This document shows positions 1 to 64,000 of a stretch of DNA of 64,000 bases, in pieces. The notes under the pieces were generated by a model. That model had not been told where the DNA came from. It made no database searches and was given only the letters and a program-made list of their open reading frames with translations. This DNA comes from an uncultured Clostridia bacterium. GTDB taxonomy: Bacteria; Bacillota; DTU025; MWDF01. Location of the stretch: contig CAZJHY010000001.1 in the NCBI GenBank assembly GCA_964545975.1, positions 24,094 to 88,093 on the forward strand. The letters run 5' to 3'. Made by a program: the position numbers and the translations under genes. Each line of letters starts with the position of its first letter. Positions within the stretch are counted from its first letter, which is position 1.

Positions 1-328
1 AATCGTTTCCATATTGCGTGCGGCATTACTGATTAATATATTGCCTGCATGTATGGCATATCAATCTTCTTTGTGGCATATAGATGCGAAAATAGATAAT
101 GGAACAATGGGAACGGCTTGTGGTTACAGATTTGTAAAACTTTGTTGTATATCGCATCGCCACATGGCAAAGAACGAATAAAGTGCCATAGTATAAGCCG
201 ATTGCAGAACAATGGGGATTTTTGTGGAGAATGGAAGAGGATTTTCAATAACGATGGGGAATATCAATATTATATGAAATCCTTACCACATATGAGCGCA
301 GGTAAGTCTGTAGAAGGAAGGTGCGGCG

Positions 329-1339
329 ATGGCAACGATATACGAAATTGCCAAAGCGGCGAAGGTGTCACCCTCCACCGTGTCGCGGGCGCTTTCAGGA
401 AACGGTTACGTTAGCAGAGAGAAGAAGGAAAGAATAGAAGCAGTAGCTGCGACGCTATATTACAGGCCGAACGCGCTTGCAAGGGCCTTGGTTACGAAGA
501 GGAGCAATACGATTGCATTCGTTGTAGCTGATATCGGAAATCCTTTCTTCCCGGCGATTGCCCGCGGGGTGGAGGACGAGGCAAGCTCCAGCAACTACAA
601 CGTCATACTATGCAACACAGATTCGAACAGGATAAAAGCCGATGAATACATAAGGGCATTGAGCAGCAGGCAGACTGATGGGGTGATATTCTGCACAGCC
701 AGCGTAAATGACAGGCACGTGAAGGAAGTAATCTCCGGGGGCATCCCTGTAGTGCTCGGCTACCCTAGCAAGACTATCAAGTGCGACACTGTGTCCTGCG
801 ACAATCTGCACGGAGGGATGATCGCAACGGAACACCTCATAGGGTTGGGACATACGACTATCGGCATAATCAGCGCCCTTGTCAAAAGGGTTACAGGAGG
901 AGACAGGCTCAGAGGATATAAGAAGGCGCTTTCAAAACACGGACTGCCGCTTCGCAAGGAACTCATAGTTGAGGGCGATTACAGCATGGAAAGCGGCTAT
1001 GAGAAGGCCAGGCTTCTTCTCAGGCTTAAAGACCGGCCTACGGCGATTTTCGCTACGAACGACCTAATGGCGATAGGCGCCATGAATGCGATAGAGGAGA
1101 TCGGGCTAAGGGTGCCAGATGACATCGCGATTATCGGATACGACGACATACCGATGGCATCCATAGTGAAACCCAAGCTTACCACGGTCGCTCAGCCGAA
1201 ATATGAGATAGGGCAGCTTGCCTGCAAGGCGATCCTTGAAAGGATGGGCAACCCCAATAAACCATGGGAGAATACTGTCCTTAAGCCAAAGCTGATTGTT
1301 AGGAACTCAAGCGTGGTTATGGATACCGGCAGGTCCTAG
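329..1339 (+). CDS. LacI/GalR-family transcriptional regulator
   Basis: N-terminal HTH 'ATIYEIAKAAKVSPSTVSRALSG' followed by a periplasmic-binding-protein-like sugar-binding core; AT-rich promoter region upstream (1-328). Confidence 0.85.
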   Translation: MATIYEIAKAAKVSPSTVSRALSGNGYVSREKKERIEAVAATLYYRPNALARALVTKRSNTIAFVVADIGNPFFPAIARGVEDEASSSNYNVILCNTDSNRIKADEYIRALSSRQTDGVIFCTASVNDRHVKEVISGGIPVVLGYPSKTIKCDTVSCDNLHGGMIATEHLIGLGHTTIGIISALVKRVTGGDRLRGYKKALSKHGLPLRKELIVEGDYSMESGYEKARLLLRLKDRPTAIFATNDLMAIGAMNAIEEIGLRVPDDIAIIGYDDIPMASIVKPKLTTVAQPKYEIGQLACKAILERMGNPNKPWENTVLKPKLIVRNSSVVMDTGRS

Positions 1340-1379
1340 GAGCAGGATATGCATGGACACGAAGAATAACAGGAAAGGA

Positions 1380-2579
1380 ATGACCCAGATGTCTGTATTC
1401 GAGCTAAACCCAGCAGAAAGAATGAGGCAGGTTCCGTTCTCCGGGATCCGCCGGATGTTCGAGAAGGCCAAAGCCCTTGAAAGAGAGGGTAAAGACGTAA
1501 TCATGATGGAGACCGGGCGTCCAGACTTCGACACCCCGGCCCACATCAAGCTGGCTGCCATGAAGGCCCTCGAACTGGGTCATGTGCACTACACATCCAA
1601 TTTCGGAATACCGGAGCTAAGGTCCGCCATAGCAGACAAGCTTAGAACTGAAAACGGGCTAAACTATGATTACGAAACGGAAATCATCGTGACCGCCGGA
1701 GCCTCAGAGGCTGTACTTGATGCGTTCCTTGCATTCCTCAACCCGGGCGATGAGGTCCTCTTCCCCGAACCAAGCTGGTTGAACTACGCCGCCGCCGCAA
1801 GATTGACCGGAGCTGTTCCTGTTCCCATGCCTATGAGGGAGAAGGCGAATTTCCAGCTGGACCCCCAAGAGATTGAGAAGCTCATCACGCCAAAGACCAA
1901 GGCTATGGTGCTAGTATCCCCTCATAACCCTACAGGCACAGTCCAGCGTGGAGAAGTGGTGAAAGCGCTTGCTGAAATCGCCGTTAGGCACAACCTTCTT
2001 GTGATATCGGACGAGATATACGAGAGAATCATATTCGGGACAGCCAGACATGTAAGCATTGCATCCTTTCCCGGCTTGAAAGAGAGGACCATTGTCATCA
2101 ATGGTTTCTCCAAGGCCTACTCAATGACAGGCTGGAGGCTCGGATATCTGGCTGCCACGCCTCAACTCATACAGGCGATGAACAGAGTTCACCAGTACAA
2201 TACCGCGTGTGCGAACTCCTTTGCCCAGGAAGGCGCCGTGGCAGCGCTAAGAGGCCCGCAGGACTGCGTAAGGGACATGGTCGCTGAGTTTTCGAGAAGG
2301 CGCGACCTTGTTATAGGAGAGCTTCAGTCCATGAAGGGGATTACCTGCCCTACACCTGAGGGGGCTTTCTATGCGTTCATCAATGTCAGCGGCTTGAACC
2401 TTACCTCAGAGGAGTTCTGCGAAAAGCTTATAGAGGAAACGTACGTATCCTCTGTGCCAGGACCAGTATTCGGGGAGGCGGGGCGCGGCTTTGCCAGATT
2501 TTCCTATGCTACCTCCTACGAGAAGCTCCAGGAGGCAATGCGCAGGATCAGGAAATTCACCGAGAAATATGCCGAATAG
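1380..2579 (+). CDS. Class I/II (aspartate/aromatic-type) PLP-dependent aminotransferase
   Basis: 'VPFSGIRRMFEKAKALEREGKDVIMMETGRPDFDTP', 'NGFSKAYSMTGWRLGY' (PLP lysine region). Start moved to ATG 1380, which has an AGGAAAGGA RBS, instead of the track start at 1296. Confidence 0.8.
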   Translation: MTQMSVFELNPAERMRQVPFSGIRRMFEKAKALEREGKDVIMMETGRPDFDTPAHIKLAAMKALELGHVHYTSNFGIPELRSAIADKLRTENGLNYDYETEIIVTAGASEAVLDAFLAFLNPGDEVLFPEPSWLNYAAAARLTGAVPVPMPMREKANFQLDPQEIEKLITPKTKAMVLVSPHNPTGTVQRGEVVKALAEIAVRHNLLVISDEIYERIIFGTARHVSIASFPGLKERTIVINGFSKAYSMTGWRLGYLAATPQLIQAMNRVHQYNTACANSFAQEGAVAALRGPQDCVRDMVAEFSRRRDLVIGELQSMKGITCPTPEGAFYAFINVSGLNLTSEEFCEKLIEETYVSSVPGPVFGEAGRGFARFSYATSYEKLQEAMRRIRKFTEKYAE

Positions 2580-2605
2580 ATCGGAAGAGGCATCAATCAA
2601 GAACT

Positions 2606-4324
2606 ATGAGAAGCGAGGTGTATCGATTGGCATTTCTGCATTCTAAGGAGGAAAGCGTAGAAAGGTTGTCAGGGCTAAGCCTTAAAGGAACCATGCTCAC
2701 CACGACCCAGTATCACGACAGAAGGCATGTGCTGCCTTTTGTCCTTGAGAAGGGCGGCAAGAGCTATTTCCTGGTAAGGGAGATGGATAGCGGCAATGTA
2801 CAGGGGGCTGGATTCAATGCTCTTCCGCAGGTTCATTTCATGCCGTATTTCCTGCCTGGCGTGAAATCGGAGATTCCGGGCAATATGGCCAAGGTTGTCC
2901 TTTCCATGCTCGGGAAGGAACCTCTTGTTGTTGACGTCGAAATGCCCGTATCGGTATATAGGGAGCTCAAGGCATCAGCCGATGTCTCCATTGAGAAGCT
3001 TCCGACAAAACCGGTAGAGGCTTTCCGGATGACTGCCAAGCAAGTCCTATCAAAGTTCAACCATCACAGGGCGGACGTTGTAAGGGCTGCCAACGAGATT
3101 ACGGCGGGGCACCCGCAGTACAAGAGGCTTAATGCGCTATACAACCAGAAGGGAGATCCTTTCGGGATATTGGATGCCAAGGGCAAAGCAGCAGGGATAG
3201 GGGCTTTTCTTGGCACATGGGTTACTGACTTCCAGGAGCTCAGCGGACTTAAGGGCACCCTTTCAGAGTGCTGCGGTTATGCTGCGCTTTATCTTGCAGA
3301 GAAGGCCGAAACATGGATAATTGTCCCGGCTGGAGATGCCAAGGGGTATTCGAGCTCCTTCAGGTCGTTCGGAAGCTTCGCAGAGGCAGTGAGGGAACTT
3401 TCTGCAGGCGCAGTAGTCGGCATAGAGGAGGACACTCTGGGAGCGGAGCGCTTCGAGACCATGGCAAGACAGGGCGTGGCGATGAAGGACGCAGGGGCGA
3501 TGCTGAAAGAATGGCGCGACGAGAAAGTCAAATTCGACGTGCCATACTTCGTGCTTGCGGCGATGGCGACAAGATATGCAATGGAGGGAGCCTACGACTT
3601 CGCCGACCTTGCCATCAGGGCGAATGTGGCTGTGACTGAAAGGGAAGTGGACAGCGTATACCGCTCAAGGCTGGACGAATTTGCCAAGAAGTACAAGCTG
3701 CAGGTAGAGCTCAAGTTCTTCTTCGTGAACACACACGCAGGTTCACGGACCATCTTCCCTTCAAGGCCGACTGACTACGTAATCCATAAGGGAATCAACT
3801 CACTCAAGCTTGATTCGGGCATATTCGTGTTCGATGACGGCTTGTTCCATGCCTCGAGCGACATAGCTCGGACAGTCACGACAACGGAAGCTGCCGACGA
3901 AGTCGCGGACATCATGGAGAGGGTGCTCGTAGAGCAGACAATACCCGGTATCAAACCGGGAATGACAGGCGATGAGATACATCGTATGGGAGTAAACCAG
4001 ATGGCTGAGCAGGCAGAAGTGTTCCAGAGGAACGGATACATGCCTAGCTCATTCTCATGGAGGGATGGCTATCCCAGGGACATCGGACACTCCATGGATC
4101 GCCAGGAGACTACGCATTTCCATTTCAAACCAGGCGCTGCACTTAAAGTTCTCTCCGGAATGGTCGGTTGCATAGAGTACCATTGCGCTTACGACAATCA
4201 TGCGATAGCGGCAGAGGACACTTTCGTGCTGGATGATCAGGGCGCAATCATAATCAGCAGGGGTGCCGAGGAGTTCGGCCCCGACGGAAAAGTAACGAAG
4301 AGGCGCCGCTTGACTCGTATCTAG
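2606..4324 (+). CDS. M24-family (creatinase/prolidase/Xaa-Pro aminopeptidase-like) metallohydrolase with a long N-terminal domain
   Basis: C-terminal pita-bread motif 'DSGIFVFDDGLFHASSDIARTVT', with His/Glu metal-ligand candidates ('GHSMD', 'QETTH', 'CIEYH'). Alternative start at ATG 2693 (MLTTTQ) is possible. Confidence 0.55.
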   Translation: MRSEVYRLAFLHSKEESVERLSGLSLKGTMLTTTQYHDRRHVLPFVLEKGGKSYFLVREMDSGNVQGAGFNALPQVHFMPYFLPGVKSEIPGNMAKVVLSMLGKEPLVVDVEMPVSVYRELKASADVSIEKLPTKPVEAFRMTAKQVLSKFNHHRADVVRAANEITAGHPQYKRLNALYNQKGDPFGILDAKGKAAGIGAFLGTWVTDFQELSGLKGTLSECCGYAALYLAEKAETWIIVPAGDAKGYSSSFRSFGSFAEAVRELSAGAVVGIEEDTLGAERFETMARQGVAMKDAGAMLKEWRDEKVKFDVPYFVLAAMATRYAMEGAYDFADLAIRANVAVTEREVDSVYRSRLDEFAKKYKLQVELKFFFVNTHAGSRTIFPSRPTDYVIHKGINSLKLDSGIFVFDDGLFHASSDIARTVTTTEAADEVADIMERVLVEQTIPGIKPGMTGDEIHRMGVNQMAEQAEVFQRNGYMPSSFSWRDGYPRDIGHSMDRQETTHFHFKPGAALKVLSGMVGCIEYHCAYDNHAIAAEDTFVLDDQGAIIISRGAEEFGPDGKVTKRRRLTRI

Positions 4325-4355
4325 TGGACCAAGCCAAATTAAGGAGGACAGAACA

Positions 4356-5480
4356 ATGAAGCGTCTAATGGCAATGATGACACTAATGCTTGCGCTGCTC
4401 ATGGTTTCGGCGATGGTCGGGGCTGCCGCAGTGCCGTTCAAGGTCGGTTGCATAGTGCCCCTGACCGGCGGATCTGCAGCAAACGGCATGTACATCAAGA
4501 GGGGTTCTGAACTGGCGATTGCGGAAATCAACGCAAACGGTGGATTGGGCGGACGTCCCATAGAGCTCATAATGGCCGACGACGCAGGTGTACCGGCGAC
4601 TTCGGTCTCTGCCATGAACAAGCTCGTCTACCAGGACAAGGTCGACTTCCTCATCGGCGGCAACATCAGCTCGACAGTGCTTGCTCACATGCAAATCTCC
4701 GAGAAGGAAGGAATACCTTACATAGTGACCACAGCTTCCAATGCACAGATCACCACCAAAGCAAACAAATGGACAGTAAGGCTTCACCAGAATGACCTTA
4801 CTCAGGCAGTCCAACTTGCCGACTTCGTCGTGAACGTAATCAAGAAGACGAAGGTCGCTGTGATGTTTGACACAGGAGACTATGGCACCGGATGCAAGAA
4901 CGCCTTCAACGAGCAGCTCATTAAGCTGGGCTACCAGCCTCTTATCACAGTAGGCTTCAATACCGGCGACAAAGACTTCATGTCGCAGGTAATCCAGGTC
5001 AAGGGCAAGAACCCTGACGCGGTGATGGTGTTCGCAGTTCAGGCGGAGGCTGCCATAGTGACCAACCAGCTCAGGCAGATGGGCGTCAATGGAACCATCT
5101 GTGGCACCGGCGGCTACATTGTGCCTAAGTATATCGAGCTTGCTCCCGGATCCTCAGAAGGCGCGGTCGGAATGACAACCTACAGCCCGTTCGATCTGAC
5201 TCCCGAAATAAAGAAGTTCACTGATGCTTATCAGAAGACTTACGGCGAAGTTGCCACGCATCATGCCTGGAATACCTACGAGGCGTACATGTACCTGCTC
5301 AAGCCCATAACCGACAAGGTAGGGACTTCCGACAAGGCTGCTATTATGAACGCCTTGAAGTCATGGAAGTGGACAGTGGGAAGCAACTCCAAGTATTTCG
5401 ACGAGACTGGTCAGGTGATAATGCCCTCGATATTCATCTCGGTGCAGAATGGTCAGTGGAGACCCTTCAAGGCGCAGTAG
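4356..5480 (+). CDS. ABC transporter substrate-binding protein, branched-chain amino acid (LivJ/K) family
   Basis: Signal peptide, 'GCIVPLTGGSAANGMYIKRGSELAIAEINANGGLGGRPIEL'; strong AAGGAGG RBS. Confidence 0.85.
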   Translation: MKRLMAMMTLMLALLMVSAMVGAAAVPFKVGCIVPLTGGSAANGMYIKRGSELAIAEINANGGLGGRPIELIMADDAGVPATSVSAMNKLVYQDKVDFLIGGNISSTVLAHMQISEKEGIPYIVTTASNAQITTKANKWTVRLHQNDLTQAVQLADFVVNVIKKTKVAVMFDTGDYGTGCKNAFNEQLIKLGYQPLITVGFNTGDKDFMSQVIQVKGKNPDAVMVFAVQAEAAIVTNQLRQMGVNGTICGTGGYIVPKYIELAPGSSEGAVGMTTYSPFDLTPEIKKFTDAYQKTYGEVATHHAWNTYEAYMYLLKPITDKVGTSDKAAIMNALKSWKWTVGSNSKYFDETGQVIMPSIFISVQNGQWRPFKAQ

Positions 5481-5491
5481 AGATTTTCCAA

Positions 5492-5524
5492 GGGCCGGGC
5501 CGCAGAATACCCGCGGTTCGGCCC
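5492..5524 (+). promoter_or_regulatory. GC-rich intercistronic hairpin after the substrate-binding-protein gene (12-bp stem including two G-U pairs, 9-nt loop, no U-tract)
   Basis: GGGCCGGGCCGC-agaataccc-GCGGTTCGGCCC, lying between the binding-protein stop (5480) and the permease start (5549). Confidence 0.45.
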
Positions 5525-5548
5525 ATCTCATGAATCGGGGGGATACGC

Positions 5549-6466
5549 TTGAGTTTTCTTACTCTTATACAGTACATCATTAGCGGACTTGCGATAGGCA
5601 GCATATATGCGTTGATAGCCGTCGGTTATGCTATGATTTGGAAAGCCATGGGTGTCCTGAATTTCTCGCAGGGCCAGGTCTTCATGCTGGGCGGGTTCTT
5701 CGGCCTAACATCCCTCAGGCTTATGGGAACTCCTAGTGCAGGAACCCTTCCGGTAATAATCGGAGTCGCCGTTTTCGTGGGAGGGCTGGCAATCTTGCTT
5801 GCGCTCTTCACTCAGACATTCGTGTTCGCTCCGATACAGAGAAGAACCCCGCCCGAGAGGCTTAAGGTGAATATGCTGGTCTCAACAATGGCCGTGGGCA
5901 TAATACTGGAAAATGCCGCAAGGCTCATATGGGGTACGGAGCCGATATTCTTTCCCAGGATATTCGGTTCAAGGGTATTCATGTTCGCAGACATATTCAT
6001 ACCTGAGCACTATATAAGGATCATCGGGCTTGCCGTGGTGCTGGTCGTGTTTCTTCAGGTACTCCTTTACAAGACAAAAATGGGCCGCGCTATGAGGGCC
6101 ATCGCACAGGACAGAGATACGGCTGCATTAATGGGTGTGAACGTGAAACAGGGTATCTATATAACGCTGTGCGTGACTTATGTCCTAGGAGCCCTGGCAG
6201 GCATGCTGGTTGCACCCCTGCTATATGTATCGTTTGACTACGGTGGGCTATTCGGCCTTAAAGGCTTCACTGCCGCTGTCATCGGCGGCATAGGCACTGT
6301 ACCGGGGGCAATTATAGGAGGGCTTGTCTTGGGCGTTGTAGAGAATGTGGGAGCTGGTCTCATAGATGCCACATACAAAAGCGCAATCGCATTCCTAATC
6401 TTGATCCTTGTGCTGCTGATTAAGCCATCCGGCCTGCTCGGCAAGCGCACGGTTCAGAAAGTGTAG
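5549..6466 (+). CDS. Branched-chain amino acid ABC transporter permease (LivH family)
   Basis: Polytopic membrane protein with LivH-like sequence; TTG start with G-rich RBS. Confidence 0.8.
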   Translation: MSFLTLIQYIISGLAIGSIYALIAVGYAMIWKAMGVLNFSQGQVFMLGGFFGLTSLRLMGTPSAGTLPVIIGVAVFVGGLAILLALFTQTFVFAPIQRRTPPERLKVNMLVSTMAVGIILENAARLIWGTEPIFFPRIFGSRVFMFADIFIPEHYIRIIGLAVVLVVFLQVLLYKTKMGRAMRAIAQDRDTAALMGVNVKQGIYITLCVTYVLGALAGMLVAPLLYVSFDYGGLFGLKGFTAAVIGGIGTVPGAIIGGLVLGVVENVGAGLIDATYKSAIAFLILILVLLIKPSGLLGKRTVQKV

Positions 6467-6473
6467 GGCTGCG

Positions 6474-7451
6474 ATGAGGAAAAAACTGCCTAAGGTGACA
6501 ATCTGGATAGCGGTTGCACTTGCAGCACTCCTTCTGCCGACCGTATCACAGCAGTATACAGTCCATATAATGGTTCTAGCCGGGATATATCTTGTGATGG
6601 CCGTAGGCTTGAGCCTTGTAAGCGGGTTTGCCGGACAGCTGTCGCTGGGGCAGGCTGCCTTCTATGCGGTTGGGGCTTACATATCGGGCCTGCTTGCGGT
6701 CAATACAGGGCTCTCATTCTGGCTTGCGCTTATTGTCGGGACAGCCGCAGCCGGCCTTCTGGGGATAATACTCGGATTGCCGACGCTAAGGCTTTCGGGC
6801 GTCTATCTTACTGTGGCGACGGTAGGCTTCGGCGAGATAGTAAGGCTTGTCCTCCTTAACTGGACACCGGTCACCAGAGGGGCGATGGGAGTGCGCGGAG
6901 TGCCACCTCCATCACTTTTCGGGTTTCTGATAGACGATCCTTACAAATACTACTACCTCGTTCTTGCAGCAGTCGTCGTGAGCCTCTTCATTGCTTCGAG
7001 GATCGTCAACTCAAGGATAGGAAGGGCGTTCATCTCCGTTGCCGACAAAGAGGTGGCGGCAAAATCGGTAGGCATAAACCCTACTTACTATAAGACCTTA
7101 GCCTTTGTGATGGGAGCATGCTTCGCAGGAGCGGCGGGAAGCCTCTATGCGCACTATATTGGCTATATCCACCCTGATGCCTTCACTCAGGCTGAATCGA
7201 TAATGGTGGTCACGATAATGGCAGTGGGCGGTGTCAGGAGTTTTCTGGGTATAACGGTCTCAGCGCTGGTGCTTGTGACGGCCATGGAATACCTGAGGGC
7301 ATTCTCTGAGTTCAGGCTGATAATGTATGCTCTTATGCTGGTGCTTAGCCTGATATTCATGCCTAATGGGGTCGGTGGTTATGTTTCGGCGCTCATGTCC
7401 AAGTCGAGCAGGAAAAAAGCTAAAGCGACCGGAGAAGGGAGGGCATCCTGA
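6474..7451 (+). CDS. Branched-chain amino acid ABC transporter permease (LivM family)
   Basis: Hydrophobic, LivM-like 'LSLGQAAFYAVGAY'. Confidence 0.8.
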   Translation: MRKKLPKVTIWIAVALAALLLPTVSQQYTVHIMVLAGIYLVMAVGLSLVSGFAGQLSLGQAAFYAVGAYISGLLAVNTGLSFWLALIVGTAAAGLLGIILGLPTLRLSGVYLTVATVGFGEIVRLVLLNWTPVTRGAMGVRGVPPPSLFGFLIDDPYKYYYLVLAAVVVSLFIASRIVNSRIGRAFISVADKEVAAKSVGINPTYYKTLAFVMGACFAGAAGSLYAHYIGYIHPDAFTQAESIMVVTIMAVGGVRSFLGITVSALVLVTAMEYLRAFSEFRLIMYALMLVLSLIFMPNGVGGYVSALMSKSSRKKAKATGEGRAS

Positions 7452-8227
7452 TGGCTGACATGCTAAGAGTGGACAACCTCACAATGATGTTCGGCGGACT
7501 TGCTGCCCTTAAGGATGTGTCGCTGAATGTAGAGCAGGGAGAGCTCCTCTCAGTAATCGGGCCCAACGGTTCGGGAAAGACAACCCTGTTCAATGTGATT
7601 ACCGGAATCTATGTACCAACATCCGGGAAAGTAGGCTTTGACGGGCAGGACATCACGCGCTTGAGTGCATATGGTATATCAGCGCGGGGATTGGCGAGGA
7701 CCTTTCAGAACATCAACCTCTTTGATTCAATGACAGTCCTGGATAACGTTAAGGTGGGGCAGCACAGCTCTACCAAATCTGGTGTTGTCGATGCTGTACT
7801 GCGCAGCAGGCGCTACAAGCAGGAGGAGATGGAAACTGAAGCAAGGGCTAAGGAGCTCGTGGATTTCGTGGGCCTCTCGAAAGTATCCGGCGAGCTTGCC
7901 AAGAACCTTCCTTACGGAGAACAAAAAAGGCTGGAGATAGCAAGATCGCTTGCATCGAGCCCTAAGATGCTTCTTCTGGACGAACCTACCGCAGGTTTGA
8001 ACACGAGCGAGAAGGCAATGGTCGCGGACCTGATAAAAGCCGTACATGCTAAGGGGATAACCATAGTTCTCATAGAGCATGATATGCGCGTTGTTATGGG
8101 TATTTCCAGGAGGATCATAGTGCTTGACCATGGTGAGAAGATCGCTTCGGGCAACCCGATGGAGGTCAAGACCGACAAGAGGGTTATTGAGGCATACTTG
8201 GGAAAGCAGACAGCTGCAAATTGCTGA
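7451..8227 (+). CDS. ABC transporter ATP-binding protein (LivG family)
   Basis: Walker A 'GPNGSGKTT', signature 'LPYGEQKRLEIARSL', Walker B 'LLLDEP'; start overlaps the upstream stop. Confidence 0.85.
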   Translation: MADMLRVDNLTMMFGGLAALKDVSLNVEQGELLSVIGPNGSGKTTLFNVITGIYVPTSGKVGFDGQDITRLSAYGISARGLARTFQNINLFDSMTVLDNVKVGQHSSTKSGVVDAVLRSRRYKQEEMETEARAKELVDFVGLSKVSGELAKNLPYGEQKRLEIARSLASSPKMLLLDEPTAGLNTSEKAMVADLIKAVHAKGITIVLIEHDMRVVMGISRRIIVLDHGEKIASGNPMEVKTDKRVIEAYLGKQTAANC

Positions 8228-8952
8228 GTCTGGAGGGAACGCCGTTGCTTAGAATTAAGGGACTGAATGTATATTATGGTGCCATCCACGCCCTTAAGGG
8301 CATATCCCTTGAAGTCAACGAGGGCGAGATAGTAACCCTGATAGGATCGAACGGAGCAGGGAAAAGCACCACGATTAAAACCATAAGCGGGCTGATCGCT
8401 CCACACTCAGGAAGCGTGGAATTCCTTAACAAGCAGATAGGTGGCTTCCCTGCCCATCAGATCAATGCAATGGGTATCATCCAGATCCCCGAGGGAAGGA
8501 GGGTATTCCCTGAGATGACCGTCGGGGAGAACCTTCTGATAGGGGCATTCCTAAGAAAGGACACGAAAGGAATCAAGGATGATCTTGATAAGGTCTACGA
8601 CAGGTTTCCAAGGATGAAGGAAAGAGAAAGACAGGTAGCAGCAACTCTCAGCGGAGGAGAGCAGCAGATGCTGGCCGTCGGTAGGGCGCTAATGGCGCGC
8701 CCGAAGCTCCTGCTCCTAGATGAGCCGTCGATGGGCTTGGCTCCGATACTCGTAGACGAAGTGTTCGAGATAGTACAGGAGATCAACAGGCAGGGAACGA
8801 CGATACTTCTCGTCGAGCAGAACGCCAAGATGGCTTTAAGCGTTGCCAACAGGGGTTATGTGCTGCAGACGGGTGAGGTTGCGCTTTCGGGCACCGCCTG
8901 TGAACTGCTTCAGACTGAGGAGGTTAGAAAAGTATACCTAGGAGAGAGCTAG
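8221..8952 (+). CDS. ABC transporter ATP-binding protein (LivF family)
   Basis: Walker A 'GSNGAGKST', 'LSGGEQQMLAVGRAL', 'LLLDEPSMGLAP'. Confidence 0.85.
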   Translation: MLSLEGTPLLRIKGLNVYYGAIHALKGISLEVNEGEIVTLIGSNGAGKSTTIKTISGLIAPHSGSVEFLNKQIGGFPAHQINAMGIIQIPEGRRVFPEMTVGENLLIGAFLRKDTKGIKDDLDKVYDRFPRMKERERQVAATLSGGEQQMLAVGRALMARPKLLLLDEPSMGLAPILVDEVFEIVQEINRQGTTILLVEQNAKMALSVANRGYVLQTGEVALSGTACELLQTEEVRKVYLGES

Positions 8953-8980
8953 CGACATAACATTAACGGAGGTGCAACCA

Positions 8981-9868
8981 ATGTCTCTTAAGGTCAGAGG
9001 AATCATCCCTGCAATGGTCACGCCATTCGACAAAGACGGCAAGTTAAATCTGCCAGCGCTAAGGAAGCTTACGGATCACCTGATAGATGCAGGAGTCCAT
9101 GGGCTCTTCGCAGTAGGAGGCCAGGGCGAGTTCTGGGCTTTGGATGCTGAGGAGAAGAAGAAGGTAATTGAGACCGTCGTCGATGAGACCCGTGGCCGTG
9201 TGCCGGTATATGCAGGCACGGGAGCTGAGACCACCTGGGAAACCATCAAGCTGACCCAGATGGCCGAAGCGGCAGGCGCTGATGCCGTGTCGATAATAAC
9301 CCCTTACTATGTTGCCCCATCACAGGACGAGATGCTAGAGCACTACAAGATGGTGGCCAAGGCTACAAAGCTGCCAGTACTCATATATAACAATCCTCCA
9401 AGAACTGGGAATAACGTTTCGCCTGCCACCATGGAGAAGGCTTCCAAAGTGGAGAATATTGTTGGGGTGAAGGATTCGGGTGGCGACATGACGCAGGCTT
9501 GTGAATACATCAGGCGTACAAACAAGGATTTTGCAGTCCTGATGGGTCGCGATACGATGATTTTCGCCGGGCTATGTGTCGGCGCTAAGGGATCGATAAC
9601 CGCAACAGCAAACGTTGCTCCGAGGCTCGTCGTGGAGATTTTTGAAGCCTTCGTTGCCGGAGATATGGCAAGGGCGATTAAGGGCCAAGAGCAGCTAGCT
9701 CCTTTACGCTTAGCTTTTGAGCTAGGAACATTCCCTGTGGTAATCAAGGAAGGCCTTGAGCTGATAGGAATCGAGGCAGGGCCAACAAGAATGCCGGTGG
9801 GACCTATGAAGCCTGACAAGCGGGAAGAGCTGAAGAAGGTCCTCATAGATATGGGTCTTGTCAATTAA
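8981..9868 (+). CDS. DapA/NAL-family (dihydrodipicolinate synthase-like) class I aldolase/lyase
   Basis: 'GIIPAMVTPFDKDGKLN', 'GLFAVGGQGEF', 'LIYNNPPRTG'. ATG 8981 with GGAGGTG RBS is preferred over GTG 8972. Confidence 0.75.
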   Translation: MSLKVRGIIPAMVTPFDKDGKLNLPALRKLTDHLIDAGVHGLFAVGGQGEFWALDAEEKKKVIETVVDETRGRVPVYAGTGAETTWETIKLTQMAEAAGADAVSIITPYYVAPSQDEMLEHYKMVAKATKLPVLIYNNPPRTGNNVSPATMEKASKVENIVGVKDSGGDMTQACEYIRRTNKDFAVLMGRDTMIFAGLCVGAKGSITATANVAPRLVVEIFEAFVAGDMARAIKGQEQLAPLRLAFELGTFPVVIKEGLELIGIEAGPTRMPVGPMKPDKREELKKVLIDMGLVN

Positions 9869-9901
9869 CCGGGCAATAGAAACAGGCAGACAGTCAATAA
9901 T

Positions 9902-9940
9902 AGCCCCCTTGCCAGAGAGTTTATGGTAGGGGGCTTCTTG
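9902..9940. terminator. Putative bidirectional intrinsic terminator between convergent genes
   Basis: AGCCCCCT-18 nt loop-AGGGGGCT perfect 8-bp stem, with T-rich flanks on both strands. Confidence 0.4.
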
Positions 9941-9991
9941 ATATTATGAGTATGCTCTGTAGCATGGATATCGAGTTTCTGGCAAAGGTCA

Positions 9992-10414
9992 TTACATTCG
10001 CAATATCCTATAGGCACCTTTATAAAGTGCTGAGAACTCCTCTTCAGTCAAATTCAGGCACTCTGCCATCTTGTCGGGAATGCCCTTGGCCTTGGCCTTC
10101 AAATCCTTGCCTTCCTTCGTAAGGTTGATTATGACGCTTCTCTCATCCCTGGGATCTCTCGCCCTGGTTATAAGCCTCTGCCCTTCAAGCGATTTAAGAA
10201 GGGGAGTGAGAGTCCCCGAGTCGAGGAAGAGCCTCTCTCCGATGTCCTTGAGCCCTATCCCGTCCTCCTCCCACAGCACAAGCATCACGATGTATTTTGT
10301 ATAAGTGAGTTGTAAAGGCTCAAGGAAGGGCCTGTATCTTTTTATTATCTCCCTGGAGCAAGCATATAGAGGGAAACACAACTGAGCGTCCAGCTTCAAT
10401 AGGTCCTTTTCCAT
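9992..10414 (-). CDS. MarR-family regulator, OhrR-like (N-terminal redox-sensing Cys)
   Basis: 'LDAQLCFPLYACSREI...', winged HTH 'LTYTKYIVMLVLWEEDGIGLKDIGERLFLDSGTLTPLLKSLEGQRLITR'. Co-directional with and immediately downstream of the peroxidase gene. Confidence 0.75.
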   Translation of the reverse strand: MEKDLLKLDAQLCFPLYACSREIIKRYRPFLEPLQLTYTKYIVMLVLWEEDGIGLKDIGERLFLDSGTLTPLLKSLEGQRLITRARDPRDERSVIINLTKEGKDLKAKAKGIPDKMAECLNLTEEEFSALYKGAYRILRM

Positions 10415-10437
10415 ACGCAGCCCTCCCTGTATGCTGC

Positions 10438-10971
10438 CTATAGCAGCTCCGCTATCTTACCGTCAAGGTCTTCGGGCTTTACCGTGGGTGAGAACCTTCC
10501 AACGACCTTGCCGTTTCTATCCACGAGGAATTTCGTGAAGTTCCATCGGATGTCGTCTCCCAGCACTGTCTGCTTGAGCTCCTCTAGCCGTTTTTTGAAC
10601 CTAGGCATATCCTCGTTCTCAAGTTCCGCCCTCGCCTCTTTCTTGAGGAAGGTTATCAATGGTTCGGCATTTTGCCCGTTAACATCTATCTTGGAGAAAG
10701 TCCTGAACTTGGTGCCGAAATTGAGCTGGCAGAACTCAACTATCTCGTCATTTGTCCCCGGAGCCTGGTTCAGGAATTGGTTGCTGGGGAAGTCGAGCAC
10801 CTCAAAGCCCCTGTCGCGGTATTTCTCATACAGGGCTTCAAGCCCCTTATATTGAGGTGTGAAGCCGCATTTGGTTGCGGTGTTAACTATTAGAAGAACT
10901 TTTCCCTTGTAATCGGACATGGACAAATCGTTGTACTTTGCGTCCTTGACCTTGAAATCATATATCGTCAT
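10438..10971 (-). CDS. Glutathione peroxidase family (thiol peroxidase, BsaA/Gpx-like)
   Basis: 'GKVLLIVNTATKCGFTPQYKGLEALYEKY', 'FPSNQF' motifs. Confidence 0.85.
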   Translation of the reverse strand: MTIYDFKVKDAKYNDLSMSDYKGKVLLIVNTATKCGFTPQYKGLEALYEKYRDRGFEVLDFPSNQFLNQAPGTNDEIVEFCQLNFGTKFRTFSKIDVNGQNAEPLITFLKKEARAELENEDMPRFKKRLEELKQTVLGDDIRWNFTKFLVDRNGKVVGRFSPTVKPEDLDGKIAELL

Positions 10972-10985
10972 GGGATAACCTCCTC

Positions 10986-10999
10986 GATGTTAACATGTT
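10986..10999. promoter_or_regulatory. Overlapping perfect palindromes ATGTTAACAT and TAACATGTTA in the peroxidase/OhrR promoter region
   Basis: Seen directly in the sequence. Lies 15-28 bp upstream of the gpx start codon (minus strand). Confidence 0.35.
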
Positions 11000-11009
11000 A
11001 GACGATTAA

Positions 11010-11024
11010 ATTGTATCAAATACA
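11010..11024. promoter_or_regulatory. Inverted repeat TTGTAT-caa-ATACAA, a candidate MarR/OhrR operator
   Basis: Perfect 6-bp arms in an AT-rich region, with 'AAATTGTAT' context reminiscent of OhrR boxes. The similarity to OhrR boxes is by eye only. Confidence 0.35.
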
Positions 11025-11065
11025 AACGGCATGTCAACATCATCCAAGGGGCTCTCCTTGATTTT

Positions 11066-11713
11066 CTACTTGTTCTGCCCGTAAGTCCTGCCGAGGGTGG
11101 AGACCAATGCCTTCACCTGTTCGTCAGTTAGTGAGGATGCCCTGCCTATTTGCGAGGCGTGTATATAGCACGAGCACATCTTCTCCAGAAGCTCGCACCT
11201 TTCAAGGGCCTTCTCAGGCGTGTCAGCGACGCAGACTGACCCGTGATTGGACATTATTGCTGCATTCTTGCTTCCTAGCGCCTTCGCGACGTTCTTTGCT
11301 AGGTCGTCGCTTCCAGACATAGCATAATCCGCTACCTCTACAGCGCCTCCGAAGCTGAAAGCGCATATATCAGTTATGACCGGAAGAGGCATCCTTGCTA
11401 CGCCAAGGGCTATCGCCATGGGTGAATGAACATGAACGACGGCTTTAACCTCAGGCCTGGCAATGTAGATCTCCCTGTGCAGCATGCTTTCTACCGAGGG
11501 CTTAAGCTTTGATGAGGAATACAGTGTCGCCAGATCCAGCTCTACTATCTGCTCAGGGGAAAGCGCCTCATAAGGTATGCCGCTGGGGGTTATCAGCATC
11601 CCGGTTCCTGATTCATTCCTGCAGCTGACATTCCCTCCGGTGCCTATAGTAAGCCCCATTTCCATCATCTTGATGCCGGTCTGGATAATTCTTCTGTTAA
11701 GCTGCTCGTTCAT
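11066..11713 (-). CDS. Class II aldolase/adducin-family protein (FucA/AraD/OtnC-like)
   Basis: 'GLTIGTGGNVSCR', 'HVHSPMAIALG', 'SNHGSVCVADT'. Transcribed divergently from the RLP operon. Confidence 0.8.
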   Translation of the reverse strand: MNEQLNRRIIQTGIKMMEMGLTIGTGGNVSCRNESGTGMLITPSGIPYEALSPEQIVELDLATLYSSSKLKPSVESMLHREIYIARPEVKAVVHVHSPMAIALGVARMPLPVITDICAFSFGGAVEVADYAMSGSDDLAKNVAKALGSKNAAIMSNHGSVCVADTPEKALERCELLEKMCSCYIHASQIGRASSLTDEQVKALVSTLGRTYGQNK

Positions 11714-11893
11714 CTTTCTCCTCCATCTGTGGCTGTTGTATTGCCAGTACGAAATTATACAGTCAATTGCATATTAATATAGCACAATAACCTAACCAGG
11801 TGCGAAGGAGCACGCTGTTTTTAATGTGAGTCAAATACATTGCAAAAGCACAGCATAAAAGCGGTATTGCTTGCATCAGCAGGACACTGCTTC

Positions 11894-11910
11894 CTGAATA
11901 CTGGATTCAG
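11894..11910. promoter_or_regulatory. Palindrome CTGAAT-actgg-ATTCAG flanked by direct repeats GCTTCCTGA, a candidate operator in the divergent intergenic region
   Basis: Seen directly: GCTTCCTGAATACTGGATTCAGCTTCCTGA. Confidence 0.35.
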
Positions 11911-12151
11911 CTTCCTGACGCTTGTCTAGGCAGTTTGATGTATATTTTCCTCCACATAAATGATATTCTATATTAAAGCGTTTCCGGATAGTTGTATATT
12001 ATTGGTACAATCTCCATTAGTATACAATCCAGAAAGGGGTGTTCGGCAGGCAGCTAACCACGGTAGTACCAAAATTACTAGCGACCAATCGCAAGTGGGA
12101 CAAGAAATCAATCTCCAGCGAGAAGTATAAGCAATTAGGGGAGGGAATCTT

Positions 12152-13162
12152 GTGAAGAGAACATTGTTAATCGCGGTTGTACTAGTCATGGCACTAACCA
12201 TCGTAACCGGCACTTTCGCAGCGACTACGCCTCTGTTGGTATCGGGCGGCGGTCTTAAGACGACCACTACCGTCAAGGCCAACTCGAAGTATCTCATCGC
12301 TTGCATCGTTAAGAACTCCACCAATCCTTACATGATCAAGCAGCTTGACGGCTTCAAAGCCGCCGGCGCATTCATGGGCTTCGACGCCGTCGCACTGGCT
12401 CCCGCCAAGGCCGACAACATCGAAGAGCAGGTCAAGATAATCGAAGACCTCATCCAGAAGGGCGTCAAGGGCCTCGTCATCCATCCTTCCGACTCCAACG
12501 GCATAGTCCCGATAGTCGAGAAGGCCATGTCGCTCGGCATCCCCGTGGTCGTAATAGGTACCCCGGCGAATACCGACAAGATATTCTTCCGCACCGGCAT
12601 GGACTATACCGACTCTGGCCGCAAGATCACCGAAGCTGCCATCCAGAAGATGGGCGGCAAGGGCAACGTCATAATACTTGAGGGCCCGCCCCAGGCGATC
12701 AACGCCAAGGAAAGGCTCAACGGCATGCTCGAAACTATAGCCAAGTACCCCGGCGTAAAGGTGCTTGACTCCCAGACCGCAAACTTCAACAGGCTCAACG
12801 CCCTCCAGGTCATGGAGAACCTCCTTCAGAAGCACAAGGACGTGCAGGGAGTCTTCGCGGCCAACGACGAGATGGCCCTCGGCGCGATCCAGGCTCTTGA
12901 AGCCGCCGGCAGGAAGAACGTGGTAGTCTCCGGCGTCGACGGAAGCAAGGACGCCTCGCAGGCGGTCCTCGAAGGCAGGCTCACAGTGACCTCGAATGCA
13001 GACCCCTATTCCAGCTCCTGGTGCGCCGCAGCATACATCGTGAAGTACTTGAACGACGGCACCATGCCGCCCTCCAAGTTCATCCCGTATCCCGCTGAAG
13101 TCGCCATCATCGACAAGAGCAACGTTCAGAACTACATCAACAACGACGCGTGGTGGAAGTAG
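12152..13162 (+). CDS. Sugar ABC transporter substrate-binding protein (PBP type 1, RbsB-like)
   Basis: Signal peptide 'MKRTLLIAVVLVMALTIVTGTFA'; ribose-binding-protein-like core. Confidence 0.8.
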   Translation: MKRTLLIAVVLVMALTIVTGTFAATTPLLVSGGGLKTTTTVKANSKYLIACIVKNSTNPYMIKQLDGFKAAGAFMGFDAVALAPAKADNIEEQVKIIEDLIQKGVKGLVIHPSDSNGIVPIVEKAMSLGIPVVVIGTPANTDKIFFRTGMDYTDSGRKITEAAIQKMGGKGNVIILEGPPQAINAKERLNGMLETIAKYPGVKVLDSQTANFNRLNALQVMENLLQKHKDVQGVFAANDEMALGAIQALEAAGRKNVVVSGVDGSKDASQAVLEGRLTVTSNADPYSSSWCAAAYIVKYLNDGTMPPSKFIPYPAEVAIIDKSNVQNYINNDAWWK

Positions 13163-13180
13163 TCTCATAGAAGTCCTGCT

Positions 13181-13210
13181 ATGGAGCCCTGTCGCAAGAC
13201 GGGGCTCCAT
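13181..13210 (+). promoter_or_regulatory. GC-rich intercistronic hairpin after the substrate-binding-protein gene
   Basis: ATGGAGCCC-12 nt-GGGCTCCAT, a perfect 9-bp stem. The ORF-track start ATG 13181 lies inside this stem. Confidence 0.45.
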
Positions 13211-13231
13211 GCACCCAAGGGGGCGTTATTT

Positions 13232-14752
13232 TTGGAGATAGTACCTATCCTCGAAGCGAGGAACATCAGCAAGGAGTTCCCGGGCGTAAAGGCGTTGGAT
13301 GAAGTATCCATACAGGTAAGGCCCGGCGAGGTCCATGTACTGATAGGAGAGAACGGGGCCGGAAAGAGCACGCTGTCCAAGATACTCATGGGAGTGTATA
13401 CCAGCGACAAGGGCGAGATCCTGTTCGATGGTAAGCCCGCCCACATTAGGAACCCTCATGACGCAAGGGCATTAGGCATATGCGGTGTCCATCAGGAGTT
13501 CATGCTTGTACCCTGGATGAACGTCGCACAGAACATCTTCATCAACAGAGAGCCCAGGATTTGGCCGGGGCTTCCCTTCATAGACCACAAGAAGATGCAC
13601 GAGGACAGCAGGAAGCTGCTTTCCTCCTTCAACGTGAACATCAACACCAAGCAGCCGGTGAAATACCTGGACACCGCGCTCCAGCAGATGGTGGAGATAG
13701 TAAAGGCGCTATCTACGAACCCCAAGGTCCTGATACTTGACGAACCGACTGCAGTCCTCACGGACAGGGAGGTCAACAGCCTCTTCGCCCATATAGAGGA
13801 GCTGAGAAGCCGAGGGGTTGCGATCATATACATATCGCACAGGCTTCCTGAGATCAGAAGGATAGGCGACAGGGTCACGGTCCTAAGAGACGGGAAGTAT
13901 GTAGCAACGGTTGACATCAAGGACACCCCCGACGAGGAGCTCATCAAGATGATGGTGGGCAGGAGCGTTTCGCAGCTTTATACCAGAAACCGCCAGGTTC
14001 CCGGGAAAGAGGCCCTGAGGCTTGAGAATTTCAGCGTGAAGGGCGGACCGCAGAATGTCGACCTGGTGCTGCACTACGGAGAGATCATTGGGCTTGCGGG
14101 CCTGATTGGTTCAGGGCGCACCGAGCTTGTCAGGGGCATCATGGGAATTGACCAGCAGACAGGCGGTTCCCTTTACATCGATGGCAACAAAGTCACGGTC
14201 GGAAGCCCTGACAAGGCGATAGGACTGGGGCTGGGGCTTCTGCCTGAGGACCGCAAGAGGTATGGCCTCGCCCTTAAGACGAACATCGCCTGGAATACCA
14301 TAATGGCGAGCCTCAAGCGGGAGTTCCCCAAGGGAGTAGTAAGGGAGCGCAAGGTGCGCGACATCGCCCAGGGCTATGTTAAGCAGCTGAAAATCGCCAC
14401 AGACTCGGTATCTAAGGTGGTGGGCTTCCTAAGCGGAGGCAACCAGCAGAAGGTTGTCGTCGCCAAGTGGATCAACACCAAGGCCAAGATCCTCATCTTC
14501 GACGAACCTACAAGGGGCATCGACGTGGGGGCCAAGGCAGAGGTGCACGCCCTCATGGACAAACTGGTGGCCGAAGGAAACGCGATCATAATGATTTCCT
14601 CCGACCTGCCGGAAGTCCTCGGGATGAGCGACCGCGTCTACACGATATTCCAGTGCCGTTCCATGGGGGACTGCTGCTTCCAGGAGGCGAACCAGCAGAG
14701 AATCGGCTCCCTTATGCTGGGAGTGGGGGTGAAGACAGATGCAAACCAGTAA
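13232..14752 (+). CDS. Sugar ABC transporter ATP-binding protein with duplicated ATPase domains (RbsA/MglA/XylG family)
   Basis: 'LEARNISKEFPGVKALDEVS', Walker A 'GENGAGKST'; second cassette 'LSGGNQQKVVVAKW'. TTG 13232 with a GGGGG RBS is preferred over ATG 13181, which sits in the hairpin. Confidence 0.8.
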   Translation: MEIVPILEARNISKEFPGVKALDEVSIQVRPGEVHVLIGENGAGKSTLSKILMGVYTSDKGEILFDGKPAHIRNPHDARALGICGVHQEFMLVPWMNVAQNIFINREPRIWPGLPFIDHKKMHEDSRKLLSSFNVNINTKQPVKYLDTALQQMVEIVKALSTNPKVLILDEPTAVLTDREVNSLFAHIEELRSRGVAIIYISHRLPEIRRIGDRVTVLRDGKYVATVDIKDTPDEELIKMMVGRSVSQLYTRNRQVPGKEALRLENFSVKGGPQNVDLVLHYGEIIGLAGLIGSGRTELVRGIMGIDQQTGGSLYIDGNKVTVGSPDKAIGLGLGLLPEDRKRYGLALKTNIAWNTIMASLKREFPKGVVRERKVRDIAQGYVKQLKIATDSVSKVVGFLSGGNQQKVVVAKWINTKAKILIFDEPTRGIDVGAKAEVHALMDKLVAEGNAIIMISSDLPEVLGMSDRVYTIFQCRSMGDCCFQEANQQRIGSLMLGVGVKTDANQ

Positions 14753-15704
14753 GCTCATGGGCTTTTTGAGGAAGGTCCCGCCGGCGACATACATCATACT
14801 GCTCATGATAGCCATATACGGCATCGCCGCGCCCGGCTTCTTCACCCTTGGAAACCTCGAGAACGTCGGAAACCAGGCGGCCCCCCTTCTCATCGTCGCC
14901 ATAGGTGTGACCATGGTCATCATGACGGAGGGTACAGACCTTTCGATCGGTTATGTGATGGGCATGGTCGGAGTCGTTGTATCGATTATGCTTAGGGCGA
15001 AAATCTGGATAGGCTGGGCGTTCCTTGCCGGCATCGCGGTAGGGGTGTTCTGCGGCTTCATAAACGGCGTCGCAGTCGCAAAGCTCAAGCTTCCTCCGTT
15101 CATTGCTACGCTTGGTACCGGAAACGTCATATTCGGAATAGGCCTCGTCATAACCGAAGGATACTCCATACAGGCACTTGATCCTGCGCTGCTTTTTCTG
15201 GCAAGCGGCAAGGTGTTCGGAATAAGCATGCCGATACTGATTGCCACGGTGGTCTTCGGGTTATGCTGGGTACTCATGAACTACACGCCGTTCGGGCGCA
15301 ACATAGTCTCTCTCGGAGGCAACTCCGAGGCGCTTAGAGGCGTTGGCCTTAACGTCGGGAAAGCCTCCATATCGGTATACATGATGTGTGGCTTCCTTGC
15401 GGCAATAGGAGGCCTCATAGTGGCGTCAAGGACAGGCTCAGGCTATTCGGCGGCTGCCATGGGATGGGAGTTCGACGCCATCGGAGCCAGTATAATCGGC
15501 GGTACATCCTTCGAGGAGGGCAATGGATCCATAAGCAGGACCGTAATTGGTGTCGCGCTCATATCGATACTCAGAAACGGCCTTAATGTCGTGGGCGTGC
15601 CGAACATGTACCAGTACGCGCTCATCGGCGCCATAGTGCTGACGGCCATAATCCTGGACGTTCGCTTCAGGCAGGCCGCGAAGGGAGGCGTCAAGAGAGT
15701 ATGA
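14739..15704 (+). CDS. Sugar ABC transporter permease (RbsC/branched monosaccharide family)
   Basis: Polytopic; 'GGTSFEEGNGSISRTVIG' conserved permease region. Confidence 0.8.
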   Translation: MQTSKLMGFLRKVPPATYIILLMIAIYGIAAPGFFTLGNLENVGNQAAPLLIVAIGVTMVIMTEGTDLSIGYVMGMVGVVVSIMLRAKIWIGWAFLAGIAVGVFCGFINGVAVAKLKLPPFIATLGTGNVIFGIGLVITEGYSIQALDPALLFLASGKVFGISMPILIATVVFGLCWVLMNYTPFGRNIVSLGGNSEALRGVGLNVGKASISVYMMCGFLAAIGGLIVASRTGSGYSAAAMGWEFDAIGASIIGGTSFEEGNGSISRTVIGVALISILRNGLNVVGVPNMYQYALIGAIVLTAIILDVRFRQAAKGGVKRV

Positions 15705-16696
15705 ACGAAGGTTCAAGGATGAAGGACACCCCCAAGGCGGTCGCAATCGTAAACGACAGGCTCAAGGCAAGGGAGGCCATAGCTCCCCTCTTCAGGCTCA
15801 CGTTCCTGATAGTCCTCATGATCGCACTTTCCATACTCAGCGAGGACTTCTTCACATGGAGCAACCTAATTAACGTTCTCAGGCAGTCGACTTTCCTGAT
15901 AGTAATCGGCCTCGGGCTCACAGGGGTGCTGCTTACCGGAGGCATCGACCTGTCCGTAGGCGGTGTGCTCGCATTCGTGGGCTGCGCGACTGGACAGATG
16001 ATGAGATCCGGCGTTCCGCTTTATCTTGCAGTGCCAATCGGTCTTCTAATCGGAGCGGGAGTCGGATGCTTCAACGGTTTCATGGTGGGGTACATCAAGC
16101 TTCCTCCGTTTGTGGCCACTTACGGTTCCAAGTGGATATCCGAGGGCATGGCGCTGCTTCTTATGCAGGGGCAGGTCATCTACGGCTTCCCGAGGGTGTA
16201 CCGCTGGATCGGCATCGGCTACATAGGACCCATACCAGTGCCCATCATAATTGCTGCCATCCTTGCGGTAATAATGAACTTCCTGTTCGTGAAGACCGTA
16301 TTCGGCAGGCAGGTATATGCACTGGGCGCCAACAAGGAAGCAGCATTCTACTCGGGCATCAAAGTCAAGAAGAACATCATGGTGGTATACACCCTTGCTG
16401 GCCTCATGGCGGGCATTGCCGGCCTTCTGATGCTTGCAAGGCTTGACGCCGCCGAGGTGAACATGGGAGAGGCCCTGCAGCTGCAGTCCCTCGCCGCGGT
16501 CATCATCGGGGGTGCATCCCTTCGCGGAGGCGAGGGCAGCATATTCGGCACGATAATTGGCGCCATAACCCTTACGCTGGTCGTAAACGGGCTTAACCTG
16601 CTTGGCGTGCGCTCTTTGTGGCACTCAGTGGTGCTCGGCGGCGTCATCCTGGCATCCGTGATAATGGACCTGCGCATGAAGAAGCTGGCGCAATAA
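15701..16696 (+). CDS. Sugar ABC transporter permease, second subunit
   Basis: Paralogue of the previous permease ('GGASLRGGEGSIFGTIIG'); ATGA start/stop overlap. Confidence 0.8.
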   Translation: MNEGSRMKDTPKAVAIVNDRLKAREAIAPLFRLTFLIVLMIALSILSEDFFTWSNLINVLRQSTFLIVIGLGLTGVLLTGGIDLSVGGVLAFVGCATGQMMRSGVPLYLAVPIGLLIGAGVGCFNGFMVGYIKLPPFVATYGSKWISEGMALLLMQGQVIYGFPRVYRWIGIGYIGPIPVPIIIAAILAVIMNFLFVKTVFGRQVYALGANKEAAFYSGIKVKKNIMVVYTLAGLMAGIAGLLMLARLDAAEVNMGEALQLQSLAAVIIGGASLRGGEGSIFGTIIGAITLTLVVNGLNLLGVRSLWHSVVLGGVILASVIMDLRMKKLAQ

Positions 16697-16727
16697 GGAT
16701 TAGCAGAAAGAAAAAGGAGGAACACCA

Positions 16728-17537
16728 ATGGCCAACCTTACGATCAGACCCATAAACACCGGTTACGCGGAAACCTACAAGAAGCAGTACCAGTACCATC
16801 ATTCTACCCACAAGTACCACAACGTCGACGACGGAAAGCTTCTTCTGCCCTGCATGGCATTCCTTATCGAGGGCGGAGACAAGCTCGTGCTGGTAGACAC
16901 CGGCATGTCCAACACCGAGATAGCCAACAAGTATCATCATCCGGGTTCGTACCAGCCTGACGGCTTTGCGATACATGAGCAGCTGGCGAAGCTGGGCATC
17001 AAGTGCGAGGACATCGACATTGTCATCTTCACGCACATGCACTGGGACCACATGCACAACATGGAGAAGTTCGTAAACGCCAGGTTCATCGCCCACAAGA
17101 AGGAATGGGAGTTCTGCCAGAACCCCATCCCGCTGTACTACAAATCATACGAGCATCCCAAGCTCGGCATAAAGGCTCCCTTCACTGGCCTTAAGATCGA
17201 GACCGTAGAGGGCGAGCAGGAGATAGTCCCCGGCATAAGGGTGTTCGAGAGCTTCGGGCATTCGCCGGGCCACATGTCCGTGGAAGTCGACTGCGAGGAC
17301 GGATCCTACATCCTCTGCGGCGATGCGGTATTCATCTACGACAACCTTAAGCCCGTGCCGGACATGTTCTATGAGATTACTCCCCCGGCCAGGTATGCCA
17401 ACATCGTCGAGTGCTGGAACAGCATAGTCGAGATGAAGCATAGGGCCAAGGAGCAGCGCTTCATACTGCCCTCCCATGAGCCTGAGATAGAGGAGCTCGC
17501 GAAGAAGTACGGAACTTTCCCGATACCCAAGAAGTAA
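16728..17537 (+). CDS. MBL-fold metallohydrolase, lactonase-like
   Basis: 'IVIFTHMHWDHMHN' (HxHxDH) and 'FGHSPGH'. Strong AAGGAGG RBS. Confidence 0.75.
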   Translation: MANLTIRPINTGYAETYKKQYQYHHSTHKYHNVDDGKLLLPCMAFLIEGGDKLVLVDTGMSNTEIANKYHHPGSYQPDGFAIHEQLAKLGIKCEDIDIVIFTHMHWDHMHNMEKFVNARFIAHKKEWEFCQNPIPLYYKSYEHPKLGIKAPFTGLKIETVEGEQEIVPGIRVFESFGHSPGHMSVEVDCEDGSYILCGDAVFIYDNLKPVPDMFYEITPPARYANIVECWNSIVEMKHRAKEQRFILPSHEPEIEELAKKYGTFPIPKK

Positions 17538-17619
17538 CATCACACCGATTGGGGGTGCGGCCGGGAGGCAGGTCCAAGGGGGCGCGGGCCTCCGAAGACA
17601 GCCAACCCGGCCTTGTCAT

Positions 17620-18843
17620 ATGAAGACTATCGCAGTGATAACCTCGCTGGACACGAAGGGGAAAGAGACCCTCTATATAAAGGATGCGATCGAGAGGTTC
17701 GGCTCGAAGGCTCTCATCATAGACGTAGGGGTCAAGGAGCCGCCATATTTCACGCCTGATATCGCAAGGCACGAGGTGGCCGCCGCCGCCGGCATCGACT
17801 GGGATACGGTGAAGGACAAGGAGAAAAGGGTGAGGATAAGCACCATGACCTCAGGCCTTGAGGTGCTTATACCCAAGCTATATGCCGAGGGGAAGCTTTC
17901 GGCCGTGTTCTCGATGGGAGGCCTTCAGAACACAACGATGGGAACATCGGCGATGAAGACCCTGCCGCTCGGGGTGCCTAAGCTCATGCTTTCCACGATG
18001 GCGTCCAGCAACAGGCCTTTCGGTCCGTTCGTGGGAACCAAGGACATGACCCTCATGCACTCGGTGGGCGACATCCTAGGGGTAAACCCCGTCACCAAGG
18101 CCGTGATGGATAACGCCGTCGGAGCCATCGTGGGGATGGCGGAGCACGCCGGAAACAGGGTGCAGAAAACTGACAGGATCCTTGTGGGTGCCACTATGCT
18201 CGGCGTAACGAACGACGGAGTGAGCCGCGCGGTATCCTACCTCGAGGAGGCAGGCTACGACGTGGTCACCTTCCATGCGAACGGTGCGGGAGGACCGGCC
18301 ATGGAGGAGCTCATAGGACAGGACACGATAGACGCCGCGATGGATCTTACGCTGCATGAGATAGACGCTGAATTCTTCGGGGGGCACTGTTCGGGGGCGA
18401 CCAACAGGCTCCTTATGGCCGCCGAGAAGGGGATACCCCAGGTTGTTTCGCTTGGTGCCTCCGACGTCATAGACTATGAGGTCGTGGACCTCGACAAGGT
18501 AAGGGAGTATGGAAGGCGCAAGTTCGTCTATCAGCACCCCACCATCCAGCACATAAAGCTCATAGAGGAAGAGGCGCACAAGGTCGGGACGGTAATCGGG
18601 GAGAGGCTCTCAAAGGCCAAGGGTCCCCTAACCCTCGTCATACCTAGGGGAGGCTTCCACCAGAGCAGCTACAAAGGCGGTCCCATATGGGATCCTGCCA
18701 TCGACGAGATAATCATAGGACACATACTAAGCAGGATTGCGCCTTCCACAAGGGTGGTAGAGACCGCAGCCCATATCAACGAGCCCGCCTTCAGCAGGGT
18801 GGCGGCCGATGAGATGATTAAGCTTCTGAAGGCCATGCGCTAA
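17620..18843 (+). CDS. UPF0261 (Tm-1-like N-terminal domain) family protein of unknown function
   Basis: 'MKTIAVITSLDTKGKE', 'GGLQNTTMGTSAMKTLPLGVPKLMLSTMASSN', 'MTLMHSVGDILGVN', matching the UPF0261 pattern from memory. Confidence 0.65.
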   Translation: MKTIAVITSLDTKGKETLYIKDAIERFGSKALIIDVGVKEPPYFTPDIARHEVAAAAGIDWDTVKDKEKRVRISTMTSGLEVLIPKLYAEGKLSAVFSMGGLQNTTMGTSAMKTLPLGVPKLMLSTMASSNRPFGPFVGTKDMTLMHSVGDILGVNPVTKAVMDNAVGAIVGMAEHAGNRVQKTDRILVGATMLGVTNDGVSRAVSYLEEAGYDVVTFHANGAGGPAMEELIGQDTIDAAMDLTLHEIDAEFFGGHCSGATNRLLMAAEKGIPQVVSLGASDVIDYEVVDLDKVREYGRRKFVYQHPTIQHIKLIEEEAHKVGTVIGERLSKAKGPLTLVIPRGGFHQSSYKGGPIWDPAIDEIIIGHILSRIAPSTRVVETAAHINEPAFSRVAADEMIKLLKAMR

Positions 18844-18875
18844 GCAGGGCCAGAAGCCTCACAAGGAGGATTCCG

Positions 18876-20132
18876 ATGTTCTACGGACTGCCTTTCGACA
18901 ACCCCGAGTCCATTTATGGCAGGGATTACGTTCTGGGCACCTATTTCGTGACCGGCGTCACAGGAGACGATGCGCTTAATAAGCTGGGCATGTTTGCAGT
19001 CGGCCAGTCCACCGGCACGTGGATGCCGGTGCCCGGCATAACCAGGCAGATGGTGGAGGATCATCAGGGAAGAGTCGTCGGATGCTATCCGGTGCCCGCC
19101 CAGGAGCCCGGCGCCTACGTTCTTAGGGTGGCGTTTCCCTACAGCAACATAGGCGGGTCCATCTCGATGCTGCTTACCACGCTTGCGGGAAACGACGCTT
19201 CGACTGCGCTGTGCGCGAAGCTCATAGACGTGGAGCTTGTCGGCAAGGCGAAGTCGGCCTTCCACGGTCCGCACTTCGGAATAGACGGGGTGAGGAAGCT
19301 CACGGGAGTCTACGACAGGCCCATAGTCATGAATATGATCAAGCCTTGCACGGGCTTTCCGGCTACGGCAGGGGCGGAGTTCTTCTACGCGTCCGGATCA
19401 GGCGGCGTAGACATAATAAAAGATGACGAGCTTATGGGCAACACCAGCTTCAATTCCGTCGCCGACAGGGTGAGGGAGTATGGTAAGGCTCAAGCGAGAA
19501 TCGGAGGAGAGAGGGGCAAGGCCCCTATATACCTTCCCAATGTGACCGACAGGCACGATAAAATGCGCGACAACATCAAGGCGGCGATAGACGGCGGAGC
19601 GAAGGGCGTCATGGTCAACTTCGTCTTCACCGGACTCGACAGCCTTGCCGCGCTTACATCGGAGTTCGGCGACAAGGTGATGTTCCTCGCTCATGCGGCA
19701 GGAGTTGGCGTCATGACCGGTTATCCGCAGGGCTTAAGCACCTCGCTTCTTCTAGGAAGGCTCGGAAGGCTGGCAGGCGCGGACGCGGTGGTCACCCTTT
19801 ATCCTCTCGGCATGGGAGGAGACGGCTTCCAGGAGCTTCAGATGACGGTGCAGAAGCACAGGCTGCCTCTGGGAGATGTCAAGCAAGCCTTGACCGTGGT
19901 CGGAGGAGGCGTCACGCCGCTTACCGTACCGTTTGCGGTGAAGAGCTTCGGCAAGGACATAATCATCGCCGTTGGCGGTGGCATCCAGGGCCACCCGGAC
20001 GGGGCGACGGCAGGCGCAAAGGCCATGATGGCTGCGGTGGATGCGACCATGAAGGGCGTAAGCCTGGAAGACGCGGTTAAGGACAGCCCGGAGCTCGGAA
20101 GGGCGATAACCAGATGGGGCAAGAAGGCTTAA
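18876..20132 (+). CDS. RuBisCO large-subunit-like protein (form IV RLP)
   Basis: 'GQSTGTWMPV' (RuBisCO STGTWTTVWT-like), 'MIKPCTGF' (KPK region, K175 equivalent kept, K177 changed to Cys), 'GGVDIIKDDE' (carbamyl-Lys/KDDE motif), 'AVGGGIQGHPDG' (loop-6/GGG region). 418 aa, no small subunit. AAGGAGG RBS. Confidence 0.8.
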   Translation: MFYGLPFDNPESIYGRDYVLGTYFVTGVTGDDALNKLGMFAVGQSTGTWMPVPGITRQMVEDHQGRVVGCYPVPAQEPGAYVLRVAFPYSNIGGSISMLLTTLAGNDASTALCAKLIDVELVGKAKSAFHGPHFGIDGVRKLTGVYDRPIVMNMIKPCTGFPATAGAEFFYASGSGGVDIIKDDELMGNTSFNSVADRVREYGKAQARIGGERGKAPIYLPNVTDRHDKMRDNIKAAIDGGAKGVMVNFVFTGLDSLAALTSEFGDKVMFLAHAAGVGVMTGYPQGLSTSLLLGRLGRLAGADAVVTLYPLGMGGDGFQELQMTVQKHRLPLGDVKQALTVVGGGVTPLTVPFAVKSFGKDIIIAVGGGIQGHPDGATAGAKAMMAAVDATMKGVSLEDAVKDSPELGRAITRWGKKA

Positions 20133-20169
20133 GGGCCGCCCGAATGATGACCGTATGGAGGTAAAGCAG

Positions 20170-20793
20170 ATGGAAGATCTTATCATGAGCATAAAAAGGG
20201 ACGTGGAGCTCGCCTGCAGGAGGGCGTACACGAGGGGAATACAGACCGGAAGCGGCGGAAACGTCAGCGCAAGGATACCGGGCACGGACCATATGATAGT
20301 GAAGCCAAGCAAGGTGTCGCTCATCGAATGCGACCCCGAGACGCTTATCATAACCGACTTCGACGGAAACTTGGTGCAGGGCTCTCTTCCTCCTACGAGG
20401 GAGGCGGTGCTTCACGGCTGGCTGTATAAGAAGTTCGGCAAGATCGGAGCGGTGGTTCACACCCATTCGCCCTGGGCTATATCCTGGTCCTTCACCAGGA
20501 GGGACCTTCCCAATATTACCATGCATACTCAGCTTAAGCTGGGATGCCCCATCCCGGTCAGGTTCTTCTCCAGCCCCAAGGGGGTTCTGAAGGAGGAGAT
20601 GCCAGAAGTCTACGGCCTTTTCGAGAAGGAACCGAACCTCGCCGCCTTCATACTCGGTGCGCACGGTGTGGTCGCAGTCGGCGACAATATCATAGAGGCC
20701 GAGCACACGGCGGAGCTCATAGAGGAGACGGCACAGATAGCATACCTGCACGAGATGGGATTGAAGCTCGGGATGTTCCCCGAGGGCAGATAA
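20170..20793 (+). CDS. Class II aldolase/adducin-family protein
   Basis: 'GIQTGSGGNVSARIPG', 'AVVHTHSPWAISWS'. ATG 20170 with GGAGG RBS preferred over 20155. Confidence 0.8.
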   Translation: MEDLIMSIKRDVELACRRAYTRGIQTGSGGNVSARIPGTDHMIVKPSKVSLIECDPETLIITDFDGNLVQGSLPPTREAVLHGWLYKKFGKIGAVVHTHSPWAISWSFTRRDLPNITMHTQLKLGCPIPVRFFSSPKGVLKEEMPEVYGLFEKEPNLAAFILGAHGVVAVGDNIIEAEHTAELIEETAQIAYLHEMGLKLGMFPEGR

Positions 20794-20822
20794 GACGAAG
20801 ACAATCCGAACGGAGTGATCAT

Positions 20823-21284
20823 ATGTACAGGAAGATGGTAATAGGCTGCGACGAGGCGGCCTGTGAGCTGAAAAACGCCCTTATCGAGGTCCTTAAGAAG
20901 AAGGGAATTGAGTATGAGGACGTCGGAGTGCCGGATGCAAGCGACAAGACCTATTATCCCCTGGTGGCAGAGAAGGTGGCCGAGGCGATAATAGAAAGCG
21001 GCTATGAGAAGCACGGGATGCTCCTCTGCGGAACGGGCATCGGCATGGCCATATCCGCGAACAAGCACCCCGGGGTATTTGCCGCTGTATGCCACGACCA
21101 GTATTCTACCGAGAGGGCGAAGCTGAGCAACAACTGCAACGTCATCTGCATGGGGGCAAGGGTCATAGGGCCAGAGCTTGCCAAGAAGAACCTGGAGCAA
21201 TGGCTTGAGCTGACGTTCAAGGACGGCTCCTCGACCCCTAAGGTGGAGGCTGTGAAGGATATCGAGAAGAGGCATATGAAATGA
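20823..21284 (+). CDS. RpiB/LacAB-family sugar-phosphate isomerase
   Basis: 'MKIGCDEAA', 'LLCGTGIGMAISANKHPGVFAA', 'NCNVICMGARVIG'. The upstream part of track ORF 20544 is an artefactual N-terminal extension. Confidence 0.8.
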   Translation: MYRKMVIGCDEAACELKNALIEVLKKKGIEYEDVGVPDASDKTYYPLVAEKVAEAIIESGYEKHGMLLCGTGIGMAISANKHPGVFAAVCHDQYSTERAKLSNNCNVICMGARVIGPELAKKNLEQWLELTFKDGSSTPKVEAVKDIEKRHMK

Positions 21285-22075
21285 GGAGCCCGCTTCTTGT
21301 CGGCACGAACCTCAAGATGTACAAGGGCGTGAAGGAGACGCTGGAGTTCCTTTCGCGCCTTGCGGGAAACGTCAGCCACATAGGCAGCGAAGACATGACG
21401 CTCTTCGTCATACCCTCCTACCTTGCCCTTCATGCGGCATGCGGGTCTGATGCGCACAGCAGGATACTCCTTGGCGCGCAGAATCTGCACTGGGAGGACT
21501 CCGGGCAGTTCACCGGTGAGATATCCCCCATGATGCTCAAGGAGATAGGCATAGATATCGCTGAGATCGGCCACTCGGAACGAAGGCAGCTTTTCGGTGA
21601 GACGGACGTGACAGTGGGGCTTAAGGCCAAGGCAGCGCTCAGGCACGGCATGAGGGCCCTGGTATGCATAGGGGAGACCGCAGACGACAAGGCGTCGGGC
21701 ATTACCTATGAGAAGCTGAGGATGCAGGTGAAGGTGGCCTTAAAGGGGATTTCTGCGGATGAGCTCGAGGGGCTTTGGGTAGCATACGAGCCGGTATGGG
21801 CCATCGGGATCCACGGGGTCCCGGCTGAGCCCGGATACGCCGAGAAGAGCCACAGGATGATAAAAGACGTGCTGGAAGAGCTTTACCCTAATAAGGGCGC
21901 AGGCGTTCCCGTGCTGTACGGCGGAAGCGTCAACATGGAAAACGCCATGGAGCTCATCGTCCAGCCGAGCATAGACGGCTTGTTCATAGGAAGGACCGCT
22001 TGGGACGCGGACAGGTTCGCGTCGCTGATCAAGGATGTCCTCCCCTTGTGGAAGGCCAAGGCTGAGAGAGAATAG
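21281..22075 (+). CDS. Triose-phosphate-isomerase (TIM) family protein, divergent paralogue, possibly a tetrulose-phosphate isomerase
   Basis: 'LVGTNLKMYKG', 'AQNLHWEDSGQFTGEISPMMLKEIG', 'IGHSERRQ', 'YEPVWAIG', 'YGGSV'. ATGA overlap with the upstream gene. Confidence 0.7.
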   Translation: MRSPLLVGTNLKMYKGVKETLEFLSRLAGNVSHIGSEDMTLFVIPSYLALHAACGSDAHSRILLGAQNLHWEDSGQFTGEISPMMLKEIGIDIAEIGHSERRQLFGETDVTVGLKAKAALRHGMRALVCIGETADDKASGITYEKLRMQVKVALKGISADELEGLWVAYEPVWAIGIHGVPAEPGYAEKSHRMIKDVLEELYPNKGAGVPVLYGGSVNMENAMELIVQPSIDGLFIGRTAWDADRFASLIKDVLPLWKAKAERE

Positions 22076-22104
22076 GGCAAGGCTTACGAAGGCGGTGTGA
22101 TGCA

Positions 22105-22776
22105 ATGGCGGACATGGTCATGGAGGCGAAAAGGCAGTTAATAGAGATCGGAAGGCAGATAGCTGCCAAGGGACTTGTGATAGGACCCGGCGGAAATACC
22201 AGCTTAAGGGCAGGCGCCCTCATGGTGATATCCGCCAGCGGCTCTTCATTCGAGTGCTCCGACGAGAGCGACTACGTCGCGATAGACATAGAGACAGGAA
22301 AACAGGCCGACGGCGGCAAGAGGCCGTCTTCCGAAGTGCTGATGCACCTTGAGTGCTACAGGAGGCGCCCGGATGTAAACGCTGTAGTCCATACCCATCC
22401 GACGTGGTCGACATCTGTAGCAAGCTCGGGCACCAAGATGCCCCCGATGTTCCCGGATTACGTCGTGTTCGTGGGCAAGCCCGCGACCCTGGATTACGTG
22501 ATACCGACGACGAAGCTTCTGGCCGATGCCGTGGCCGAAGTCATAGGGGAGCATAATGTGGTGCTCATGAGCAATCACGGGGTGCTTGCCGTCGCAGGCG
22601 ACCTCAAGATGGCGCTATTAAGGGTGGAGCTGGCAGAGGAGAACGCAAGGATGCTCGTGATAGCAAACTCCCTCGGCAAGCCGCGATCCCTTACGGATGC
22701 CGAAGTCCAGGCGATATTTGACCTGGAGAGCGAGAAGTACAGGCAGAGGCTTCTGAAAAACGAGGGCGGGAAGTAG
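22105..22776 (+). CDS. Class II aldolase/adducin-family protein
   Basis: 'GLVIGPGGNTSLRAG', 'AVVHTHPTWSTS', 'SNHGVLAVAGD'. Confidence 0.8.
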   Translation: MADMVMEAKRQLIEIGRQIAAKGLVIGPGGNTSLRAGALMVISASGSSFECSDESDYVAIDIETGKQADGGKRPSSEVLMHLECYRRRPDVNAVVHTHPTWSTSVASSGTKMPPMFPDYVVFVGKPATLDYVIPTTKLLADAVAEVIGEHNVVLMSNHGVLAVAGDLKMALLRVELAEENARMLVIANSLGKPRSLTDAEVQAIFDLESEKYRQRLLKNEGGK

Positions 22777-22798
22777 TCCTAAAAAGGAGGACGCACCA

Positions 22799-24271
22799 TT
22801 GTCCGACAGGCTTTTCATGGGGATAGACGTGGGCACGGGCGGAGCCAGGGTCATAGTCTGCGACGAGTACGGGTTGCCCCTGGCGGAAAGCTCGAGGCCG
22901 TTTGCCGCAGGTGCCGGCGCATCTGACATGCCCCAGGGCTGGCATCAGCAGTCGCCCGCAGCCTGGTGGGACGCGACTTCCGCATGTATAAGGCAGGTCA
23001 TGGGCTCACCCGGACTCGGCGGAAATCCTGGCAGGGTGTTCTCTGTTTCCGTCACATCCACATCAGGTACTGTGATCCCGCTTAGGGAGGATTGCGAACC
23101 GCTCTGGGATGCGGTCATGTACAACGACAGCAGGTCGTCCGCGCAGGCGGAAAGGGCGAACGAGGCGCTTAAGGAATTATGCGGGAAGCTCGCCTACAGG
23201 TTCGACACATCCTTCGGGCTTCCGAAGATGCTATGGTTCATGGACAGCAAGCCTGAGCTGTTCAGAAGGACCAGATTCTTCGTCCACGCTGGCGATTATA
23301 TTATCGGGAAGCTCTGCGGCTGCTTCGGTTTCACCGACTATTCCAACTCGCTGAAGTCTGGATACGACATCGATGAGCTGATATGGCCGAAGGAGATAGA
23401 GGAGAAACTGGGCGTCCCGGCGTCCAAACTGCCGGAAGTGCTCGCCCCGGGCACGGTAGTCGGGAAGGTCTGCGCCGCCTGCTCCGCAGAGACGGGCCTT
23501 CCGGAAAGCACCAACGTCGCGCTGGGCATGACGGACGGCTGCGCCTCGCAGATTGCATCGGGTGCCGCGTCCTTAGGCGACTGGAACACCACGATCGGCA
23601 CAACGCTTGTAATCAAGGGGGTCACCGAGAGGCTCCTCTTCGACCCGAAGGGAAGGATATACAGCCACAGGCATCCCGACGGGCACTGGATGCCAGGCGG
23701 GGCCAGCAACGTCGGCGGCGACTGCATAAGAAGCAACTTCCGCGACGATGAGCTGGATACGCTGAACGCGTCCGTGCGCCCTGAGAAGCCGACAGGCATG
23801 CTGGTGTACCCTCTGGAGAAGAAGGGCGAGAGGTTCCCGAACAGAGATCCTTTGGCAGAGGGGTTCATAATGGGAAGCCCATCAGGAAGGCCCGAGCTCT
23901 ATCAGGCCTACCTTGAGGGTGTTGCGCTGGTGGAGAAGATGTCATACGAGATGCTTCAGAGCTTGGGGGCGGCAATCGGTGACACGATCTTTGCGGCGGG
24001 AGGCGCCACGAAAAGCGAGCCATGGCTCAAGGTAAGGTCGAATATGCTCGACCGGCGCATTGCAGTCCCGGAGATTGCAGGAGGATTCATGGGAGCCGCC
24101 ATACTAGCAGCTTCCCTCTCCCATTGGGGCTCGCTCGGTGAGGCTGCCAAAAACATGGTAAAAATTTCCAAGACGATATGCCCGGACCCTGCCGCTGTCG
24201 ATGCCTATAAGGATAAGTACGGGCAGTTCATAAGAGAGATGGGAAGCAGGGGATATACCCTGGAGGGATGA
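22799..24271 (+). CDS. FGGY-family carbohydrate kinase
   Basis: 'FMGIDVGTGGARVIV' N-terminal actin-like motif; about 490 aa; TTG start with AAGGAGG RBS. Confidence 0.8.
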   Translation: MSDRLFMGIDVGTGGARVIVCDEYGLPLAESSRPFAAGAGASDMPQGWHQQSPAAWWDATSACIRQVMGSPGLGGNPGRVFSVSVTSTSGTVIPLREDCEPLWDAVMYNDSRSSAQAERANEALKELCGKLAYRFDTSFGLPKMLWFMDSKPELFRRTRFFVHAGDYIIGKLCGCFGFTDYSNSLKSGYDIDELIWPKEIEEKLGVPASKLPEVLAPGTVVGKVCAACSAETGLPESTNVALGMTDGCASQIASGAASLGDWNTTIGTTLVIKGVTERLLFDPKGRIYSHRHPDGHWMPGGASNVGGDCIRSNFRDDELDTLNASVRPEKPTGMLVYPLEKKGERFPNRDPLAEGFIMGSPSGRPELYQAYLEGVALVEKMSYEMLQSLGAAIGDTIFAAGGATKSEPWLKVRSNMLDRRIAVPEIAGGFMGAAILAASLSHWGSLGEAAKNMVKISKTICPDPAAVDAYKDKYGQFIREMGSRGYTLEG

Positions 24272-24275
24272 TGAT

Positions 24276-25673
24276 ATGAGCATTTACAAGGCCTGCGACA
24301 TAAGGGGAGTCTACCCTTCGTCGCTCGACGAGAAGACGTCATACGATATAGGAGCGGCTTTGGGGGAGATGCTCGGCCCTGTAAGCATGCTCGTCGCAGG
24401 CGACGTGAGGGTCAGCACGCCGCCTTTGAAGCAAAGCCTTATAAACGGCCTTGTGGACGCCGGATGCGAAGTAGTGGACATCGGCATGGCCCCGACCCCG
24501 GCCTTCTACTACGCGCTTCATAAGCTGGGCACCGAGTCGGGCGTGACGGTGACGGCATCCCATAATCCGGCCAAGTACAACGGCTTCAAGATAGCGCCGC
24601 ACGGGCAGCCCATGACTGAAGACGTGATGGACGACCTGAGGAAGATGGTCGAAGCTGGAGGATTCAAGCCATATGGGCAAGGGAGCGTAAGGAAGGCTGA
24701 GGTCATCGAGGATTACAAGAGATTCGTGCTTGATAAGATAGGAGAGCTAACGGGAACGAAGTGCAGCGCTCATGGTTCGAGTAATGCCCTCAAAGCCGTG
24801 GTGGACTGCGGCAACGGCTGCTACAGCACGATAGCCCCTGAAGTTCTAAGGCAAGCTGGCATCGCGGTTGAGGAGCTCTATTGCTGGGAGGATGGAACTT
24901 TCCCTAACAGGGAGCCAAACCCAGCTGTAGCTGAGAATCTCGAGGCTTTATGCGGCAAGGTCAGAGATACGGGGGCAGACCTTGGCATTGCCTTCGACGG
25001 GGACGGTGACAGGGTGGTCTTCGTGGACGAGCTGGGCAAAGTGGTCCCTAGCGACAATGCGATAGCACTTTTCGCCGGCTTCCTCCTTAAGAATCACCCC
25101 GGCTCGAAGGTGGTTTTCGACATCAAGTGCTCAAGCCTTGTGTCGGATTCGATCAAGGCGGCGGGCGGCATTCCAGTGATGGAGAAGTCAGGCCACGCTT
25201 ACATCAAGAACAACCTGCTGAGAAACGGCGCGGTTTTCGCAGGCGAGATCAGCGGGCACTTCTTCTTCCAGGTGCTCAAGGGGGATGACGGGCTGTTCGC
25301 GGCTCTTCTGATGGCCGAGATCATGATGTCGGAGGGCAGAAGCCTGGGGAAGATGGTGGAGTCGCAGCCGAAGTACTTCACTACAAGAGACTTCAGGATA
25401 CCGTTCTCGGGGAGCACGGCCGAGCTGTTCGGAAGGCTCAAAGCGCGCCTTGAGGCAAGCGGAGGCGCAAACCTGTCGTACCTGGACGGCATAAGGGCGG
25501 AGTTTTCTGAAGGCTGGGGGCTTATAAGGGCATCAGTCACTGAGCCACTGGTTACGCTGAGGTTCGAGGGGAAGTCGTTGGAGAGCCTTGATAGGATAAG
25601 GGATAGCTTCCTTGCTGCAGATGAGGACTTGCTTGATGCCGTAAGGGAGGTTTGGGCAAACCATCTTCCTTAG
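24276..25673 (+). CDS. Phosphohexomutase-family phosphomutase (PGM/PMM-like)
   Basis: Active-site 'VTASHNPAKYNGFK', metal loop 'FDGDGDR'. Confidence 0.8.
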   Translation: MSIYKACDIRGVYPSSLDEKTSYDIGAALGEMLGPVSMLVAGDVRVSTPPLKQSLINGLVDAGCEVVDIGMAPTPAFYYALHKLGTESGVTVTASHNPAKYNGFKIAPHGQPMTEDVMDDLRKMVEAGGFKPYGQGSVRKAEVIEDYKRFVLDKIGELTGTKCSAHGSSNALKAVVDCGNGCYSTIAPEVLRQAGIAVEELYCWEDGTFPNREPNPAVAENLEALCGKVRDTGADLGIAFDGDGDRVVFVDELGKVVPSDNAIALFAGFLLKNHPGSKVVFDIKCSSLVSDSIKAAGGIPVMEKSGHAYIKNNLLRNGAVFAGEISGHFFFQVLKGDDGLFAALLMAEIMMSEGRSLGKMVESQPKYFTTRDFRIPFSGSTAELFGRLKARLEASGGANLSYLDGIRAEFSEGWGLIRASVTEPLVTLRFEGKSLESLDRIRDSFLAADEDLLDAVREVWANHLP

Positions 25674-25685
25674 CCGAATGGACGT

Positions 25686-26372
25686 CTACTTCTCGGTGAA
25701 CTCCCTCATATAGCACTCGTATTTGCTGCAGTTCACCTGTATTCTCCTGTTTACGCTCCGGATGAATCCTTCGTTGGCAAGCTCGTTCATTAGCTTGCTT
25801 ACGGTCACCCTTGCAGCTCCTACGATGACTCCCAGCTCATAGTGCGTGTATCTCACCTTGAGCTCATACCAGCCGGGGTCGGCCTCGGCTTCCCTGTCGA
25901 CAGAGGAGCAGAGAAGCCTTGCTATCCTGTCCTTGCATGAGTTGAAGGTCAGGTTTTCAATCTCGAACCTGGTAATCAGGAGCTTCGTCGCCAGGCAACG
26001 GATGAATGCGTCCCTGAAGACAGCGCTGCTGTCCAGAAGCTGCCTCACCTTGTCCGGCGGTATCTTGCAAAGGACGACATCGGTCTCGGCTTGGGAGTAA
26101 AGTCCGGTCTTCCTTCCCAGGTAGAAGCCCATCTCACCGAAGAGCCAGCCCGGAGTGAGAGCATAGAGGACCTTTTCAAGCCCGTCCTCGTTCGCCATGA
26201 AATGCTTGGTCCTGCCCGACTTGATGTACAAGACGCCGCCGAAATCGCTCCCGGGCACAGAGAAGAGCGTCTTGGCAGGATAGGTAACCCTAATCGAGTT
26301 CTGCTCGATTATCTTCTCCAGTGCCTCGTTGTATGCATCGGGCATTAAGAGCCCCGTCTCCTCAAGGCGCAA
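25686..26372 (-). CDS. Crp/Fnr-family transcriptional regulator
   Basis: cNMP-binding beta-roll ('GWLFGEMGFY') and C-terminal HTH ('ELGVIVGAARVTVSKLMNELANEGFI'). Confidence 0.8.
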   Translation of the reverse strand: MRLEETGLLMPDAYNEALEKIIEQNSIRVTYPAKTLFSVPGSDFGGVLYIKSGRTKHFMANEDGLEKVLYALTPGWLFGEMGFYLGRKTGLYSQAETDVVLCKIPPDKVRQLLDSSAVFRDAFIRCLATKLLITRFEIENLTFNSCKDRIARLLCSSVDREAEADPGWYELKVRYTHYELGVIVGAARVTVSKLMNELANEGFIRSVNRRIQVNCSKYECYMREFTEK

Positions 26373-26496
26373 AATGAACCACCTCCTGCAACTTTCATTC
26401 TACCATCACTGGAGATCCTTTTCCCTCTGCCTTGAGTTGAGGTGAAAAAGGTTTCATTAGCAGCAATGATGCAGAGCTGTTCCGTATTGCCGCAAT

Positions 26497-26512
26497 TGTA
26501 ACAAAGTATACA
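26497..26512. promoter_or_regulatory. Candidate Crp/Fnr-family site TGTAA-N6-ATACA in the divergent intergenic region
   Basis: Near-palindrome (4/5 matching arms) about 90 bp upstream of the DapA-family gene. Confidence 0.25.
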
Positions 26513-26598
26513 AATCCTATTCATATACTGAAATACTTTGAGCTTCGTCCTATATTTGAATCGGAGGCCATTAATCTTCCCGCATAAGGAGGGATATC

Positions 26599-27513
26599 TT
26601 GATAAAACCTACCGGCTCATGGGTGGCGATGCCGACCCCTTTCAATCAGGATGAAACCATCGACTTCGGTGGATTCAAGACGCTCATCGACAGGCAGATA
26701 GAGTACGGGACCTCTTTATTGTTCGTGCTCGGATCGTGCGGAGAGACCACGCTTCTTACGATTGATGAGAAGAAGCAGATAGTCAAGCAGGTCGTAGCGA
26801 TGACCAAGGGGCGCATTCCGGTGTTCTTCAACGCATCCGCCCCCACTACGGCCCAGAGCGTAGAGTTTGCCAAGTTCTGCGAGGCGGAGCACGCCGACGG
26901 TGTGATATTCACCGTGCCGCCATATGTGCTCATACCGCAGAATGCGGTATATGAGCACCTCAACACGTGCATGTCAGCGACCGGCCTTCCCTGCGGAATC
27001 TACAACAACCCTTCCAGGGTGGGCGTGCACATCGAACCTGAGACGATAGCGAAGCTTTCGGCCAACAATCCCAACTTCATAGTGGACAAGGAAGCCATGC
27101 CCAGCGTAAAGCAGCTTGTGGAAGTCAAGCGCAAGTGCGGCGACAACATCAACATACTCTGCTGCGACTTCCCTAACTACTCCATAGTGCTTCCAACACT
27201 AGCAATAGGTGGAAACGGAACCGCGAACATAGGAGGAAACGTCATACCTGAGGAGATGGCCGCAATCTCCAGGCCGTGGGACAGCATCGAGAAGATGTTT
27301 GAGGCGCGCGAGCTGTACTTCAAGTATTTCCCCGTCCTTCAGGGCCTGTATATGTTCTCGAACCCCATCGTGGTCAAGGCGGCCATGAAGATGCTCGGCC
27401 TTCCCGGCGGGCCGCTCAGGAAGCCCTACCTAGAGCTCTCAGGGCAGAAGTACGACGAGTTCGAGGCGCTCCTCAAGGAAATGGGCATAGTCGAGAAATA
27501 TGGCGTCAAGTAA
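26599..27513 (+). CDS. DapA/NAL-family class I aldolase/lyase (second copy)
   Basis: 'VAMPTPFNQDETID', 'FVLGSCGETTLL', 'GIYNNPSRVG'. TTG start with AAGGAGGG RBS. Confidence 0.75.
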   Translation: MIKPTGSWVAMPTPFNQDETIDFGGFKTLIDRQIEYGTSLLFVLGSCGETTLLTIDEKKQIVKQVVAMTKGRIPVFFNASAPTTAQSVEFAKFCEAEHADGVIFTVPPYVLIPQNAVYEHLNTCMSATGLPCGIYNNPSRVGVHIEPETIAKLSANNPNFIVDKEAMPSVKQLVEVKRKCGDNINILCCDFPNYSIVLPTLAIGGNGTANIGGNVIPEEMAAISRPWDSIEKMFEARELYFKYFPVLQGLYMFSNPIVVKAAMKMLGLPGGPLRKPYLELSGQKYDEFEALLKEMGIVEKYGVK

Positions 27514-27602
27514 GCTCGAAAGACCTGATCGAATAGAATTGGCAAGTTGCTTCGAAGCATAGTGGGAAGCAGATAAAAAGAAACGAAGGAGGAAGACCTG
27601 TC

Positions 27603-28577
27603 ATGAAGAAGACTTCCATGCGCCTGATGCTGGCAGCAGCCCTCGTGATCTCGATCATGTTCTCGTCCGTGGCAGCCGCACCTAAGTTCCTTACCATATC
27701 CACCGGCCCTGTGGGCGGGGAATGGTACATACTTGGCGGAATACTCTCCGAGCTCCTGAAACCGGTGCTTCCTGACACCAAGGTAACCGCAACAACCGGC
27801 GGCGGCGTCGCAAACCTCAGCACAGTGGCCTCCGGCAAGAGCGACATAGGCACCACGCAGGATCAGCTCCTGTATGATGCCCGCAATGGCACGACTGACT
27901 TCACCTCAGGAAAGCTCACCAACGTCGTCGCCATCGGATACCTGGCAGACATCTACATGAGCGTATTCCTCGTGCGCGAGGACTACAACATAACATCTCT
28001 TGATGACCTTGCAGCCAGGAAGATCGGCATGCGCATACTAACCGCCCCCACGGGCTCGACGCCTTCAAGGGCCGCGGTCAGGATGCTTGAGGAATACGGA
28101 GTGACCCCCGATCTCCTTAAGTCATGGGGGGGAAGCTTGAGCTACGTCGCCTATGCGGACGCAAGCTCGATGATCAGGGACGGCCATGCCGACGCCTATG
28201 TGGGCCCCATCATGCCCGCCATCATAGAGCTCACCGTCTCCCGCAAGATGAAGATGCTGCCGGTGAAAGAGACCGTCCTTAAGGCCATGACTGCCAAGTA
28301 CGCATATGGCAGGGCCACAATACCCGCTGGAGCATATGACTTCGTGAAGGCCAACACGCCCGTCATGACCGAGTCGCCCGTCCTCATCGTCAGGGATGAC
28401 GTCGACGAGCAGACCGTATACCTCATAACCAAGGCGATAGCCGAGAACCCTGCGAAGATCCAGGGCGCCGGCGCGACCTATGCAAAGTTCGACCCCAAGA
28501 TGATGCCCAACATATCGGGCGGTCCCATACATCCCGGAGCCCTCAGGTACTATAAGGAGAAGGGCTGGGTCAAGTAG
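27603..28577 (+). CDS. TAXI-family TRAP transporter solute-binding subunit
   Basis: Signal peptide, 'LTISTGPVGGEWYILGGILSELL', 'KVTATTGGGVANLSTVASGKSDIG'. Confidence 0.8.
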   Translation: MKKTSMRLMLAAALVISIMFSSVAAAPKFLTISTGPVGGEWYILGGILSELLKPVLPDTKVTATTGGGVANLSTVASGKSDIGTTQDQLLYDARNGTTDFTSGKLTNVVAIGYLADIYMSVFLVREDYNITSLDDLAARKIGMRILTAPTGSTPSRAAVRMLEEYGVTPDLLKSWGGSLSYVAYADASSMIRDGHADAYVGPIMPAIIELTVSRKMKMLPVKETVLKAMTAKYAYGRATIPAGAYDFVKANTPVMTESPVLIVRDDVDEQTVYLITKAIAENPAKIQGAGATYAKFDPKMMPNISGGPIHPGALRYYKEKGWVK

Positions 28578-28594
28578 GCTTCCTTAAAGCAGCA

Positions 28595-28617
28595 GAGGGG
28601 CCGGAAACCGGCCCCTC
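28595..28617 (+). promoter_or_regulatory. Perfect 10-bp GC hairpin between the TAXI binding-protein and permease genes (no U-tract)
   Basis: GAGGGGCCGG-aaa-CCGGCCCCTC. Confidence 0.5.
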
Positions 28618-28640
28618 CAAGACTTATGGGGGTATATGCC

Positions 28641-30506
28641 ATGAAGGACAACAAGATACTTAAGTCGGTCCTGGCGGTGCTTTCGCTCGCCTTTCTGTGC
28701 TTTCATCTCTATACAGCGGTCTACGGCACTTTCATCCCTCAGCTTCAGCGGCCGCTCCACCTGGCGTTCGCCGTCGTAATCGGCTTCCTGGCATATCCCA
28801 TGTTCCAGAAGAGGGACTACAAGTGGCTCGACATAATCCTTGCTCTGATATCGGCAGGGGCTTACGGGTACATTGCCGTGAAAGCCCAGGAGATATCGAT
28901 GAGGCAGACAATGGTGAGCCCCCTTTCGGCTCTTGACCTTATAGTAGGCGCAGTGATCATTGTGCTGCTTCTGGAGCTTACGAGAAGGGCCGTCGGCTGG
29001 ATAATGAGCTTCGTTGCCATAGTATTCCTCATCTATGCCGTGGCGGGCCCTTACTTGCCGGATCTTATCTCCCACAGGGGATTTCCCATCGCGGACCTCA
29101 TCGACTATCAGGTATTCGGCCTGGACGGCATCTATTCCATACCGCTTAGCATCTCTGCGACATACATCGTCCTGTTCATCATCCTGGGCACCTTGATGGA
29201 GTATACCGGGGCGGGCGATGTGATAATGGACATCGGCAAGGCAGTGGCGGGAGGATTCAGAGGCGGCCCCGCAAAGGTCGCGACTATATCCTCAGCCCTG
29301 TTCGGATCGATTTCAGGAAGCGCCGCTGCCAATGTATATGCAACAGGCACCTTCACCATCCCTATGATGAAGAAGATAGGATACAGCCCAGCGTTCTCTG
29401 GGGCCGTCGAGGCTGTCGCATCGACAGGAGGCCAAATAATGCCCCCCGTAATGGGCGCTGCGGCCTTCCTCATGGCTGAGCTTCTGGGAATGCCCTACAT
29501 CGAGATATGCAAAGTGGCCCTCATCCCGGCCATACTCTACTATGTATCCCTGTTCATAGTCCTGGATTTCGAGGCGGCAAGGATAGGAATCAAGGGGCTT
29601 GACAGGAAGGACCTGCCTAAGTGGAAGGACATCCTTCCCAGGCTCTACCTGATGCTTCCCCTGATAGTCCTGGTAGCGATACTTATGATGGGCTATACGC
29701 CGTTCCGCTCCGCTTATTATGCGATAGTGCTCACCTTCGCGCTCAGCTTCTTCAGCAAGAAGACGCGGTTTACAGTAGCGACCTTCATCGACGCAATGGT
29801 AGTGTCGGCGAAGCGCACAGTGATGATAGCGGCAGCCTGCGGGGCGGCGGGCATCGTAATAGGGGTGATAACGCTGACCGGAGTGGGGCTGTCCCTCTCC
29901 AGCGTGATAATCTCCCTGTCAGGCGGAGTGAAGATACTGGCGCTTATCATGGTGATGATATCTGCGATAATCATGGGGATGGGAACCCCCACAACAGTCG
30001 CCTACATCGTTGTATCGACCCTTGCTGTGCCTATCATGAAGGACCTGGGGTACGCAGCCCTTCCCTCGCACCTTTTCGTATTCTACTTTGCTGTGCTCTC
30101 AATGATAACCCCGCCTGTTGCGCTTGCTGCCTATGCGGCGGCTGACATCGCCAAGGAGAGCTCCATGAAAATCGGCTTCACCGCGATGAGGATAGGGGCA
30201 ATCGTGTTCACCATACCGTTCATCTTCCTTCTGGACCCGCCACTTCTCATGCAGGGTTCATGGGGGATGATAGCCTTCAGGTTCGTGATGACGGTGTTCT
30301 CGGCTGTGGCCTTCGCCGGAGCGGCGACAGGATGGTTCGGTAAGAGCATCAATATCATAGGAAGGCTGCTCATGCTAGCGATATTCGGACTGATAATCTC
30401 GCCTGAGACGGTGACTACATTCATCGGTCTGGGCCTTCTCTGTGGGATGTGGTTTCTTAAGGGTCTGTTTGAAGTAAAGCGCGTGGCTAATGCGGGACGC
30501 GCTTAA
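28641..30506 (+). CDS. TRAP transporter fused permease subunit (TAXI-associated, DctQ-DctM fusion)
   Basis: About 620 aa, highly hydrophobic; DctM-like motifs. ATG 28641 preferred over 28626. Confidence 0.8.
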   Translation: MKDNKILKSVLAVLSLAFLCFHLYTAVYGTFIPQLQRPLHLAFAVVIGFLAYPMFQKRDYKWLDIILALISAGAYGYIAVKAQEISMRQTMVSPLSALDLIVGAVIIVLLLELTRRAVGWIMSFVAIVFLIYAVAGPYLPDLISHRGFPIADLIDYQVFGLDGIYSIPLSISATYIVLFIILGTLMEYTGAGDVIMDIGKAVAGGFRGGPAKVATISSALFGSISGSAAANVYATGTFTIPMMKKIGYSPAFSGAVEAVASTGGQIMPPVMGAAAFLMAELLGMPYIEICKVALIPAILYYVSLFIVLDFEAARIGIKGLDRKDLPKWKDILPRLYLMLPLIVLVAILMMGYTPFRSAYYAIVLTFALSFFSKKTRFTVATFIDAMVVSAKRTVMIAAACGAAGIVIGVITLTGVGLSLSSVIISLSGGVKILALIMVMISAIIMGMGTPTTVAYIVVSTLAVPIMKDLGYAALPSHLFVFYFAVLSMITPPVALAAYAAADIAKESSMKIGFTAMRIGAIVFTIPFIFLLDPPLLMQGSWGMIAFRFVMTVFSAVAFAGAATGWFGKSINIIGRLLMLAIFGLIISPETVTTFIGLGLLCGMWFLKGLFEVKRVANAGRA

Positions 30507-30520
30507 GACGGAGGTTACAT

Positions 30521-30907
30521 ATGCCTGATCTTAGAATGCTTGACGGGGCCATTGCAGGTGTCCTTCATCTGGAGGAGCACTCGGACCTCTTCTCTGAGCT
30601 GAGGGAGTTCCTCACCGAAGGAGGATGGACCGAGGTGGTCATCACAGGATGCGCCGGTTCCCTTGAGAAAGCGGTGGCAAATTACCCCAGGGACATGACG
30701 CTTCCTCCCATAGTGGAGCATGTGGTCATGGAAGGGGCATACGAGGTGTGCACCCTGAACGGGAACGTAACCTGGTACGAGGGGAAACCCAAGGTGCACA
30801 TACACGGATCGTTTGCGGAGAAGGGCACCAAGGTCTACGGAGGGGCCATCGGGGACGGCACCAGGATATTCAAGTCTGCGGACCTGTTCGTCCTCTGCCA
30901 TAAGTAG
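30521..30907 (+). CDS. DUF296/PPC-domain-like small protein
   Basis: 'GKPKVHIHGSFAEKGTKVYGGAIGDGTRI' resembles the PPC-domain pattern by eye. GGAGG RBS. Confidence 0.4.
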   Translation: MPDLRMLDGAIAGVLHLEEHSDLFSELREFLTEGGWTEVVITGCAGSLEKAVANYPRDMTLPPIVEHVVMEGAYEVCTLNGNVTWYEGKPKVHIHGSFAEKGTKVYGGAIGDGTRIFKSADLFVLCHK

Positions 30908-30912
30908 TCGCA

Positions 30913-30941
30913 GCAGCCCGCCTCGACCAGAGGCGGGCTGC
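30913..30941 (+). terminator. Stem-loop at the end of the TRAP operon (11-bp perfect stem, weak U-tract)
   Basis: GCAGCCCGCCT-cgaccag-AGGCGGGCTGC. Confidence 0.35.
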
Positions 30942-30955
30942 CTCACTGGCAAAAC

Positions 30956-30984
30956 TTTACATAGTGCAATATATATGTTTTAAT
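30956..30984 (+). promoter_or_regulatory. Sigma-70-like promoter (-35 TTTACA, 17-bp spacer, -10 TTTAAT)
   Basis: Seen in sequence. Lies about 265 bp upstream of the small Cys-rich ORF. Confidence 0.3.
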
Positions 30985-31249
30985 ACTGTTGTCGGTCCGC
31001 CCTCAGGACCGAATTCCATCCTATTGTCATCGATTTGCCGCCAAGGCTTTGTTTACGTAGTTTGAGGGGTGTATACGAAATGACGATTATTACCTGTTGG
31101 CACAGATAACTGAATAGGGTTCATGAAGGCGGCGAGGCTCCTGTTCATTCATGTGGGCCTTTCGGTCCTTCGCTTTCCCGCGGAGGGGGCTTAACCTCCC
31201 CGCTTCAAGATAGAACCGGTGCTGTTTACTAAGAAAGGGGTGTCTACAA

Positions 31250-31618
31250 ATGGCTTCAGTAAGGGATCTGACTTCATTCATCAGAAGACCGGGCGCGTTC
31301 GAGAGCATAAGGTGTGGAGTATGCGGAAGCATATGTGATGTGGAGAGGGGCGCGATGGGGCCTACGTGCTTCGTGGAGGCCATGGCCGGCAGGTCAAGAG
31401 AACATGACAGGTTCGAGTGCCCTCACACAGGCGAGGCTTGGCACGACAGGTGCCTCATATTCCACTCTGCATGGAGGCACATCGACGACTGGGAGCTGAC
31501 AGAAGTCGCCCGCGAGGAGCTTCTGGCGGCAGTGAGGGAGAATGCCGGGGGCGACAATGCTGAATGGGTGGAATCCGCCTCCGAATGCGAAGGCGGCGCG
31601 GTCAGGTGGCGGGAATAA
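31250..31618 (+). CDS. Hypothetical small Cys-rich (zinc-ribbon-like) protein
   Basis: 'CGVCGSIC', 'CFVEAM', 'CPHTGEAWHDRC'. Followed immediately by a canonical terminator. Confidence 0.45.
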   Translation: MASVRDLTSFIRRPGAFESIRCGVCGSICDVERGAMGPTCFVEAMAGRSREHDRFECPHTGEAWHDRCLIFHSAWRHIDDWELTEVAREELLAAVRENAGGDNAEWVESASECEGGAVRWRE

Positions 31619-31638
31619 GGGTACTGCTTGAACAGTTA

Positions 31639-31665
31639 GGAGGGCGCAAGCCCTCCTTTATTCTT
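31639..31665 (+). terminator. Rho-independent terminator
   Basis: GGAGGGC-gcaa-GCCCTCC followed by TTTATTCTT. Confidence 0.7.
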
Positions 31666-31772
31666 ATGGTATATTCCTGCGCTTTTTGGTATTAATTATT
31701 TCATATGGATATCGGGAAAAGGTAGCGTCCTTCGGCAGGAACTAGCCTCGGTTATCTTCAGGGAGGGAACAT

Positions 31773-32711
31773 ATGCCGTTCAGCAGGAACGAAAAGATGG
31801 GATATGCAGCGTTTTTAGGAGCCTCGCTCATCTGGGGCTTCTCTTTCATGTTCACCAAGAGGGCGCTTGACCACTTGGACGGGAGGCTGTTCGACCTTCT
31901 GACATACAGGTTTGTAATCAGCTCCGCAGTCATGCTAATCCTGTGGGCGGCAAAGGCAATAAAGATAGACTTCAGGGGCAAGGACATGAAGGGCCTAATG
32001 GTGATGGCTATACTTCAACCCGGCGCCTACTTCATCTTCGAGACCATGGGCATCGACAGGGTGGCGACCTCTGAAGTGGGCCTCATCCTAGCGATGTTCC
32101 CCATAGTCACGACCGTCTTCGGCGTAGCCTTCCTGAAAGAGAAGGTCACGTCGAAGCACTGGGGATTCATCATCTTCTCCGTGATAGGCGTGGTAATAAT
32201 AAACGGGTTCGGATACAAACCGGGAAGCAGCACCAACCTGGGAAGGCTACTTCTGATGATGGCGGTGCTAATCGGCACTATTTACAACATGCTTTCAAGG
32301 AAGCTGTCCACTCAGTTCACAGCCGAGGAGAGGACGCTTGCGATGATGGTCCTCGGTGCGGTATTCTTCGGGGCCATCTCCCTGACAAACCACATCAAGG
32401 CGGGAACGCTTGGCATGCTAGTGACCAGCCTCATTGATCCAAGCTTCACTTTCTCTATCGCCTACCTATCTATAGGCTGCTCGCTGTTGGCCTTCTTCTT
32501 CGTCAGCTTTTCGGCAACGCACCTTGAGCTTTCCAGGGCTTCCGTGCTGGGTAACACCAACACGCTTGTGTCGGTTCTGGCCGGAGTTCTGATTCTGAAG
32601 GAGCCCTTCTATTGGTACCACGTCCTGGGGGGCCTGGTGATAGTATCAGGCGTCATAGGTGCGGCGCTTGCATCAAGGGCTATGGTGAGCGATACAAGGA
32701 AGCTGACCTAA
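31773..32711 (+). CDS. DMT-superfamily (EamA) transporter
   Basis: 10-TM profile, 'ASLIWGFSFMFTKRAL'. Confidence 0.75.
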   Translation: MPFSRNEKMGYAAFLGASLIWGFSFMFTKRALDHLDGRLFDLLTYRFVISSAVMLILWAAKAIKIDFRGKDMKGLMVMAILQPGAYFIFETMGIDRVATSEVGLILAMFPIVTTVFGVAFLKEKVTSKHWGFIIFSVIGVVIINGFGYKPGSSTNLGRLLLMMAVLIGTIYNMLSRKLSTQFTAEERTLAMMVLGAVFFGAISLTNHIKAGTLGMLVTSLIDPSFTFSIAYLSIGCSLLAFFFVSFSATHLELSRASVLGNTNTLVSVLAGVLILKEPFYWYHVLGGLVIVSGVIGAALASRAMVSDTRKLT

Positions 32712-32895
32712 GGTCGGTAAGGCTGACATTGCCGTCCGCCTGATGCATCATTTTGCCTGGGGAAACCTGCACCCCTGGCGTTCTATCTTTCTGCGCCAGA
32801 TTCATAATATTATAAGGTTATCAGGGGAAATGTAAACAAGTGCTTCAGTAGTAAGGTCCAGTTGCAAGCCTTGAAGAAGGAAAGCGGTGGAGACG

Positions 32896-34758
32896 ATGAG
32901 AGAAACCATTGTTATCGGTGCAGGGCTGTCGGGTCTGGCAGCAGCAAGCCTTTTAGCCAAAAGGGGACTTAAGGTTACCGTCGTGGAGCACGCATTCAAG
33001 CCGGGCGGCTCATGCGGCATCTTCAAAAGGGACGGAGCGATATTCGACCAAGGCGCCGCGATGATGTACGGTTTCGGCAAAAGGGGCTTCAACTCCCATC
33101 GCTTCATATTCAACTGCCTTGAAGAACCTATAGACGTGATTAGAAACGAAGCGCTCTACGACGTCCATTACCAAGGGCACAGGATCAGGTTCCATAGGGA
33201 CATCGACAGGTACATCGATGAGCTGACAAAGGTGTTTCCGAACGAGAAGGAGAACCTCAGGCGCTTCTACGCAGACATGAAGGTGCTCTACAATGACGTT
33301 ATAGCAAACGAACCCAACTTCACGACTCCGGACAGGACCGACCGTATAGGGGCTATAAAGCAGGTGCTTAAGCACCCGGTCTCCTTCATCAAGTTCCTTA
33401 CATACCTGAACAGGAGCACTGAGAGCGTCCTCAGGAGCTACTTCAAGGATGGGGCGATACTGGCCTACTTCAACAAGCTCACTTCGACATACTGCTATAC
33501 TGATGTATCCGAGACACCTGCTGTAATGGCCGCTGTGATGTTCGTTGACAACCATATGGGCGGAAGCTTCTACCCCAAAGGCTCCACCATATTCGTTCCA
33601 GGTAAGCTAGAGAAGTCGATAGAGGAGCATGGGGGCACCATGCTTTACGAGAAGACTGTAGAGAGGATATTGGTGGAGAACAACAGGGCTACGGGCGTCC
33701 TGCTTGATGACGGCACCCGGCTAATGGCCGACGCAGTCATTTACTCAGGCACTGTATGGAACCTCTATGGCAAGCTTCTTGAGGATGCGCCGGTACCTGA
33801 TACCAGGAGGAAGTGGGCGCAGGGCCTCAAAGCCTCTTATCCGAGCGTTCTTCTGTACACCATCGTGAAAAAGGATGCCATCCCGGAAGGCACCGGCCCC
33901 ATCACTCTTTTCTCGAACGACTCGGACCGCCTCGACGATAACGAGGTCACTACCTATATCTTCAGCATCGACGACCCTTCCATATGCCCTCCGGACTGCC
34001 ATGCGGTGACTGTCATAGGGCCTACCTACAAGAAGTGGCCCGAATTCACCGAGCGCTATCAGTCCTCAGAAGAGTACAGGAGGCTCAAGTCCGAGGAGGA
34101 AGAAAGGCTTCTTGCCCTTCTTGAAAGCAAGTTCCCCGGCTTCAGCTCGAAGGTGGTGCACAAGGAGGTGGCAACGCCCCTTAGCATAGAAAGGTATACC
34201 ATGAAGAACCGCGGAAGCGTGGCAGGCCCGCTGCAGTCCATGGGGCAGCACATGTTCAGGAGGCTTCATATCAATTCTGAGTTCACAGGGCTGTACTATT
34301 GCGGGGAATCGACGATCATGGGCACCGGGACTCCGACTGTCACAGTCTCTGGGATCAGCGCGGCGAACGCCCTTCTTAAGGAGCTTGGCATGGAGGAGTT
34401 CAAATATCGCGAGGGGATGAAGGATTACGTGCGCGAGCATGCTCCCGGAGCAGTCGTCGTACAGGACGAAGAGCCGAAGGGCGATATAACCGAGCTGGCT
34501 AGGCTTGCGTGGAGATGCGAATTCTGCGAGCATCCGGCCTGTATGGCTGGCATCGGGCTTGATATCCGCGGCATCAACAGGAGGCTTGCTGTAGGCAACG
34601 TCTGCGGAGCAAACAAGCTGGCAAAAGCCTCCCCGCAAGCAGATGACGCCCTTGAAGCTGCCGAGAGAAGGTGCGTGCTCGGCAGGAGGGGCGAGCCGGT
34701 CGCAATCAAGAGGATCATAGGCATGCTTACGAGAACAGAAGACCCGGATTGTATGTGA
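32896..34758 (+). CDS. FAD-dependent oxidoreductase of the phytoene-desaturase (CrtI/COG1233) family with a Cys-rich C-terminal extension
   Basis: Rossmann 'IVIGAGLSGLAAASLLAKRGLKVTVVE'. C-terminal ~110 aa has 'CEFCEHPAC...GNVCG'. ATG 32896 preferred over GTG 32887. Confidence 0.7.
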   Translation: MRETIVIGAGLSGLAAASLLAKRGLKVTVVEHAFKPGGSCGIFKRDGAIFDQGAAMMYGFGKRGFNSHRFIFNCLEEPIDVIRNEALYDVHYQGHRIRFHRDIDRYIDELTKVFPNEKENLRRFYADMKVLYNDVIANEPNFTTPDRTDRIGAIKQVLKHPVSFIKFLTYLNRSTESVLRSYFKDGAILAYFNKLTSTYCYTDVSETPAVMAAVMFVDNHMGGSFYPKGSTIFVPGKLEKSIEEHGGTMLYEKTVERILVENNRATGVLLDDGTRLMADAVIYSGTVWNLYGKLLEDAPVPDTRRKWAQGLKASYPSVLLYTIVKKDAIPEGTGPITLFSNDSDRLDDNEVTTYIFSIDDPSICPPDCHAVTVIGPTYKKWPEFTERYQSSEEYRRLKSEEEERLLALLESKFPGFSSKVVHKEVATPLSIERYTMKNRGSVAGPLQSMGQHMFRRLHINSEFTGLYYCGESTIMGTGTPTVTVSGISAANALLKELGMEEFKYREGMKDYVREHAPGAVVVQDEEPKGDITELARLAWRCEFCEHPACMAGIGLDIRGINRRLAVGNVCGANKLAKASPQADDALEAAERRCVLGRRGEPVAIKRIIGMLTRTEDPDCM

Positions 34759-35010
34759 AAATATTCACAGCTAAGCGAAGGAATCCGCCCAAGAGCCATA
34801 CAAGCAAATAAGAGTCACAATACTGCCTGAGGCCTTTCCTTAGCTCGAACAAGGACGGAACGGGCATACTACGCTCCGTATATGGCGATTTCACTGCTAC
34901 TGCAACTATCATTGCTAAGTAGACCTGGAAACAGCGGCAACCGGAGAGGCGACCAATCAGTAAGCCATGGCTTACCGGAACCGCCGGAGCCAACTGCCCC
35001 AATTTGAAAA

Positions 35011-35019
35011 TGGTATAAT
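35011..35019 (+). promoter_or_regulatory. Extended -10 promoter element TGgTATAAT
   Basis: Seen in sequence about 85 bp upstream of ATG 35102. The leader contains a CGGGCGC/GCGCCCG stem. Confidence 0.4.
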
Positions 35020-35101
35020 CCTCAGTAATGATGCGACCTGGCGGGATGCCGGGTCGTTCGGGCGCCGAGGGCAGAAAAGCTTCGCGCCCGGGAGGGATAC
35101 C

Positions 35102-35758
35102 ATGGCAGCGGACCCAAGGCAGGAGATAGTTTCGACAGGGCAGTACCTTCTTTCCCATCAGCTCGCATGGGGAAGCACCGGCAACATCAGCGCGCGCTTC
35201 GACGACAGCTCATTTTTCATAAGCGCATCAGGTGCGAGCCTCGGGACCCTTACGACCGAGAGCCTCTCTTTGTGCAAGGTCAACGGCGAGATGGTCACCC
35301 ACAACGTAACCCCGTCGAAAGAGCATAGGGTGCACGCCGCAGTCTATATAAACGATCCGAAGGCGCGGGCCGTGATACACACTTCGCCTCCTTATGTGTC
35401 GCTGATAGCGGCAGCCAGGAATTTCGGGGATTTCACCGTGGAGCATTTCATCGAAGCGGCTGTCATGCTGCAGAAGGTAGCATGGATAACGTTCATGCTG
35501 CCCGGAAGCGCTGAGATAATTGAGGCTGTTGGTAAAGCAGCAAAGGAATCCGATGTGCTCATGATGCAGAACCACGGCATCATGGTGACAGGCGAGAGCA
35601 TGAGGAAGGCGCTCAACAAGGTGGACACTATGGAGTTCCTTTGCCGCATGGTTATAACCGCCAGGTCCGCCGGGATAGACCTCAGGGCGCTTTCTAGGGA
35701 AGAGCTGGAGATGCTTCTAAGCGATTCGCGAGCAAGGAACCTAAACTACGGCTCCTGA
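35102..35758 (+). CDS. Class II aldolase/adducin-family protein (fourth paralogue)
   Basis: 'AWGSTGNISARF', 'AVIHTSPPYVS', 'QNHGIMVTGES'. ATG 35102 with GGGAGGGA RBS. The track ORF start at 34967 has no RBS. Confidence 0.75.
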   Translation: MAADPRQEIVSTGQYLLSHQLAWGSTGNISARFDDSSFFISASGASLGTLTTESLSLCKVNGEMVTHNVTPSKEHRVHAAVYINDPKARAVIHTSPPYVSLIAAARNFGDFTVEHFIEAAVMLQKVAWITFMLPGSAEIIEAVGKAAKESDVLMMQNHGIMVTGESMRKALNKVDTMEFLCRMVITARSAGIDLRALSREELEMLLSDSRARNLNYGS

Positions 35759-35886
35759 TTTGTTAGAATCCATAGCAGGGAAAGCCTGTTCCCGACCATC
35801 TAAAGTAGGGATTAACTATCATCACCACTGCACTGGTCTGCTAGAGAGATTCGGCAGTGGCGGATTTCTGCTCGGAGGATATGGCA

Positions 35887-37152
35887 ATGAACAAGATGAA
35901 ACAAGAGCATATTAGGGCTGGTAAAGGCGAAGTCCTTTTCTTCATTGTCCTCCTTGCCGCTTATTTTCTTACATACTTTTTCAGAGTGTCAGCCTCTGTG
36001 GTTATGCCCATGATTGCTTCTCAGTGGGGGCTTACTGCCACCATTACAGGGCTTCTTTCATCAATGTACTTCTATACATATGCCTTGATGCAACCGATAA
36101 GTGGCGTGCTTAACGACAGCTTCGGACCCTCCAGGGTAGTGTCGGCAGGACTGCTTGTCGCAGGATCGGGGGCTCTGCTGATGGCTTTCGCAAGAGGGGC
36201 TTTTATAATGGGACTGGGACGCCTTCTGACAGGGCTCGGTCTTGCGCCGATGCTGTCCGGAGCCCTTGTTTTCCAGGGCGCTGCCTTTAACCCGGAAAGG
36301 TATTCGACATATTCAGGACTAATTCTGTTCATCGGAAACTTGGGAGCGGTAAGCTCTGTGGTGCCTCTTCAGAAGGCGTTGGACGCATGGGGAAGAGAGA
36401 GCGTTTTCACTGGCATATTCCTTATCACGTTATTAATCGCAGCCTTGCTCATCATAGGAAGAGGGTTTGACAAGGTTGCAATTCGGAGCACAGGCAGAAA
36501 AACATCATTATTAGTTGCCATCAAAGGCCTTGGTCCAGCTTTTAAGGTAGTTTTCTCTTCGAGGCCACTAATTGCGATTACTTTCATATGGTGCGGTTCG
36601 ATGAGCGCGCTTATGTCCTTGCAAGGCTTATGGGCAGTGACATGGAGCAGGCAGATCTATGGATCGGGAGAAGGAGTTGCCGGTCTATGGGCAACCTTGA
36701 TAGGAGTAGGTGTAATGGCAGGAAGTCTTGCGGGTGCATCGGTTCTTATGAACAGGAAGCGACGCAGAATGGCTGTGGTGCAACTACAGGTTCTACTCCT
36801 GGCTTCATGGGCGGTTCTTCTTGCTGGCATGCACTATGTATTGCCATTCTGGTTCACTGCGGGAGTATGCTTTCTAATCGGAGCGATTGTTGGGTTCTTG
36901 CATACGCATCTTACCGCGGCAGTGAACGAGCTTGCTCCTGTAGGGCAGGGAGGTTCTGTGTTCGGGGCAGCTAACATGCTCATCTTCGGCTCTGTGATAA
37001 TCATGCAGTCATTAACCGGGGTAATCATAACGAGGATATCAGGAGGAAGCGGATACAGCTCTGAAGCATTCCTGGGAGCCTTTGGCATGGTAGGGTTAGT
37101 GTTGCTGCTAGGAATGCTTGCAGTACCAGCATTATTAAGTGAAGATAGATGA
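35887..37152 (+). CDS. MFS transporter
   Basis: 12-TM profile; ATG 35887 chosen by RBS spacing. Confidence 0.75.
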   Translation: MNKMKQEHIRAGKGEVLFFIVLLAAYFLTYFFRVSASVVMPMIASQWGLTATITGLLSSMYFYTYALMQPISGVLNDSFGPSRVVSAGLLVAGSGALLMAFARGAFIMGLGRLLTGLGLAPMLSGALVFQGAAFNPERYSTYSGLILFIGNLGAVSSVVPLQKALDAWGRESVFTGIFLITLLIAALLIIGRGFDKVAIRSTGRKTSLLVAIKGLGPAFKVVFSSRPLIAITFIWCGSMSALMSLQGLWAVTWSRQIYGSGEGVAGLWATLIGVGVMAGSLAGASVLMNRKRRRMAVVQLQVLLLASWAVLLAGMHYVLPFWFTAGVCFLIGAIVGFLHTHLTAAVNELAPVGQGGSVFGAANMLIFGSVIIMQSLTGVIITRISGGSGYSSEAFLGAFGMVGLVLLLGMLAVPALLSEDR

Positions 37153-37651
37153 ATCTGCACAAGCGCTCCGCGTAAAGCAGCAACCATGATGCTAGTCAAT
37201 AATAGTGGAGTAATCGGCGATAAAATGGCTATCTGAGGGAGCAGAGACATGAAGAGGAGCATGAACTTCCGTGCTCAAGAAGTTCAGCTGGGTTCACCAG
37301 TCGAGGAAATATTCTAAAAATGCTAACCAGAGAGCATTTCTTAGGCGGAGACTGTGTTCGTAGGGATTCCTCCGGAAGGCATTTGTCCTGAAGTAATATT
37401 AATCAGGAAAACTCTAAGTTCAGGGAGGCACTTGAGGAGCCAGGCATGGATAGGGTCATGTTGCAGGATTCGTAATCCTATCAGAAGAATTCTGTAACCT
37501 ACCCGCCACTGCAAGATAATCCGCATGTATCGCTCTAAGGCAATAGAAGCAAGTGCAGGCTTCCTAGGAAAAAAGGCTAGCAATCACATGCGCATTCGTG
37601 GCGCCATTTAAGAGAAGAGGTCTTTGTGTGGCAGGGGAGAAAGGGAAGATC

Positions 37652-38182
37652 ATGGACAAAAACATTGAAGCTAAGTTAATTAAAAGGGCATTTGAAACAG
37701 GGTTCAATTATGAGAAGACTTATCGCGGGTGCGCACAGTGCACATTGGCAACTTTCTTCGACATTTCCGGGCACACGGATCCTGCACTTTTCAAAGCTGC
37801 AAGCGGTTTATCGGCCGGAATCGGAATCAATGGAGACGGTTCCTGTGGCGGATACACAGGAGGGGTGCTCTTCATGAGTTCGCTCGTTGGGCGCAGGCTT
37901 GATCGCATACCTATCGATAGAGACAGGGCAGCCCAGCTGAAATCCTATGAGATGGCGCAAAAGCTCCATGACAAGTTCATTGAGACTTATGGCAGCGTCA
38001 CTTGTGCTGAGATTCATAAGAGCATCTTCGGTAAGTCCTATTGCTTAAGGGAACCTGGAGTACTGGAAGCATTCGAAGAGGCGGGCGCCCATGTTGATAA
38101 GTGCACAACCGTTGTAGGGAATGCATGTGCCTGGGTGGCGAAAATTCTAATAGACGAAGGATTGCTCAATATCGAAGAATGA
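37652..38182 (+). CDS. C_GCAxxG_C_C-family putative redox protein
   Basis: 'YRGCAQCTLATF', 'CGGYTGG', 'VTCAEI', 'CTTVVGNAC'. ATG 37652 with GGGGAGAAAGGG RBS. Confidence 0.7.
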   Translation: MDKNIEAKLIKRAFETGFNYEKTYRGCAQCTLATFFDISGHTDPALFKAASGLSAGIGINGDGSCGGYTGGVLFMSSLVGRRLDRIPIDRDRAAQLKSYEMAQKLHDKFIETYGSVTCAEIHKSIFGKSYCLREPGVLEAFEEAGAHVDKCTTVVGNACAWVAKILIDEGLLNIEE

Positions 38183-38567
38183 TGCCCTGGGTGTTCCAAT
38201 TTACCTCGAGCAATACTGGCTTCGTCATTCTGAATTGCCCTCATGCGAGAATTCCCATTTATGAGGTTTGAGGTGGATTTCCATTTGGTGAGGCTCGGGC
38301 ATATCTTCAGTGGCAGAGTGCAGAAGGCAAAGCGCCTTATTGTTGTTGTCCTGCTAGGCGCGGACGATGACCATCTTTCTGCTGATTGGCCAACTAAAGG
38401 TAAGGGGAACGCAGGTCATATTGTTGAATGCAGAAATGCACGGAAATCTCTGTGCCGTTTAGCTAACAATGGAAACCGGTTCATTAGCAATACCTGTATA
38501 AAGGGAATGGCTATGATGACGTAGAAGATACCCACATATGAAGGATGATAGCTAAGGAGATGTTTAT

Positions 38568-39245
38568 ATGAAGCTTTTGAGAGCGTCTAAGATCCTACTT
38601 GTGATGATAATACTAGTTATGCTTTCCGGGTGTTTAAATGCCAGCTACTATTTCAATTTTGCAGATGAGCAGTCTGTTTCGAATGCCGAGGGCGAATGGT
38701 TGCTGCAGGGGGAGGGCCTCACCGGGTTCAATGCTTTCGGGATTTATGTAAACGGAGTGTGTCTAACATCCCCTTTGAAATTCGCAGGAGACTTCTCGGT
38801 AACAGCCAACTTCTGGCTTGGAGTTACTGCCGAGTATCCGGGTTATGTTGGGGTCGTGCTCTCTGATTTGCCCTTCGAGGGATTACCCGGAAATTGGTTG
38901 GACATCGAATTCTTAGACTTAGCCACAGATAACGAGACGCTCAGGATAACAGACAGCGACGGTACTGAGTTATTCACCCATGCGGATGCATTAGGCGAGA
39001 TAAAGGCATTGAACAAAGGTCATTGGAACAAGCTGGAGGTCAGTAAGAAAGGCAATAGGATCACCCTGAGCGTGAACTCGAGAAGGCTTTCTGCGTTCGA
39101 CATTGTTTATTGCTCGGCTGACTACCTGTACTTAAATATCGTATCTGAGTCAAGTTCCGTAGAGGATCCAACCGACCCATCGCTTGGCTTCATACTAAAA
39201 GATGTGAAGGTCGATTACATGGAAGGACAGGCCGCAACTTTGTAA
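38568..39245 (+). CDS. Hypothetical lipoprotein
   Basis: Lipobox 'VMLSGC'; AT-richer than its neighbours; followed by a strong terminator. Confidence 0.6.
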   Translation: MKLLRASKILLVMIILVMLSGCLNASYYFNFADEQSVSNAEGEWLLQGEGLTGFNAFGIYVNGVCLTSPLKFAGDFSVTANFWLGVTAEYPGYVGVVLSDLPFEGLPGNWLDIEFLDLATDNETLRITDSDGTELFTHADALGEIKALNKGHWNKLEVSKKGNRITLSVNSRRLSAFDIVYCSADYLYLNIVSESSSVEDPTDPSLGFILKDVKVDYMEGQAATL

Positions 39246-39278
39246 GAGCCCCGTTCAAGATACTGAGAACGAAAGCTT

Positions 39279-39311
39279 ACCGGCCCTCCTAAGCAGGGCC
39301 GGTTTCTTGTT
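39279..39311 (+). terminator. Rho-independent terminator
   Basis: ACCGGCCCT-cctaagc-AGGGCCGGT followed by TTCTTGTT. Confidence 0.65.
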
Positions 39312-39590
39312 AAGATCGCACAAGATTTTCCCTTGGTAGGACCAAGGCGGGAAGCTTTCTGCGATCAAGCAGTCAAATGATTGTTGTAATCGCCAGCGCG
39401 CGGCCTTCAGGCTATTTAAGTGCAGATATATGAAGTTGACTGAAATGAGTCTGGAATAATTGTTTGCTGATATGAGTATGTGAAATAAATATTTATGTTT
39501 GAGAAGCGCGAAATATGGTGTAGGATTTAGTTGGTTGTCATACCATCATACAAAGCAAGCCTAAATGCTAATGAAGGTTATGGTGGAACG

Positions 39591-40286
39591 ATGAGGATAC
39601 AGCCAATAGAACGTAGTACCCTGCCGGATGCCATTATCGAGCGGATTAAAGGAATGATCATCGACGGGAATCTCAAACCCGGCGACAAGCTCCCTCCCGA
39701 AAGGGATCTGGCTGCCAGCATGCAAGTAGGGAGAGCCACTGTAAGGGAGGCTCTAAAGGCGTTATCTTCAATCGGTCTCCTGCAAAGAAGCACCGAAGGG
39801 ACATATATAAAAGAGAAGATCGAGTACTTCCAGCAACCTCTTACATACAGCCTAATAATGGACCACATAACGCTCAAGGAGCTAATCGAGGCTAGAAGGA
39901 TACTTGAAGTCAAGATTTCTGAATTGGCAGCATTAAGGGCTACTGACGAAGAAATCGCTGGCATAGAAGATGCTGTTATGATACAGAAGATGCACCCGAG
40001 AGATACAGATTACCTCTTCTATGAGGCCGACTTGAAGTTTCATCTGACATTAGCAGCTGCTGCAAAGAATAGGGTTCTCAGCGAGACCATTGTCTGTACA
40101 AGGCATTTGTTGTTTAAGGCGCAGCAGGCAGTGGGTAAACTCCCGGGAATGACAGATAAAGCCCTAGTTAGTCATTCAGCCCTCTTGGAAGCAATCAAGA
40201 GCAAAGATGCCGAGAAGGCCAGAAGCGTAATGGAAGATCATATAGATGACGTGGAAGAAGGCTTCAGGAAGCTCAACTTGATTTAG
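39591..40286 (+). CDS. GntR-family regulator (FadR/FCD C-terminal domain)
   Basis: 'LPPERDLAASMQVGRATVREALKAL'. ATG 39591. Confidence 0.8.
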   Translation: MRIQPIERSTLPDAIIERIKGMIIDGNLKPGDKLPPERDLAASMQVGRATVREALKALSSIGLLQRSTEGTYIKEKIEYFQQPLTYSLIMDHITLKELIEARRILEVKISELAALRATDEEIAGIEDAVMIQKMHPRDTDYLFYEADLKFHLTLAAAAKNRVLSETIVCTRHLLFKAQQAVGKLPGMTDKALVSHSALLEAIKSKDAEKARSVMEDHIDDVEEGFRKLNLI

Positions 40287-40482
40287 TTGGCGATTGGCCT
40301 TCTTTTCTATTTGGGTTCATCATTGGTAGGACAATGCGACCATTGGCAATCGCTACAAAAAAGCCATGACTGATGCTGAAGCATAATGAAAATGCTAAGA
40401 CTATTGCGAGTAGCGAGATACCATTAATAGCAATAGATAGGGGCAAGAACCGAACATTCCATCTTGTTAGGAGGAATATCAG

Positions 40483-41451
40483 ATGAGTGGGATCAAGAAA
40501 GTGCTCGTTACAGACTACGTATTCCCCAACTTAGATCCGGAGAAGGCGATCATTGGAGCTGCTGGCGGAGAAGTCATATTCGCCGGAAAAGACGCCGATG
40601 ATGCCAAGATCTTGGAGCTTGCCAAGGACGCGGATGCAATCCTCAACTGCTACAAGAAGATACCTGCCGAGCTTTACTCAACTGCAAGTAAGTGCAAGCT
40701 CATCGTAAGATACGGCATCGGCACAGACACCATAGACATCCCAGAGGCCACGAAGCACCATATTGCGGTGAGCAATATGCCCGACTATTGCATAGACGAG
40801 GTTTCAGACCACGCTTTGACACTCATACTAAGCAGCATAAGGAAGATCACCACTGCCAACAAGCTTATCAAGAGCGGAACTTGGAGCCTCGGTCCTTTGA
40901 AGCCGATAAGAAGACTTAAGACCCTCACGCTTGGTTTGCACGGCTTCGGCCGCATCCCGAGGATGGTAGCTGAGAAGGCGAAGTCATTCGGGTTTAAGAT
41001 CATCGCCTGCGATCCGTACATTAGCAAGGAGTTGGCCGATAAGATGGGAGTCCAGACGGTAAGCTTCGATGAGCTTTGCGCAATGTCGGACGTCATATCG
41101 ATACATGCCCCCCTTACGAAGGAGACCAGCGAGATATTCAACGGAGAAGCTTTTGCAAAGATGAAAGACGGTGTAGTGATAGTTAACACAGCAAGAGGCG
41201 GGCTTATAAAAGAAGCCGACCTGGTTGAGGCACTTAAGTCTGGCAAAGTCGGGGCTGCTGGCTTAGACGTAACCAATCCCGAGCCACCGGCAAAGAACAA
41301 TCCGCTATTCGACTTCGATAATGTGACCTTCACACCGCATGAGGCATGGTATAGCGAGGAAGCGTTGGTAGAGCTACAGAACAAGGCAGCTGGCGAAATT
41401 GCCCGCTCACTTAAGGGAGAACCTCTCAAGTACCAACTCAATAAGCTCTAG
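40483..41451 (+). CDS. D-isomer-specific 2-hydroxyacid dehydrogenase family (NAD-binding)
   Basis: 'GLHGFGRIPRMVAEKAKSFGFKI', 'VNTARGGLI', 'GLDVTNPEPP', 'TPHEAW'. Confidence 0.8.
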   Translation: MSGIKKVLVTDYVFPNLDPEKAIIGAAGGEVIFAGKDADDAKILELAKDADAILNCYKKIPAELYSTASKCKLIVRYGIGTDTIDIPEATKHHIAVSNMPDYCIDEVSDHALTLILSSIRKITTANKLIKSGTWSLGPLKPIRRLKTLTLGLHGFGRIPRMVAEKAKSFGFKIIACDPYISKELADKMGVQTVSFDELCAMSDVISIHAPLTKETSEIFNGEAFAKMKDGVVIVNTARGGLIKEADLVEALKSGKVGAAGLDVTNPEPPAKNNPLFDFDNVTFTPHEAWYSEEALVELQNKAAGEIARSLKGEPLKYQLNKL

Positions 41452-41462
41452 GAAGGGTGCAG

Positions 41463-42677
41463 ATGTATAAGACTGCCTGGAGAATTGCGCCTAGGGAGTA
41501 TCCCGGGGTGCCCAATATTAGAGAGGCCGTCAAAGAAGCTCTAAGGAAGCCTTTGGGGATTGGCCTTGCTGAACTGGTCAAGCCTGGCAACAAAGTAGCG
41601 ATTGCCGTGGATGATCTTACCAGGCCTACACCACAGGCGGAGCTTCTACCCGTCATCCTAGATGAGCTGGCAATGCTGGGCATCGACGAAAAGGACATAA
41701 CAATTATCATCGGGCTCGGTGCGCACAGGCGCATGAGCAAGGCAGAGATCGAGACCCGTTTCGGGGCTGCAGCGCAGAGGGTAGGCGCAATAATCAACCA
41801 CGATGTGGAAGACTGTATAGCGATAGGAAGGACCTCAACGGGTGGCGATATTGCCGTTAATAGGATTTTCTGTGAGGCTGATGCCAAAATTGCGGTTGGT
41901 TGCATTCTGCCCCACATATATGCGGGGTGGAGCGGCGGCGCAAAAATGATTCAACCTGGAATATCCAGCGTGAAGACCACAACGCACGTACACAGAATTG
42001 CCAATTTGCACCTTTACGAGATACTCGGCAATACCGAGAACCTCGTGAGAATTGAAATGGAACAGATAGCAGCACTTGCTGGTCTGAAATTCATTATCAA
42101 TGTCGTGCTCAATGACAAAAACGAAGTTATCGCCGTCGTCGCTGGGGACACAGTGGAGGCTCACAGGAAGGGCGTCGGCAAAGCCGAGAAGGTTTACGGT
42201 TGGAACGGCTTGAAACCCGTGGACGTAGCGGTAGCGTACGCACCTGGTGTAGCAACAGACCTCTGGCAAAGCGCAAAGAGCCTTACGGTCGGTGCGATGG
42301 CAATCAAGCAGGGTGGAACTGTGGTGCTAGTCGCAGCCTGCCCCGAGGGGATTGCGCCTGGGCACCCGATAATAAAGGAATTGGGAACAGCCTCTTTCGA
42401 AGAGGTGCTGTACAAGGTAGATAATGGGCTCTTGGAAGATACGGTAGGGGCGTTGGTCCATATGACCATAGCCAAATGCCGGGAAAAAGGCAGGGTGATA
42501 CTAGTGTCATCCGGCATATCAAAACAAGAGGCAACCTGTCTGGGAATGGAGTCAGCAGCCGATGTGGAAGAGGCATTGAGAATGGCCGTCAGCCGTTACA
42601 ATGTTGCGCCTGAGGTCGGCTTCATAGAGTGCGCTGGCGAGTTGTCTATTTCAATTAAGGAGGAATACTGCAAATGA
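41463..42677 (+). CDS. LarA-like (lactate racemase / DUF2088, nickel-pincer-nucleotide-dependent) racemase/epimerase family protein
   Basis: 'ITIIIGLGAHRRM', 'GCILPHIYAGWSGGAKM', 'DLTRPTP'. ATG 41463. Confidence 0.7.
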   Translation: MYKTAWRIAPREYPGVPNIREAVKEALRKPLGIGLAELVKPGNKVAIAVDDLTRPTPQAELLPVILDELAMLGIDEKDITIIIGLGAHRRMSKAEIETRFGAAAQRVGAIINHDVEDCIAIGRTSTGGDIAVNRIFCEADAKIAVGCILPHIYAGWSGGAKMIQPGISSVKTTTHVHRIANLHLYEILGNTENLVRIEMEQIAALAGLKFIINVVLNDKNEVIAVVAGDTVEAHRKGVGKAEKVYGWNGLKPVDVAVAYAPGVATDLWQSAKSLTVGAMAIKQGGTVVLVAACPEGIAPGHPIIKELGTASFEEVLYKVDNGLLEDTVGALVHMTIAKCREKGRVILVSSGISKQEATCLGMESAADVEEALRMAVSRYNVAPEVGFIECAGELSISIKEEYCK

Positions 42678-43924
42678 GCGAATGGAAAAAGGAAGAGCTA
42701 AACGGCAAACCTTGGTTCGACAATGAGAAATTCTGGGGATCCCCGCATAACTACTCGCCCAGTATCACGAAGCTTCTACCTAAGAGCGTCTATATCCATG
42801 ACGTGACTCTCCGGGACGGCGAGCAGACCCCGGGAGTGGCATTCAAAGCTGACGAAAGAATAGTTATCGCCGAAGCCCTTAACGAATTGGGAGTGGCGAG
42901 AATCGAAGCCGGGATGCCCATAGTCTCCAAGGATATCGCCAACGGCATAAAGAAGCTCGTCAATATGAACCTCAAGTCGCAGGTAGTCGCCTTCGCCAGA
43001 GCACATAAGGACGACATCAATGCCTCTCTCGACTGTGGTGTTAAGGCAATCGTAGTAGAGCATACAGTAAACCCGTACCTTTGCAGATGGGGCTATGACC
43101 TCACAGAGGACAAGGTAATCGAGAGGCTCATCACCAGCGTCAGGATGGCTAAGGACAATGGTCTGCATACAACGTTCATGGGTTGGGACTTCTTCAGAGC
43201 CCCGCTCGATTTCTCCAAGAAGATCTACACAGAAGTAGTCAAGAACGCACATCCCGACGCCCTTACATTAGTAGACACCCTCGGCGTTGCCACACCGGCA
43301 GCAGTCCAGGAGACCTTCGTCGAGTTCAGGAAGATGTTCCCCGATATGGTGCTTGAGTTCCACGTGCATAACGACTATGGTATGGCAGTAGGCGCAGTCC
43401 TCGCAGCAGTGATTGGCGGCGCAAACGGCATCCACACCGCAATGAACGGCATAGGCGAGAGGACCGGCAACGTTGCGACAGAGGAAGTCTGTATGGCCCT
43501 TGAAATGCTCTGGGGCATAAAGACCGGCGTAGACACCACCAAGTTCATGTATGTCAGCAAGATAGTGGAGGAGATCTCCAAGTTCAAGCTCGCCAAGAAC
43601 AAGCCCATAGTCGGCGAACACCTCTTCGATATCGAATCCGGCGTTGTTACCCATATCGTCAACGAGATGAATAAGCAGGGCTTCAAGCCTGTTATGACAC
43701 CGTTCACACCCGAAATGGTTAATCAGAAGCCCGTCCGTTTCGTCCTTGGCAAGGGATCAGGAAAGGTCACCATTCTACAGCATTTGGACAAGCTTGGTAT
43801 CAAGTGCACTGATGAGCAGGCAGACGAGATAACCGAAGAAGTCAAGGCCTACGGAAGAGTCATGAAGGCTCTACTCAGCGATGACGACCTCGTAAGAATA
43901 ACTAAGCGCATCCTGGCAAAGTAA
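42674..43924 (+). CDS. DRE-TIM metallolyase (pyruvate carboxyltransferase domain; HMGL/IPMS/4-hydroxy-2-oxoacid aldolase-like)
   Basis: 'IHDVTLRDGEQ', 'FHVHNDYGMAVGAVLAAV...GIGERTGN'. Confidence 0.75.
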   Translation: MSEWKKEELNGKPWFDNEKFWGSPHNYSPSITKLLPKSVYIHDVTLRDGEQTPGVAFKADERIVIAEALNELGVARIEAGMPIVSKDIANGIKKLVNMNLKSQVVAFARAHKDDINASLDCGVKAIVVEHTVNPYLCRWGYDLTEDKVIERLITSVRMAKDNGLHTTFMGWDFFRAPLDFSKKIYTEVVKNAHPDALTLVDTLGVATPAAVQETFVEFRKMFPDMVLEFHVHNDYGMAVGAVLAAVIGGANGIHTAMNGIGERTGNVATEEVCMALEMLWGIKTGVDTTKFMYVSKIVEEISKFKLAKNKPIVGEHLFDIESGVVTHIVNEMNKQGFKPVMTPFTPEMVNQKPVRFVLGKGSGKVTILQHLDKLGIKCTDEQADEITEEVKAYGRVMKALLSDDDLVRITKRILAK

Positions 43925-43959
43925 GGGTCCAGCTAAAAAAGAAAGGAGTCTAAAAAAGA

Positions 43960-45099
43960 ATGAAGCTGAACAGAATTCTAGTTGCATTCTCAATCCTGGC
44001 GCTAATGATGGTAGCGACAGTAGGAGCAGCAGCTCCGAAGACTTACAAAATCGCCCATCTATCGCCACTGACCGGCTCCGCATCATCCTACGGCTACTAC
44101 ATGGTAAACGCCGCCAAGATGGCCGTTGAGGAAATCAACGCCAAAGGTGGAGTCAACGGAGTAATGCTGGAGTACATGGAAATCGATGAGACTTCCAACT
44201 CGGCTCAAGCCATTGACGCAGCTTACAAGGCAGTCGCATGGGATCCGCTAGTAATACTAGGCCCCAACCGCTCCGGCGGTGTACTTGCCGCAGAGTTCGT
44301 ATGGAAAGAGGCCAAGATCCCCACAATAACCGACGGAACGAGCGCTGAGACAACTAGGAAGGGCAACCCCTATACTTTCAGGATGCAGATCTCCTCTGAG
44401 TATTGGATCCCGTTGCTCGTCCGTACGGCCGTTGAAGTATACAAGTCGAAGAAGATTGCCGTCATGTACGGCCTCAATGACTATTCCAAGGCCAACTGGG
44501 TTGCCACTGAACCCGCGATGAAGAAGTACGGCATCACCCCAGTAACGGTTCAGACGTTCAACGACGGCGACCAGGACTTCACAGCCCAGCTGCTGAAGGT
44601 AAAGGCCTCCGGCGCCGATGCTCTGTTCGTATACTCCTACACGCCTGAAATCGGCATGATCCTCAAGCAGAGGGCCGAGCTTGGTATGCCTAACCTGCTC
44701 GTATTCAGCGAGCGCGCGGCAAGCGTCCCCTCAGTTGAGGACCTCGCTGGCACCAAGAACTATGAGGGTCTCGTCTGCACAACCACCCTGTCCCCCGGAG
44801 ACCCAAGGCCAGGCGTGCAGAAGTTCATTAAGGACTACGAAGCCAAGTATAAGCACATCGTATCCTCGACGCATATCAATCACTACGACTCCGTATACAT
44901 CGTAGCTGACATTATCAAGAGGGTCGGTCCCGACCGTGAGAAGATCAGGCAGGAACTCGCCAAGCTGGATTACGTAGGCGTACTAGGCCACTATGTAGCC
45001 GATAAGGAAGGCAACTTCGTACACACCATGTACACCCAGGTCCGCGAGAACGGCAAGTGGAAGCTGCTCTTGACGGAGGAGTATCCGGTAGTAAGGTAG
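43960..45099 (+). CDS. ABC transporter substrate-binding protein (LivJ/K-type, second system)
   Basis: Signal peptide; 'IAHLSPLTGSASSYGYYMVNAAKMAVEEINAKGGVNG'. Confidence 0.8.
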   Translation: MKLNRILVAFSILALMMVATVGAAAPKTYKIAHLSPLTGSASSYGYYMVNAAKMAVEEINAKGGVNGVMLEYMEIDETSNSAQAIDAAYKAVAWDPLVILGPNRSGGVLAAEFVWKEAKIPTITDGTSAETTRKGNPYTFRMQISSEYWIPLLVRTAVEVYKSKKIAVMYGLNDYSKANWVATEPAMKKYGITPVTVQTFNDGDQDFTAQLLKVKASGADALFVYSYTPEIGMILKQRAELGMPNLLVFSERAASVPSVEDLAGTKNYEGLVCTTTLSPGDPRPGVQKFIKDYEAKYKHIVSSTHINHYDSVYIVADIIKRVGPDREKIRQELAKLDYVGVLGHYVADKEGNFVHTMYTQVRENGKWKLLLTEEYPVVR

Positions 45100-45113
45100 T
45101 CTAGTAACAGTCG

Positions 45114-45137
45114 CCCGGCGCGGGTAACCGCGCCGGG
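45114..45137 (+). promoter_or_regulatory. Perfect 10-bp GC hairpin between the binding-protein and permease genes
   Basis: CCCGGCGCGG-gtaa-CCGCGCCGGG. Confidence 0.5.
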
Positions 45138-45169
45138 TAACCTTGCTTATCGTAAGGAGGCTTAAGCCC

Positions 45170-46057
45170 TTGAACCTCACAACTTTGATTCAATTGGTTA
45201 TCAACGGACTGGCCATGGGCCTTCTCTATGCGCTTCCCGCGCTGGGCATCTCCCTTATCTGGAACGCCTCCGGGCTTTTCAACTTCGCTCAAGGGGACCT
45301 GCTTACATTTGGGGCATACATCATGCTATCGCTCTTCAGCAAAGTGGGCCTGCCTTACGTGCTGTCCTTCCTGCTCACATTTCTGCTTTTGGGTTCGATA
45401 GGCTACATACTCAGCTCAATCTACTTCTACCCGATGTTCCGGGCTAGGATAAACCCCCAGATCATACTAATAGGCACGGTCGCCCTTTCTGTATTCATAA
45501 GGAATGCGATCCTTCTAATCTGGGGCCCCCATGCTCAGTCCTACCAGAACCCGTTCGGCTCGTCCGCCATCCAGTTTGGCGAGGTATATGTCATGCCGCA
45601 CATTTTCGGCATATTCATAATAGTCACCCTGCTGTTGGGCGCTTTACAGCTGTTCCTCAGGGGCACGATCACAGGCATCGGCATGAGGGCGGTCGCCCAA
45701 AGGCCCGTAGCCTCGTCTCTGATGGGAATAAAGAACAACAGGATGGTGGCCCTCACATTCTTCATGTCGACAGGCATAGCTGCTGTGTCAGGCATATTGA
45801 TCGCCCCAATACTTCCTCTGACGCCTGAAACCGGCGGCATGATAGCCATCAAGGCCTTCGCTGCGGTACTTATCGGAGGCCTGGGAAGCTTCTCAGGAGC
45901 GCTCGTAGGAGGCATAGCCGTCGGCATAACCGAGATGGTTTTTGCCACCTTGCTGGCTCCGACCTACAAGGACGTCTTCATATTCATAGTCCTTGCGATA
46001 TTCCTGGTATTAAGGCCCGGCGGCATATTCAGGGCCCAGATATCAGAGAAAGTGTAG
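45170..46057 (+). CDS. ABC permease (LivH family)
   Basis: Hydrophobic LivH-like protein. TTG 45170, 9 nt after AAGGAGG, preferred over 45143. Confidence 0.75.
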   Translation: MNLTTLIQLVINGLAMGLLYALPALGISLIWNASGLFNFAQGDLLTFGAYIMLSLFSKVGLPYVLSFLLTFLLLGSIGYILSSIYFYPMFRARINPQIILIGTVALSVFIRNAILLIWGPHAQSYQNPFGSSAIQFGEVYVMPHIFGIFIIVTLLLGALQLFLRGTITGIGMRAVAQRPVASSLMGIKNNRMVALTFFMSTGIAAVSGILIAPILPLTPETGGMIAIKAFAAVLIGGLGSFSGALVGGIAVGITEMVFATLLAPTYKDVFIFIVLAIFLVLRPGGIFRAQISEKV

Positions 46058-46067
46058 GAGGGGTCAC

Positions 46068-47021
46068 ATGCGTGCAGTGTTAAAGTTTTTGAAGGACAAA
46101 GCATTCTTCGCCCTGGCGCTGTTCCTTGTGATCGCACCTTATGTGATGCAGCGCTACCAGTTCTACATCCTGCAGCGCGGGGTGCAGAACTCGATACATG
46201 TGCTGGGCTTGGTCATACTAGTAGGCTTCACGGGCCTTCTGTCATTGGGTCATGCGGGCTTCGTGGCGCTGGGGGCCTACGCCTACGGGATTGCAATGGT
46301 GAAGCTGGGGCTTCCTGTATGGGCGGCGCTCATTATAGCGCCCCTATTCTCTATGCTCATCAGCATGTTGCTGGCATATCCTTCCTTCAAGCTATCGGGC
46401 CCGTTCCTAGTGGTTATCACGATAGCCTTCGGCGAGATAGTGAGGATATTGATACTTAACCTGCAGGGCATCACAGGAGGTCCTTACGGACTGACGGGGT
46501 ACAAAGTGCTCTTCACAAACTCCAAGGTGCTCTACTACGTCATGCTCGGAACATTGTTCCTGCTTGCCCTGTTTGTTCGGAGGCTCGGCAACTCCAGAAT
46601 CGGACTTGCTTTCAAGGCAATCAAGGAGGACGAGGTCGCAGCAGACGTCATGGGCGTAAACGTCAGGAAGCACAAGCTCATGGCATTCATGCTAAGCTCG
46701 GCGCTGGCCGGCCTTTCAGGCGTGTTCCTTGCGAGCCTTACAAGGTACATCAACCCAGACTCGTTCACGTTCGCGGAGAGCTCGACCTACCTTCTGATGG
46801 TGGTCATGGGCGGTATGCAGAATGTGTTCGGCGCGATAACCTCGACCATAGTCATCACAGCGCTCCCTGAGGTGTTGAGGTTCCTTGCGCGCAGCAGGCT
46901 GCTTATATACTCACTAACGCTTCTGGTATATCTCAGGATGTACGGCAACAAGGGCGGCCTACTGCAGATGTTCGGCATTAAGCCCAAGAAGGCGAATATA
47001 AATACAGGTTCGAGGAGCTGA
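46068..47021 (+). CDS. ABC permease (LivM family)
   Basis: LivM-like 'LSLGHAGFVALGAYAYG'. Confidence 0.8.
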   Translation: MRAVLKFLKDKAFFALALFLVIAPYVMQRYQFYILQRGVQNSIHVLGLVILVGFTGLLSLGHAGFVALGAYAYGIAMVKLGLPVWAALIIAPLFSMLISMLLAYPSFKLSGPFLVVITIAFGEIVRILILNLQGITGGPYGLTGYKVLFTNSKVLYYVMLGTLFLLALFVRRLGNSRIGLAFKAIKEDEVAADVMGVNVRKHKLMAFMLSSALAGLSGVFLASLTRYINPDSFTFAESSTYLLMVVMGGMQNVFGAITSTIVITALPEVLRFLARSRLLIYSLTLLVYLRMYGNKGGLLQMFGIKPKKANINTGSRS

Positions 47022-47025
47022 GACT

Positions 47026-47808
47026 ATGGAACTACTAAGGACTGAGGGCATAGTCAGGAAGTTCGGCGGCCTTGTGGCTGTCAGCGAACTTTGCGTGAAC
47101 GTCAACGAGGGCGAGATAGTGGCACTTATCGGTCCCAACGGTTCAGGAAAGACCACAGCCCTGAACCTCATCACGGGCATCTACTCATGCGATGAGGGAA
47201 AGATACTGCTGAAGGGCCAGGAGATCCAGAGCGCGGCCCCCTTCTCGATAACGCAGAAGGGAATAGCCAGGACCTTCCAGAACATAAGGATACTCGAGTC
47301 CCTCTCCGTTTTCGACAACGCGAGGCTTGGAACCATATTCTCCACGAAGTCCAACCTGCTGGACATCGCCCTTGAGACGCCAAGGTTCAGAAGGGAGAAG
47401 AAGGCGGTGACAGAGGAGGTCAACAAGGTCCTGGATTTCGTGGGACTTCTGGACCAGGCGAATGAGATTGCCGCCAACTTGCCTTACGGCAAGAAGAGGG
47501 CGCTTGAGATCGCAAGGGCGCTTGTAACGAAGCCCAACCTGCTTCTTCTGGACGAGCCCGCGGCTGGTCTGAATACGCAGGAAGTCTACAACCTAATGGA
47601 GCTCATTAAGAAGATAAGAGGCCTTGGCATCACCATATTCCTGGTAGAGCATAGGATGGAGCTAGTCGGCGGCCTCGCTGACAGGGTCTACGTGCTCAAC
47701 TACGGCAAAAAGATCTGCGAGGGCCCGTTCTGCGACATCAAAGAGGACACCTCCGTCATCGAGGCGTATCTCGGCAAGAGGAGGCAGGTCGATGCTAAAG
47801 GTAGATAA
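47026..47808 (+). CDS. ABC ATP-binding protein (LivG family)
   Basis: Walker A 'GPNGSGKTT', 'LPYGKKRALEIARAL'. Confidence 0.85.
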   Translation: MELLRTEGIVRKFGGLVAVSELCVNVNEGEIVALIGPNGSGKTTALNLITGIYSCDEGKILLKGQEIQSAAPFSITQKGIARTFQNIRILESLSVFDNARLGTIFSTKSNLLDIALETPRFRREKKAVTEEVNKVLDFVGLLDQANEIAANLPYGKKRALEIARALVTKPNLLLLDEPAAGLNTQEVYNLMELIKKIRGLGITIFLVEHRMELVGGLADRVYVLNYGKKICEGPFCDIKEDTSVIEAYLGKRRQVDAKGR

Positions 47809-48517
47809 GGTCGTAGTCGCCTACGGCGTAGCCCCGGTAATCCATGAAGTCTCGCTTACCGTCCCCGACGGCAAGATCGTAACGCTCCTCGGTGCCAACG
47901 GCGCCGGCAAGTCTACGATACTGAAGACCATATCCGGCCTCTTGAAGCCCATAAGCGGAGAGGTAACATTCGACGGAGCGGTAATATCAAAGGAGCCGCC
48001 CGAAGCGATAGTAAAAAGAGGTATAGCTCACGTTCCGGAGGGAAGGCTCGTGTTCCCCGGGCTCACTGTGCTTGAGAACCTGAAGATGGGATCCTACGTG
48101 ATAAGGCACAAGCGGAAGAACCTCAAAGAGAACTTAGAAAAGGTGTATGAGCTGTTCCCCAGGCTACTTGAGAGGAAGAACCAGACCGCCGGTACGCTAT
48201 CAGGCGGAGAGCAGCAGATGCTCGCCATCGGCAGGGGCCTCATGAGCGAGCCTAAGCTTCTTATGCTTGACGAGCCGTCGCTGGGGCTTGCTCCCGTAAT
48301 CATCGACAGCATCATCGACAAGATAATCGAGATCAACAAGCAGGGGATGACCATCCTCCTGATAGAGCAGAACGCGCATCTGGCCCTTGAAGTCTGCGAC
48401 TATGGTTACTTGCTTTCTGTCGGCAACATAATGATGCACGGCGAGAAGCAGAAGCTGGTGAGCGAAGAGGGCATGATTAATGCCTATCTGGGCGGAGGCA
48501 AGCAGGAGGCCGTCTGA
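47792..48517 (+). CDS. ABC ATP-binding protein (LivF family)
   Basis: 'GANGAGKST', 'LSGGEQQMLAIGRGL'. Confidence 0.85.
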   Translation: MLKVDKVVVAYGVAPVIHEVSLTVPDGKIVTLLGANGAGKSTILKTISGLLKPISGEVTFDGAVISKEPPEAIVKRGIAHVPEGRLVFPGLTVLENLKMGSYVIRHKRKNLKENLEKVYELFPRLLERKNQTAGTLSGGEQQMLAIGRGLMSEPKLLMLDEPSLGLAPVIIDSIIDKIIEINKQGMTILLIEQNAHLALEVCDYGYLLSVGNIMMHGEKQKLVSEEGMINAYLGGGKQEAV

Positions 48518-49704
48518 TGAAGATCCTTATATGCAATGTGGGTAGCACTTCATTGAAGTACCGCCTGTTCGAGGACACTGCATGGGAATGCATATCAAAG
48601 GGCAAGGTGGAGAGGATCGGCAGCGATAGCTCCACCTTCCAGTTTTCATTGCTCAATGGGGCAGTCCAAAGCGGCACAGTCGCGATAACGGACTATGAGT
48701 CCGCGATATCCCTGATGCTAGAGCACCTGGTGGGGGCTGCAGCTCCGCTAAAAAGCCTGGAAGAGCTGTCTGCCGTAGGCTTCAAGGTAGTGCACGCTAA
48801 GGGCATAACTGGCGTGCAGCTGCTGGATGAGCGGGTCATAAAGGCCATGGAGGACTACAACTCCATAGCGCCTGCGCATAATCCCCCCTATATAAAGGCC
48901 ATTAAGATATTCTCCAAACTTCTTCCCGGAGTGCCGATGGTGGGAAGCTTCGAGACCGGCTTTCATTCCAGGATGCCGAGATGCGCATATCTCTACGGCA
49001 TACCCTATGAGTGGTATGAGAAGTACGGTATAAGAAGGTACGGATTTCACGGGGCATCGCACCAGTACGTATCGGAGAGGATCACGGCGCTTCTCGGTCA
49101 CAGGCCAAAGAGGCTTATTACATGCCACCTTGGCGGAAGCTCATCGCTTTGCGCCATCAAGGACGGCGTATCTATAGATACTAGCCTTGGCTTCTCTCTT
49201 CAAAGCGGCGTCGAGCACCAATACAGGTGCGGGGACATCGATTCATTTATCATGCCGTTTCTTATGAAAAGCGCAGGTATGAGCGAGGAAGATATCGAGA
49301 TTGGCATGACGAAGAAGGGCGGCTTAGCCGGAATCTCCGGGCTGTCGGGAGACATAAGGGACCTTGAGGAGGCTTCGGGGGCCGGCAACGACCGCGCCCT
49401 TGCGGCGCTCGAAGTGTTCGCCTATGAGGTGAAGAAATACATAGGGGCATATGCCGCGGCTTTAGGAGGCGCCGATGCCATCTGCTTTGCAGGCGGAATC
49501 GGTGAAAACGGTTCAAAGATGCGCGCAAGGATTCTGAAAGGTATGGAATACCTGGGTATCGAGATAGACGAAACAAAAAATTACGAGCTCAAGGGCGAAG
49601 GGGAGATTTCTGCGCCTGAATCCAAAGTGAAGGTCTTCATAATCCCGACCGATGAAGAGCAGATAGTAGCTAAGCTAACAATAAACCTTGTAAAAGGGGC
49701 ATAG
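48517..49704 (+). CDS. Acetate/propionate/butyrate-kinase family (ASKHA) carboxylate kinase
   Basis: 'MKILICNVGSTSLKYRLF', 'YGFHGASHQY'. TGATG overlap with the upstream gene. Confidence 0.75.
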   Translation: MKILICNVGSTSLKYRLFEDTAWECISKGKVERIGSDSSTFQFSLLNGAVQSGTVAITDYESAISLMLEHLVGAAAPLKSLEELSAVGFKVVHAKGITGVQLLDERVIKAMEDYNSIAPAHNPPYIKAIKIFSKLLPGVPMVGSFETGFHSRMPRCAYLYGIPYEWYEKYGIRRYGFHGASHQYVSERITALLGHRPKRLITCHLGGSSSLCAIKDGVSIDTSLGFSLQSGVEHQYRCGDIDSFIMPFLMKSAGMSEEDIEIGMTKKGGLAGISGLSGDIRDLEEASGAGNDRALAALEVFAYEVKKYIGAYAAALGGADAICFAGGIGENGSKMRARILKGMEYLGIEIDETKNYELKGEGEISAPESKVKVFIIPTDEEQIVAKLTINLVKGA

Positions 49705-49732
49705 TTGCCGGTTGTCCGGTAGAGGAGCAAAA

Positions 49733-50020
49733 ATGGACAAGCGTACATTGATGATTAATGAGGAAGACAACGTTGCGACTGCTATGCAAAAGATCATGCC
49801 AGGAGACAAGCTGGACGGTTACGTCGCCCTTCAGGTGATACCGTTCGGGCACAAGGTTTCGGTAGTCCCGATTATGAAGGGAGAGCACATTATCAAATAT
49901 GGCGAAGTGATAGGGGTCGCCAGCGTCGATATAAGAGCTGGTGAACACGTGCATATTCACAACATGGATGGGATCAGGGGAAGAGGGGATGTTTACTCAG
50001 AACCGGGTCATAAGGAGTAG
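49733..50020 (+). CDS. UxaA-family dehydratase small subunit (SAF domain)
   Basis: 'NVATAMQKIMPGDKL', 'GHKVSVVPIMKGEHIIKYGEVIG'. ATG 49733 with GGAGG RBS. Confidence 0.7.
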   Translation: MDKRTLMINEEDNVATAMQKIMPGDKLDGYVALQVIPFGHKVSVVPIMKGEHIIKYGEVIGVASVDIRAGEHVHIHNMDGIRGRGDVYSEPGHKE

Positions 50021-50023
50021 ACA

Positions 50024-51196
50024 ATGAATCAAAATACAAACCAGTTCATGGGGTACCTCAGGGAGAACGGCACAGTCGGCGTTAGGAACTACGTTTTAAT
50101 CCTACCTACCGTAGTTTGCGCCAATGCCACTGCAAGATCGATTGCTTCCATGGTGCCGGGCAGCACCGTTGTAACTCACCAGCACGGTTGTGCCCAGCTA
50201 GGAGCGGATTTTGCGCAGACACAAAGGACGCTTATTGGCTTAGGAAAGAACCCTAATGTCAGATCTGTACTTGTTGTGGGGCTCGGCTGCGAGAACATGG
50301 AAGGTGAGGTTGTCGCGGTTTCAATTGCAACAACTGGCAAGAAAGTAGAGCTCATCACCATACAGAAGCTTGGCGGCACATTGAAGGCAACCGAGCTGGG
50401 AGTTCGCATCGCATCTGAGATGATGCGATCAAAGTCAACCGACTTAAGGGTCCCAGTAGGAATAGAGAAGCTTACGCTCGCACTCGAGTGCGGGGCCTCT
50501 GATTCGACTTCGGGAATAACAGCTAACCCCGCAACCGGGATTGCTGTGGATATGCTTGTCGAAAAGGGAGGCTCAGCCATACTCTCAGAGACTCCGGAAA
50601 TGATAGGAGCGGAACACATTCTGGCCAAGAGATGCTTCTCGATAGTAGTTAAAGACGCCTTGTACGGTATTATCGGAGATGCTGAGAGGGGCATAAGTGG
50701 CATGGGCGTAGACGTTAGAGGCTCGAATCCGACACCTGGGAATATTGCAGGTGGCTTAAGCAGCATAGAGGAGAAGTCCCTTGGTTGCATCTACAAGGCT
50801 GGGTCTGGCAAGATAATGCAGGTAGTCAGATATGCCGAGACACCCACCGAGAAGGGTCTTGTTATAATGGACACACCAGGTCATGATGTAGAATCGATGA
50901 CAGGGATGGCTGCAGGTGGTGCTCAGGTTTGCGTTTTCACGACCGGCCTTGGCGCAGTAACAGGATTTCCTATAATGCCTGTCATCAAGGTATGCGGCAA
51001 TCCTAGGACAAGCGCCTTCATAAGCGATAACATTGATATCGACGCGGGCCAAGTGCTAGATGGCAAGGCTAGCCTCCAGCAGGTGGCGGAGCAGATTTTA
51101 TGCGAGGTCATGGAAGTCTCGTCGGGCAAAGCCACCAAGGCTGAGAGCCTCGGATATGCAGACATCGCGATTAACAGAATCGGCCCTACTACATGA
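50024..51196 (+). CDS. UxaA-family (altronate/galactarate dehydratase-like) large subunit
   Basis: 'GTVGVRNYVLILPTVVCAN', 'VVTHQHGCAQLG', 'LVVGLGCEN'. Confidence 0.75.
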   Translation: MNQNTNQFMGYLRENGTVGVRNYVLILPTVVCANATARSIASMVPGSTVVTHQHGCAQLGADFAQTQRTLIGLGKNPNVRSVLVVGLGCENMEGEVVAVSIATTGKKVELITIQKLGGTLKATELGVRIASEMMRSKSTDLRVPVGIEKLTLALECGASDSTSGITANPATGIAVDMLVEKGGSAILSETPEMIGAEHILAKRCFSIVVKDALYGIIGDAERGISGMGVDVRGSNPTPGNIAGGLSSIEEKSLGCIYKAGSGKIMQVVRYAETPTEKGLVIMDTPGHDVESMTGMAAGGAQVCVFTTGLGAVTGFPIMPVIKVCGNPRTSAFISDNIDIDAGQVLDGKASLQQVAEQILCEVMEVSSGKATKAESLGYADIAINRIGPTT

Positions 51197-52215
51197 TTGT
51201 AGATAAGGAAATGAGGGATTCTTCGGAAAGGTACAGAATGCAGAAGTTCAAGAAATGGGTCGAAGAGAACGGCTTGAGGTTCGCTTTCTTCAGAAGCTGC
51301 GATATCGACATGGCGGTGTCTAGGGTACGCAACCTTGCTCCTGCCATAGACCAGGTGATCTTCAATAGGTATTTCGAAAGCTTCAAGACGTCTGGCGAGC
51401 TTGGGCTTTCAGCGGAAGAGCTGGCTCTCATTATCTACATCCCCAAGGAAGTCCGCACTGTTCAGTTCGAACTCTGCGATAAACGATATGAGGCGAGCAT
51501 CCCACCGCCCATATACTGCGATGAACCTTCCGATATCGATGAGTTCGACAAGGCGGTGAACGATAGGCTCGACGGTAAAGCAAGACCAGTAAGATTGCCC
51601 ATGAAATCATTGAGCGTGCTGCTTGGCATCTCACGCTATGGCAGGAACAACATCACCTATATCGATGGATTAGGAAGCCTTTTCATCATGCGATCTTATG
51701 CGGTGAAGGGGCTTGATGAGAACGATATCGAAATCAGCAAGCCGCTGGGTGGGTTCATCGATGAGGACTTGCAATGCCCGGAGTGCGATGGCTGTTTCGC
51801 ATGTATTGCCTCATGCCCTACAGGCGCTATCTCAAACGATCGTTTCCTATTGCATGCTGAGAGGTGTATGACCTACCATAACAAGAATGACAAGGAATTT
51901 CCAGCATGGATTGACGGAAGCTCTCACAATTGCATCTTCGGATGCCTTCAATGCCAAGTCTGCTGCCCGATGGATTTTGGCAAGCTAATCAAGAAGCCAT
52001 CGGGAGTAGTTTTCGATGAAGATGAGACCAGGTACCTTGTAGGAATCCACGAGACTTCTGAAGTCAAGGCCATCGAGGCAGGAATTGAAAGTAAGCTCGC
52101 AAAACTGGGCATAGCATATCTGAGAGAGTTGATGCCAAGAAACCTAAGAGCCCTCTTCGCAAGCGGGAATCTTATAAACACGGAGCCAAAGTTGGAGGAA
52201 ACTGATGCCAAGTAA
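51193..52215 (+). CDS. 4Fe-4S cluster-binding protein (QueG-like / double-cluster ferredoxin domain), function unknown
   Basis: 'CPECDGCFACIASCP' (CxxCxxCxxxCP) and 'CIFGCLQCQVCCP'. ATGA overlap with the upstream gene. Confidence 0.5.
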   Translation: MIVDKEMRDSSERYRMQKFKKWVEENGLRFAFFRSCDIDMAVSRVRNLAPAIDQVIFNRYFESFKTSGELGLSAEELALIIYIPKEVRTVQFELCDKRYEASIPPPIYCDEPSDIDEFDKAVNDRLDGKARPVRLPMKSLSVLLGISRYGRNNITYIDGLGSLFIMRSYAVKGLDENDIEISKPLGGFIDEDLQCPECDGCFACIASCPTGAISNDRFLLHAERCMTYHNKNDKEFPAWIDGSSHNCIFGCLQCQVCCPMDFGKLIKKPSGVVFDEDETRYLVGIHETSEVKAIEAGIESKLAKLGIAYLRELMPRNLRALFASGNLINTEPKLEETDAK

Positions 52216-53095
52216 AAGAAGTCAACAACTTCTAGGCTACCTTTTCATAATGTTCACTGGGGTGATGTTCGGCTCGTTGGAAGTCGCTTCCAAGCTTGTG
52301 CCCCATATAAACCCATTCCAGATGAACTTCGTTCGTTTTTTGATCGGAGGGCTAGTCATCATACCGTTCGCATTGTACGAAGTTAGATCCAGGAAGCTCA
52401 AAGTAAGCTTCGGAGATATCGTCTATTCAGGGTTCCTGGGGTTGATCTTGGTCGGTTTCTCCATGACGCTCATGCAGGTAGGAATATCGAAAGTGCCTGC
52501 ACCTCAGGTAGCTTTTATATTCGCCTCTAACCCGATAATCATCGCTGTGCTCGCGGCCTTCATATTAAAGGAGAAGCCGGGGTTGTTCACCTTCATATTC
52601 ATAGCACTGGGCATGACAGGCATAGTGTTCATTGTCGACCCCTTCCAGAAATCATTCAACCTGGACGTGTTATACCCTATAGCGGCTGTGACCCTTATGG
52701 GGACCTATATAGTGCTTGCTAGGAAGCTGTCCATGAGGCTTGGAAGCCTATATGTAACTGGTACGGCGATAATCCTGGGAACAATAGGATTAGGCATATT
52801 CAACCTGATTATCGGAAAGGGGTTATTCTCTGACATAAGGCCTGCGGATGTTCCTATCGTTTTCTTCATGGGGGCGTTCATCTCAGGGCTTGCGTACGTT
52901 ACCTATTTCAAGGGTATGGAGTTCATTAACACGAGCACGGGCAGCATTACATTCTTTTTAAAGGCCATAACTGCGACTGTACTATCCATATTGGTACTGA
53001 AGGATACCCCTGCGTTGTCCACGTACATAGGTGCAGCTTTCATCTTGGCCGGTACCGTGGTCCTAATAATCTCAAACAACCGTGCAGTTCGGTAA
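52205..53095 (+). CDS. DMT-superfamily (EamA) transporter
   Basis: 10-TM profile. Confidence 0.75.
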   Translation: MPSKRSQQLLGYLFIMFTGVMFGSLEVASKLVPHINPFQMNFVRFLIGGLVIIPFALYEVRSRKLKVSFGDIVYSGFLGLILVGFSMTLMQVGISKVPAPQVAFIFASNPIIIAVLAAFILKEKPGLFTFIFIALGMTGIVFIVDPFQKSFNLDVLYPIAAVTLMGTYIVLARKLSMRLGSLYVTGTAIILGTIGLGIFNLIIGKGLFSDIRPADVPIVFFMGAFISGLAYVTYFKGMEFINTSTGSITFFLKAITATVLSILVLKDTPALSTYIGAAFILAGTVVLIISNNRAVR

Positions 53096-53145
53096 AGAAG
53101 TAGCGTAAAGACGTCACTACAATACTAAGAATGGAGGTAATCTGA

Positions 53146-53331
53146 ATGCCAATCATCGAGGTTAAGGTGCTTGAAGGTAAGTCCATCGAGCAGAAGCGCA
53201 AGGTGGCGGAAGGAATTACTCAGGTGTGCATAAACGAGTTCGGTGTAGCTCCAGATGCGGTAAGGGTAATCTTCACGATTATGAGGAAGGAAGACTTTGC
53301 GGTCGCTGGAAAGCTTAGAAGCGACAGCTAG
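53146..53331 (+). CDS. 4-oxalocrotonate-tautomerase family protein (Pro1 tautomerase)
   Basis: 'MPIIEVKVLEGKSIEQKRKVAEGIT...VRVIF'; GGAGG RBS. Confidence 0.8.
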   Translation: MPIIEVKVLEGKSIEQKRKVAEGITQVCINEFGVAPDAVRVIFTIMRKEDFAVAGKLRSDS

Positions 53332-53608
53332 TAGCATCAAATAGCTGGGAGCAAGAGAAGGTGCGACCCCAAAGCCCTCTTTTTCATACTATATGCTTCA
53401 CATCTTGAGAGGCAGTCGGAGAGAGGGTTGCTTATGGTGGTTCTTGGACCTTAGAACGTACGAGGGAGAATTCTCCATAATGGTGACCTGCCCCCGAAGC
53501 TAGTGGCATCCAAGGGGGAAGGTCACTTCGCTTATGCAGACGCTGCCTCCTTTGCATATTCTGAGTGCGCCTCTATGTCCACTTAGGGGGGATCATATCA
53601 ACCCGCCC

Positions 53609-54487
53609 CTACCTTTCCTGTTTTACTTGTTCATAACGCACTTCCACCTGATAATAGGACCTTATGTGCCGAAAGCCGCAGGCGATTGCGGTCCTGAAAG
53701 AAGGGGTGTTATCGGAGTAGCAGTTCCAGCCAACTTTCTGCATGCCATGGTCGCTGCACTCCACGAGGAACCTGTCTGTAAGGGCTTTGGCTATGCCGCG
53801 CCCTCTGTGATCTTCCAGGACTTCTATCCCTATCTCGCATCCGACCGAACACATATACTCGCTCAGGCACCATCCGGCCAGAGCGTTTCCGTGAATCGCA
53901 GCAACTCCCAGGAAACCGTCGGATTTCTTTGTCATGCTGTCGAAGCGGTAAGCGCATTCAGATCTGAGAAGGTCAATATCCGATATCGTGTCGTCTCTCA
54001 ATAGGTCATTTTCGACATCTGCGAAGCGGTAGCCCTCGATTAGAGGGTGAGGCATCGATTCGAAAGGCAGGGAAGCCTCAAGATACTCCCTGCCCCGTGC
54101 AGTATGCGCAATTCCCTTCAGCATCCCCGACAGGGCGTCACCGATGGTTCGGTCGAATGCCCGCACGATCGCCCTGTCATGGGCGTGCCCCTCGAGCTTT
54201 CGCAAGGACACCTCTTTTCTGACGAACTTTCCGAGGAAATCTGCGTCCTGCTGTGTGTTTATTGATCCGGCCAGGTAGAGCTTGTTCTCAAACCTTATCG
54301 CCCCGAAACGAGGGTTCTCTTCGTCGTCCACCCAGGCATCGCAATCTTTTATCCCCTCAAGCACCGCAACAAGGCGGACTATCCGGGAGCTGTCCCCGAG
54401 CAGTTCGATTACCTGCCTTATAGTTTTCCTTCGGAAATGCATCTTCTGCCTCCGCGCCTGAAAAGGGCTTTGGCAACCACGCCCCAT
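53609..54487 (-). CDS. GNAT-family N-acetyltransferase with an N-terminal domain of unknown function
   Basis: C-terminal 'IEVLEDHRGRGIAKALTDRFL...GWNCYSDNTPSFRTAIACGF'. True start may be the internal Met at 54442. Confidence 0.55.
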   Translation of the reverse strand: MGRGCQSPFQARRQKMHFRRKTIRQVIELLGDSSRIVRLVAVLEGIKDCDAWVDDEENPRFGAIRFENKLYLAGSINTQQDADFLGKFVRKEVSLRKLEGHAHDRAIVRAFDRTIGDALSGMLKGIAHTARGREYLEASLPFESMPHPLIEGYRFADVENDLLRDDTISDIDLLRSECAYRFDSMTKKSDGFLGVAAIHGNALAGWCLSEYMCSVGCEIGIEVLEDHRGRGIAKALTDRFLVECSDHGMQKVGWNCYSDNTPSFRTAIACGFRHIRSYYQVEVRYEQVKQER

Positions 54488-54590
54488 AGGCGCTTTTTGC
54501 CATTATGAACCGGACTGGGGCTTTTTTCAACTGCCAGACAGGGCGACGGGCTGCGTTAATTGCAGCCCGTCACTGCATTTACCCTTCTTG

Positions 54591-55016
54591 CTACTTGGCA
54601 GGCATATCGGGCCTCTCAAGCTCACCATAGGCCTTAAGAAGGATGCCTATCTGACCTGAGAGCCTCTCCATGCGCCTCATCCAGGAAGCTAGCTGGACCA
54701 TGCCCTCTTCGCTAAGCATGTAGACCCGCCTTGCCGGACCTGTGCCGCTTGTGTCCCACTCGGAGTAGGTGAAACCCATCATGTCCATCCTTCTGAGGGT
54801 GCGATAGACAGCTGCCTGATCCATCTCAGTGTCTGCAACAGATAGCCTGGATGCCTCCTGGGCTATCTGGTACCCGTGCGCCTTTCCCAGCTTTGCAAGG
54901 GCTATGGCGACTACAGGCACCATGAACCTGAACATCTTGCCGAGCCCGTGTCCCTCCATGCCCCCCTCAATGCCGCGCATCCTGCCCAACCCGAAACCGC
55001 CTCTTGCTCCGTGCAT
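54591..55016 (-). CDS. PadR-family regulator with a Gly-rich N-terminal extension
   Basis: 'GYQIAQEASRLS...AVYRTLRRMDMMG...RRVYMLSEEG'. ATG 55016 has an AAAGGAG RBS, so the G-rich extension is probably translated. Confidence 0.7.
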   Translation of the reverse strand: MHGARGGFGLGRMRGIEGGMEGHGLGKMFRFMVPVVAIALAKLGKAHGYQIAQEASRLSVADTEMDQAAVYRTLRRMDMMGFTYSEWDTSGTGPARRVYMLSEEGMVQLASWMRRMERLSGQIGILLKAYGELERPDMPAK

Positions 55017-55143
55017 GATATCACTCCTTTAAGTGTCATTAACATCTATATACATTAAGCATAATGATGTGTCAATAGAGAAAGTAAAGCGATGGCGTTG
55101 ACACGGAAGCTTTGCTGTGCGATTTTCATATTGAGGTGATCGA

Positions 55144-55362
55144 ATGATTGAGATAAGGGGCAGGGTTCCCCTCGAGAAGTACTCCGGTTTCTTACCAGTC
55201 TCTTCTGACACAAAGGTAAGGCAGCTCTTCGACATCCTCGGCATCCCCGAGGATCTCAGAGGTTACATACTTGCCATAAGAAACGGCAAGATAATCCAGC
55301 ACAGCGACATTGTTGCGGACGGAAGCGCAATCGATCTGATTATTATCCCCGAGGGCGGTTGA
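55144..55362 (+). CDS. ThiS/MoaD-like ubiquitin-fold small protein ending in Gly-Gly
   Basis: 72 aa ending '...IDLIIIPEGG' with the stop codon straight after GG; GAGGTGA RBS. Confidence 0.55.
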   Translation: MIEIRGRVPLEKYSGFLPVSSDTKVRQLFDILGIPEDLRGYILAIRNGKIIQHSDIVADGSAIDLIIIPEGG

Positions 55363-55496
55363 TCCTCGAAGGCATCCGAAAAACATGTGAAATGTGCCGC
55401 TGAAAAGGCGGCACATCTCTTATACCTGAAGGAATATGTCAACAGATGAAGAAACATACTCCGACGGGCCGACAGCCCGTAAAAGGAGTGAGGCAT

Positions 55497-57107
55497 ATGG
55501 CAATGAGGATGATCAAATTCCTCGCGGCGGCTATCCTTCTATCAATGCTAACCGGCGCAGCCGCCGGAGCGCCTGTTCCTGTGACGCCCCTGATAAACCT
55601 TCCGCCTTCTGTCCTTACTACGAAGATAACCAGCCTTGCCCTCTCAAACCTCATAACCATGGGCGATGTCGAGGGGACCACCTTCGGGGCATCAAGAAAC
55701 CAGATGGTGGCTCTTGACGCTGAGGGCAAGGTGACAAGGACCATAGCGATACCGATAGAGCAGCCCGCAGGCATATCGGCATATACGGCGGGCAAGGCGA
55801 TAGTGGGCGACGCTGGGACCGGCTCGGTTTTCTCGGTGGACGTCAGGTCAGGCCAGGCGATTAAGCTGCTGGACTTAAGGTCCACCCAAGCCGGAAGCCT
55901 GATTGCAGGCGATATCCTGAAAAGCGGCAGGCTTTCGAGCGTGGCATTCGACGGCAAATATGTATACGTGGCGATATCGGCAGGATACTCAAGCTCCATT
56001 TTCGCGGTCGACCCTGCGACCAACAGGGCGCTCATGCAGGCATGGTCGCCTGGAGACGAACCGACCGCCATGCAGTTCACGGCAGGAAACCTCTATGTGC
56101 TGGACGGGGCGAACGGACAGCTGAGGCTCTATGATTCCGCGTTCAAGCTAAGCATGCAGTCCATCGACCTTGCAGTACCCGATGCGAAAGGCATAGTCAT
56201 AAGGGGCAACGAAGTAAGGGTGCTCTCGCCTACGGAAAGGAGCATCACCCTTCTTAAGCCGGACCTGAACCTTCTCAAGATACAGCTGATAGAACCGGTC
56301 TGGCGGCCGATAGATGTGGTGATCGGCCCCATACTCACACTTGCGAGGCACTATGCCCTCCTTATCTGCGGCGATGTCGCCGAGAGCGGGTACGATGAGT
56401 TCTGGAACGACACCGTATGGATGTACAAGACGCTTCTTGACGCAGGGTACAAGGAGGACAATATTTATGTCCTCTATGGCTGGGGAAACGATTACATCTC
56501 AGCCAATCCAAACTACAAGCACGCCAGCAAGGTCACCGACTTCCCGGCTACAGTCGCATGGGTGAACAAAGTCCTGAACGGCTTGAAGAACGGAGACTCC
56601 TCCATAGGGGTCAACAAGCTGACGGCGAATGACAGCCTGTTCATTTGGGTGTTCGACCATGGAGGAGGGGGAAACCCCGCATACTTCTGCCTTAGAGACG
56701 GAGTGTATTACGATTCGGATTTCGCCAACAGCCTGAACCCCCTTCCTTACAGCAAGAGGGCGATTTTCATGCAGCAGTGCAGAAGCGGAGGCTTCCTGGA
56801 CAACATGCAGAATGACAGGAGCTTCGTGTCTACAGCCTGCCTTTGGAGCGAGAATGCGCACAGGTCAGATTCGGAGAATGAAACCTACGGAGGGAAAATA
56901 TACCATCACGGCGAGTACAATTACTATGTAATAAGCGCTTTGGCAGGCAAGACCGCGACTGGCGCCTCCGTGAACGCGGACAGCAACGGAGACGGCAAGA
57001 TAAGCGCCAGGGAGATGCACCAGTTCATGAGCGCCAGGGAGAATCAGCCCGAGACCCCGCAGATATGGGACAGCTTCGGAATAGGTAGCAGCTTCGCGGT
57101 GAAGTAA
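55497..57107 (+). CDS. Secreted protein: N-terminal beta-propeller-like repeats fused to a C13 (legumain/caspase-like) cysteine-peptidase domain
   Basis: Signal peptide 'MAMRMIKFLAAAILLSMLTGAAAGAP'. Catalytic His region 'IWVFDHGGGGNP', catalytic Cys region 'IFMQQCRSGGF'. ATG 55497 with AAAGGAG RBS. Confidence 0.6.
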   Translation: MAMRMIKFLAAAILLSMLTGAAAGAPVPVTPLINLPPSVLTTKITSLALSNLITMGDVEGTTFGASRNQMVALDAEGKVTRTIAIPIEQPAGISAYTAGKAIVGDAGTGSVFSVDVRSGQAIKLLDLRSTQAGSLIAGDILKSGRLSSVAFDGKYVYVAISAGYSSSIFAVDPATNRALMQAWSPGDEPTAMQFTAGNLYVLDGANGQLRLYDSAFKLSMQSIDLAVPDAKGIVIRGNEVRVLSPTERSITLLKPDLNLLKIQLIEPVWRPIDVVIGPILTLARHYALLICGDVAESGYDEFWNDTVWMYKTLLDAGYKEDNIYVLYGWGNDYISANPNYKHASKVTDFPATVAWVNKVLNGLKNGDSSIGVNKLTANDSLFIWVFDHGGGGNPAYFCLRDGVYYDSDFANSLNPLPYSKRAIFMQQCRSGGFLDNMQNDRSFVSTACLWSENAHRSDSENETYGGKIYHHGEYNYYVISALAGKTATGASVNADSNGDGKISAREMHQFMSARENQPETPQIWDSFGIGSSFAVK

Positions 57108-57150
57108 TGCAACAGAAAACCGAGCCACAGGAACCCGGCTGAGCATCAGG

Positions 57151-57190
57151 AAGCGGCAGGTCAGGACCTGCCGCTTTCCTTCTTGTTCTT
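57151..57190. terminator. Bidirectional intrinsic terminator between convergent genes
   Basis: AAGCGGCAGGT-cagg-ACCTGCCGCTT followed by TCCTTCTTGTTCTT. The stem overlaps the GGDEF gene's stop codon. Confidence 0.6.
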
Positions 57191-58297
57191 GTACATAAGC
57201 TCGTCAATCCTTCTTAGGAACTGCTCCGCCGTCATCTTCGACTCCGGCATGTATATCGACCAGCCGTAGCTAAGGACCAGAGGGAAAGGAAACCTTTCAA
57301 GCCTGTTGAAGTCGTTGAAGCTCTCCCTTATCCTTTCAACGGTCCTTGTCAGGGCCTCATCCGAGCTCATCTTGGGAGCTATGACCAGGAATTCATCGCC
57401 GCCGTACCTGGCGATGAAGTCGTCTGACCTGAGGCTTCTTTTCAGTATGTCCGCGGTGACTCTAAGCGCCTCATCGCCGGTGCTGTGGCCGTACTTGTCA
57501 TTTATCTCCTTGAAACCGTCTATATCCATGAATATTCCGCTGAAGCCTCCATCCTTGGAGGCGGATCTGATCTGGGAGTTGAGGAAGGAATCTATGTCCC
57601 GCCTGTTAGACACCCCCGTCAGATAATCGGAACCCAGCTCAGTCTCCTGAAGGTTCATATAGGTGAATAGGAGCATAAGCGTCACTCCTGCCCACATCGA
57701 CGGCATGCCGTAAAGGAAAGCCTGCAGTATGCCGCCTGCAGTTGGAGGAACATTGAAAAGCAGGAGGGTATAAAAAGCCCTTTTAGAAAATCTCCGCCTG
57801 TTCAGATAGGTTATGCAAAGTGAGTAGAAGATATAAAGGGTATACATGGCGGCAATCAGCGCGAAACCAGGCCCTCTTTCATATACATTTGCGCTGTCTA
57901 CGCTGAACATGAAACCCGTGTAAGCCGTAGCGAGAGTCGGGATCACCTGCACAAGCCCCGGGATGATGAGGATTGCATTGAGAGTTCTGTTCCATACCGT
58001 GTCCCCGAATATCTTGGAATGCAGGTAGACTATCCATAGATAGAAGGCCAGAGCCCCCGATGTATAATAAGCGATGTTGAAAGCGTAGTTCAGAAGGATG
58101 CAATAAGGATGTGGCCTCTTGTCTACCGCCCAGGCAAGGGCTTCGAAGGCGATGACAAGGATGGTGGCATAGATAAGCCGTATAAATGGCCTCTGCTTAT
58201 GCGACCTCAGCTCGTTCTGATTCCTTATGCCGGTGAGTATAGCCCCCAGAATCATCATTGAGAAGAGGCTCATGCTCACCTGAAGAATCGTATACAT
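57161..58297 (-). CDS. Membrane-anchored GGDEF-domain diguanylate cyclase
   Basis: N-terminal multi-TM sensor region. 'RYGGDEFLVI', 'FMDIDGFKEINDKYGH'. Confidence 0.8.
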   Translation of the reverse strand: MYTILQVSMSLFSMMILGAILTGIRNQNELRSHKQRPFIRLIYATILVIAFEALAWAVDKRPHPYCILLNYAFNIAYYTSGALAFYLWIVYLHSKIFGDTVWNRTLNAILIIPGLVQVIPTLATAYTGFMFSVDSANVYERGPGFALIAAMYTLYIFYSLCITYLNRRRFSKRAFYTLLLFNVPPTAGGILQAFLYGMPSMWAGVTLMLLFTYMNLQETELGSDYLTGVSNRRDIDSFLNSQIRSASKDGGFSGIFMDIDGFKEINDKYGHSTGDEALRVTADILKRSLRSDDFIARYGGDEFLVIAPKMSSDEALTRTVERIRESFNDFNRLERFPFPLVLSYGWSIYMPESKMTAEQFLRRIDELMYKNKKESGRS

Positions 58298-58421
58298 GGG
58301 ATCCTCCGGTGATACGATTGTTTGACTTTACAAATACTTTACTACATCCTGCGTTTGAATACCTGCACATACTGATGCTGCCCATGGATTATAATACGAG
58401 TATCGTCAGTGAGGTGATCTG

Positions 58422-60044
58422 ATGGAAAACCCGGCGAGGGATGCTTCGAAGGCGAAGCTATTCAAAGGAGCTGCCATACTTGCGGCTGCCAGCCTGTTTG
58501 CAAGGGTCCTGGGGGCAGTGTACCGCATACCTCTGGCCAACATGCTTGGAGACGAGGGCATGGGTCTGTTCGAGATGGCAAACCCCATATACTTCTTCCT
58601 GCTTTCGATATCCGTATCGGGCATACCACTTGCCATATCGAAGCTCATAGCTGAGAAGAAGGCAAAAGAGGACGGCCTGGGGGCAAGCAGGGTAGTGAAG
58701 GTCGCAGTGGCAATGATGGCAGCGGCAGGGCTTGCCGCGAGCCTCTCGCTTTTCATCCTTGCTCCCTATATTGCAGAGAGGGTCTTCCACGATCCAAGGT
58801 CGGTTCTTCCCCTGCGGGCGATTTCACCTGCGCTTGCGTTCATGACGGTCATGTCTGCGATGAGGGGCTACTTCCAGGGGATGCAAAGAATGGGTCCATC
58901 GGCTGTCTCCCAGATGATCGAGCAGGTGGCTAGGGTGGCCTTCATGCTGCTTATGGCGATGCTGCTTCTCCCGAAGGGCATCGAATACGGCGCGGCTGGC
59001 GCTGCAAGCGGTGCTGCAGTTGGCGCCTTCATGGGGATGGGCTTCCTGCTTATGGCCTACTACCTTCTCAGGAAAAGGACTGACTACCACATACCACGCG
59101 GGAATGCCGCTCAAGAATCCGGCAAGGGCATAGCCTACAGGATACTGAGGCTTGCCGTGCCGGTGTCGATAACAGGATCCCTGGCATCGATAAAAAGCGT
59201 CATAGATGCGGCTATCGTGCCTGGAAGGCTCGCTCGCGCCGGGTTTGCCCAAAGCGAGGCCACCGCGCTCTACGGCCAGTTCAACGGCATGGCCTATCCT
59301 ATAGTGTACTTCCCCACTTCAATAACAGCCGGCATAGCATCTGCCGCCGTGCCTTCAATTGCGGAATGCCACGCCAGGGGGGATGCAGCAGGAATCCGCG
59401 AAAGGTCGATATATGTCCTGAAGCTGACCAGCATAATCGCCATACCGGCAACAGCGGGGCTGCTGGTCCTGGCCTCCCCTATTACCTCCCTGCTGTACGG
59501 AAGGCCGGATGTAGGCCCGATTCTCGCAACGCTTTCGGCGGCGAGCGCCCTTCTGTGCCTGCAGCAGACCAGCGCGTCCATATTAAGCGGAATGGGGTTC
59601 GTTGCAGACCCTCTAATAAGCGCGCTCATAGGGGTGCTGGCGAAAATCGCCCTTGAGTTCTGGCTGACGTCCATGCCCGGGCTCAATGTGAAGGGGGCTG
59701 CCATCAGCACGGTGGTCGGATCGCTTATTACAGTTGTGATTAACCTCATGAGGGTTGAGAAGAGGCTTGGCATAAAGGTGGGCTATGCCAAAGCATTCTC
59801 GGGTCCGATGGTAGCCTCACTGATCATGGGTGCCGCAGTATTCGCGTTCAGGGCGCTTGCTTTGCGGCTCTTGCCCGAAGGCAGGCTCATAACAGTTGCA
59901 GCGGTGGGAGTAGGAGGCGCGGTCTATGCCGCAGCAGTGCTTCTCATGGGCATAATGACTGCAGAGGAGCTGGAGGCTATACCGCTTATGGGAAGGCATG
60001 CGGCAAGGCTTTCGTCCAAATTGGGGGCAAGGAGGGGCAGATGA
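58422..60044 (+). CDS. MOP-superfamily flippase (MurJ/SpoVB-like polysaccharide biosynthesis protein)
   Basis: 14-TM profile. N-terminal 'GAAILAAASLFARVLGAVYRIPLANMLGDEGMGLF'. Confidence 0.7.
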   Translation: MENPARDASKAKLFKGAAILAAASLFARVLGAVYRIPLANMLGDEGMGLFEMANPIYFFLLSISVSGIPLAISKLIAEKKAKEDGLGASRVVKVAVAMMAAAGLAASLSLFILAPYIAERVFHDPRSVLPLRAISPALAFMTVMSAMRGYFQGMQRMGPSAVSQMIEQVARVAFMLLMAMLLLPKGIEYGAAGAASGAAVGAFMGMGFLLMAYYLLRKRTDYHIPRGNAAQESGKGIAYRILRLAVPVSITGSLASIKSVIDAAIVPGRLARAGFAQSEATALYGQFNGMAYPIVYFPTSITAGIASAAVPSIAECHARGDAAGIRERSIYVLKLTSIIAIPATAGLLVLASPITSLLYGRPDVGPILATLSAASALLCLQQTSASILSGMGFVADPLISALIGVLAKIALEFWLTSMPGLNVKGAAISTVVGSLITVVINLMRVEKRLGIKVGYAKAFSGPMVASLIMGAAVFAFRALALRLLPEGRLITVAAVGVGGAVYAAAVLLMGIMTAEELEAIPLMGRHAARLSSKLGARRGR

Positions 60045-60367
60045 TGCTAAACGAGCTGGCAGCAAGGCTCAATGACACCGCCGTAAGGCACGGATGGTGG
60101 GATGAGGACAAGCCTTTTCCGGAGGTGATAGCCCTTTGCCATAGCGAGCTGTCTGAAGCCCTGGAGGAGTACCGGGCGCACAGAAGGCTGGATGAGGTCT
60201 ATTTGAACGGCGGCAAACCGGAGGGGATACCGGTAGAGCTGGCTGACTGCATGATAAGGATACTTGATTTCTGCGGAAGGCATGGCATCGACATAGATGC
60301 AGCCCTGGAGGCTAAGGCTGCCTATAACGAATCAAGGCCATTCAGGCACGGCGGAAAGAGGATCTGA
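60041..60367 (+). CDS. MazG-like nucleotide pyrophosphohydrolase-fold small protein
   Basis: 'EVIALCHSELSEALEEYR', 'ELADCMIRILDF'. Confidence 0.45.
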   Translation: MMLNELAARLNDTAVRHGWWDEDKPFPEVIALCHSELSEALEEYRAHRRLDEVYLNGGKPEGIPVELADCMIRILDFCGRHGIDIDAALEAKAAYNESRPFRHGGKRI

Positions 60368-60434
60368 TAGGCAAGGCATAATGGCGAAGGACTCATTAAG
60401 GCGCTGCGGCGTAGGATGGGTTGCCTGCGGCGCC

Positions 60435-61646
60435 TTAAAGCTGCTTGAAACCCCTGACCTTAAGAAGAAACAGCGAGGCTGACATTATTAGAAGCCCTGT
60501 CACGGCGGGGAAGTAGAACACGAGGTCCATATTCGCACGCGCCACAAGGCTGAAAAGTGCAAGGCTTATTGGAGACAGAAGCGATGTAATGAAATGTGTG
60601 AAAGCGGTCATCTTTCCCCTCATGTTGTCAGGGGTATGCGAAAGCAGGAGCACACCGGCGTTTATCGTTATGATGACCATCATGAAGCCAGAGACCACGC
60701 TAATAGCGTAGAACCACCAAAGTGTGGGGATCATTATCCAGGAGATAAGCGCTAATCCTATGCCTATGCCCGCAAGGACTATCATGGGCGAGCGCCTTCT
60801 GGGGTTCTTCATCGTACCCATCATCACAGACCCGGTAATGCTCCCGATGCTAAGAAACGTCATCACGAGCCCAAGCTCGGTAGCCGTCTTTCCCAGCCTG
60901 TCCTTAATGATGTACGGGACGGTCACGCTTGAAAGCGGCGCGAGGGCGAAGTTCATCAGGCCGAACACGAGCAGAATCCCGATTATGGTGGGAGTGCCGA
61001 AAGTGAAGTCCACGGCTTTCTTGAGGGCCTTCCAGCCATCTGCCTCGTTGTCTAAGGGCATGTATCCGCACCTTATGAACACCTCGGAGATTCCTGACAG
61101 CATCAGGGCGATAGCGTTCACCAGGAAAGCCGTCGCATAACCGAAGCTTGATACAAGCAGGCCACCGATGACAGGACCGAAGATGCCGACCATGCCGCCG
61201 AAGGCCTGCGTAACGCTTTGGGCTCTTTGCAGGTTCTCCACCCCGACGAGCTGGGGTATCAAGGCCGAGCATGCGGGGCTGAAGAAAGAGGAGATTATCC
61301 CGATCAGCACGCTTGACAGGACGACGTGCCAAATCCGAAGCCTGCCGTAAAAGGCGAGAAGGGCTATGGCTCCTATCACCGCCGCCCGGCAGAAGTCCAT
61401 GCTGTATACTATCCTCCTCCTGTCCAGCCTGTCGGCAAGCACTCCAAGGTAAGGGCCGAGCACGAGGGCGGGTATCATCGCCGCCATTGTCAGCAGCCCT
61501 GTGGTTCCGGGGGAGCCCGTTACGTTATAAAGCCACCAGATGAGGGCAACCTGGTGTATGCTGTCTCCGCAAAGCGAAGTGAAGTAACCTATGGCTAGCA
61601 GAGCGAAGTTCCTGTTGATAAGCGGATTGAAGCGCAAAGCATCCAC
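60435..61646 (-). CDS. MFS transporter
   Basis: 12-TM profile. Close paralogue of the next gene, with matching N-terminal sequence. Confidence 0.75.
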   Translation of the reverse strand: MDALRFNPLINRNFALLAIGYFTSLCGDSIHQVALIWWLYNVTGSPGTTGLLTMAAMIPALVLGPYLGVLADRLDRRRIVYSMDFCRAAVIGAIALLAFYGRLRIWHVVLSSVLIGIISSFFSPACSALIPQLVGVENLQRAQSVTQAFGGMVGIFGPVIGGLLVSSFGYATAFLVNAIALMLSGISEVFIRCGYMPLDNEADGWKALKKAVDFTFGTPTIIGILLVFGLMNFALAPLSSVTVPYIIKDRLGKTATELGLVMTFLSIGSITGSVMMGTMKNPRRRSPMIVLAGIGIGLALISWIMIPTLWWFYAISVVSGFMMVIITINAGVLLLSHTPDNMRGKMTAFTHFITSLLSPISLALFSLVARANMDLVFYFPAVTGLLIMSASLFLLKVRGFKQL

Positions 61647-61726
61647 TCCTTAATAAAGACTGACAGGCCGGCGCCTCCATAAGCTTGCCAGTTATGGCCT
61701 CGATTATTCCTTACTGCATAATTCTA

Positions 61727-62929
61727 TCAAAGCTCCCTGTATCCCTTTATGGCGAGCATGCCCAATGTTATCGATAATATGAGAATCCCGCTTACGACCG
61801 GGTAGTAGAAGATCAGCCCTTCATTGGACTTGGCCGCAAGGCTGAAGAGCGACAGGCCTATTGGTGCCATGAACTGGGTTAACGAGTTCATGAAGGCGCT
61901 AAGTTTTCCCATCATCCGGTCCGGTGTGACCTGCACGAAGATTACTCCGGCGTTGATGTTTATGAGAGATGCGGCGAAACCCACAGCCGCGTTGATTACA
62001 TACAGCCACATGAGCTGCGGAAGAATCACCCATGAGGCTAAGAATCCGCCCATTACGACAGCGCCGGCTGTAATCAGGTTTGAGCGCCTCTTCGGGTTCT
62101 TGAGCACCCCCATAAGAAGCGAGCCTGCGATACCACCGACGCTTATCGCCGTCATTGAGAAGCCCAGCTCCGCTGATCCTGCTGCAAGTCTTGCCTTGAT
62201 GAGATATGGGAGAGTGAGCGAGCCGAGGTGCGAGACAGAGAAGTTCATCATTGCGAAAACGAGGAGGATTCCCATTATAGTGGGCATTCCAAGTGCGAAG
62301 CGCATCGCCTCGGCCATCTCTGCGAAATGGCCCCGCTTGGAAGCATGCACAGCCTGCTTATACTTTATGAACATCTCCGATACGGCAGACAGGACGAAGG
62401 AGATTGCGTTCATAAGGAACACCGCCGAATAGCCTATGGCCGCAACAAGCGCGCCGCCCAGAGCCGGGCCGATTATCCCGACCATACCCATCATCATCTG
62501 AAGCATGCCCTGCGCCTTCTGCAGCTTGTCCATGCCTACCAGGCCCGGGATCATAGCACTCACGGCGGGATTGAACAATGAGGAGCATGCGCTCACAAGC
62601 ACGCTTGATGCCACGAGGTGCCAAGTCCTCAGGCTCCCTGTGAAGGACAGGACCGCTACTGCCGCGATGACAGCCCCTCTTGCATAGTCCATCATGTACA
62701 CTATCTTGCGCCTGTCCCACCTGTCGGCAAGCACCCCCATGTAAGGGGAGAGAAGTATCGATGGTATCATGGATGCAAGGGACAGGAGTCCGGTGGTGGA
62801 GGGCGAACCGGTCACATTGTAGATCCACCAGATAAGGGCCACCCTATGGATGCCGTCGCCGATTGCGGAGACGAACTGCCCTATGGAAAGCAGGGCGAAA
62901 TCCCTATTGATTAGAGGGTTGACCGCCAT
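61727..62929 (-). CDS. MFS transporter (tandem paralogue)
   Basis: 'NPLINRDFALLSIGQFVSAIGDGIHRVALIWWIYNVTGSP' aligns with 'NPLINRNFALLAIGYFTSLCGDSIHQVALIWWLYNVTGSP' in the neighbour. Confidence 0.75.
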   Translation of the reverse strand: MAVNPLINRDFALLSIGQFVSAIGDGIHRVALIWWIYNVTGSPSTTGLLSLASMIPSILLSPYMGVLADRWDRRKIVYMMDYARGAVIAAVAVLSFTGSLRTWHLVASSVLVSACSSLFNPAVSAMIPGLVGMDKLQKAQGMLQMMMGMVGIIGPALGGALVAAIGYSAVFLMNAISFVLSAVSEMFIKYKQAVHASKRGHFAEMAEAMRFALGMPTIMGILLVFAMMNFSVSHLGSLTLPYLIKARLAAGSAELGFSMTAISVGGIAGSLLMGVLKNPKRRSNLITAGAVVMGGFLASWVILPQLMWLYVINAAVGFAASLININAGVIFVQVTPDRMMGKLSAFMNSLTQFMAPIGLSLFSLAAKSNEGLIFYYPVVSGILILSITLGMLAIKGYREL

Positions 62930-62953
62930 GGTTATCCTCCTTTGCAGGTATCT

Positions 62954-63754
62954 CTACAGTTTTATTAAGCTTCGTTTCCTTTCGCTGAACGTAGCCGCAC
63001 AGGTGAAACCGGCCGACTTCGCATATTCGGCCAGATCTCCGAAACCATAGGCTACATGCTCCGGGTAGTGCGCATCTGAGGCGAGGCTTATATGGCATCC
63101 GGCTTTGAAGGCGGCTTTCAGGAGCATCCTGCCGGGATAGTATTCGCCCACCGGCTTTCTCAACCCTGCCGAGGAGACCTCAAGGCAGGTATCCGATCCC
63201 GCAGCAGCTTCAGCAAGCGCCCTGTGCCATCCAGCAAGCTCCTCATCGAAGCCTGGTCCGGGCCTAATGCCGAAGACCTTGATAACGTCCGGGTGGGCGA
63301 AGATGTCGAACATCCCGGAAGAGACCGCCTTCACCGCCGTCTTGAAATATGACCTCCAGACATCCTCGACGGACATGCCCTCCCATGCCTCCGATTTCCA
63401 ATCGAAGACCCAGCCTTCCAGCCAGTGCACAGAACCAATGCAGTAGTCGAACGGGTTAGACTCAAGATATGCCCTCAGCTCGTTTTCGGTCTCGGGTATG
63501 TAGTCGGCTTCGATTCCAACCTTTGCGCCGGATGCCTTCACGGCATCTATGTAGGAGGAGGTGGACCAGCCGAGAAGAGGGATTCCTTCCGGCAGAGGCC
63601 TACCTAAAAGCGCGGGCCCCATGTCAAGGTTGTGAAGATGCTCTGATATGCCGTAGTCGCTCAAACCGGCCTTCCTTGCCGCCTCCGCATAAAGCCTAAG
63701 GTATCCGGGTTCTGGAGAACCGTTCTCAATGTGCATGTGATAGTCCGCTGCCAA
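62954..63754 (-). CDS. PHP-domain phosphoesterase (histidinol-phosphatase HisJ/HisK family-like)
   Basis: 'DYHMHIENG', 'SVHWLEGW', 'DAHYPEHV'. Confidence 0.6.
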   Translation of the reverse strand: MAADYHMHIENGSPEPGYLRLYAEAARKAGLSDYGISEHLHNLDMGPALLGRPLPEGIPLLGWSTSSYIDAVKASGAKVGIEADYIPETENELRAYLESNPFDYCIGSVHWLEGWVFDWKSEAWEGMSVEDVWRSYFKTAVKAVSSGMFDIFAHPDVIKVFGIRPGPGFDEELAGWHRALAEAAAGSDTCLEVSSAGLRKPVGEYYPGRMLLKAAFKAGCHISLASDAHYPEHVAYGFGDLAEYAKSAGFTCAATFSERKRSLIKL

Positions 63755-64000
63755 AACAATGCCCCCTATCGGAGTAGAATCGCCGTCATGCTTCGTTTCA
63801 TATTATGATTAAGATATCATAGCTTGGAGGAGCGCGCCTCCCCGGCACCTTGTTATTTCCCACGGGAGGCGCTTCGCTGGTGATTATTGATTGGCCGAGC
63901 CTCTTAAGGGATTATCCTGTCACCTGCATCTGGCCTTGGGAAACCAAAGGGTCGGGAGAAGGCGGTATGGCAGGAAGGAAGGCGCCGGTAAGCGCAATGG

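Follow-up and report, generated by a model that had tools for sequence, protein, structure and literature searches.

Within a 64-kb stretch of DNA from an uncultured Clostridia bacterium, referred to in its entirety as the window, two open reading frames (ORFs) overlap on the forward strand. The first (20823-21284) encodes a 153 aa protein of the RpiB/LacAB family (PF02502 LacAB_rpiB, E = 6e-47, residues 6-143) and the second (21281-22075) a 264 aa protein of the triose-phosphate isomerase (TIM) family (PF00121 TIM, E = 1.5e-72, residues 6-251), both matches being far beyond chance level. The junction reads CATATGAAATGAGG, in which the ATG of the TIM gene (21281-21283) is laid over the TGA of the RpiB gene (21282-21284) as ATGA, the arrangement described in the original prediction. 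It should be noted that the ORF list also gives the RpiB frame in an upstream-extended form (20544-21284), which runs into the preceding gene. As homologues of the RpiB protein are 152-153 aa long and a GGAG lies approximately 8 nt 5′ of the ATG at 20823, this is the likely start of the gene.

The isomerase pair belongs to a 13-gene operon on the forward strand (12152-25673). The operon begins with a ribose-type ABC importer, consisting of a periplasmic sugar-binding protein (12152-13162; PF13407 Peripla_BP_4, E = 4.6e-59), an ATPase with two ABC domains (13181-14752; PF00005 was found twice in the L003 homologue) and two permeases (14739-15704 and 15701-16696; PF02653 BPD_transp_2 in the L001 and L003 homologues). 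These are followed by a lactonase-like hydrolase of the metallo-beta-lactamase (MBL) fold with an HxHxDH motif (16728-17537; PF00753, E = 3e-24), a UPF0261 (Tm-1-like) protein proposed to be an ATP-dependent kinase (17620-18843; PF06792 and PF23189), a form IV RuBisCO-like protein (RLP; 18876-20132; PF00016, E = 2.5e-39) and a class-II-aldolase-fold protein of 212 aa, which we call aldB (20155-20793; PF00596, E = 9e-37). The best NCBIfam models for the MBL protein were lactonases (4-pyridoxolactonase and AiiA), all of which it matched far under their cut-offs. Downstream of the TIM gene lies a FucA-like class-II-aldolase-fold protein of 223 aa, aldC (22105-22776; PF00596, E = 1.7e-42), present only in the closest relatives (L001, L002, L011 and L012). 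Two lineage-specific extensions complete the operon: an FGGY-family carbohydrate kinase (22799-24271; PF00370 and PF02782), which scored 194 bits on the XylB model against a cut-off of 380, and a member of the phosphohexomutase family (PGM/PMM; 24276-25673; PF02878, PF02879, PF02880 and PF00408).

The operon is flanked on both sides by genes on the reverse strand. A Crp/Fnr-family regulator is convergent with its 3′ end (25686-26372; PF00027 and PF13545 in a 95%-identical homologue from L002). On the 5′ side a divergent class-II-aldolase/adducin-fold protein of 215 aa, aldA (11066-11713; PF00596, E = 6e-48), passed the cut-off of none of the NCBIfam equivalogs; a 60%-identical copy occupies the same position in L012 and aldA is probably associated with the operon. 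The AT-rich region between aldA and the operon (11714-12151) carries an inverted repeat, TTGTATA/TATACAA (11992-12027), and is a possible promoter/operator. Promoter and terminator scans gave results at chance level, with matches upstream of the operon no more numerous than in shuffled sequence, and an Rfam search of the window gave no match.

We found the same cassette, comprising the sugar-binding protein, ABC importer, MBL protein, UPF0261 protein, RLP, RpiB, TIM and aldB, in Bacillota, Acidobacteriota and Chloroflexota. Identities across the cassettes of other genomes were 46-88% for the sugar-binding protein, 49-86% for the ABC ATPase and 54-98% for the MBL protein. The UPF0261 gene adjoins the RLP gene in all 19 loci with an RLP identity of at least 47%, and aldB is present in 16 of these 19. 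An RpiB gene lies within 5 kb of a window-type TIM gene in 20 of 23 RLP loci. Some cassettes (L091, L031 and L018) have no RpiB and others (L016 and the Chloroflexota loci) have neither isomerase. No canonical tpiA was found in the window or in the approximately 90 loci compared. The RpiB-TIM pair also occurs in other contexts, with DUF1537 and PdxA genes in L005, with a Dak1/Dak2 kinase in L007 and in a microcompartment locus in L090. A full-text search of the literature for RLP together with UPF0261, or for RLP together with erythrulose and lactonase, returned no description of the cassette.

The best match to the TIM protein in the PDB was 11ef, the enzyme LerI of Brucella melitensis that isomerises L-erythrulose-1-phosphate (202.5 bits, E = 8e-59), while the top-scoring ordinary TIM in this comparison reached 179 bits. 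Identity was 45% to 11ef and 45-49% to LerI and the Rhizobium etli paralogue taken together, compared with 35-42% to six housekeeping TIMs. By these measures the protein is nearer to the solved LerI than to TpiA, by a moderate margin. The motifs LVGTNLKMYKG, IGHSERRQ and YEPVWAIG, on which the protein had been called divergent with recognisable catalytic His and Glu regions, are all there. An alignment of 48 sequences shows no variation at K12, H98 or E170, and all four catalytic residues (Asn10, Lys12, His98 and Glu170) are invariant across the clade of window-type TIMs. The protein shares the TIM fold and the catalytic Lys, His and Glu with both LerI and TpiA. Loop 6 (AIGIHGVPA; clade pattern AIGxxG[IV]PA) is one residue longer than in housekeeping TIMs and loop 8 is DGLFIGRTAW (clade pattern DGLFIGR[ST]AW, as in LerI), whereas the six housekeeping TIMs have AIGTGKxAT and DGxLVGGASL together with AGNWKM. 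AGNWKM, AIGTGK and GGASL are missing from the window protein. Its first catalytic loop is GTNLKMYK, where LerI has GTSWKMNK, and it resembles TIM in having Asn at position 10, where the Brucella and R. etli LerI proteins have Ser. The loop-6 insertion and the loop-8 GR[ST]AW are common to the window protein, its clade, Brucella 11ef and the paralogues of R. etli and Rhizobium anhuiense.

In a neighbour-joining tree of 63 sequences (300 bootstraps) the window-type TIMs formed a clade of their own with 91% bootstrap support, five housekeeping TIMs grouped together at 96% and LerI branched between them, so that the protein did not cluster with housekeeping TpiA. This clade is large, mostly from Bacillota and without a characterised member. 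Neither curated models nor structure discriminate further. The protein narrowly passed the NCBIfam equivalog for triose-phosphate isomerase (TPI; NF000722, 295.8 bits against a cut-off of 293) and also TIGR00419 (151 against 131), so these models cannot settle its identity; no LerI model was among its NCBIfam matches. The label 'triose-phosphate isomerase' does not discriminate either, because the LerI-type paralogue of R. etli receives it from the same annotation pipeline. An AlphaFold model gave a TIM barrel with a pLDDT of 94.4, for which Brucella LerI was the first match by E-value, although every TIM, housekeeping TpiA included, scored a TM of 0.85-0.91. The gene adjoins and overlaps an RpiB gene, as LerI genes adjoin and often overlap theirs. 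The TIM protein is most likely a LerI/EryH-type isomerase.

The RpiB protein passed the RpiB subfamily model (162 against a cut-off of 135) and scored 154.3 bits on the lineage-specific NCBIfam DerI equivalog from Rhizobiales (NF051858; cut-off 240). It shares with DerI/EryI the RpiB fold, the catalytic-Cys motif, conserved here as CGTGIG, and a LerI-type TIM as its partner. An HDxxSxER...LSNN motif was found in the window protein, the RpiB of the R. etli apiose cluster and PDB 5ifz; this region reads HDQYSTERAKLSNN in the window, HDTYSAERAxxSNN in R. etli and 5ifz, and SEPYSAQLSRQHND in E. coli RpiB. The residues at the positions of E. coli RpiB His10 and His99 are not His in the window protein. 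It is about equally far from 5ifz (39.6% identity) and E. coli RpiB (38.5%), and its identity to DerI-type proteins is about 40-45%; on these values sequence alone does not decide between a DerI-type and an ordinary RpiB, and by score the two cannot be separated.

The RLP scored below the cut-off of every NCBIfam RLP/RuBisCO model. It retains a KDDE motif and has KPC in place of KPK. Its top NCBIfam model is MtnW, the enolase of methionine salvage, which together with the adjoining class-II-aldolase-fold gene recalls the MtnB/MtnW arrangement of that pathway. However, the scores on the MtnW models (266 against 409 and 220 against 514 bits) and on the model for the dehydratase MtnB (71 against 137) are far under the cut-offs, there are no MtnK or MtnA genes, and the context is that of a sugar transporter. 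In addition, Asn106, invariant in the RLP clade, occupies the position of MtnW Lys98 (Geobacillus kaustophilus numbering), a catalytic residue of that enzyme. We rejected the RLP as an MtnW-type 2,3-diketo-5-methylthiopentyl-1-phosphate (DK-MTP-1-P) enolase on these scores and this substitution, and as an OiaC/OiaX orthologue on a score of 128 bits against a cut-off of 700 (NF042437). By sequence the RLP belongs to an uncharacterised clade. Members of this clade occur in at least three phyla, from digesters, soils and guts, and their present annotation is either 'DK-MTP-1-P enolase' or no name at all.

The top PDB match of the UPF0261 protein was 9mpy, itself a UPF0261 protein (E = 1.3e-43). 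In the alignment, Lys13 of the window protein falls on 9mpy residue 16, an ATP-contact position (residue 16 of MarK and Lys20 of Tm-1). Catalysis by a UPF0261 protein was first reported for MarK, an ATP-dependent kinase (PMC12624787), and we propose the window protein as a putative kinase. The two top NCBIfam models of aldB, both under cut-off, were L-ribulose-5-phosphate 4-epimerase (117 bits) and 3-oxo-tetronate-4-phosphate decarboxylase (85 bits). Since aldB stays with the RLP and UPF0261 genes in loci without TIM and RpiB (L016, L019, L022 and L041), it would act upstream of the isomerases, and for the same reason we gave less weight to aldB being an EryC-like erythrulose-1-phosphate epimerase.

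The closest characterised system is the D-apiose cluster of Rhizobium, described in 2018 (R. etli p42f), which has an RLP decarboxylase, a DUF1537 kinase, LerI and DerI. Like the operon described here it combines a ribose-type ABC importer, a kinase, an RLP, a TIM paralogue and an RpiB, and it ends in D-erythrose-4-phosphate (E4P). The two differ in that the kinase is DUF1537 there and UPF0261 here, the RLPs share ~30% identity and belong to different clades, and the operon here has MBL lactonase and class-II-aldolase-fold genes. In this comparison no Gfo/Idh/MocA or other oxidoreductase was found in or beside the window-type cassette.

On the family memberships, LerI-type signatures, operon structure and cross-phylum conservation given above, we infer substrates and reactions for all enzymes of the operon. 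The ribose-type ABC system would bring in a neutral substrate, which the MBL-fold lactonase would open to an acid sugar and the UPF0261 kinase would phosphorylate. The RLP and aldB may then turn the resulting phospho-keto-acid into a four-carbon ketose phosphate, probably through an enolisation and then either decarboxylation or C-C cleavage. The published accounts describe LerI as converting L-erythrulose-1-phosphate to D-erythrulose-4-phosphate and DerI as converting this to E4P. The TIM paralogue would carry out the former reaction (that of LerI/EryH), shifting the carbonyl from C2 to C3, and the RpiB-family enzyme the latter (that of DerI/EryI), supplying the pentose-phosphate pathway. The two isomerase steps are the best-supported part of this scheme, and homology and gene context agree with the predicted EryH/LerI-like and EryI/DerI-like pair yielding E4P; we are much less sure of the steps upstream of the isomerases and of the imported compound. 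As the best explanation of the whole, we favour, with some reserve, a translationally coupled isomerase pair that ends a sugar-lactone catabolic operon and carries tetrulose phosphates to E4P. At rather less than even confidence, we suggest that the cassette may be an undescribed, redox-neutral pathway suited to anaerobes, leading from a keto-lactone to E4P. By mass balance, two kinds of substrate are candidates: a lactone of formula C5H6O5 (for instance erythroascorbate or an oxidised derivative of apiose), from which E4P and CO2 would arise, or dehydroascorbate/2,3-diketogulonate, which would give a C4 and a C2 product.

Other readings of the pair must be weighed against this. The TIM paralogue could be a dedicated true TPI that converts dihydroxyacetone phosphate (DHAP) from the class-II aldolases aldB and aldC to glyceraldehyde-3-phosphate, with RpiB acting on another sugar or sugar phosphate, for example the aldose before FGGY phosphorylation or ribose-5-phosphate. 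The locus encodes an FGGY kinase and three proteins of the class-II-aldolase fold, and such proteins of DHAP-aldolase type could provide the TIM protein with an ordinary role. In L090 the RpiB-TIM pair is followed by genes for an aldolase, an FGGY kinase and a microcompartment that processes aldehydes, a layout typical of the cleavage of a ketose-1-phosphate to DHAP and an aldehyde. The catalytic residues are all kept, the TPI equivalog is passed by 2.8 bits and some activity is said to be common to LerI and TpiA. We nevertheless consider a true TPI unlikely. Loops 6 and 8, which grip the phosphate, carry exactly the LerI changes, seen in none of the housekeeping TIMs examined, the clade stands apart from those TIMs, the TPI label is also borne by the LerI-type paralogue of R. 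etli, and the minimal cassette, which lacks the FGGY kinase, still has RpiB-TIM directly after the RLP. The idea of an ordinary housekeeping tpiA and rpiB placed in the operon by chance is very improbable. Public annotation of the homologues is 'triose-phosphate isomerase' and there is no second TIM gene in the window. However, the pair is ATGA-coupled inside a transporter-led catabolic operon rather than a gap-pgk-tpi context, the housekeeping signature motifs are absent and RLP and UPF0261 remain associated with the pair across phyla. The LerI-type loops 6 and 8 and the separate clade argue against housekeeping TpiA as the identity of the TIM protein.

A LerI/DerI-like pair could also act on different substrates, such as other stereoisomers of tetrulose or tetrose phosphates or five-carbon keto-phosphates, with an end product other than E4P. 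The modest identities to the characterised LerI and to DerI-type RpiBs, the Asn for Ser at position 10 of the TIM protein, an RLP clade and kinase family unlike those of the apiose pathway, and the addition of a phosphomutase and an FGGY kinase in the extended operon are all consistent with this. Against it, the RpiB-TIM pairing is a hallmark of the route from tetrulose phosphates to E4P in three characterised systems, and the same TIM clade occurs with the Dak-type kinase of L007, an arrangement which has been reported for L-erythrulose catabolism. We regard different substrates as quite doubtful, and retain the conversion of tetrulose phosphates to E4P as our preferred reading.

The funnelling of tetrulose phosphates into the pentose-phosphate pathway by LerI/EryH and DerI/EryI is already known and the pair described here is another instance of it. 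The pair is of use as a fixed point from which to interpret the rest of the operon. It indicates what an uncharacterised RLP clade probably produces, so that the function of this RLP can be tested directly with E4P as the read-out, and the operon suggests a physiological role in sugar-acid metabolism for the UPF0261 kinases, for which one activity is on record, from a recent report. The pair also flags a systematic mis-annotation, in which the whole clade of window-type TIMs is labelled 'triose-phosphate isomerase'. If the keto-lactone pathway is correct, the reaction of the RLP in this cassette would be new and the kinase would be the first of the UPF0261 family to act on a sugar acid.

As originally predicted, the window carries a 153-aa RpiB-like ORF (20823–21284, + strand; PF02502 LacAB_rpiB, E 6e−47) and a 264-aa TIM-like ORF (21281–22075, + strand; PF00121 TIM, E 1.5e−72), the TGA of the first being overlapped by the ATG of the second (ATGA at 21281–21284), and all of the motifs which had been quoted for the TIM-like protein were found in its sequence. 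A mechanical ORF at 20544–21284 (+) extends the RpiB ORF upstream so that it runs over aldB, and is unlikely to be a gene as listed. No second TIM gene was found within the 64-kb window.

The pair lies inside an operon of 13 tightly packed + strand genes (12152–25673; gaps ≤ 83 nt, three overlaps), which encode in order a ribose-type binding protein, an ABC ATPase, two permeases, an MBL-fold lactonase-like protein, a UPF0261 protein (17620–18843), a RuBisCO-like protein (RLP), aldB (class-II-aldolase fold), RpiB, TIM, aldC (class-II-aldolase fold), an FGGY kinase and a phosphohexomutase. A third aldolase-fold gene, aldA, lies upstream in divergent orientation and a Crp-family regulator gene lies downstream in convergent orientation; no oxidoreductase gene was found in or beside the operon. 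Upstream of the binding-protein gene, the AT-rich intergenic region contains an inverted repeat (TTGTATA...TATACAA, 11992–12027) beside a TACAAT box; this repeat is a possible operator/promoter of the operon. A mechanical ORF at 12194–13210 (−; 338 aa) is an antisense shadow of the binding-protein gene and an unlikely gene as listed. DHDPS/DapA-family genes are found on either side of the region (8972–9868 and 26599–27513), the downstream one being followed at 27603–30506 by a gene for a TAXI-type (NMT1_3) binding protein and then by a long ORF which we take for a candidate fused TRAP permease; this is probably a separate uptake/lyase module.

We compared the TIM-like protein to all solved structures and found that the top sequence match was LerI, the L-erythrulose-1-phosphate isomerase of Brucella melitensis (11ef/11eg; 202.5 bits, E 8e−59), against 179 bits at best for ordinary TIMs. 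The start of the 11ef chain, WIGTSWKMNK, agrees with the translation of a Brucella eryH primer (MTKFWIG). Pairwise identity was 44.7% to 11ef and 48–49% to Rhizobium paralogues, the best annotated plasmid relatives, compared to 35–42% for six housekeeping TIMs (the E. coli TIM reference sequence agreeing with PDB 4iot). The motifs say more than these scores about the identity of the protein: housekeeping TIMs have AGNWKM, AIGTGKxAT and DGxLVGGASL, and Brucella LerI, the Rhizobium paralogues, the window protein and its whole clade have in common GT[SN]xKM, AIGxxG[IV]PA, which is one residue longer than its housekeeping counterpart, and DGLFIGR[ST]AW. Loops 6 and 8 of TIM hold the substrate phosphate and shut the active site, and the common remodelling of both is therefore a derived character tying the window protein to LerI. 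The catalytic His and Glu were recognisable as predicted, with Asn10, Lys12, His98 and Glu170 invariant among 48 clade members. The AlphaFold model is a TIM barrel (pLDDT 94.4), and a fold search with it placed Brucella LerI first by E-value; as all TIMs gave TM 0.85–0.91, structure cannot tell LerI from TIM. No LerI model was found among the NCBIfam matches. The TPI equivalog was passed by a margin of 2.8 bits; as the LerI-type paralogue of R. etli carries the same TPI product name, this label does not tell the two families apart.

The RpiB-like protein passed the RpiB subfamily model (162 vs a cut-off of 135 bits) and missed the Rhizobiales equivalog for DerI, the isomerase of D-erythrulose-4-phosphate (154 vs 240 bits). 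It was 45% identical to the RpiB of the R. etli apiose cluster and 44% to PDB 3qd5, with 39.6% for 5ifz and 38.5% for E. coli RpiB; these identities and model scores therefore do not single out a substrate. The catalytic-Cys motif CGTGIG is kept, and HDxxSxER...LSNN, which in E. coli RpiB is replaced by SEPYSAQLSRQHND, is common to this protein, its R. etli counterpart and 5ifz. His99 of E. coli RpiB helps to open the furanose ring; as a lead, its loss would suit an acyclic tetrose phosphate.

We used an alignment of RLP relatives to scan one genome per species, which returned 80 loci, the nearest being from uncultured Clostridia and Firmicutes MAGs (RLP identity 96% and 82%). The core order SBP-ABC-permease-permease-MBL-UPF0261-RLP-RpiB-TIM-aldB (SBP, sugar-binding protein) recurred widely, in Bacillota (Christensenellaceae, Oscillospiraceae, Lachnospiraceae isolates and Aneurinibacillus) and outside them in Acidobacteriota (Korobacteraceae) and Anaerolineaceae; aldC, FGGY and the mutase were found only in the closest relatives of the window. 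Nineteen loci had an RLP identity of at least 47% and flanks of 5 kb or more to either side; of these, UPF0261 was present in all 19, aldB in 16, TIM in 14 and RpiB and MBL in 13 each. RpiB lay ≤ 5 kb from a TIM of the window-type clade in 20 of the 23 RLP loci with such a TIM, and TIM homologues with 71–94% identity sit in the same operon in two loci (L001, L002).

Window-type TIMs were also found in other contexts: with RpiB, Dak1/Dak2 kinase subunits and an ABC system (L007), an arrangement which has been reported for L-erythrulose catabolism via DHA-kinase-type phosphorylation; with RpiB, a DUF1537 kinase and PdxA in Blautia (L005); in the cassette but without RpiB (L091); and, in one case, alone (L092). 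A microcompartment locus (L090:6543–14786; ENA ERZ27268866 k141_21741) is headed by RpiB and a window-type TIM (P0093), followed by a 277-aa class-II aldolase, two BMC shell proteins, EutN, an aldehyde dehydrogenase, PTAC, an FGGY kinase, more EutN and an Fe-ADH. A third form of RLP-RpiB-TIM association is the actinobacterial variant seen in Pseudonocardia charpentierae (L058:8920–16125; also L043, L051, L062, L068 and L075), with, in order, a Zn-ADH, RLP, RpiB, a fused Dak1/Dak2 kinase, a very divergent TIM-like protein (GSSLKMYF, GHAERR, YEPNWAIGAPEPAP, DGMFLGRFAHDP) and an FGGY kinase. RLP loci of Microbacteriaceae and Propionibacteriaceae (L054:17769–18578(−), L056, L057, L069, L073) have a still more divergent TIM-like ORF close to the RLP and on the other strand (GCSSKSYF, GHPERVK, YEPTWAIG), in which the Ser of GHSERR is gone. 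A variant without MBL, TIM and RpiB (L016:121–12306; also L019, L022) has, in order, aldB, SBP, ABC, two permeases, GntR, an aldehyde:ferredoxin oxidoreductase, UPF0261, RLP and a URO-D-like protein, which suggests that the RLP/UPF0261/aldB core is able to feed another downstream route. In six Chloroflexota loci (L045, L049, L065, L074, L076, L081), an MBL gene and then two UPF0261 genes in tandem lie upstream of the RLP at a distance of several kb, and no TIM or RpiB was found within 10 kb.

The RLP failed all curated models (MtnW 266 vs 409 bits, form III 207 vs 497, OiaX 128 vs 700), and the solved structures nearest to it were 4nas (208 bits) and the MtnW enolases (191 bits), with a form III RuBisCO barely behind (181 bits). 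Its clade keeps KDDE, which in the RuBisCO motif comprises the carbamylated Lys and the metal ligands, and two Gly-rich segments which we equate with the P1 phosphate site. In place of KPK it has KPC, the Arg295 position is taken by Ala, and Asn106 stands at the position of the catalytic Lys98 of MtnW. This residue pattern fits a metal-dependent enolising enzyme which would act on a mono-phosphorylated substrate. MtnW itself was rejected on its model score and on Asn106, which takes the place of the catalytic lysine. The first reported catalytic activity of the UPF0261 family is that of an ATP-dependent kinase, MarK (PMC12624787), in which the change E16K raised kinase activity about 1600-fold. 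Lys13 (LDTKG) of the window UPF0261 protein is native at this ATP-contact position, which is also that of the ATP-contacting Lys20 of tomato Tm-1, and the protein plausibly stands in for the kinase of the apiose pathway, which belongs to DUF1537. The MBL protein has only a distant likeness to lactonases (NCBIfam models). As aldB is kept with RLP and UPF0261 even in the absence of TIM and RpiB (L016, L019, L022, L041), we assigned it to the upstream part of the route, where it would be the partner of the RLP and, on the model of OtnC or MtnB, a decarboxylase or a dehydratase; a role as tetrulose-phosphate epimerase we consider less likely.

The prediction that the TIM-like protein stands apart from housekeeping TpiA held in a distance-based NJ tree of the TIM family (63 sequences, 252 columns, 300 bootstraps), in which the window-type clade splits off at 91% bootstrap, five housekeeping TIMs group at 96% and the LerI group branches between; the distance trees were built without M. 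smegmatis LerI and DerI. It is highly improbable that the pair are plain housekeeping genes. A dedicated TPI, with TIM serving DHAP-releasing aldolases and RpiB acting on another sugar, would suit the aldolase-fold genes of the operon and the microcompartment locus, but the LerI-type loops of the TIM-like protein and the minimal cassette without an FGGY kinase make this unlikely. The 45–49% identity to LerI-type proteins would also accommodate action of the pair on related but different substrates, which we consider unlikely. The pair is best read as LerI-like and DerI-like isomerases.

In the proposed route, a neutral lactone would be imported and then hydrolysed, the acid sugar would be phosphorylated, RLP and aldB would convert it to an erythrulose phosphate, and the LerI-like TIM paralogue and RpiB would convert this to erythrose-4-phosphate. 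As the cassette has no redox enzyme, the oxidation level of its substrate must from the outset equal that of tetrose + CO2 or, alternatively, that of tetrulose + C2 acid. From stoichiometry, the former would speculatively be a keto-pentonic acid C5H8O6 (lactone C5H6O5) and the latter, as speculatively, could be exemplified by dehydroascorbate + 2 H2O = erythrulose + oxalate. The design in which an RLP feeds a LerI/DerI pair is established, as in the Rhizobium D-apiose pathway, where the decarboxylase product is reportedly L-erythrulose-1-phosphate, passed on to LerI and DerI. In this oxidative D-apiose pathway (Carter et al. 2018), RLPs decarboxylate or cleave 3-oxo-isoapionate-4-phosphate. 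In Brucella, EryH (TpiA2) is the published equivalent of LerI and EryI (RpiB) that of DerI. The window RLP system resembles the D-apiose pathway in this design but is non-orthologous to it, and the operon surrounding the pair represents a novel version of the RLP-dependent route for acid sugars.
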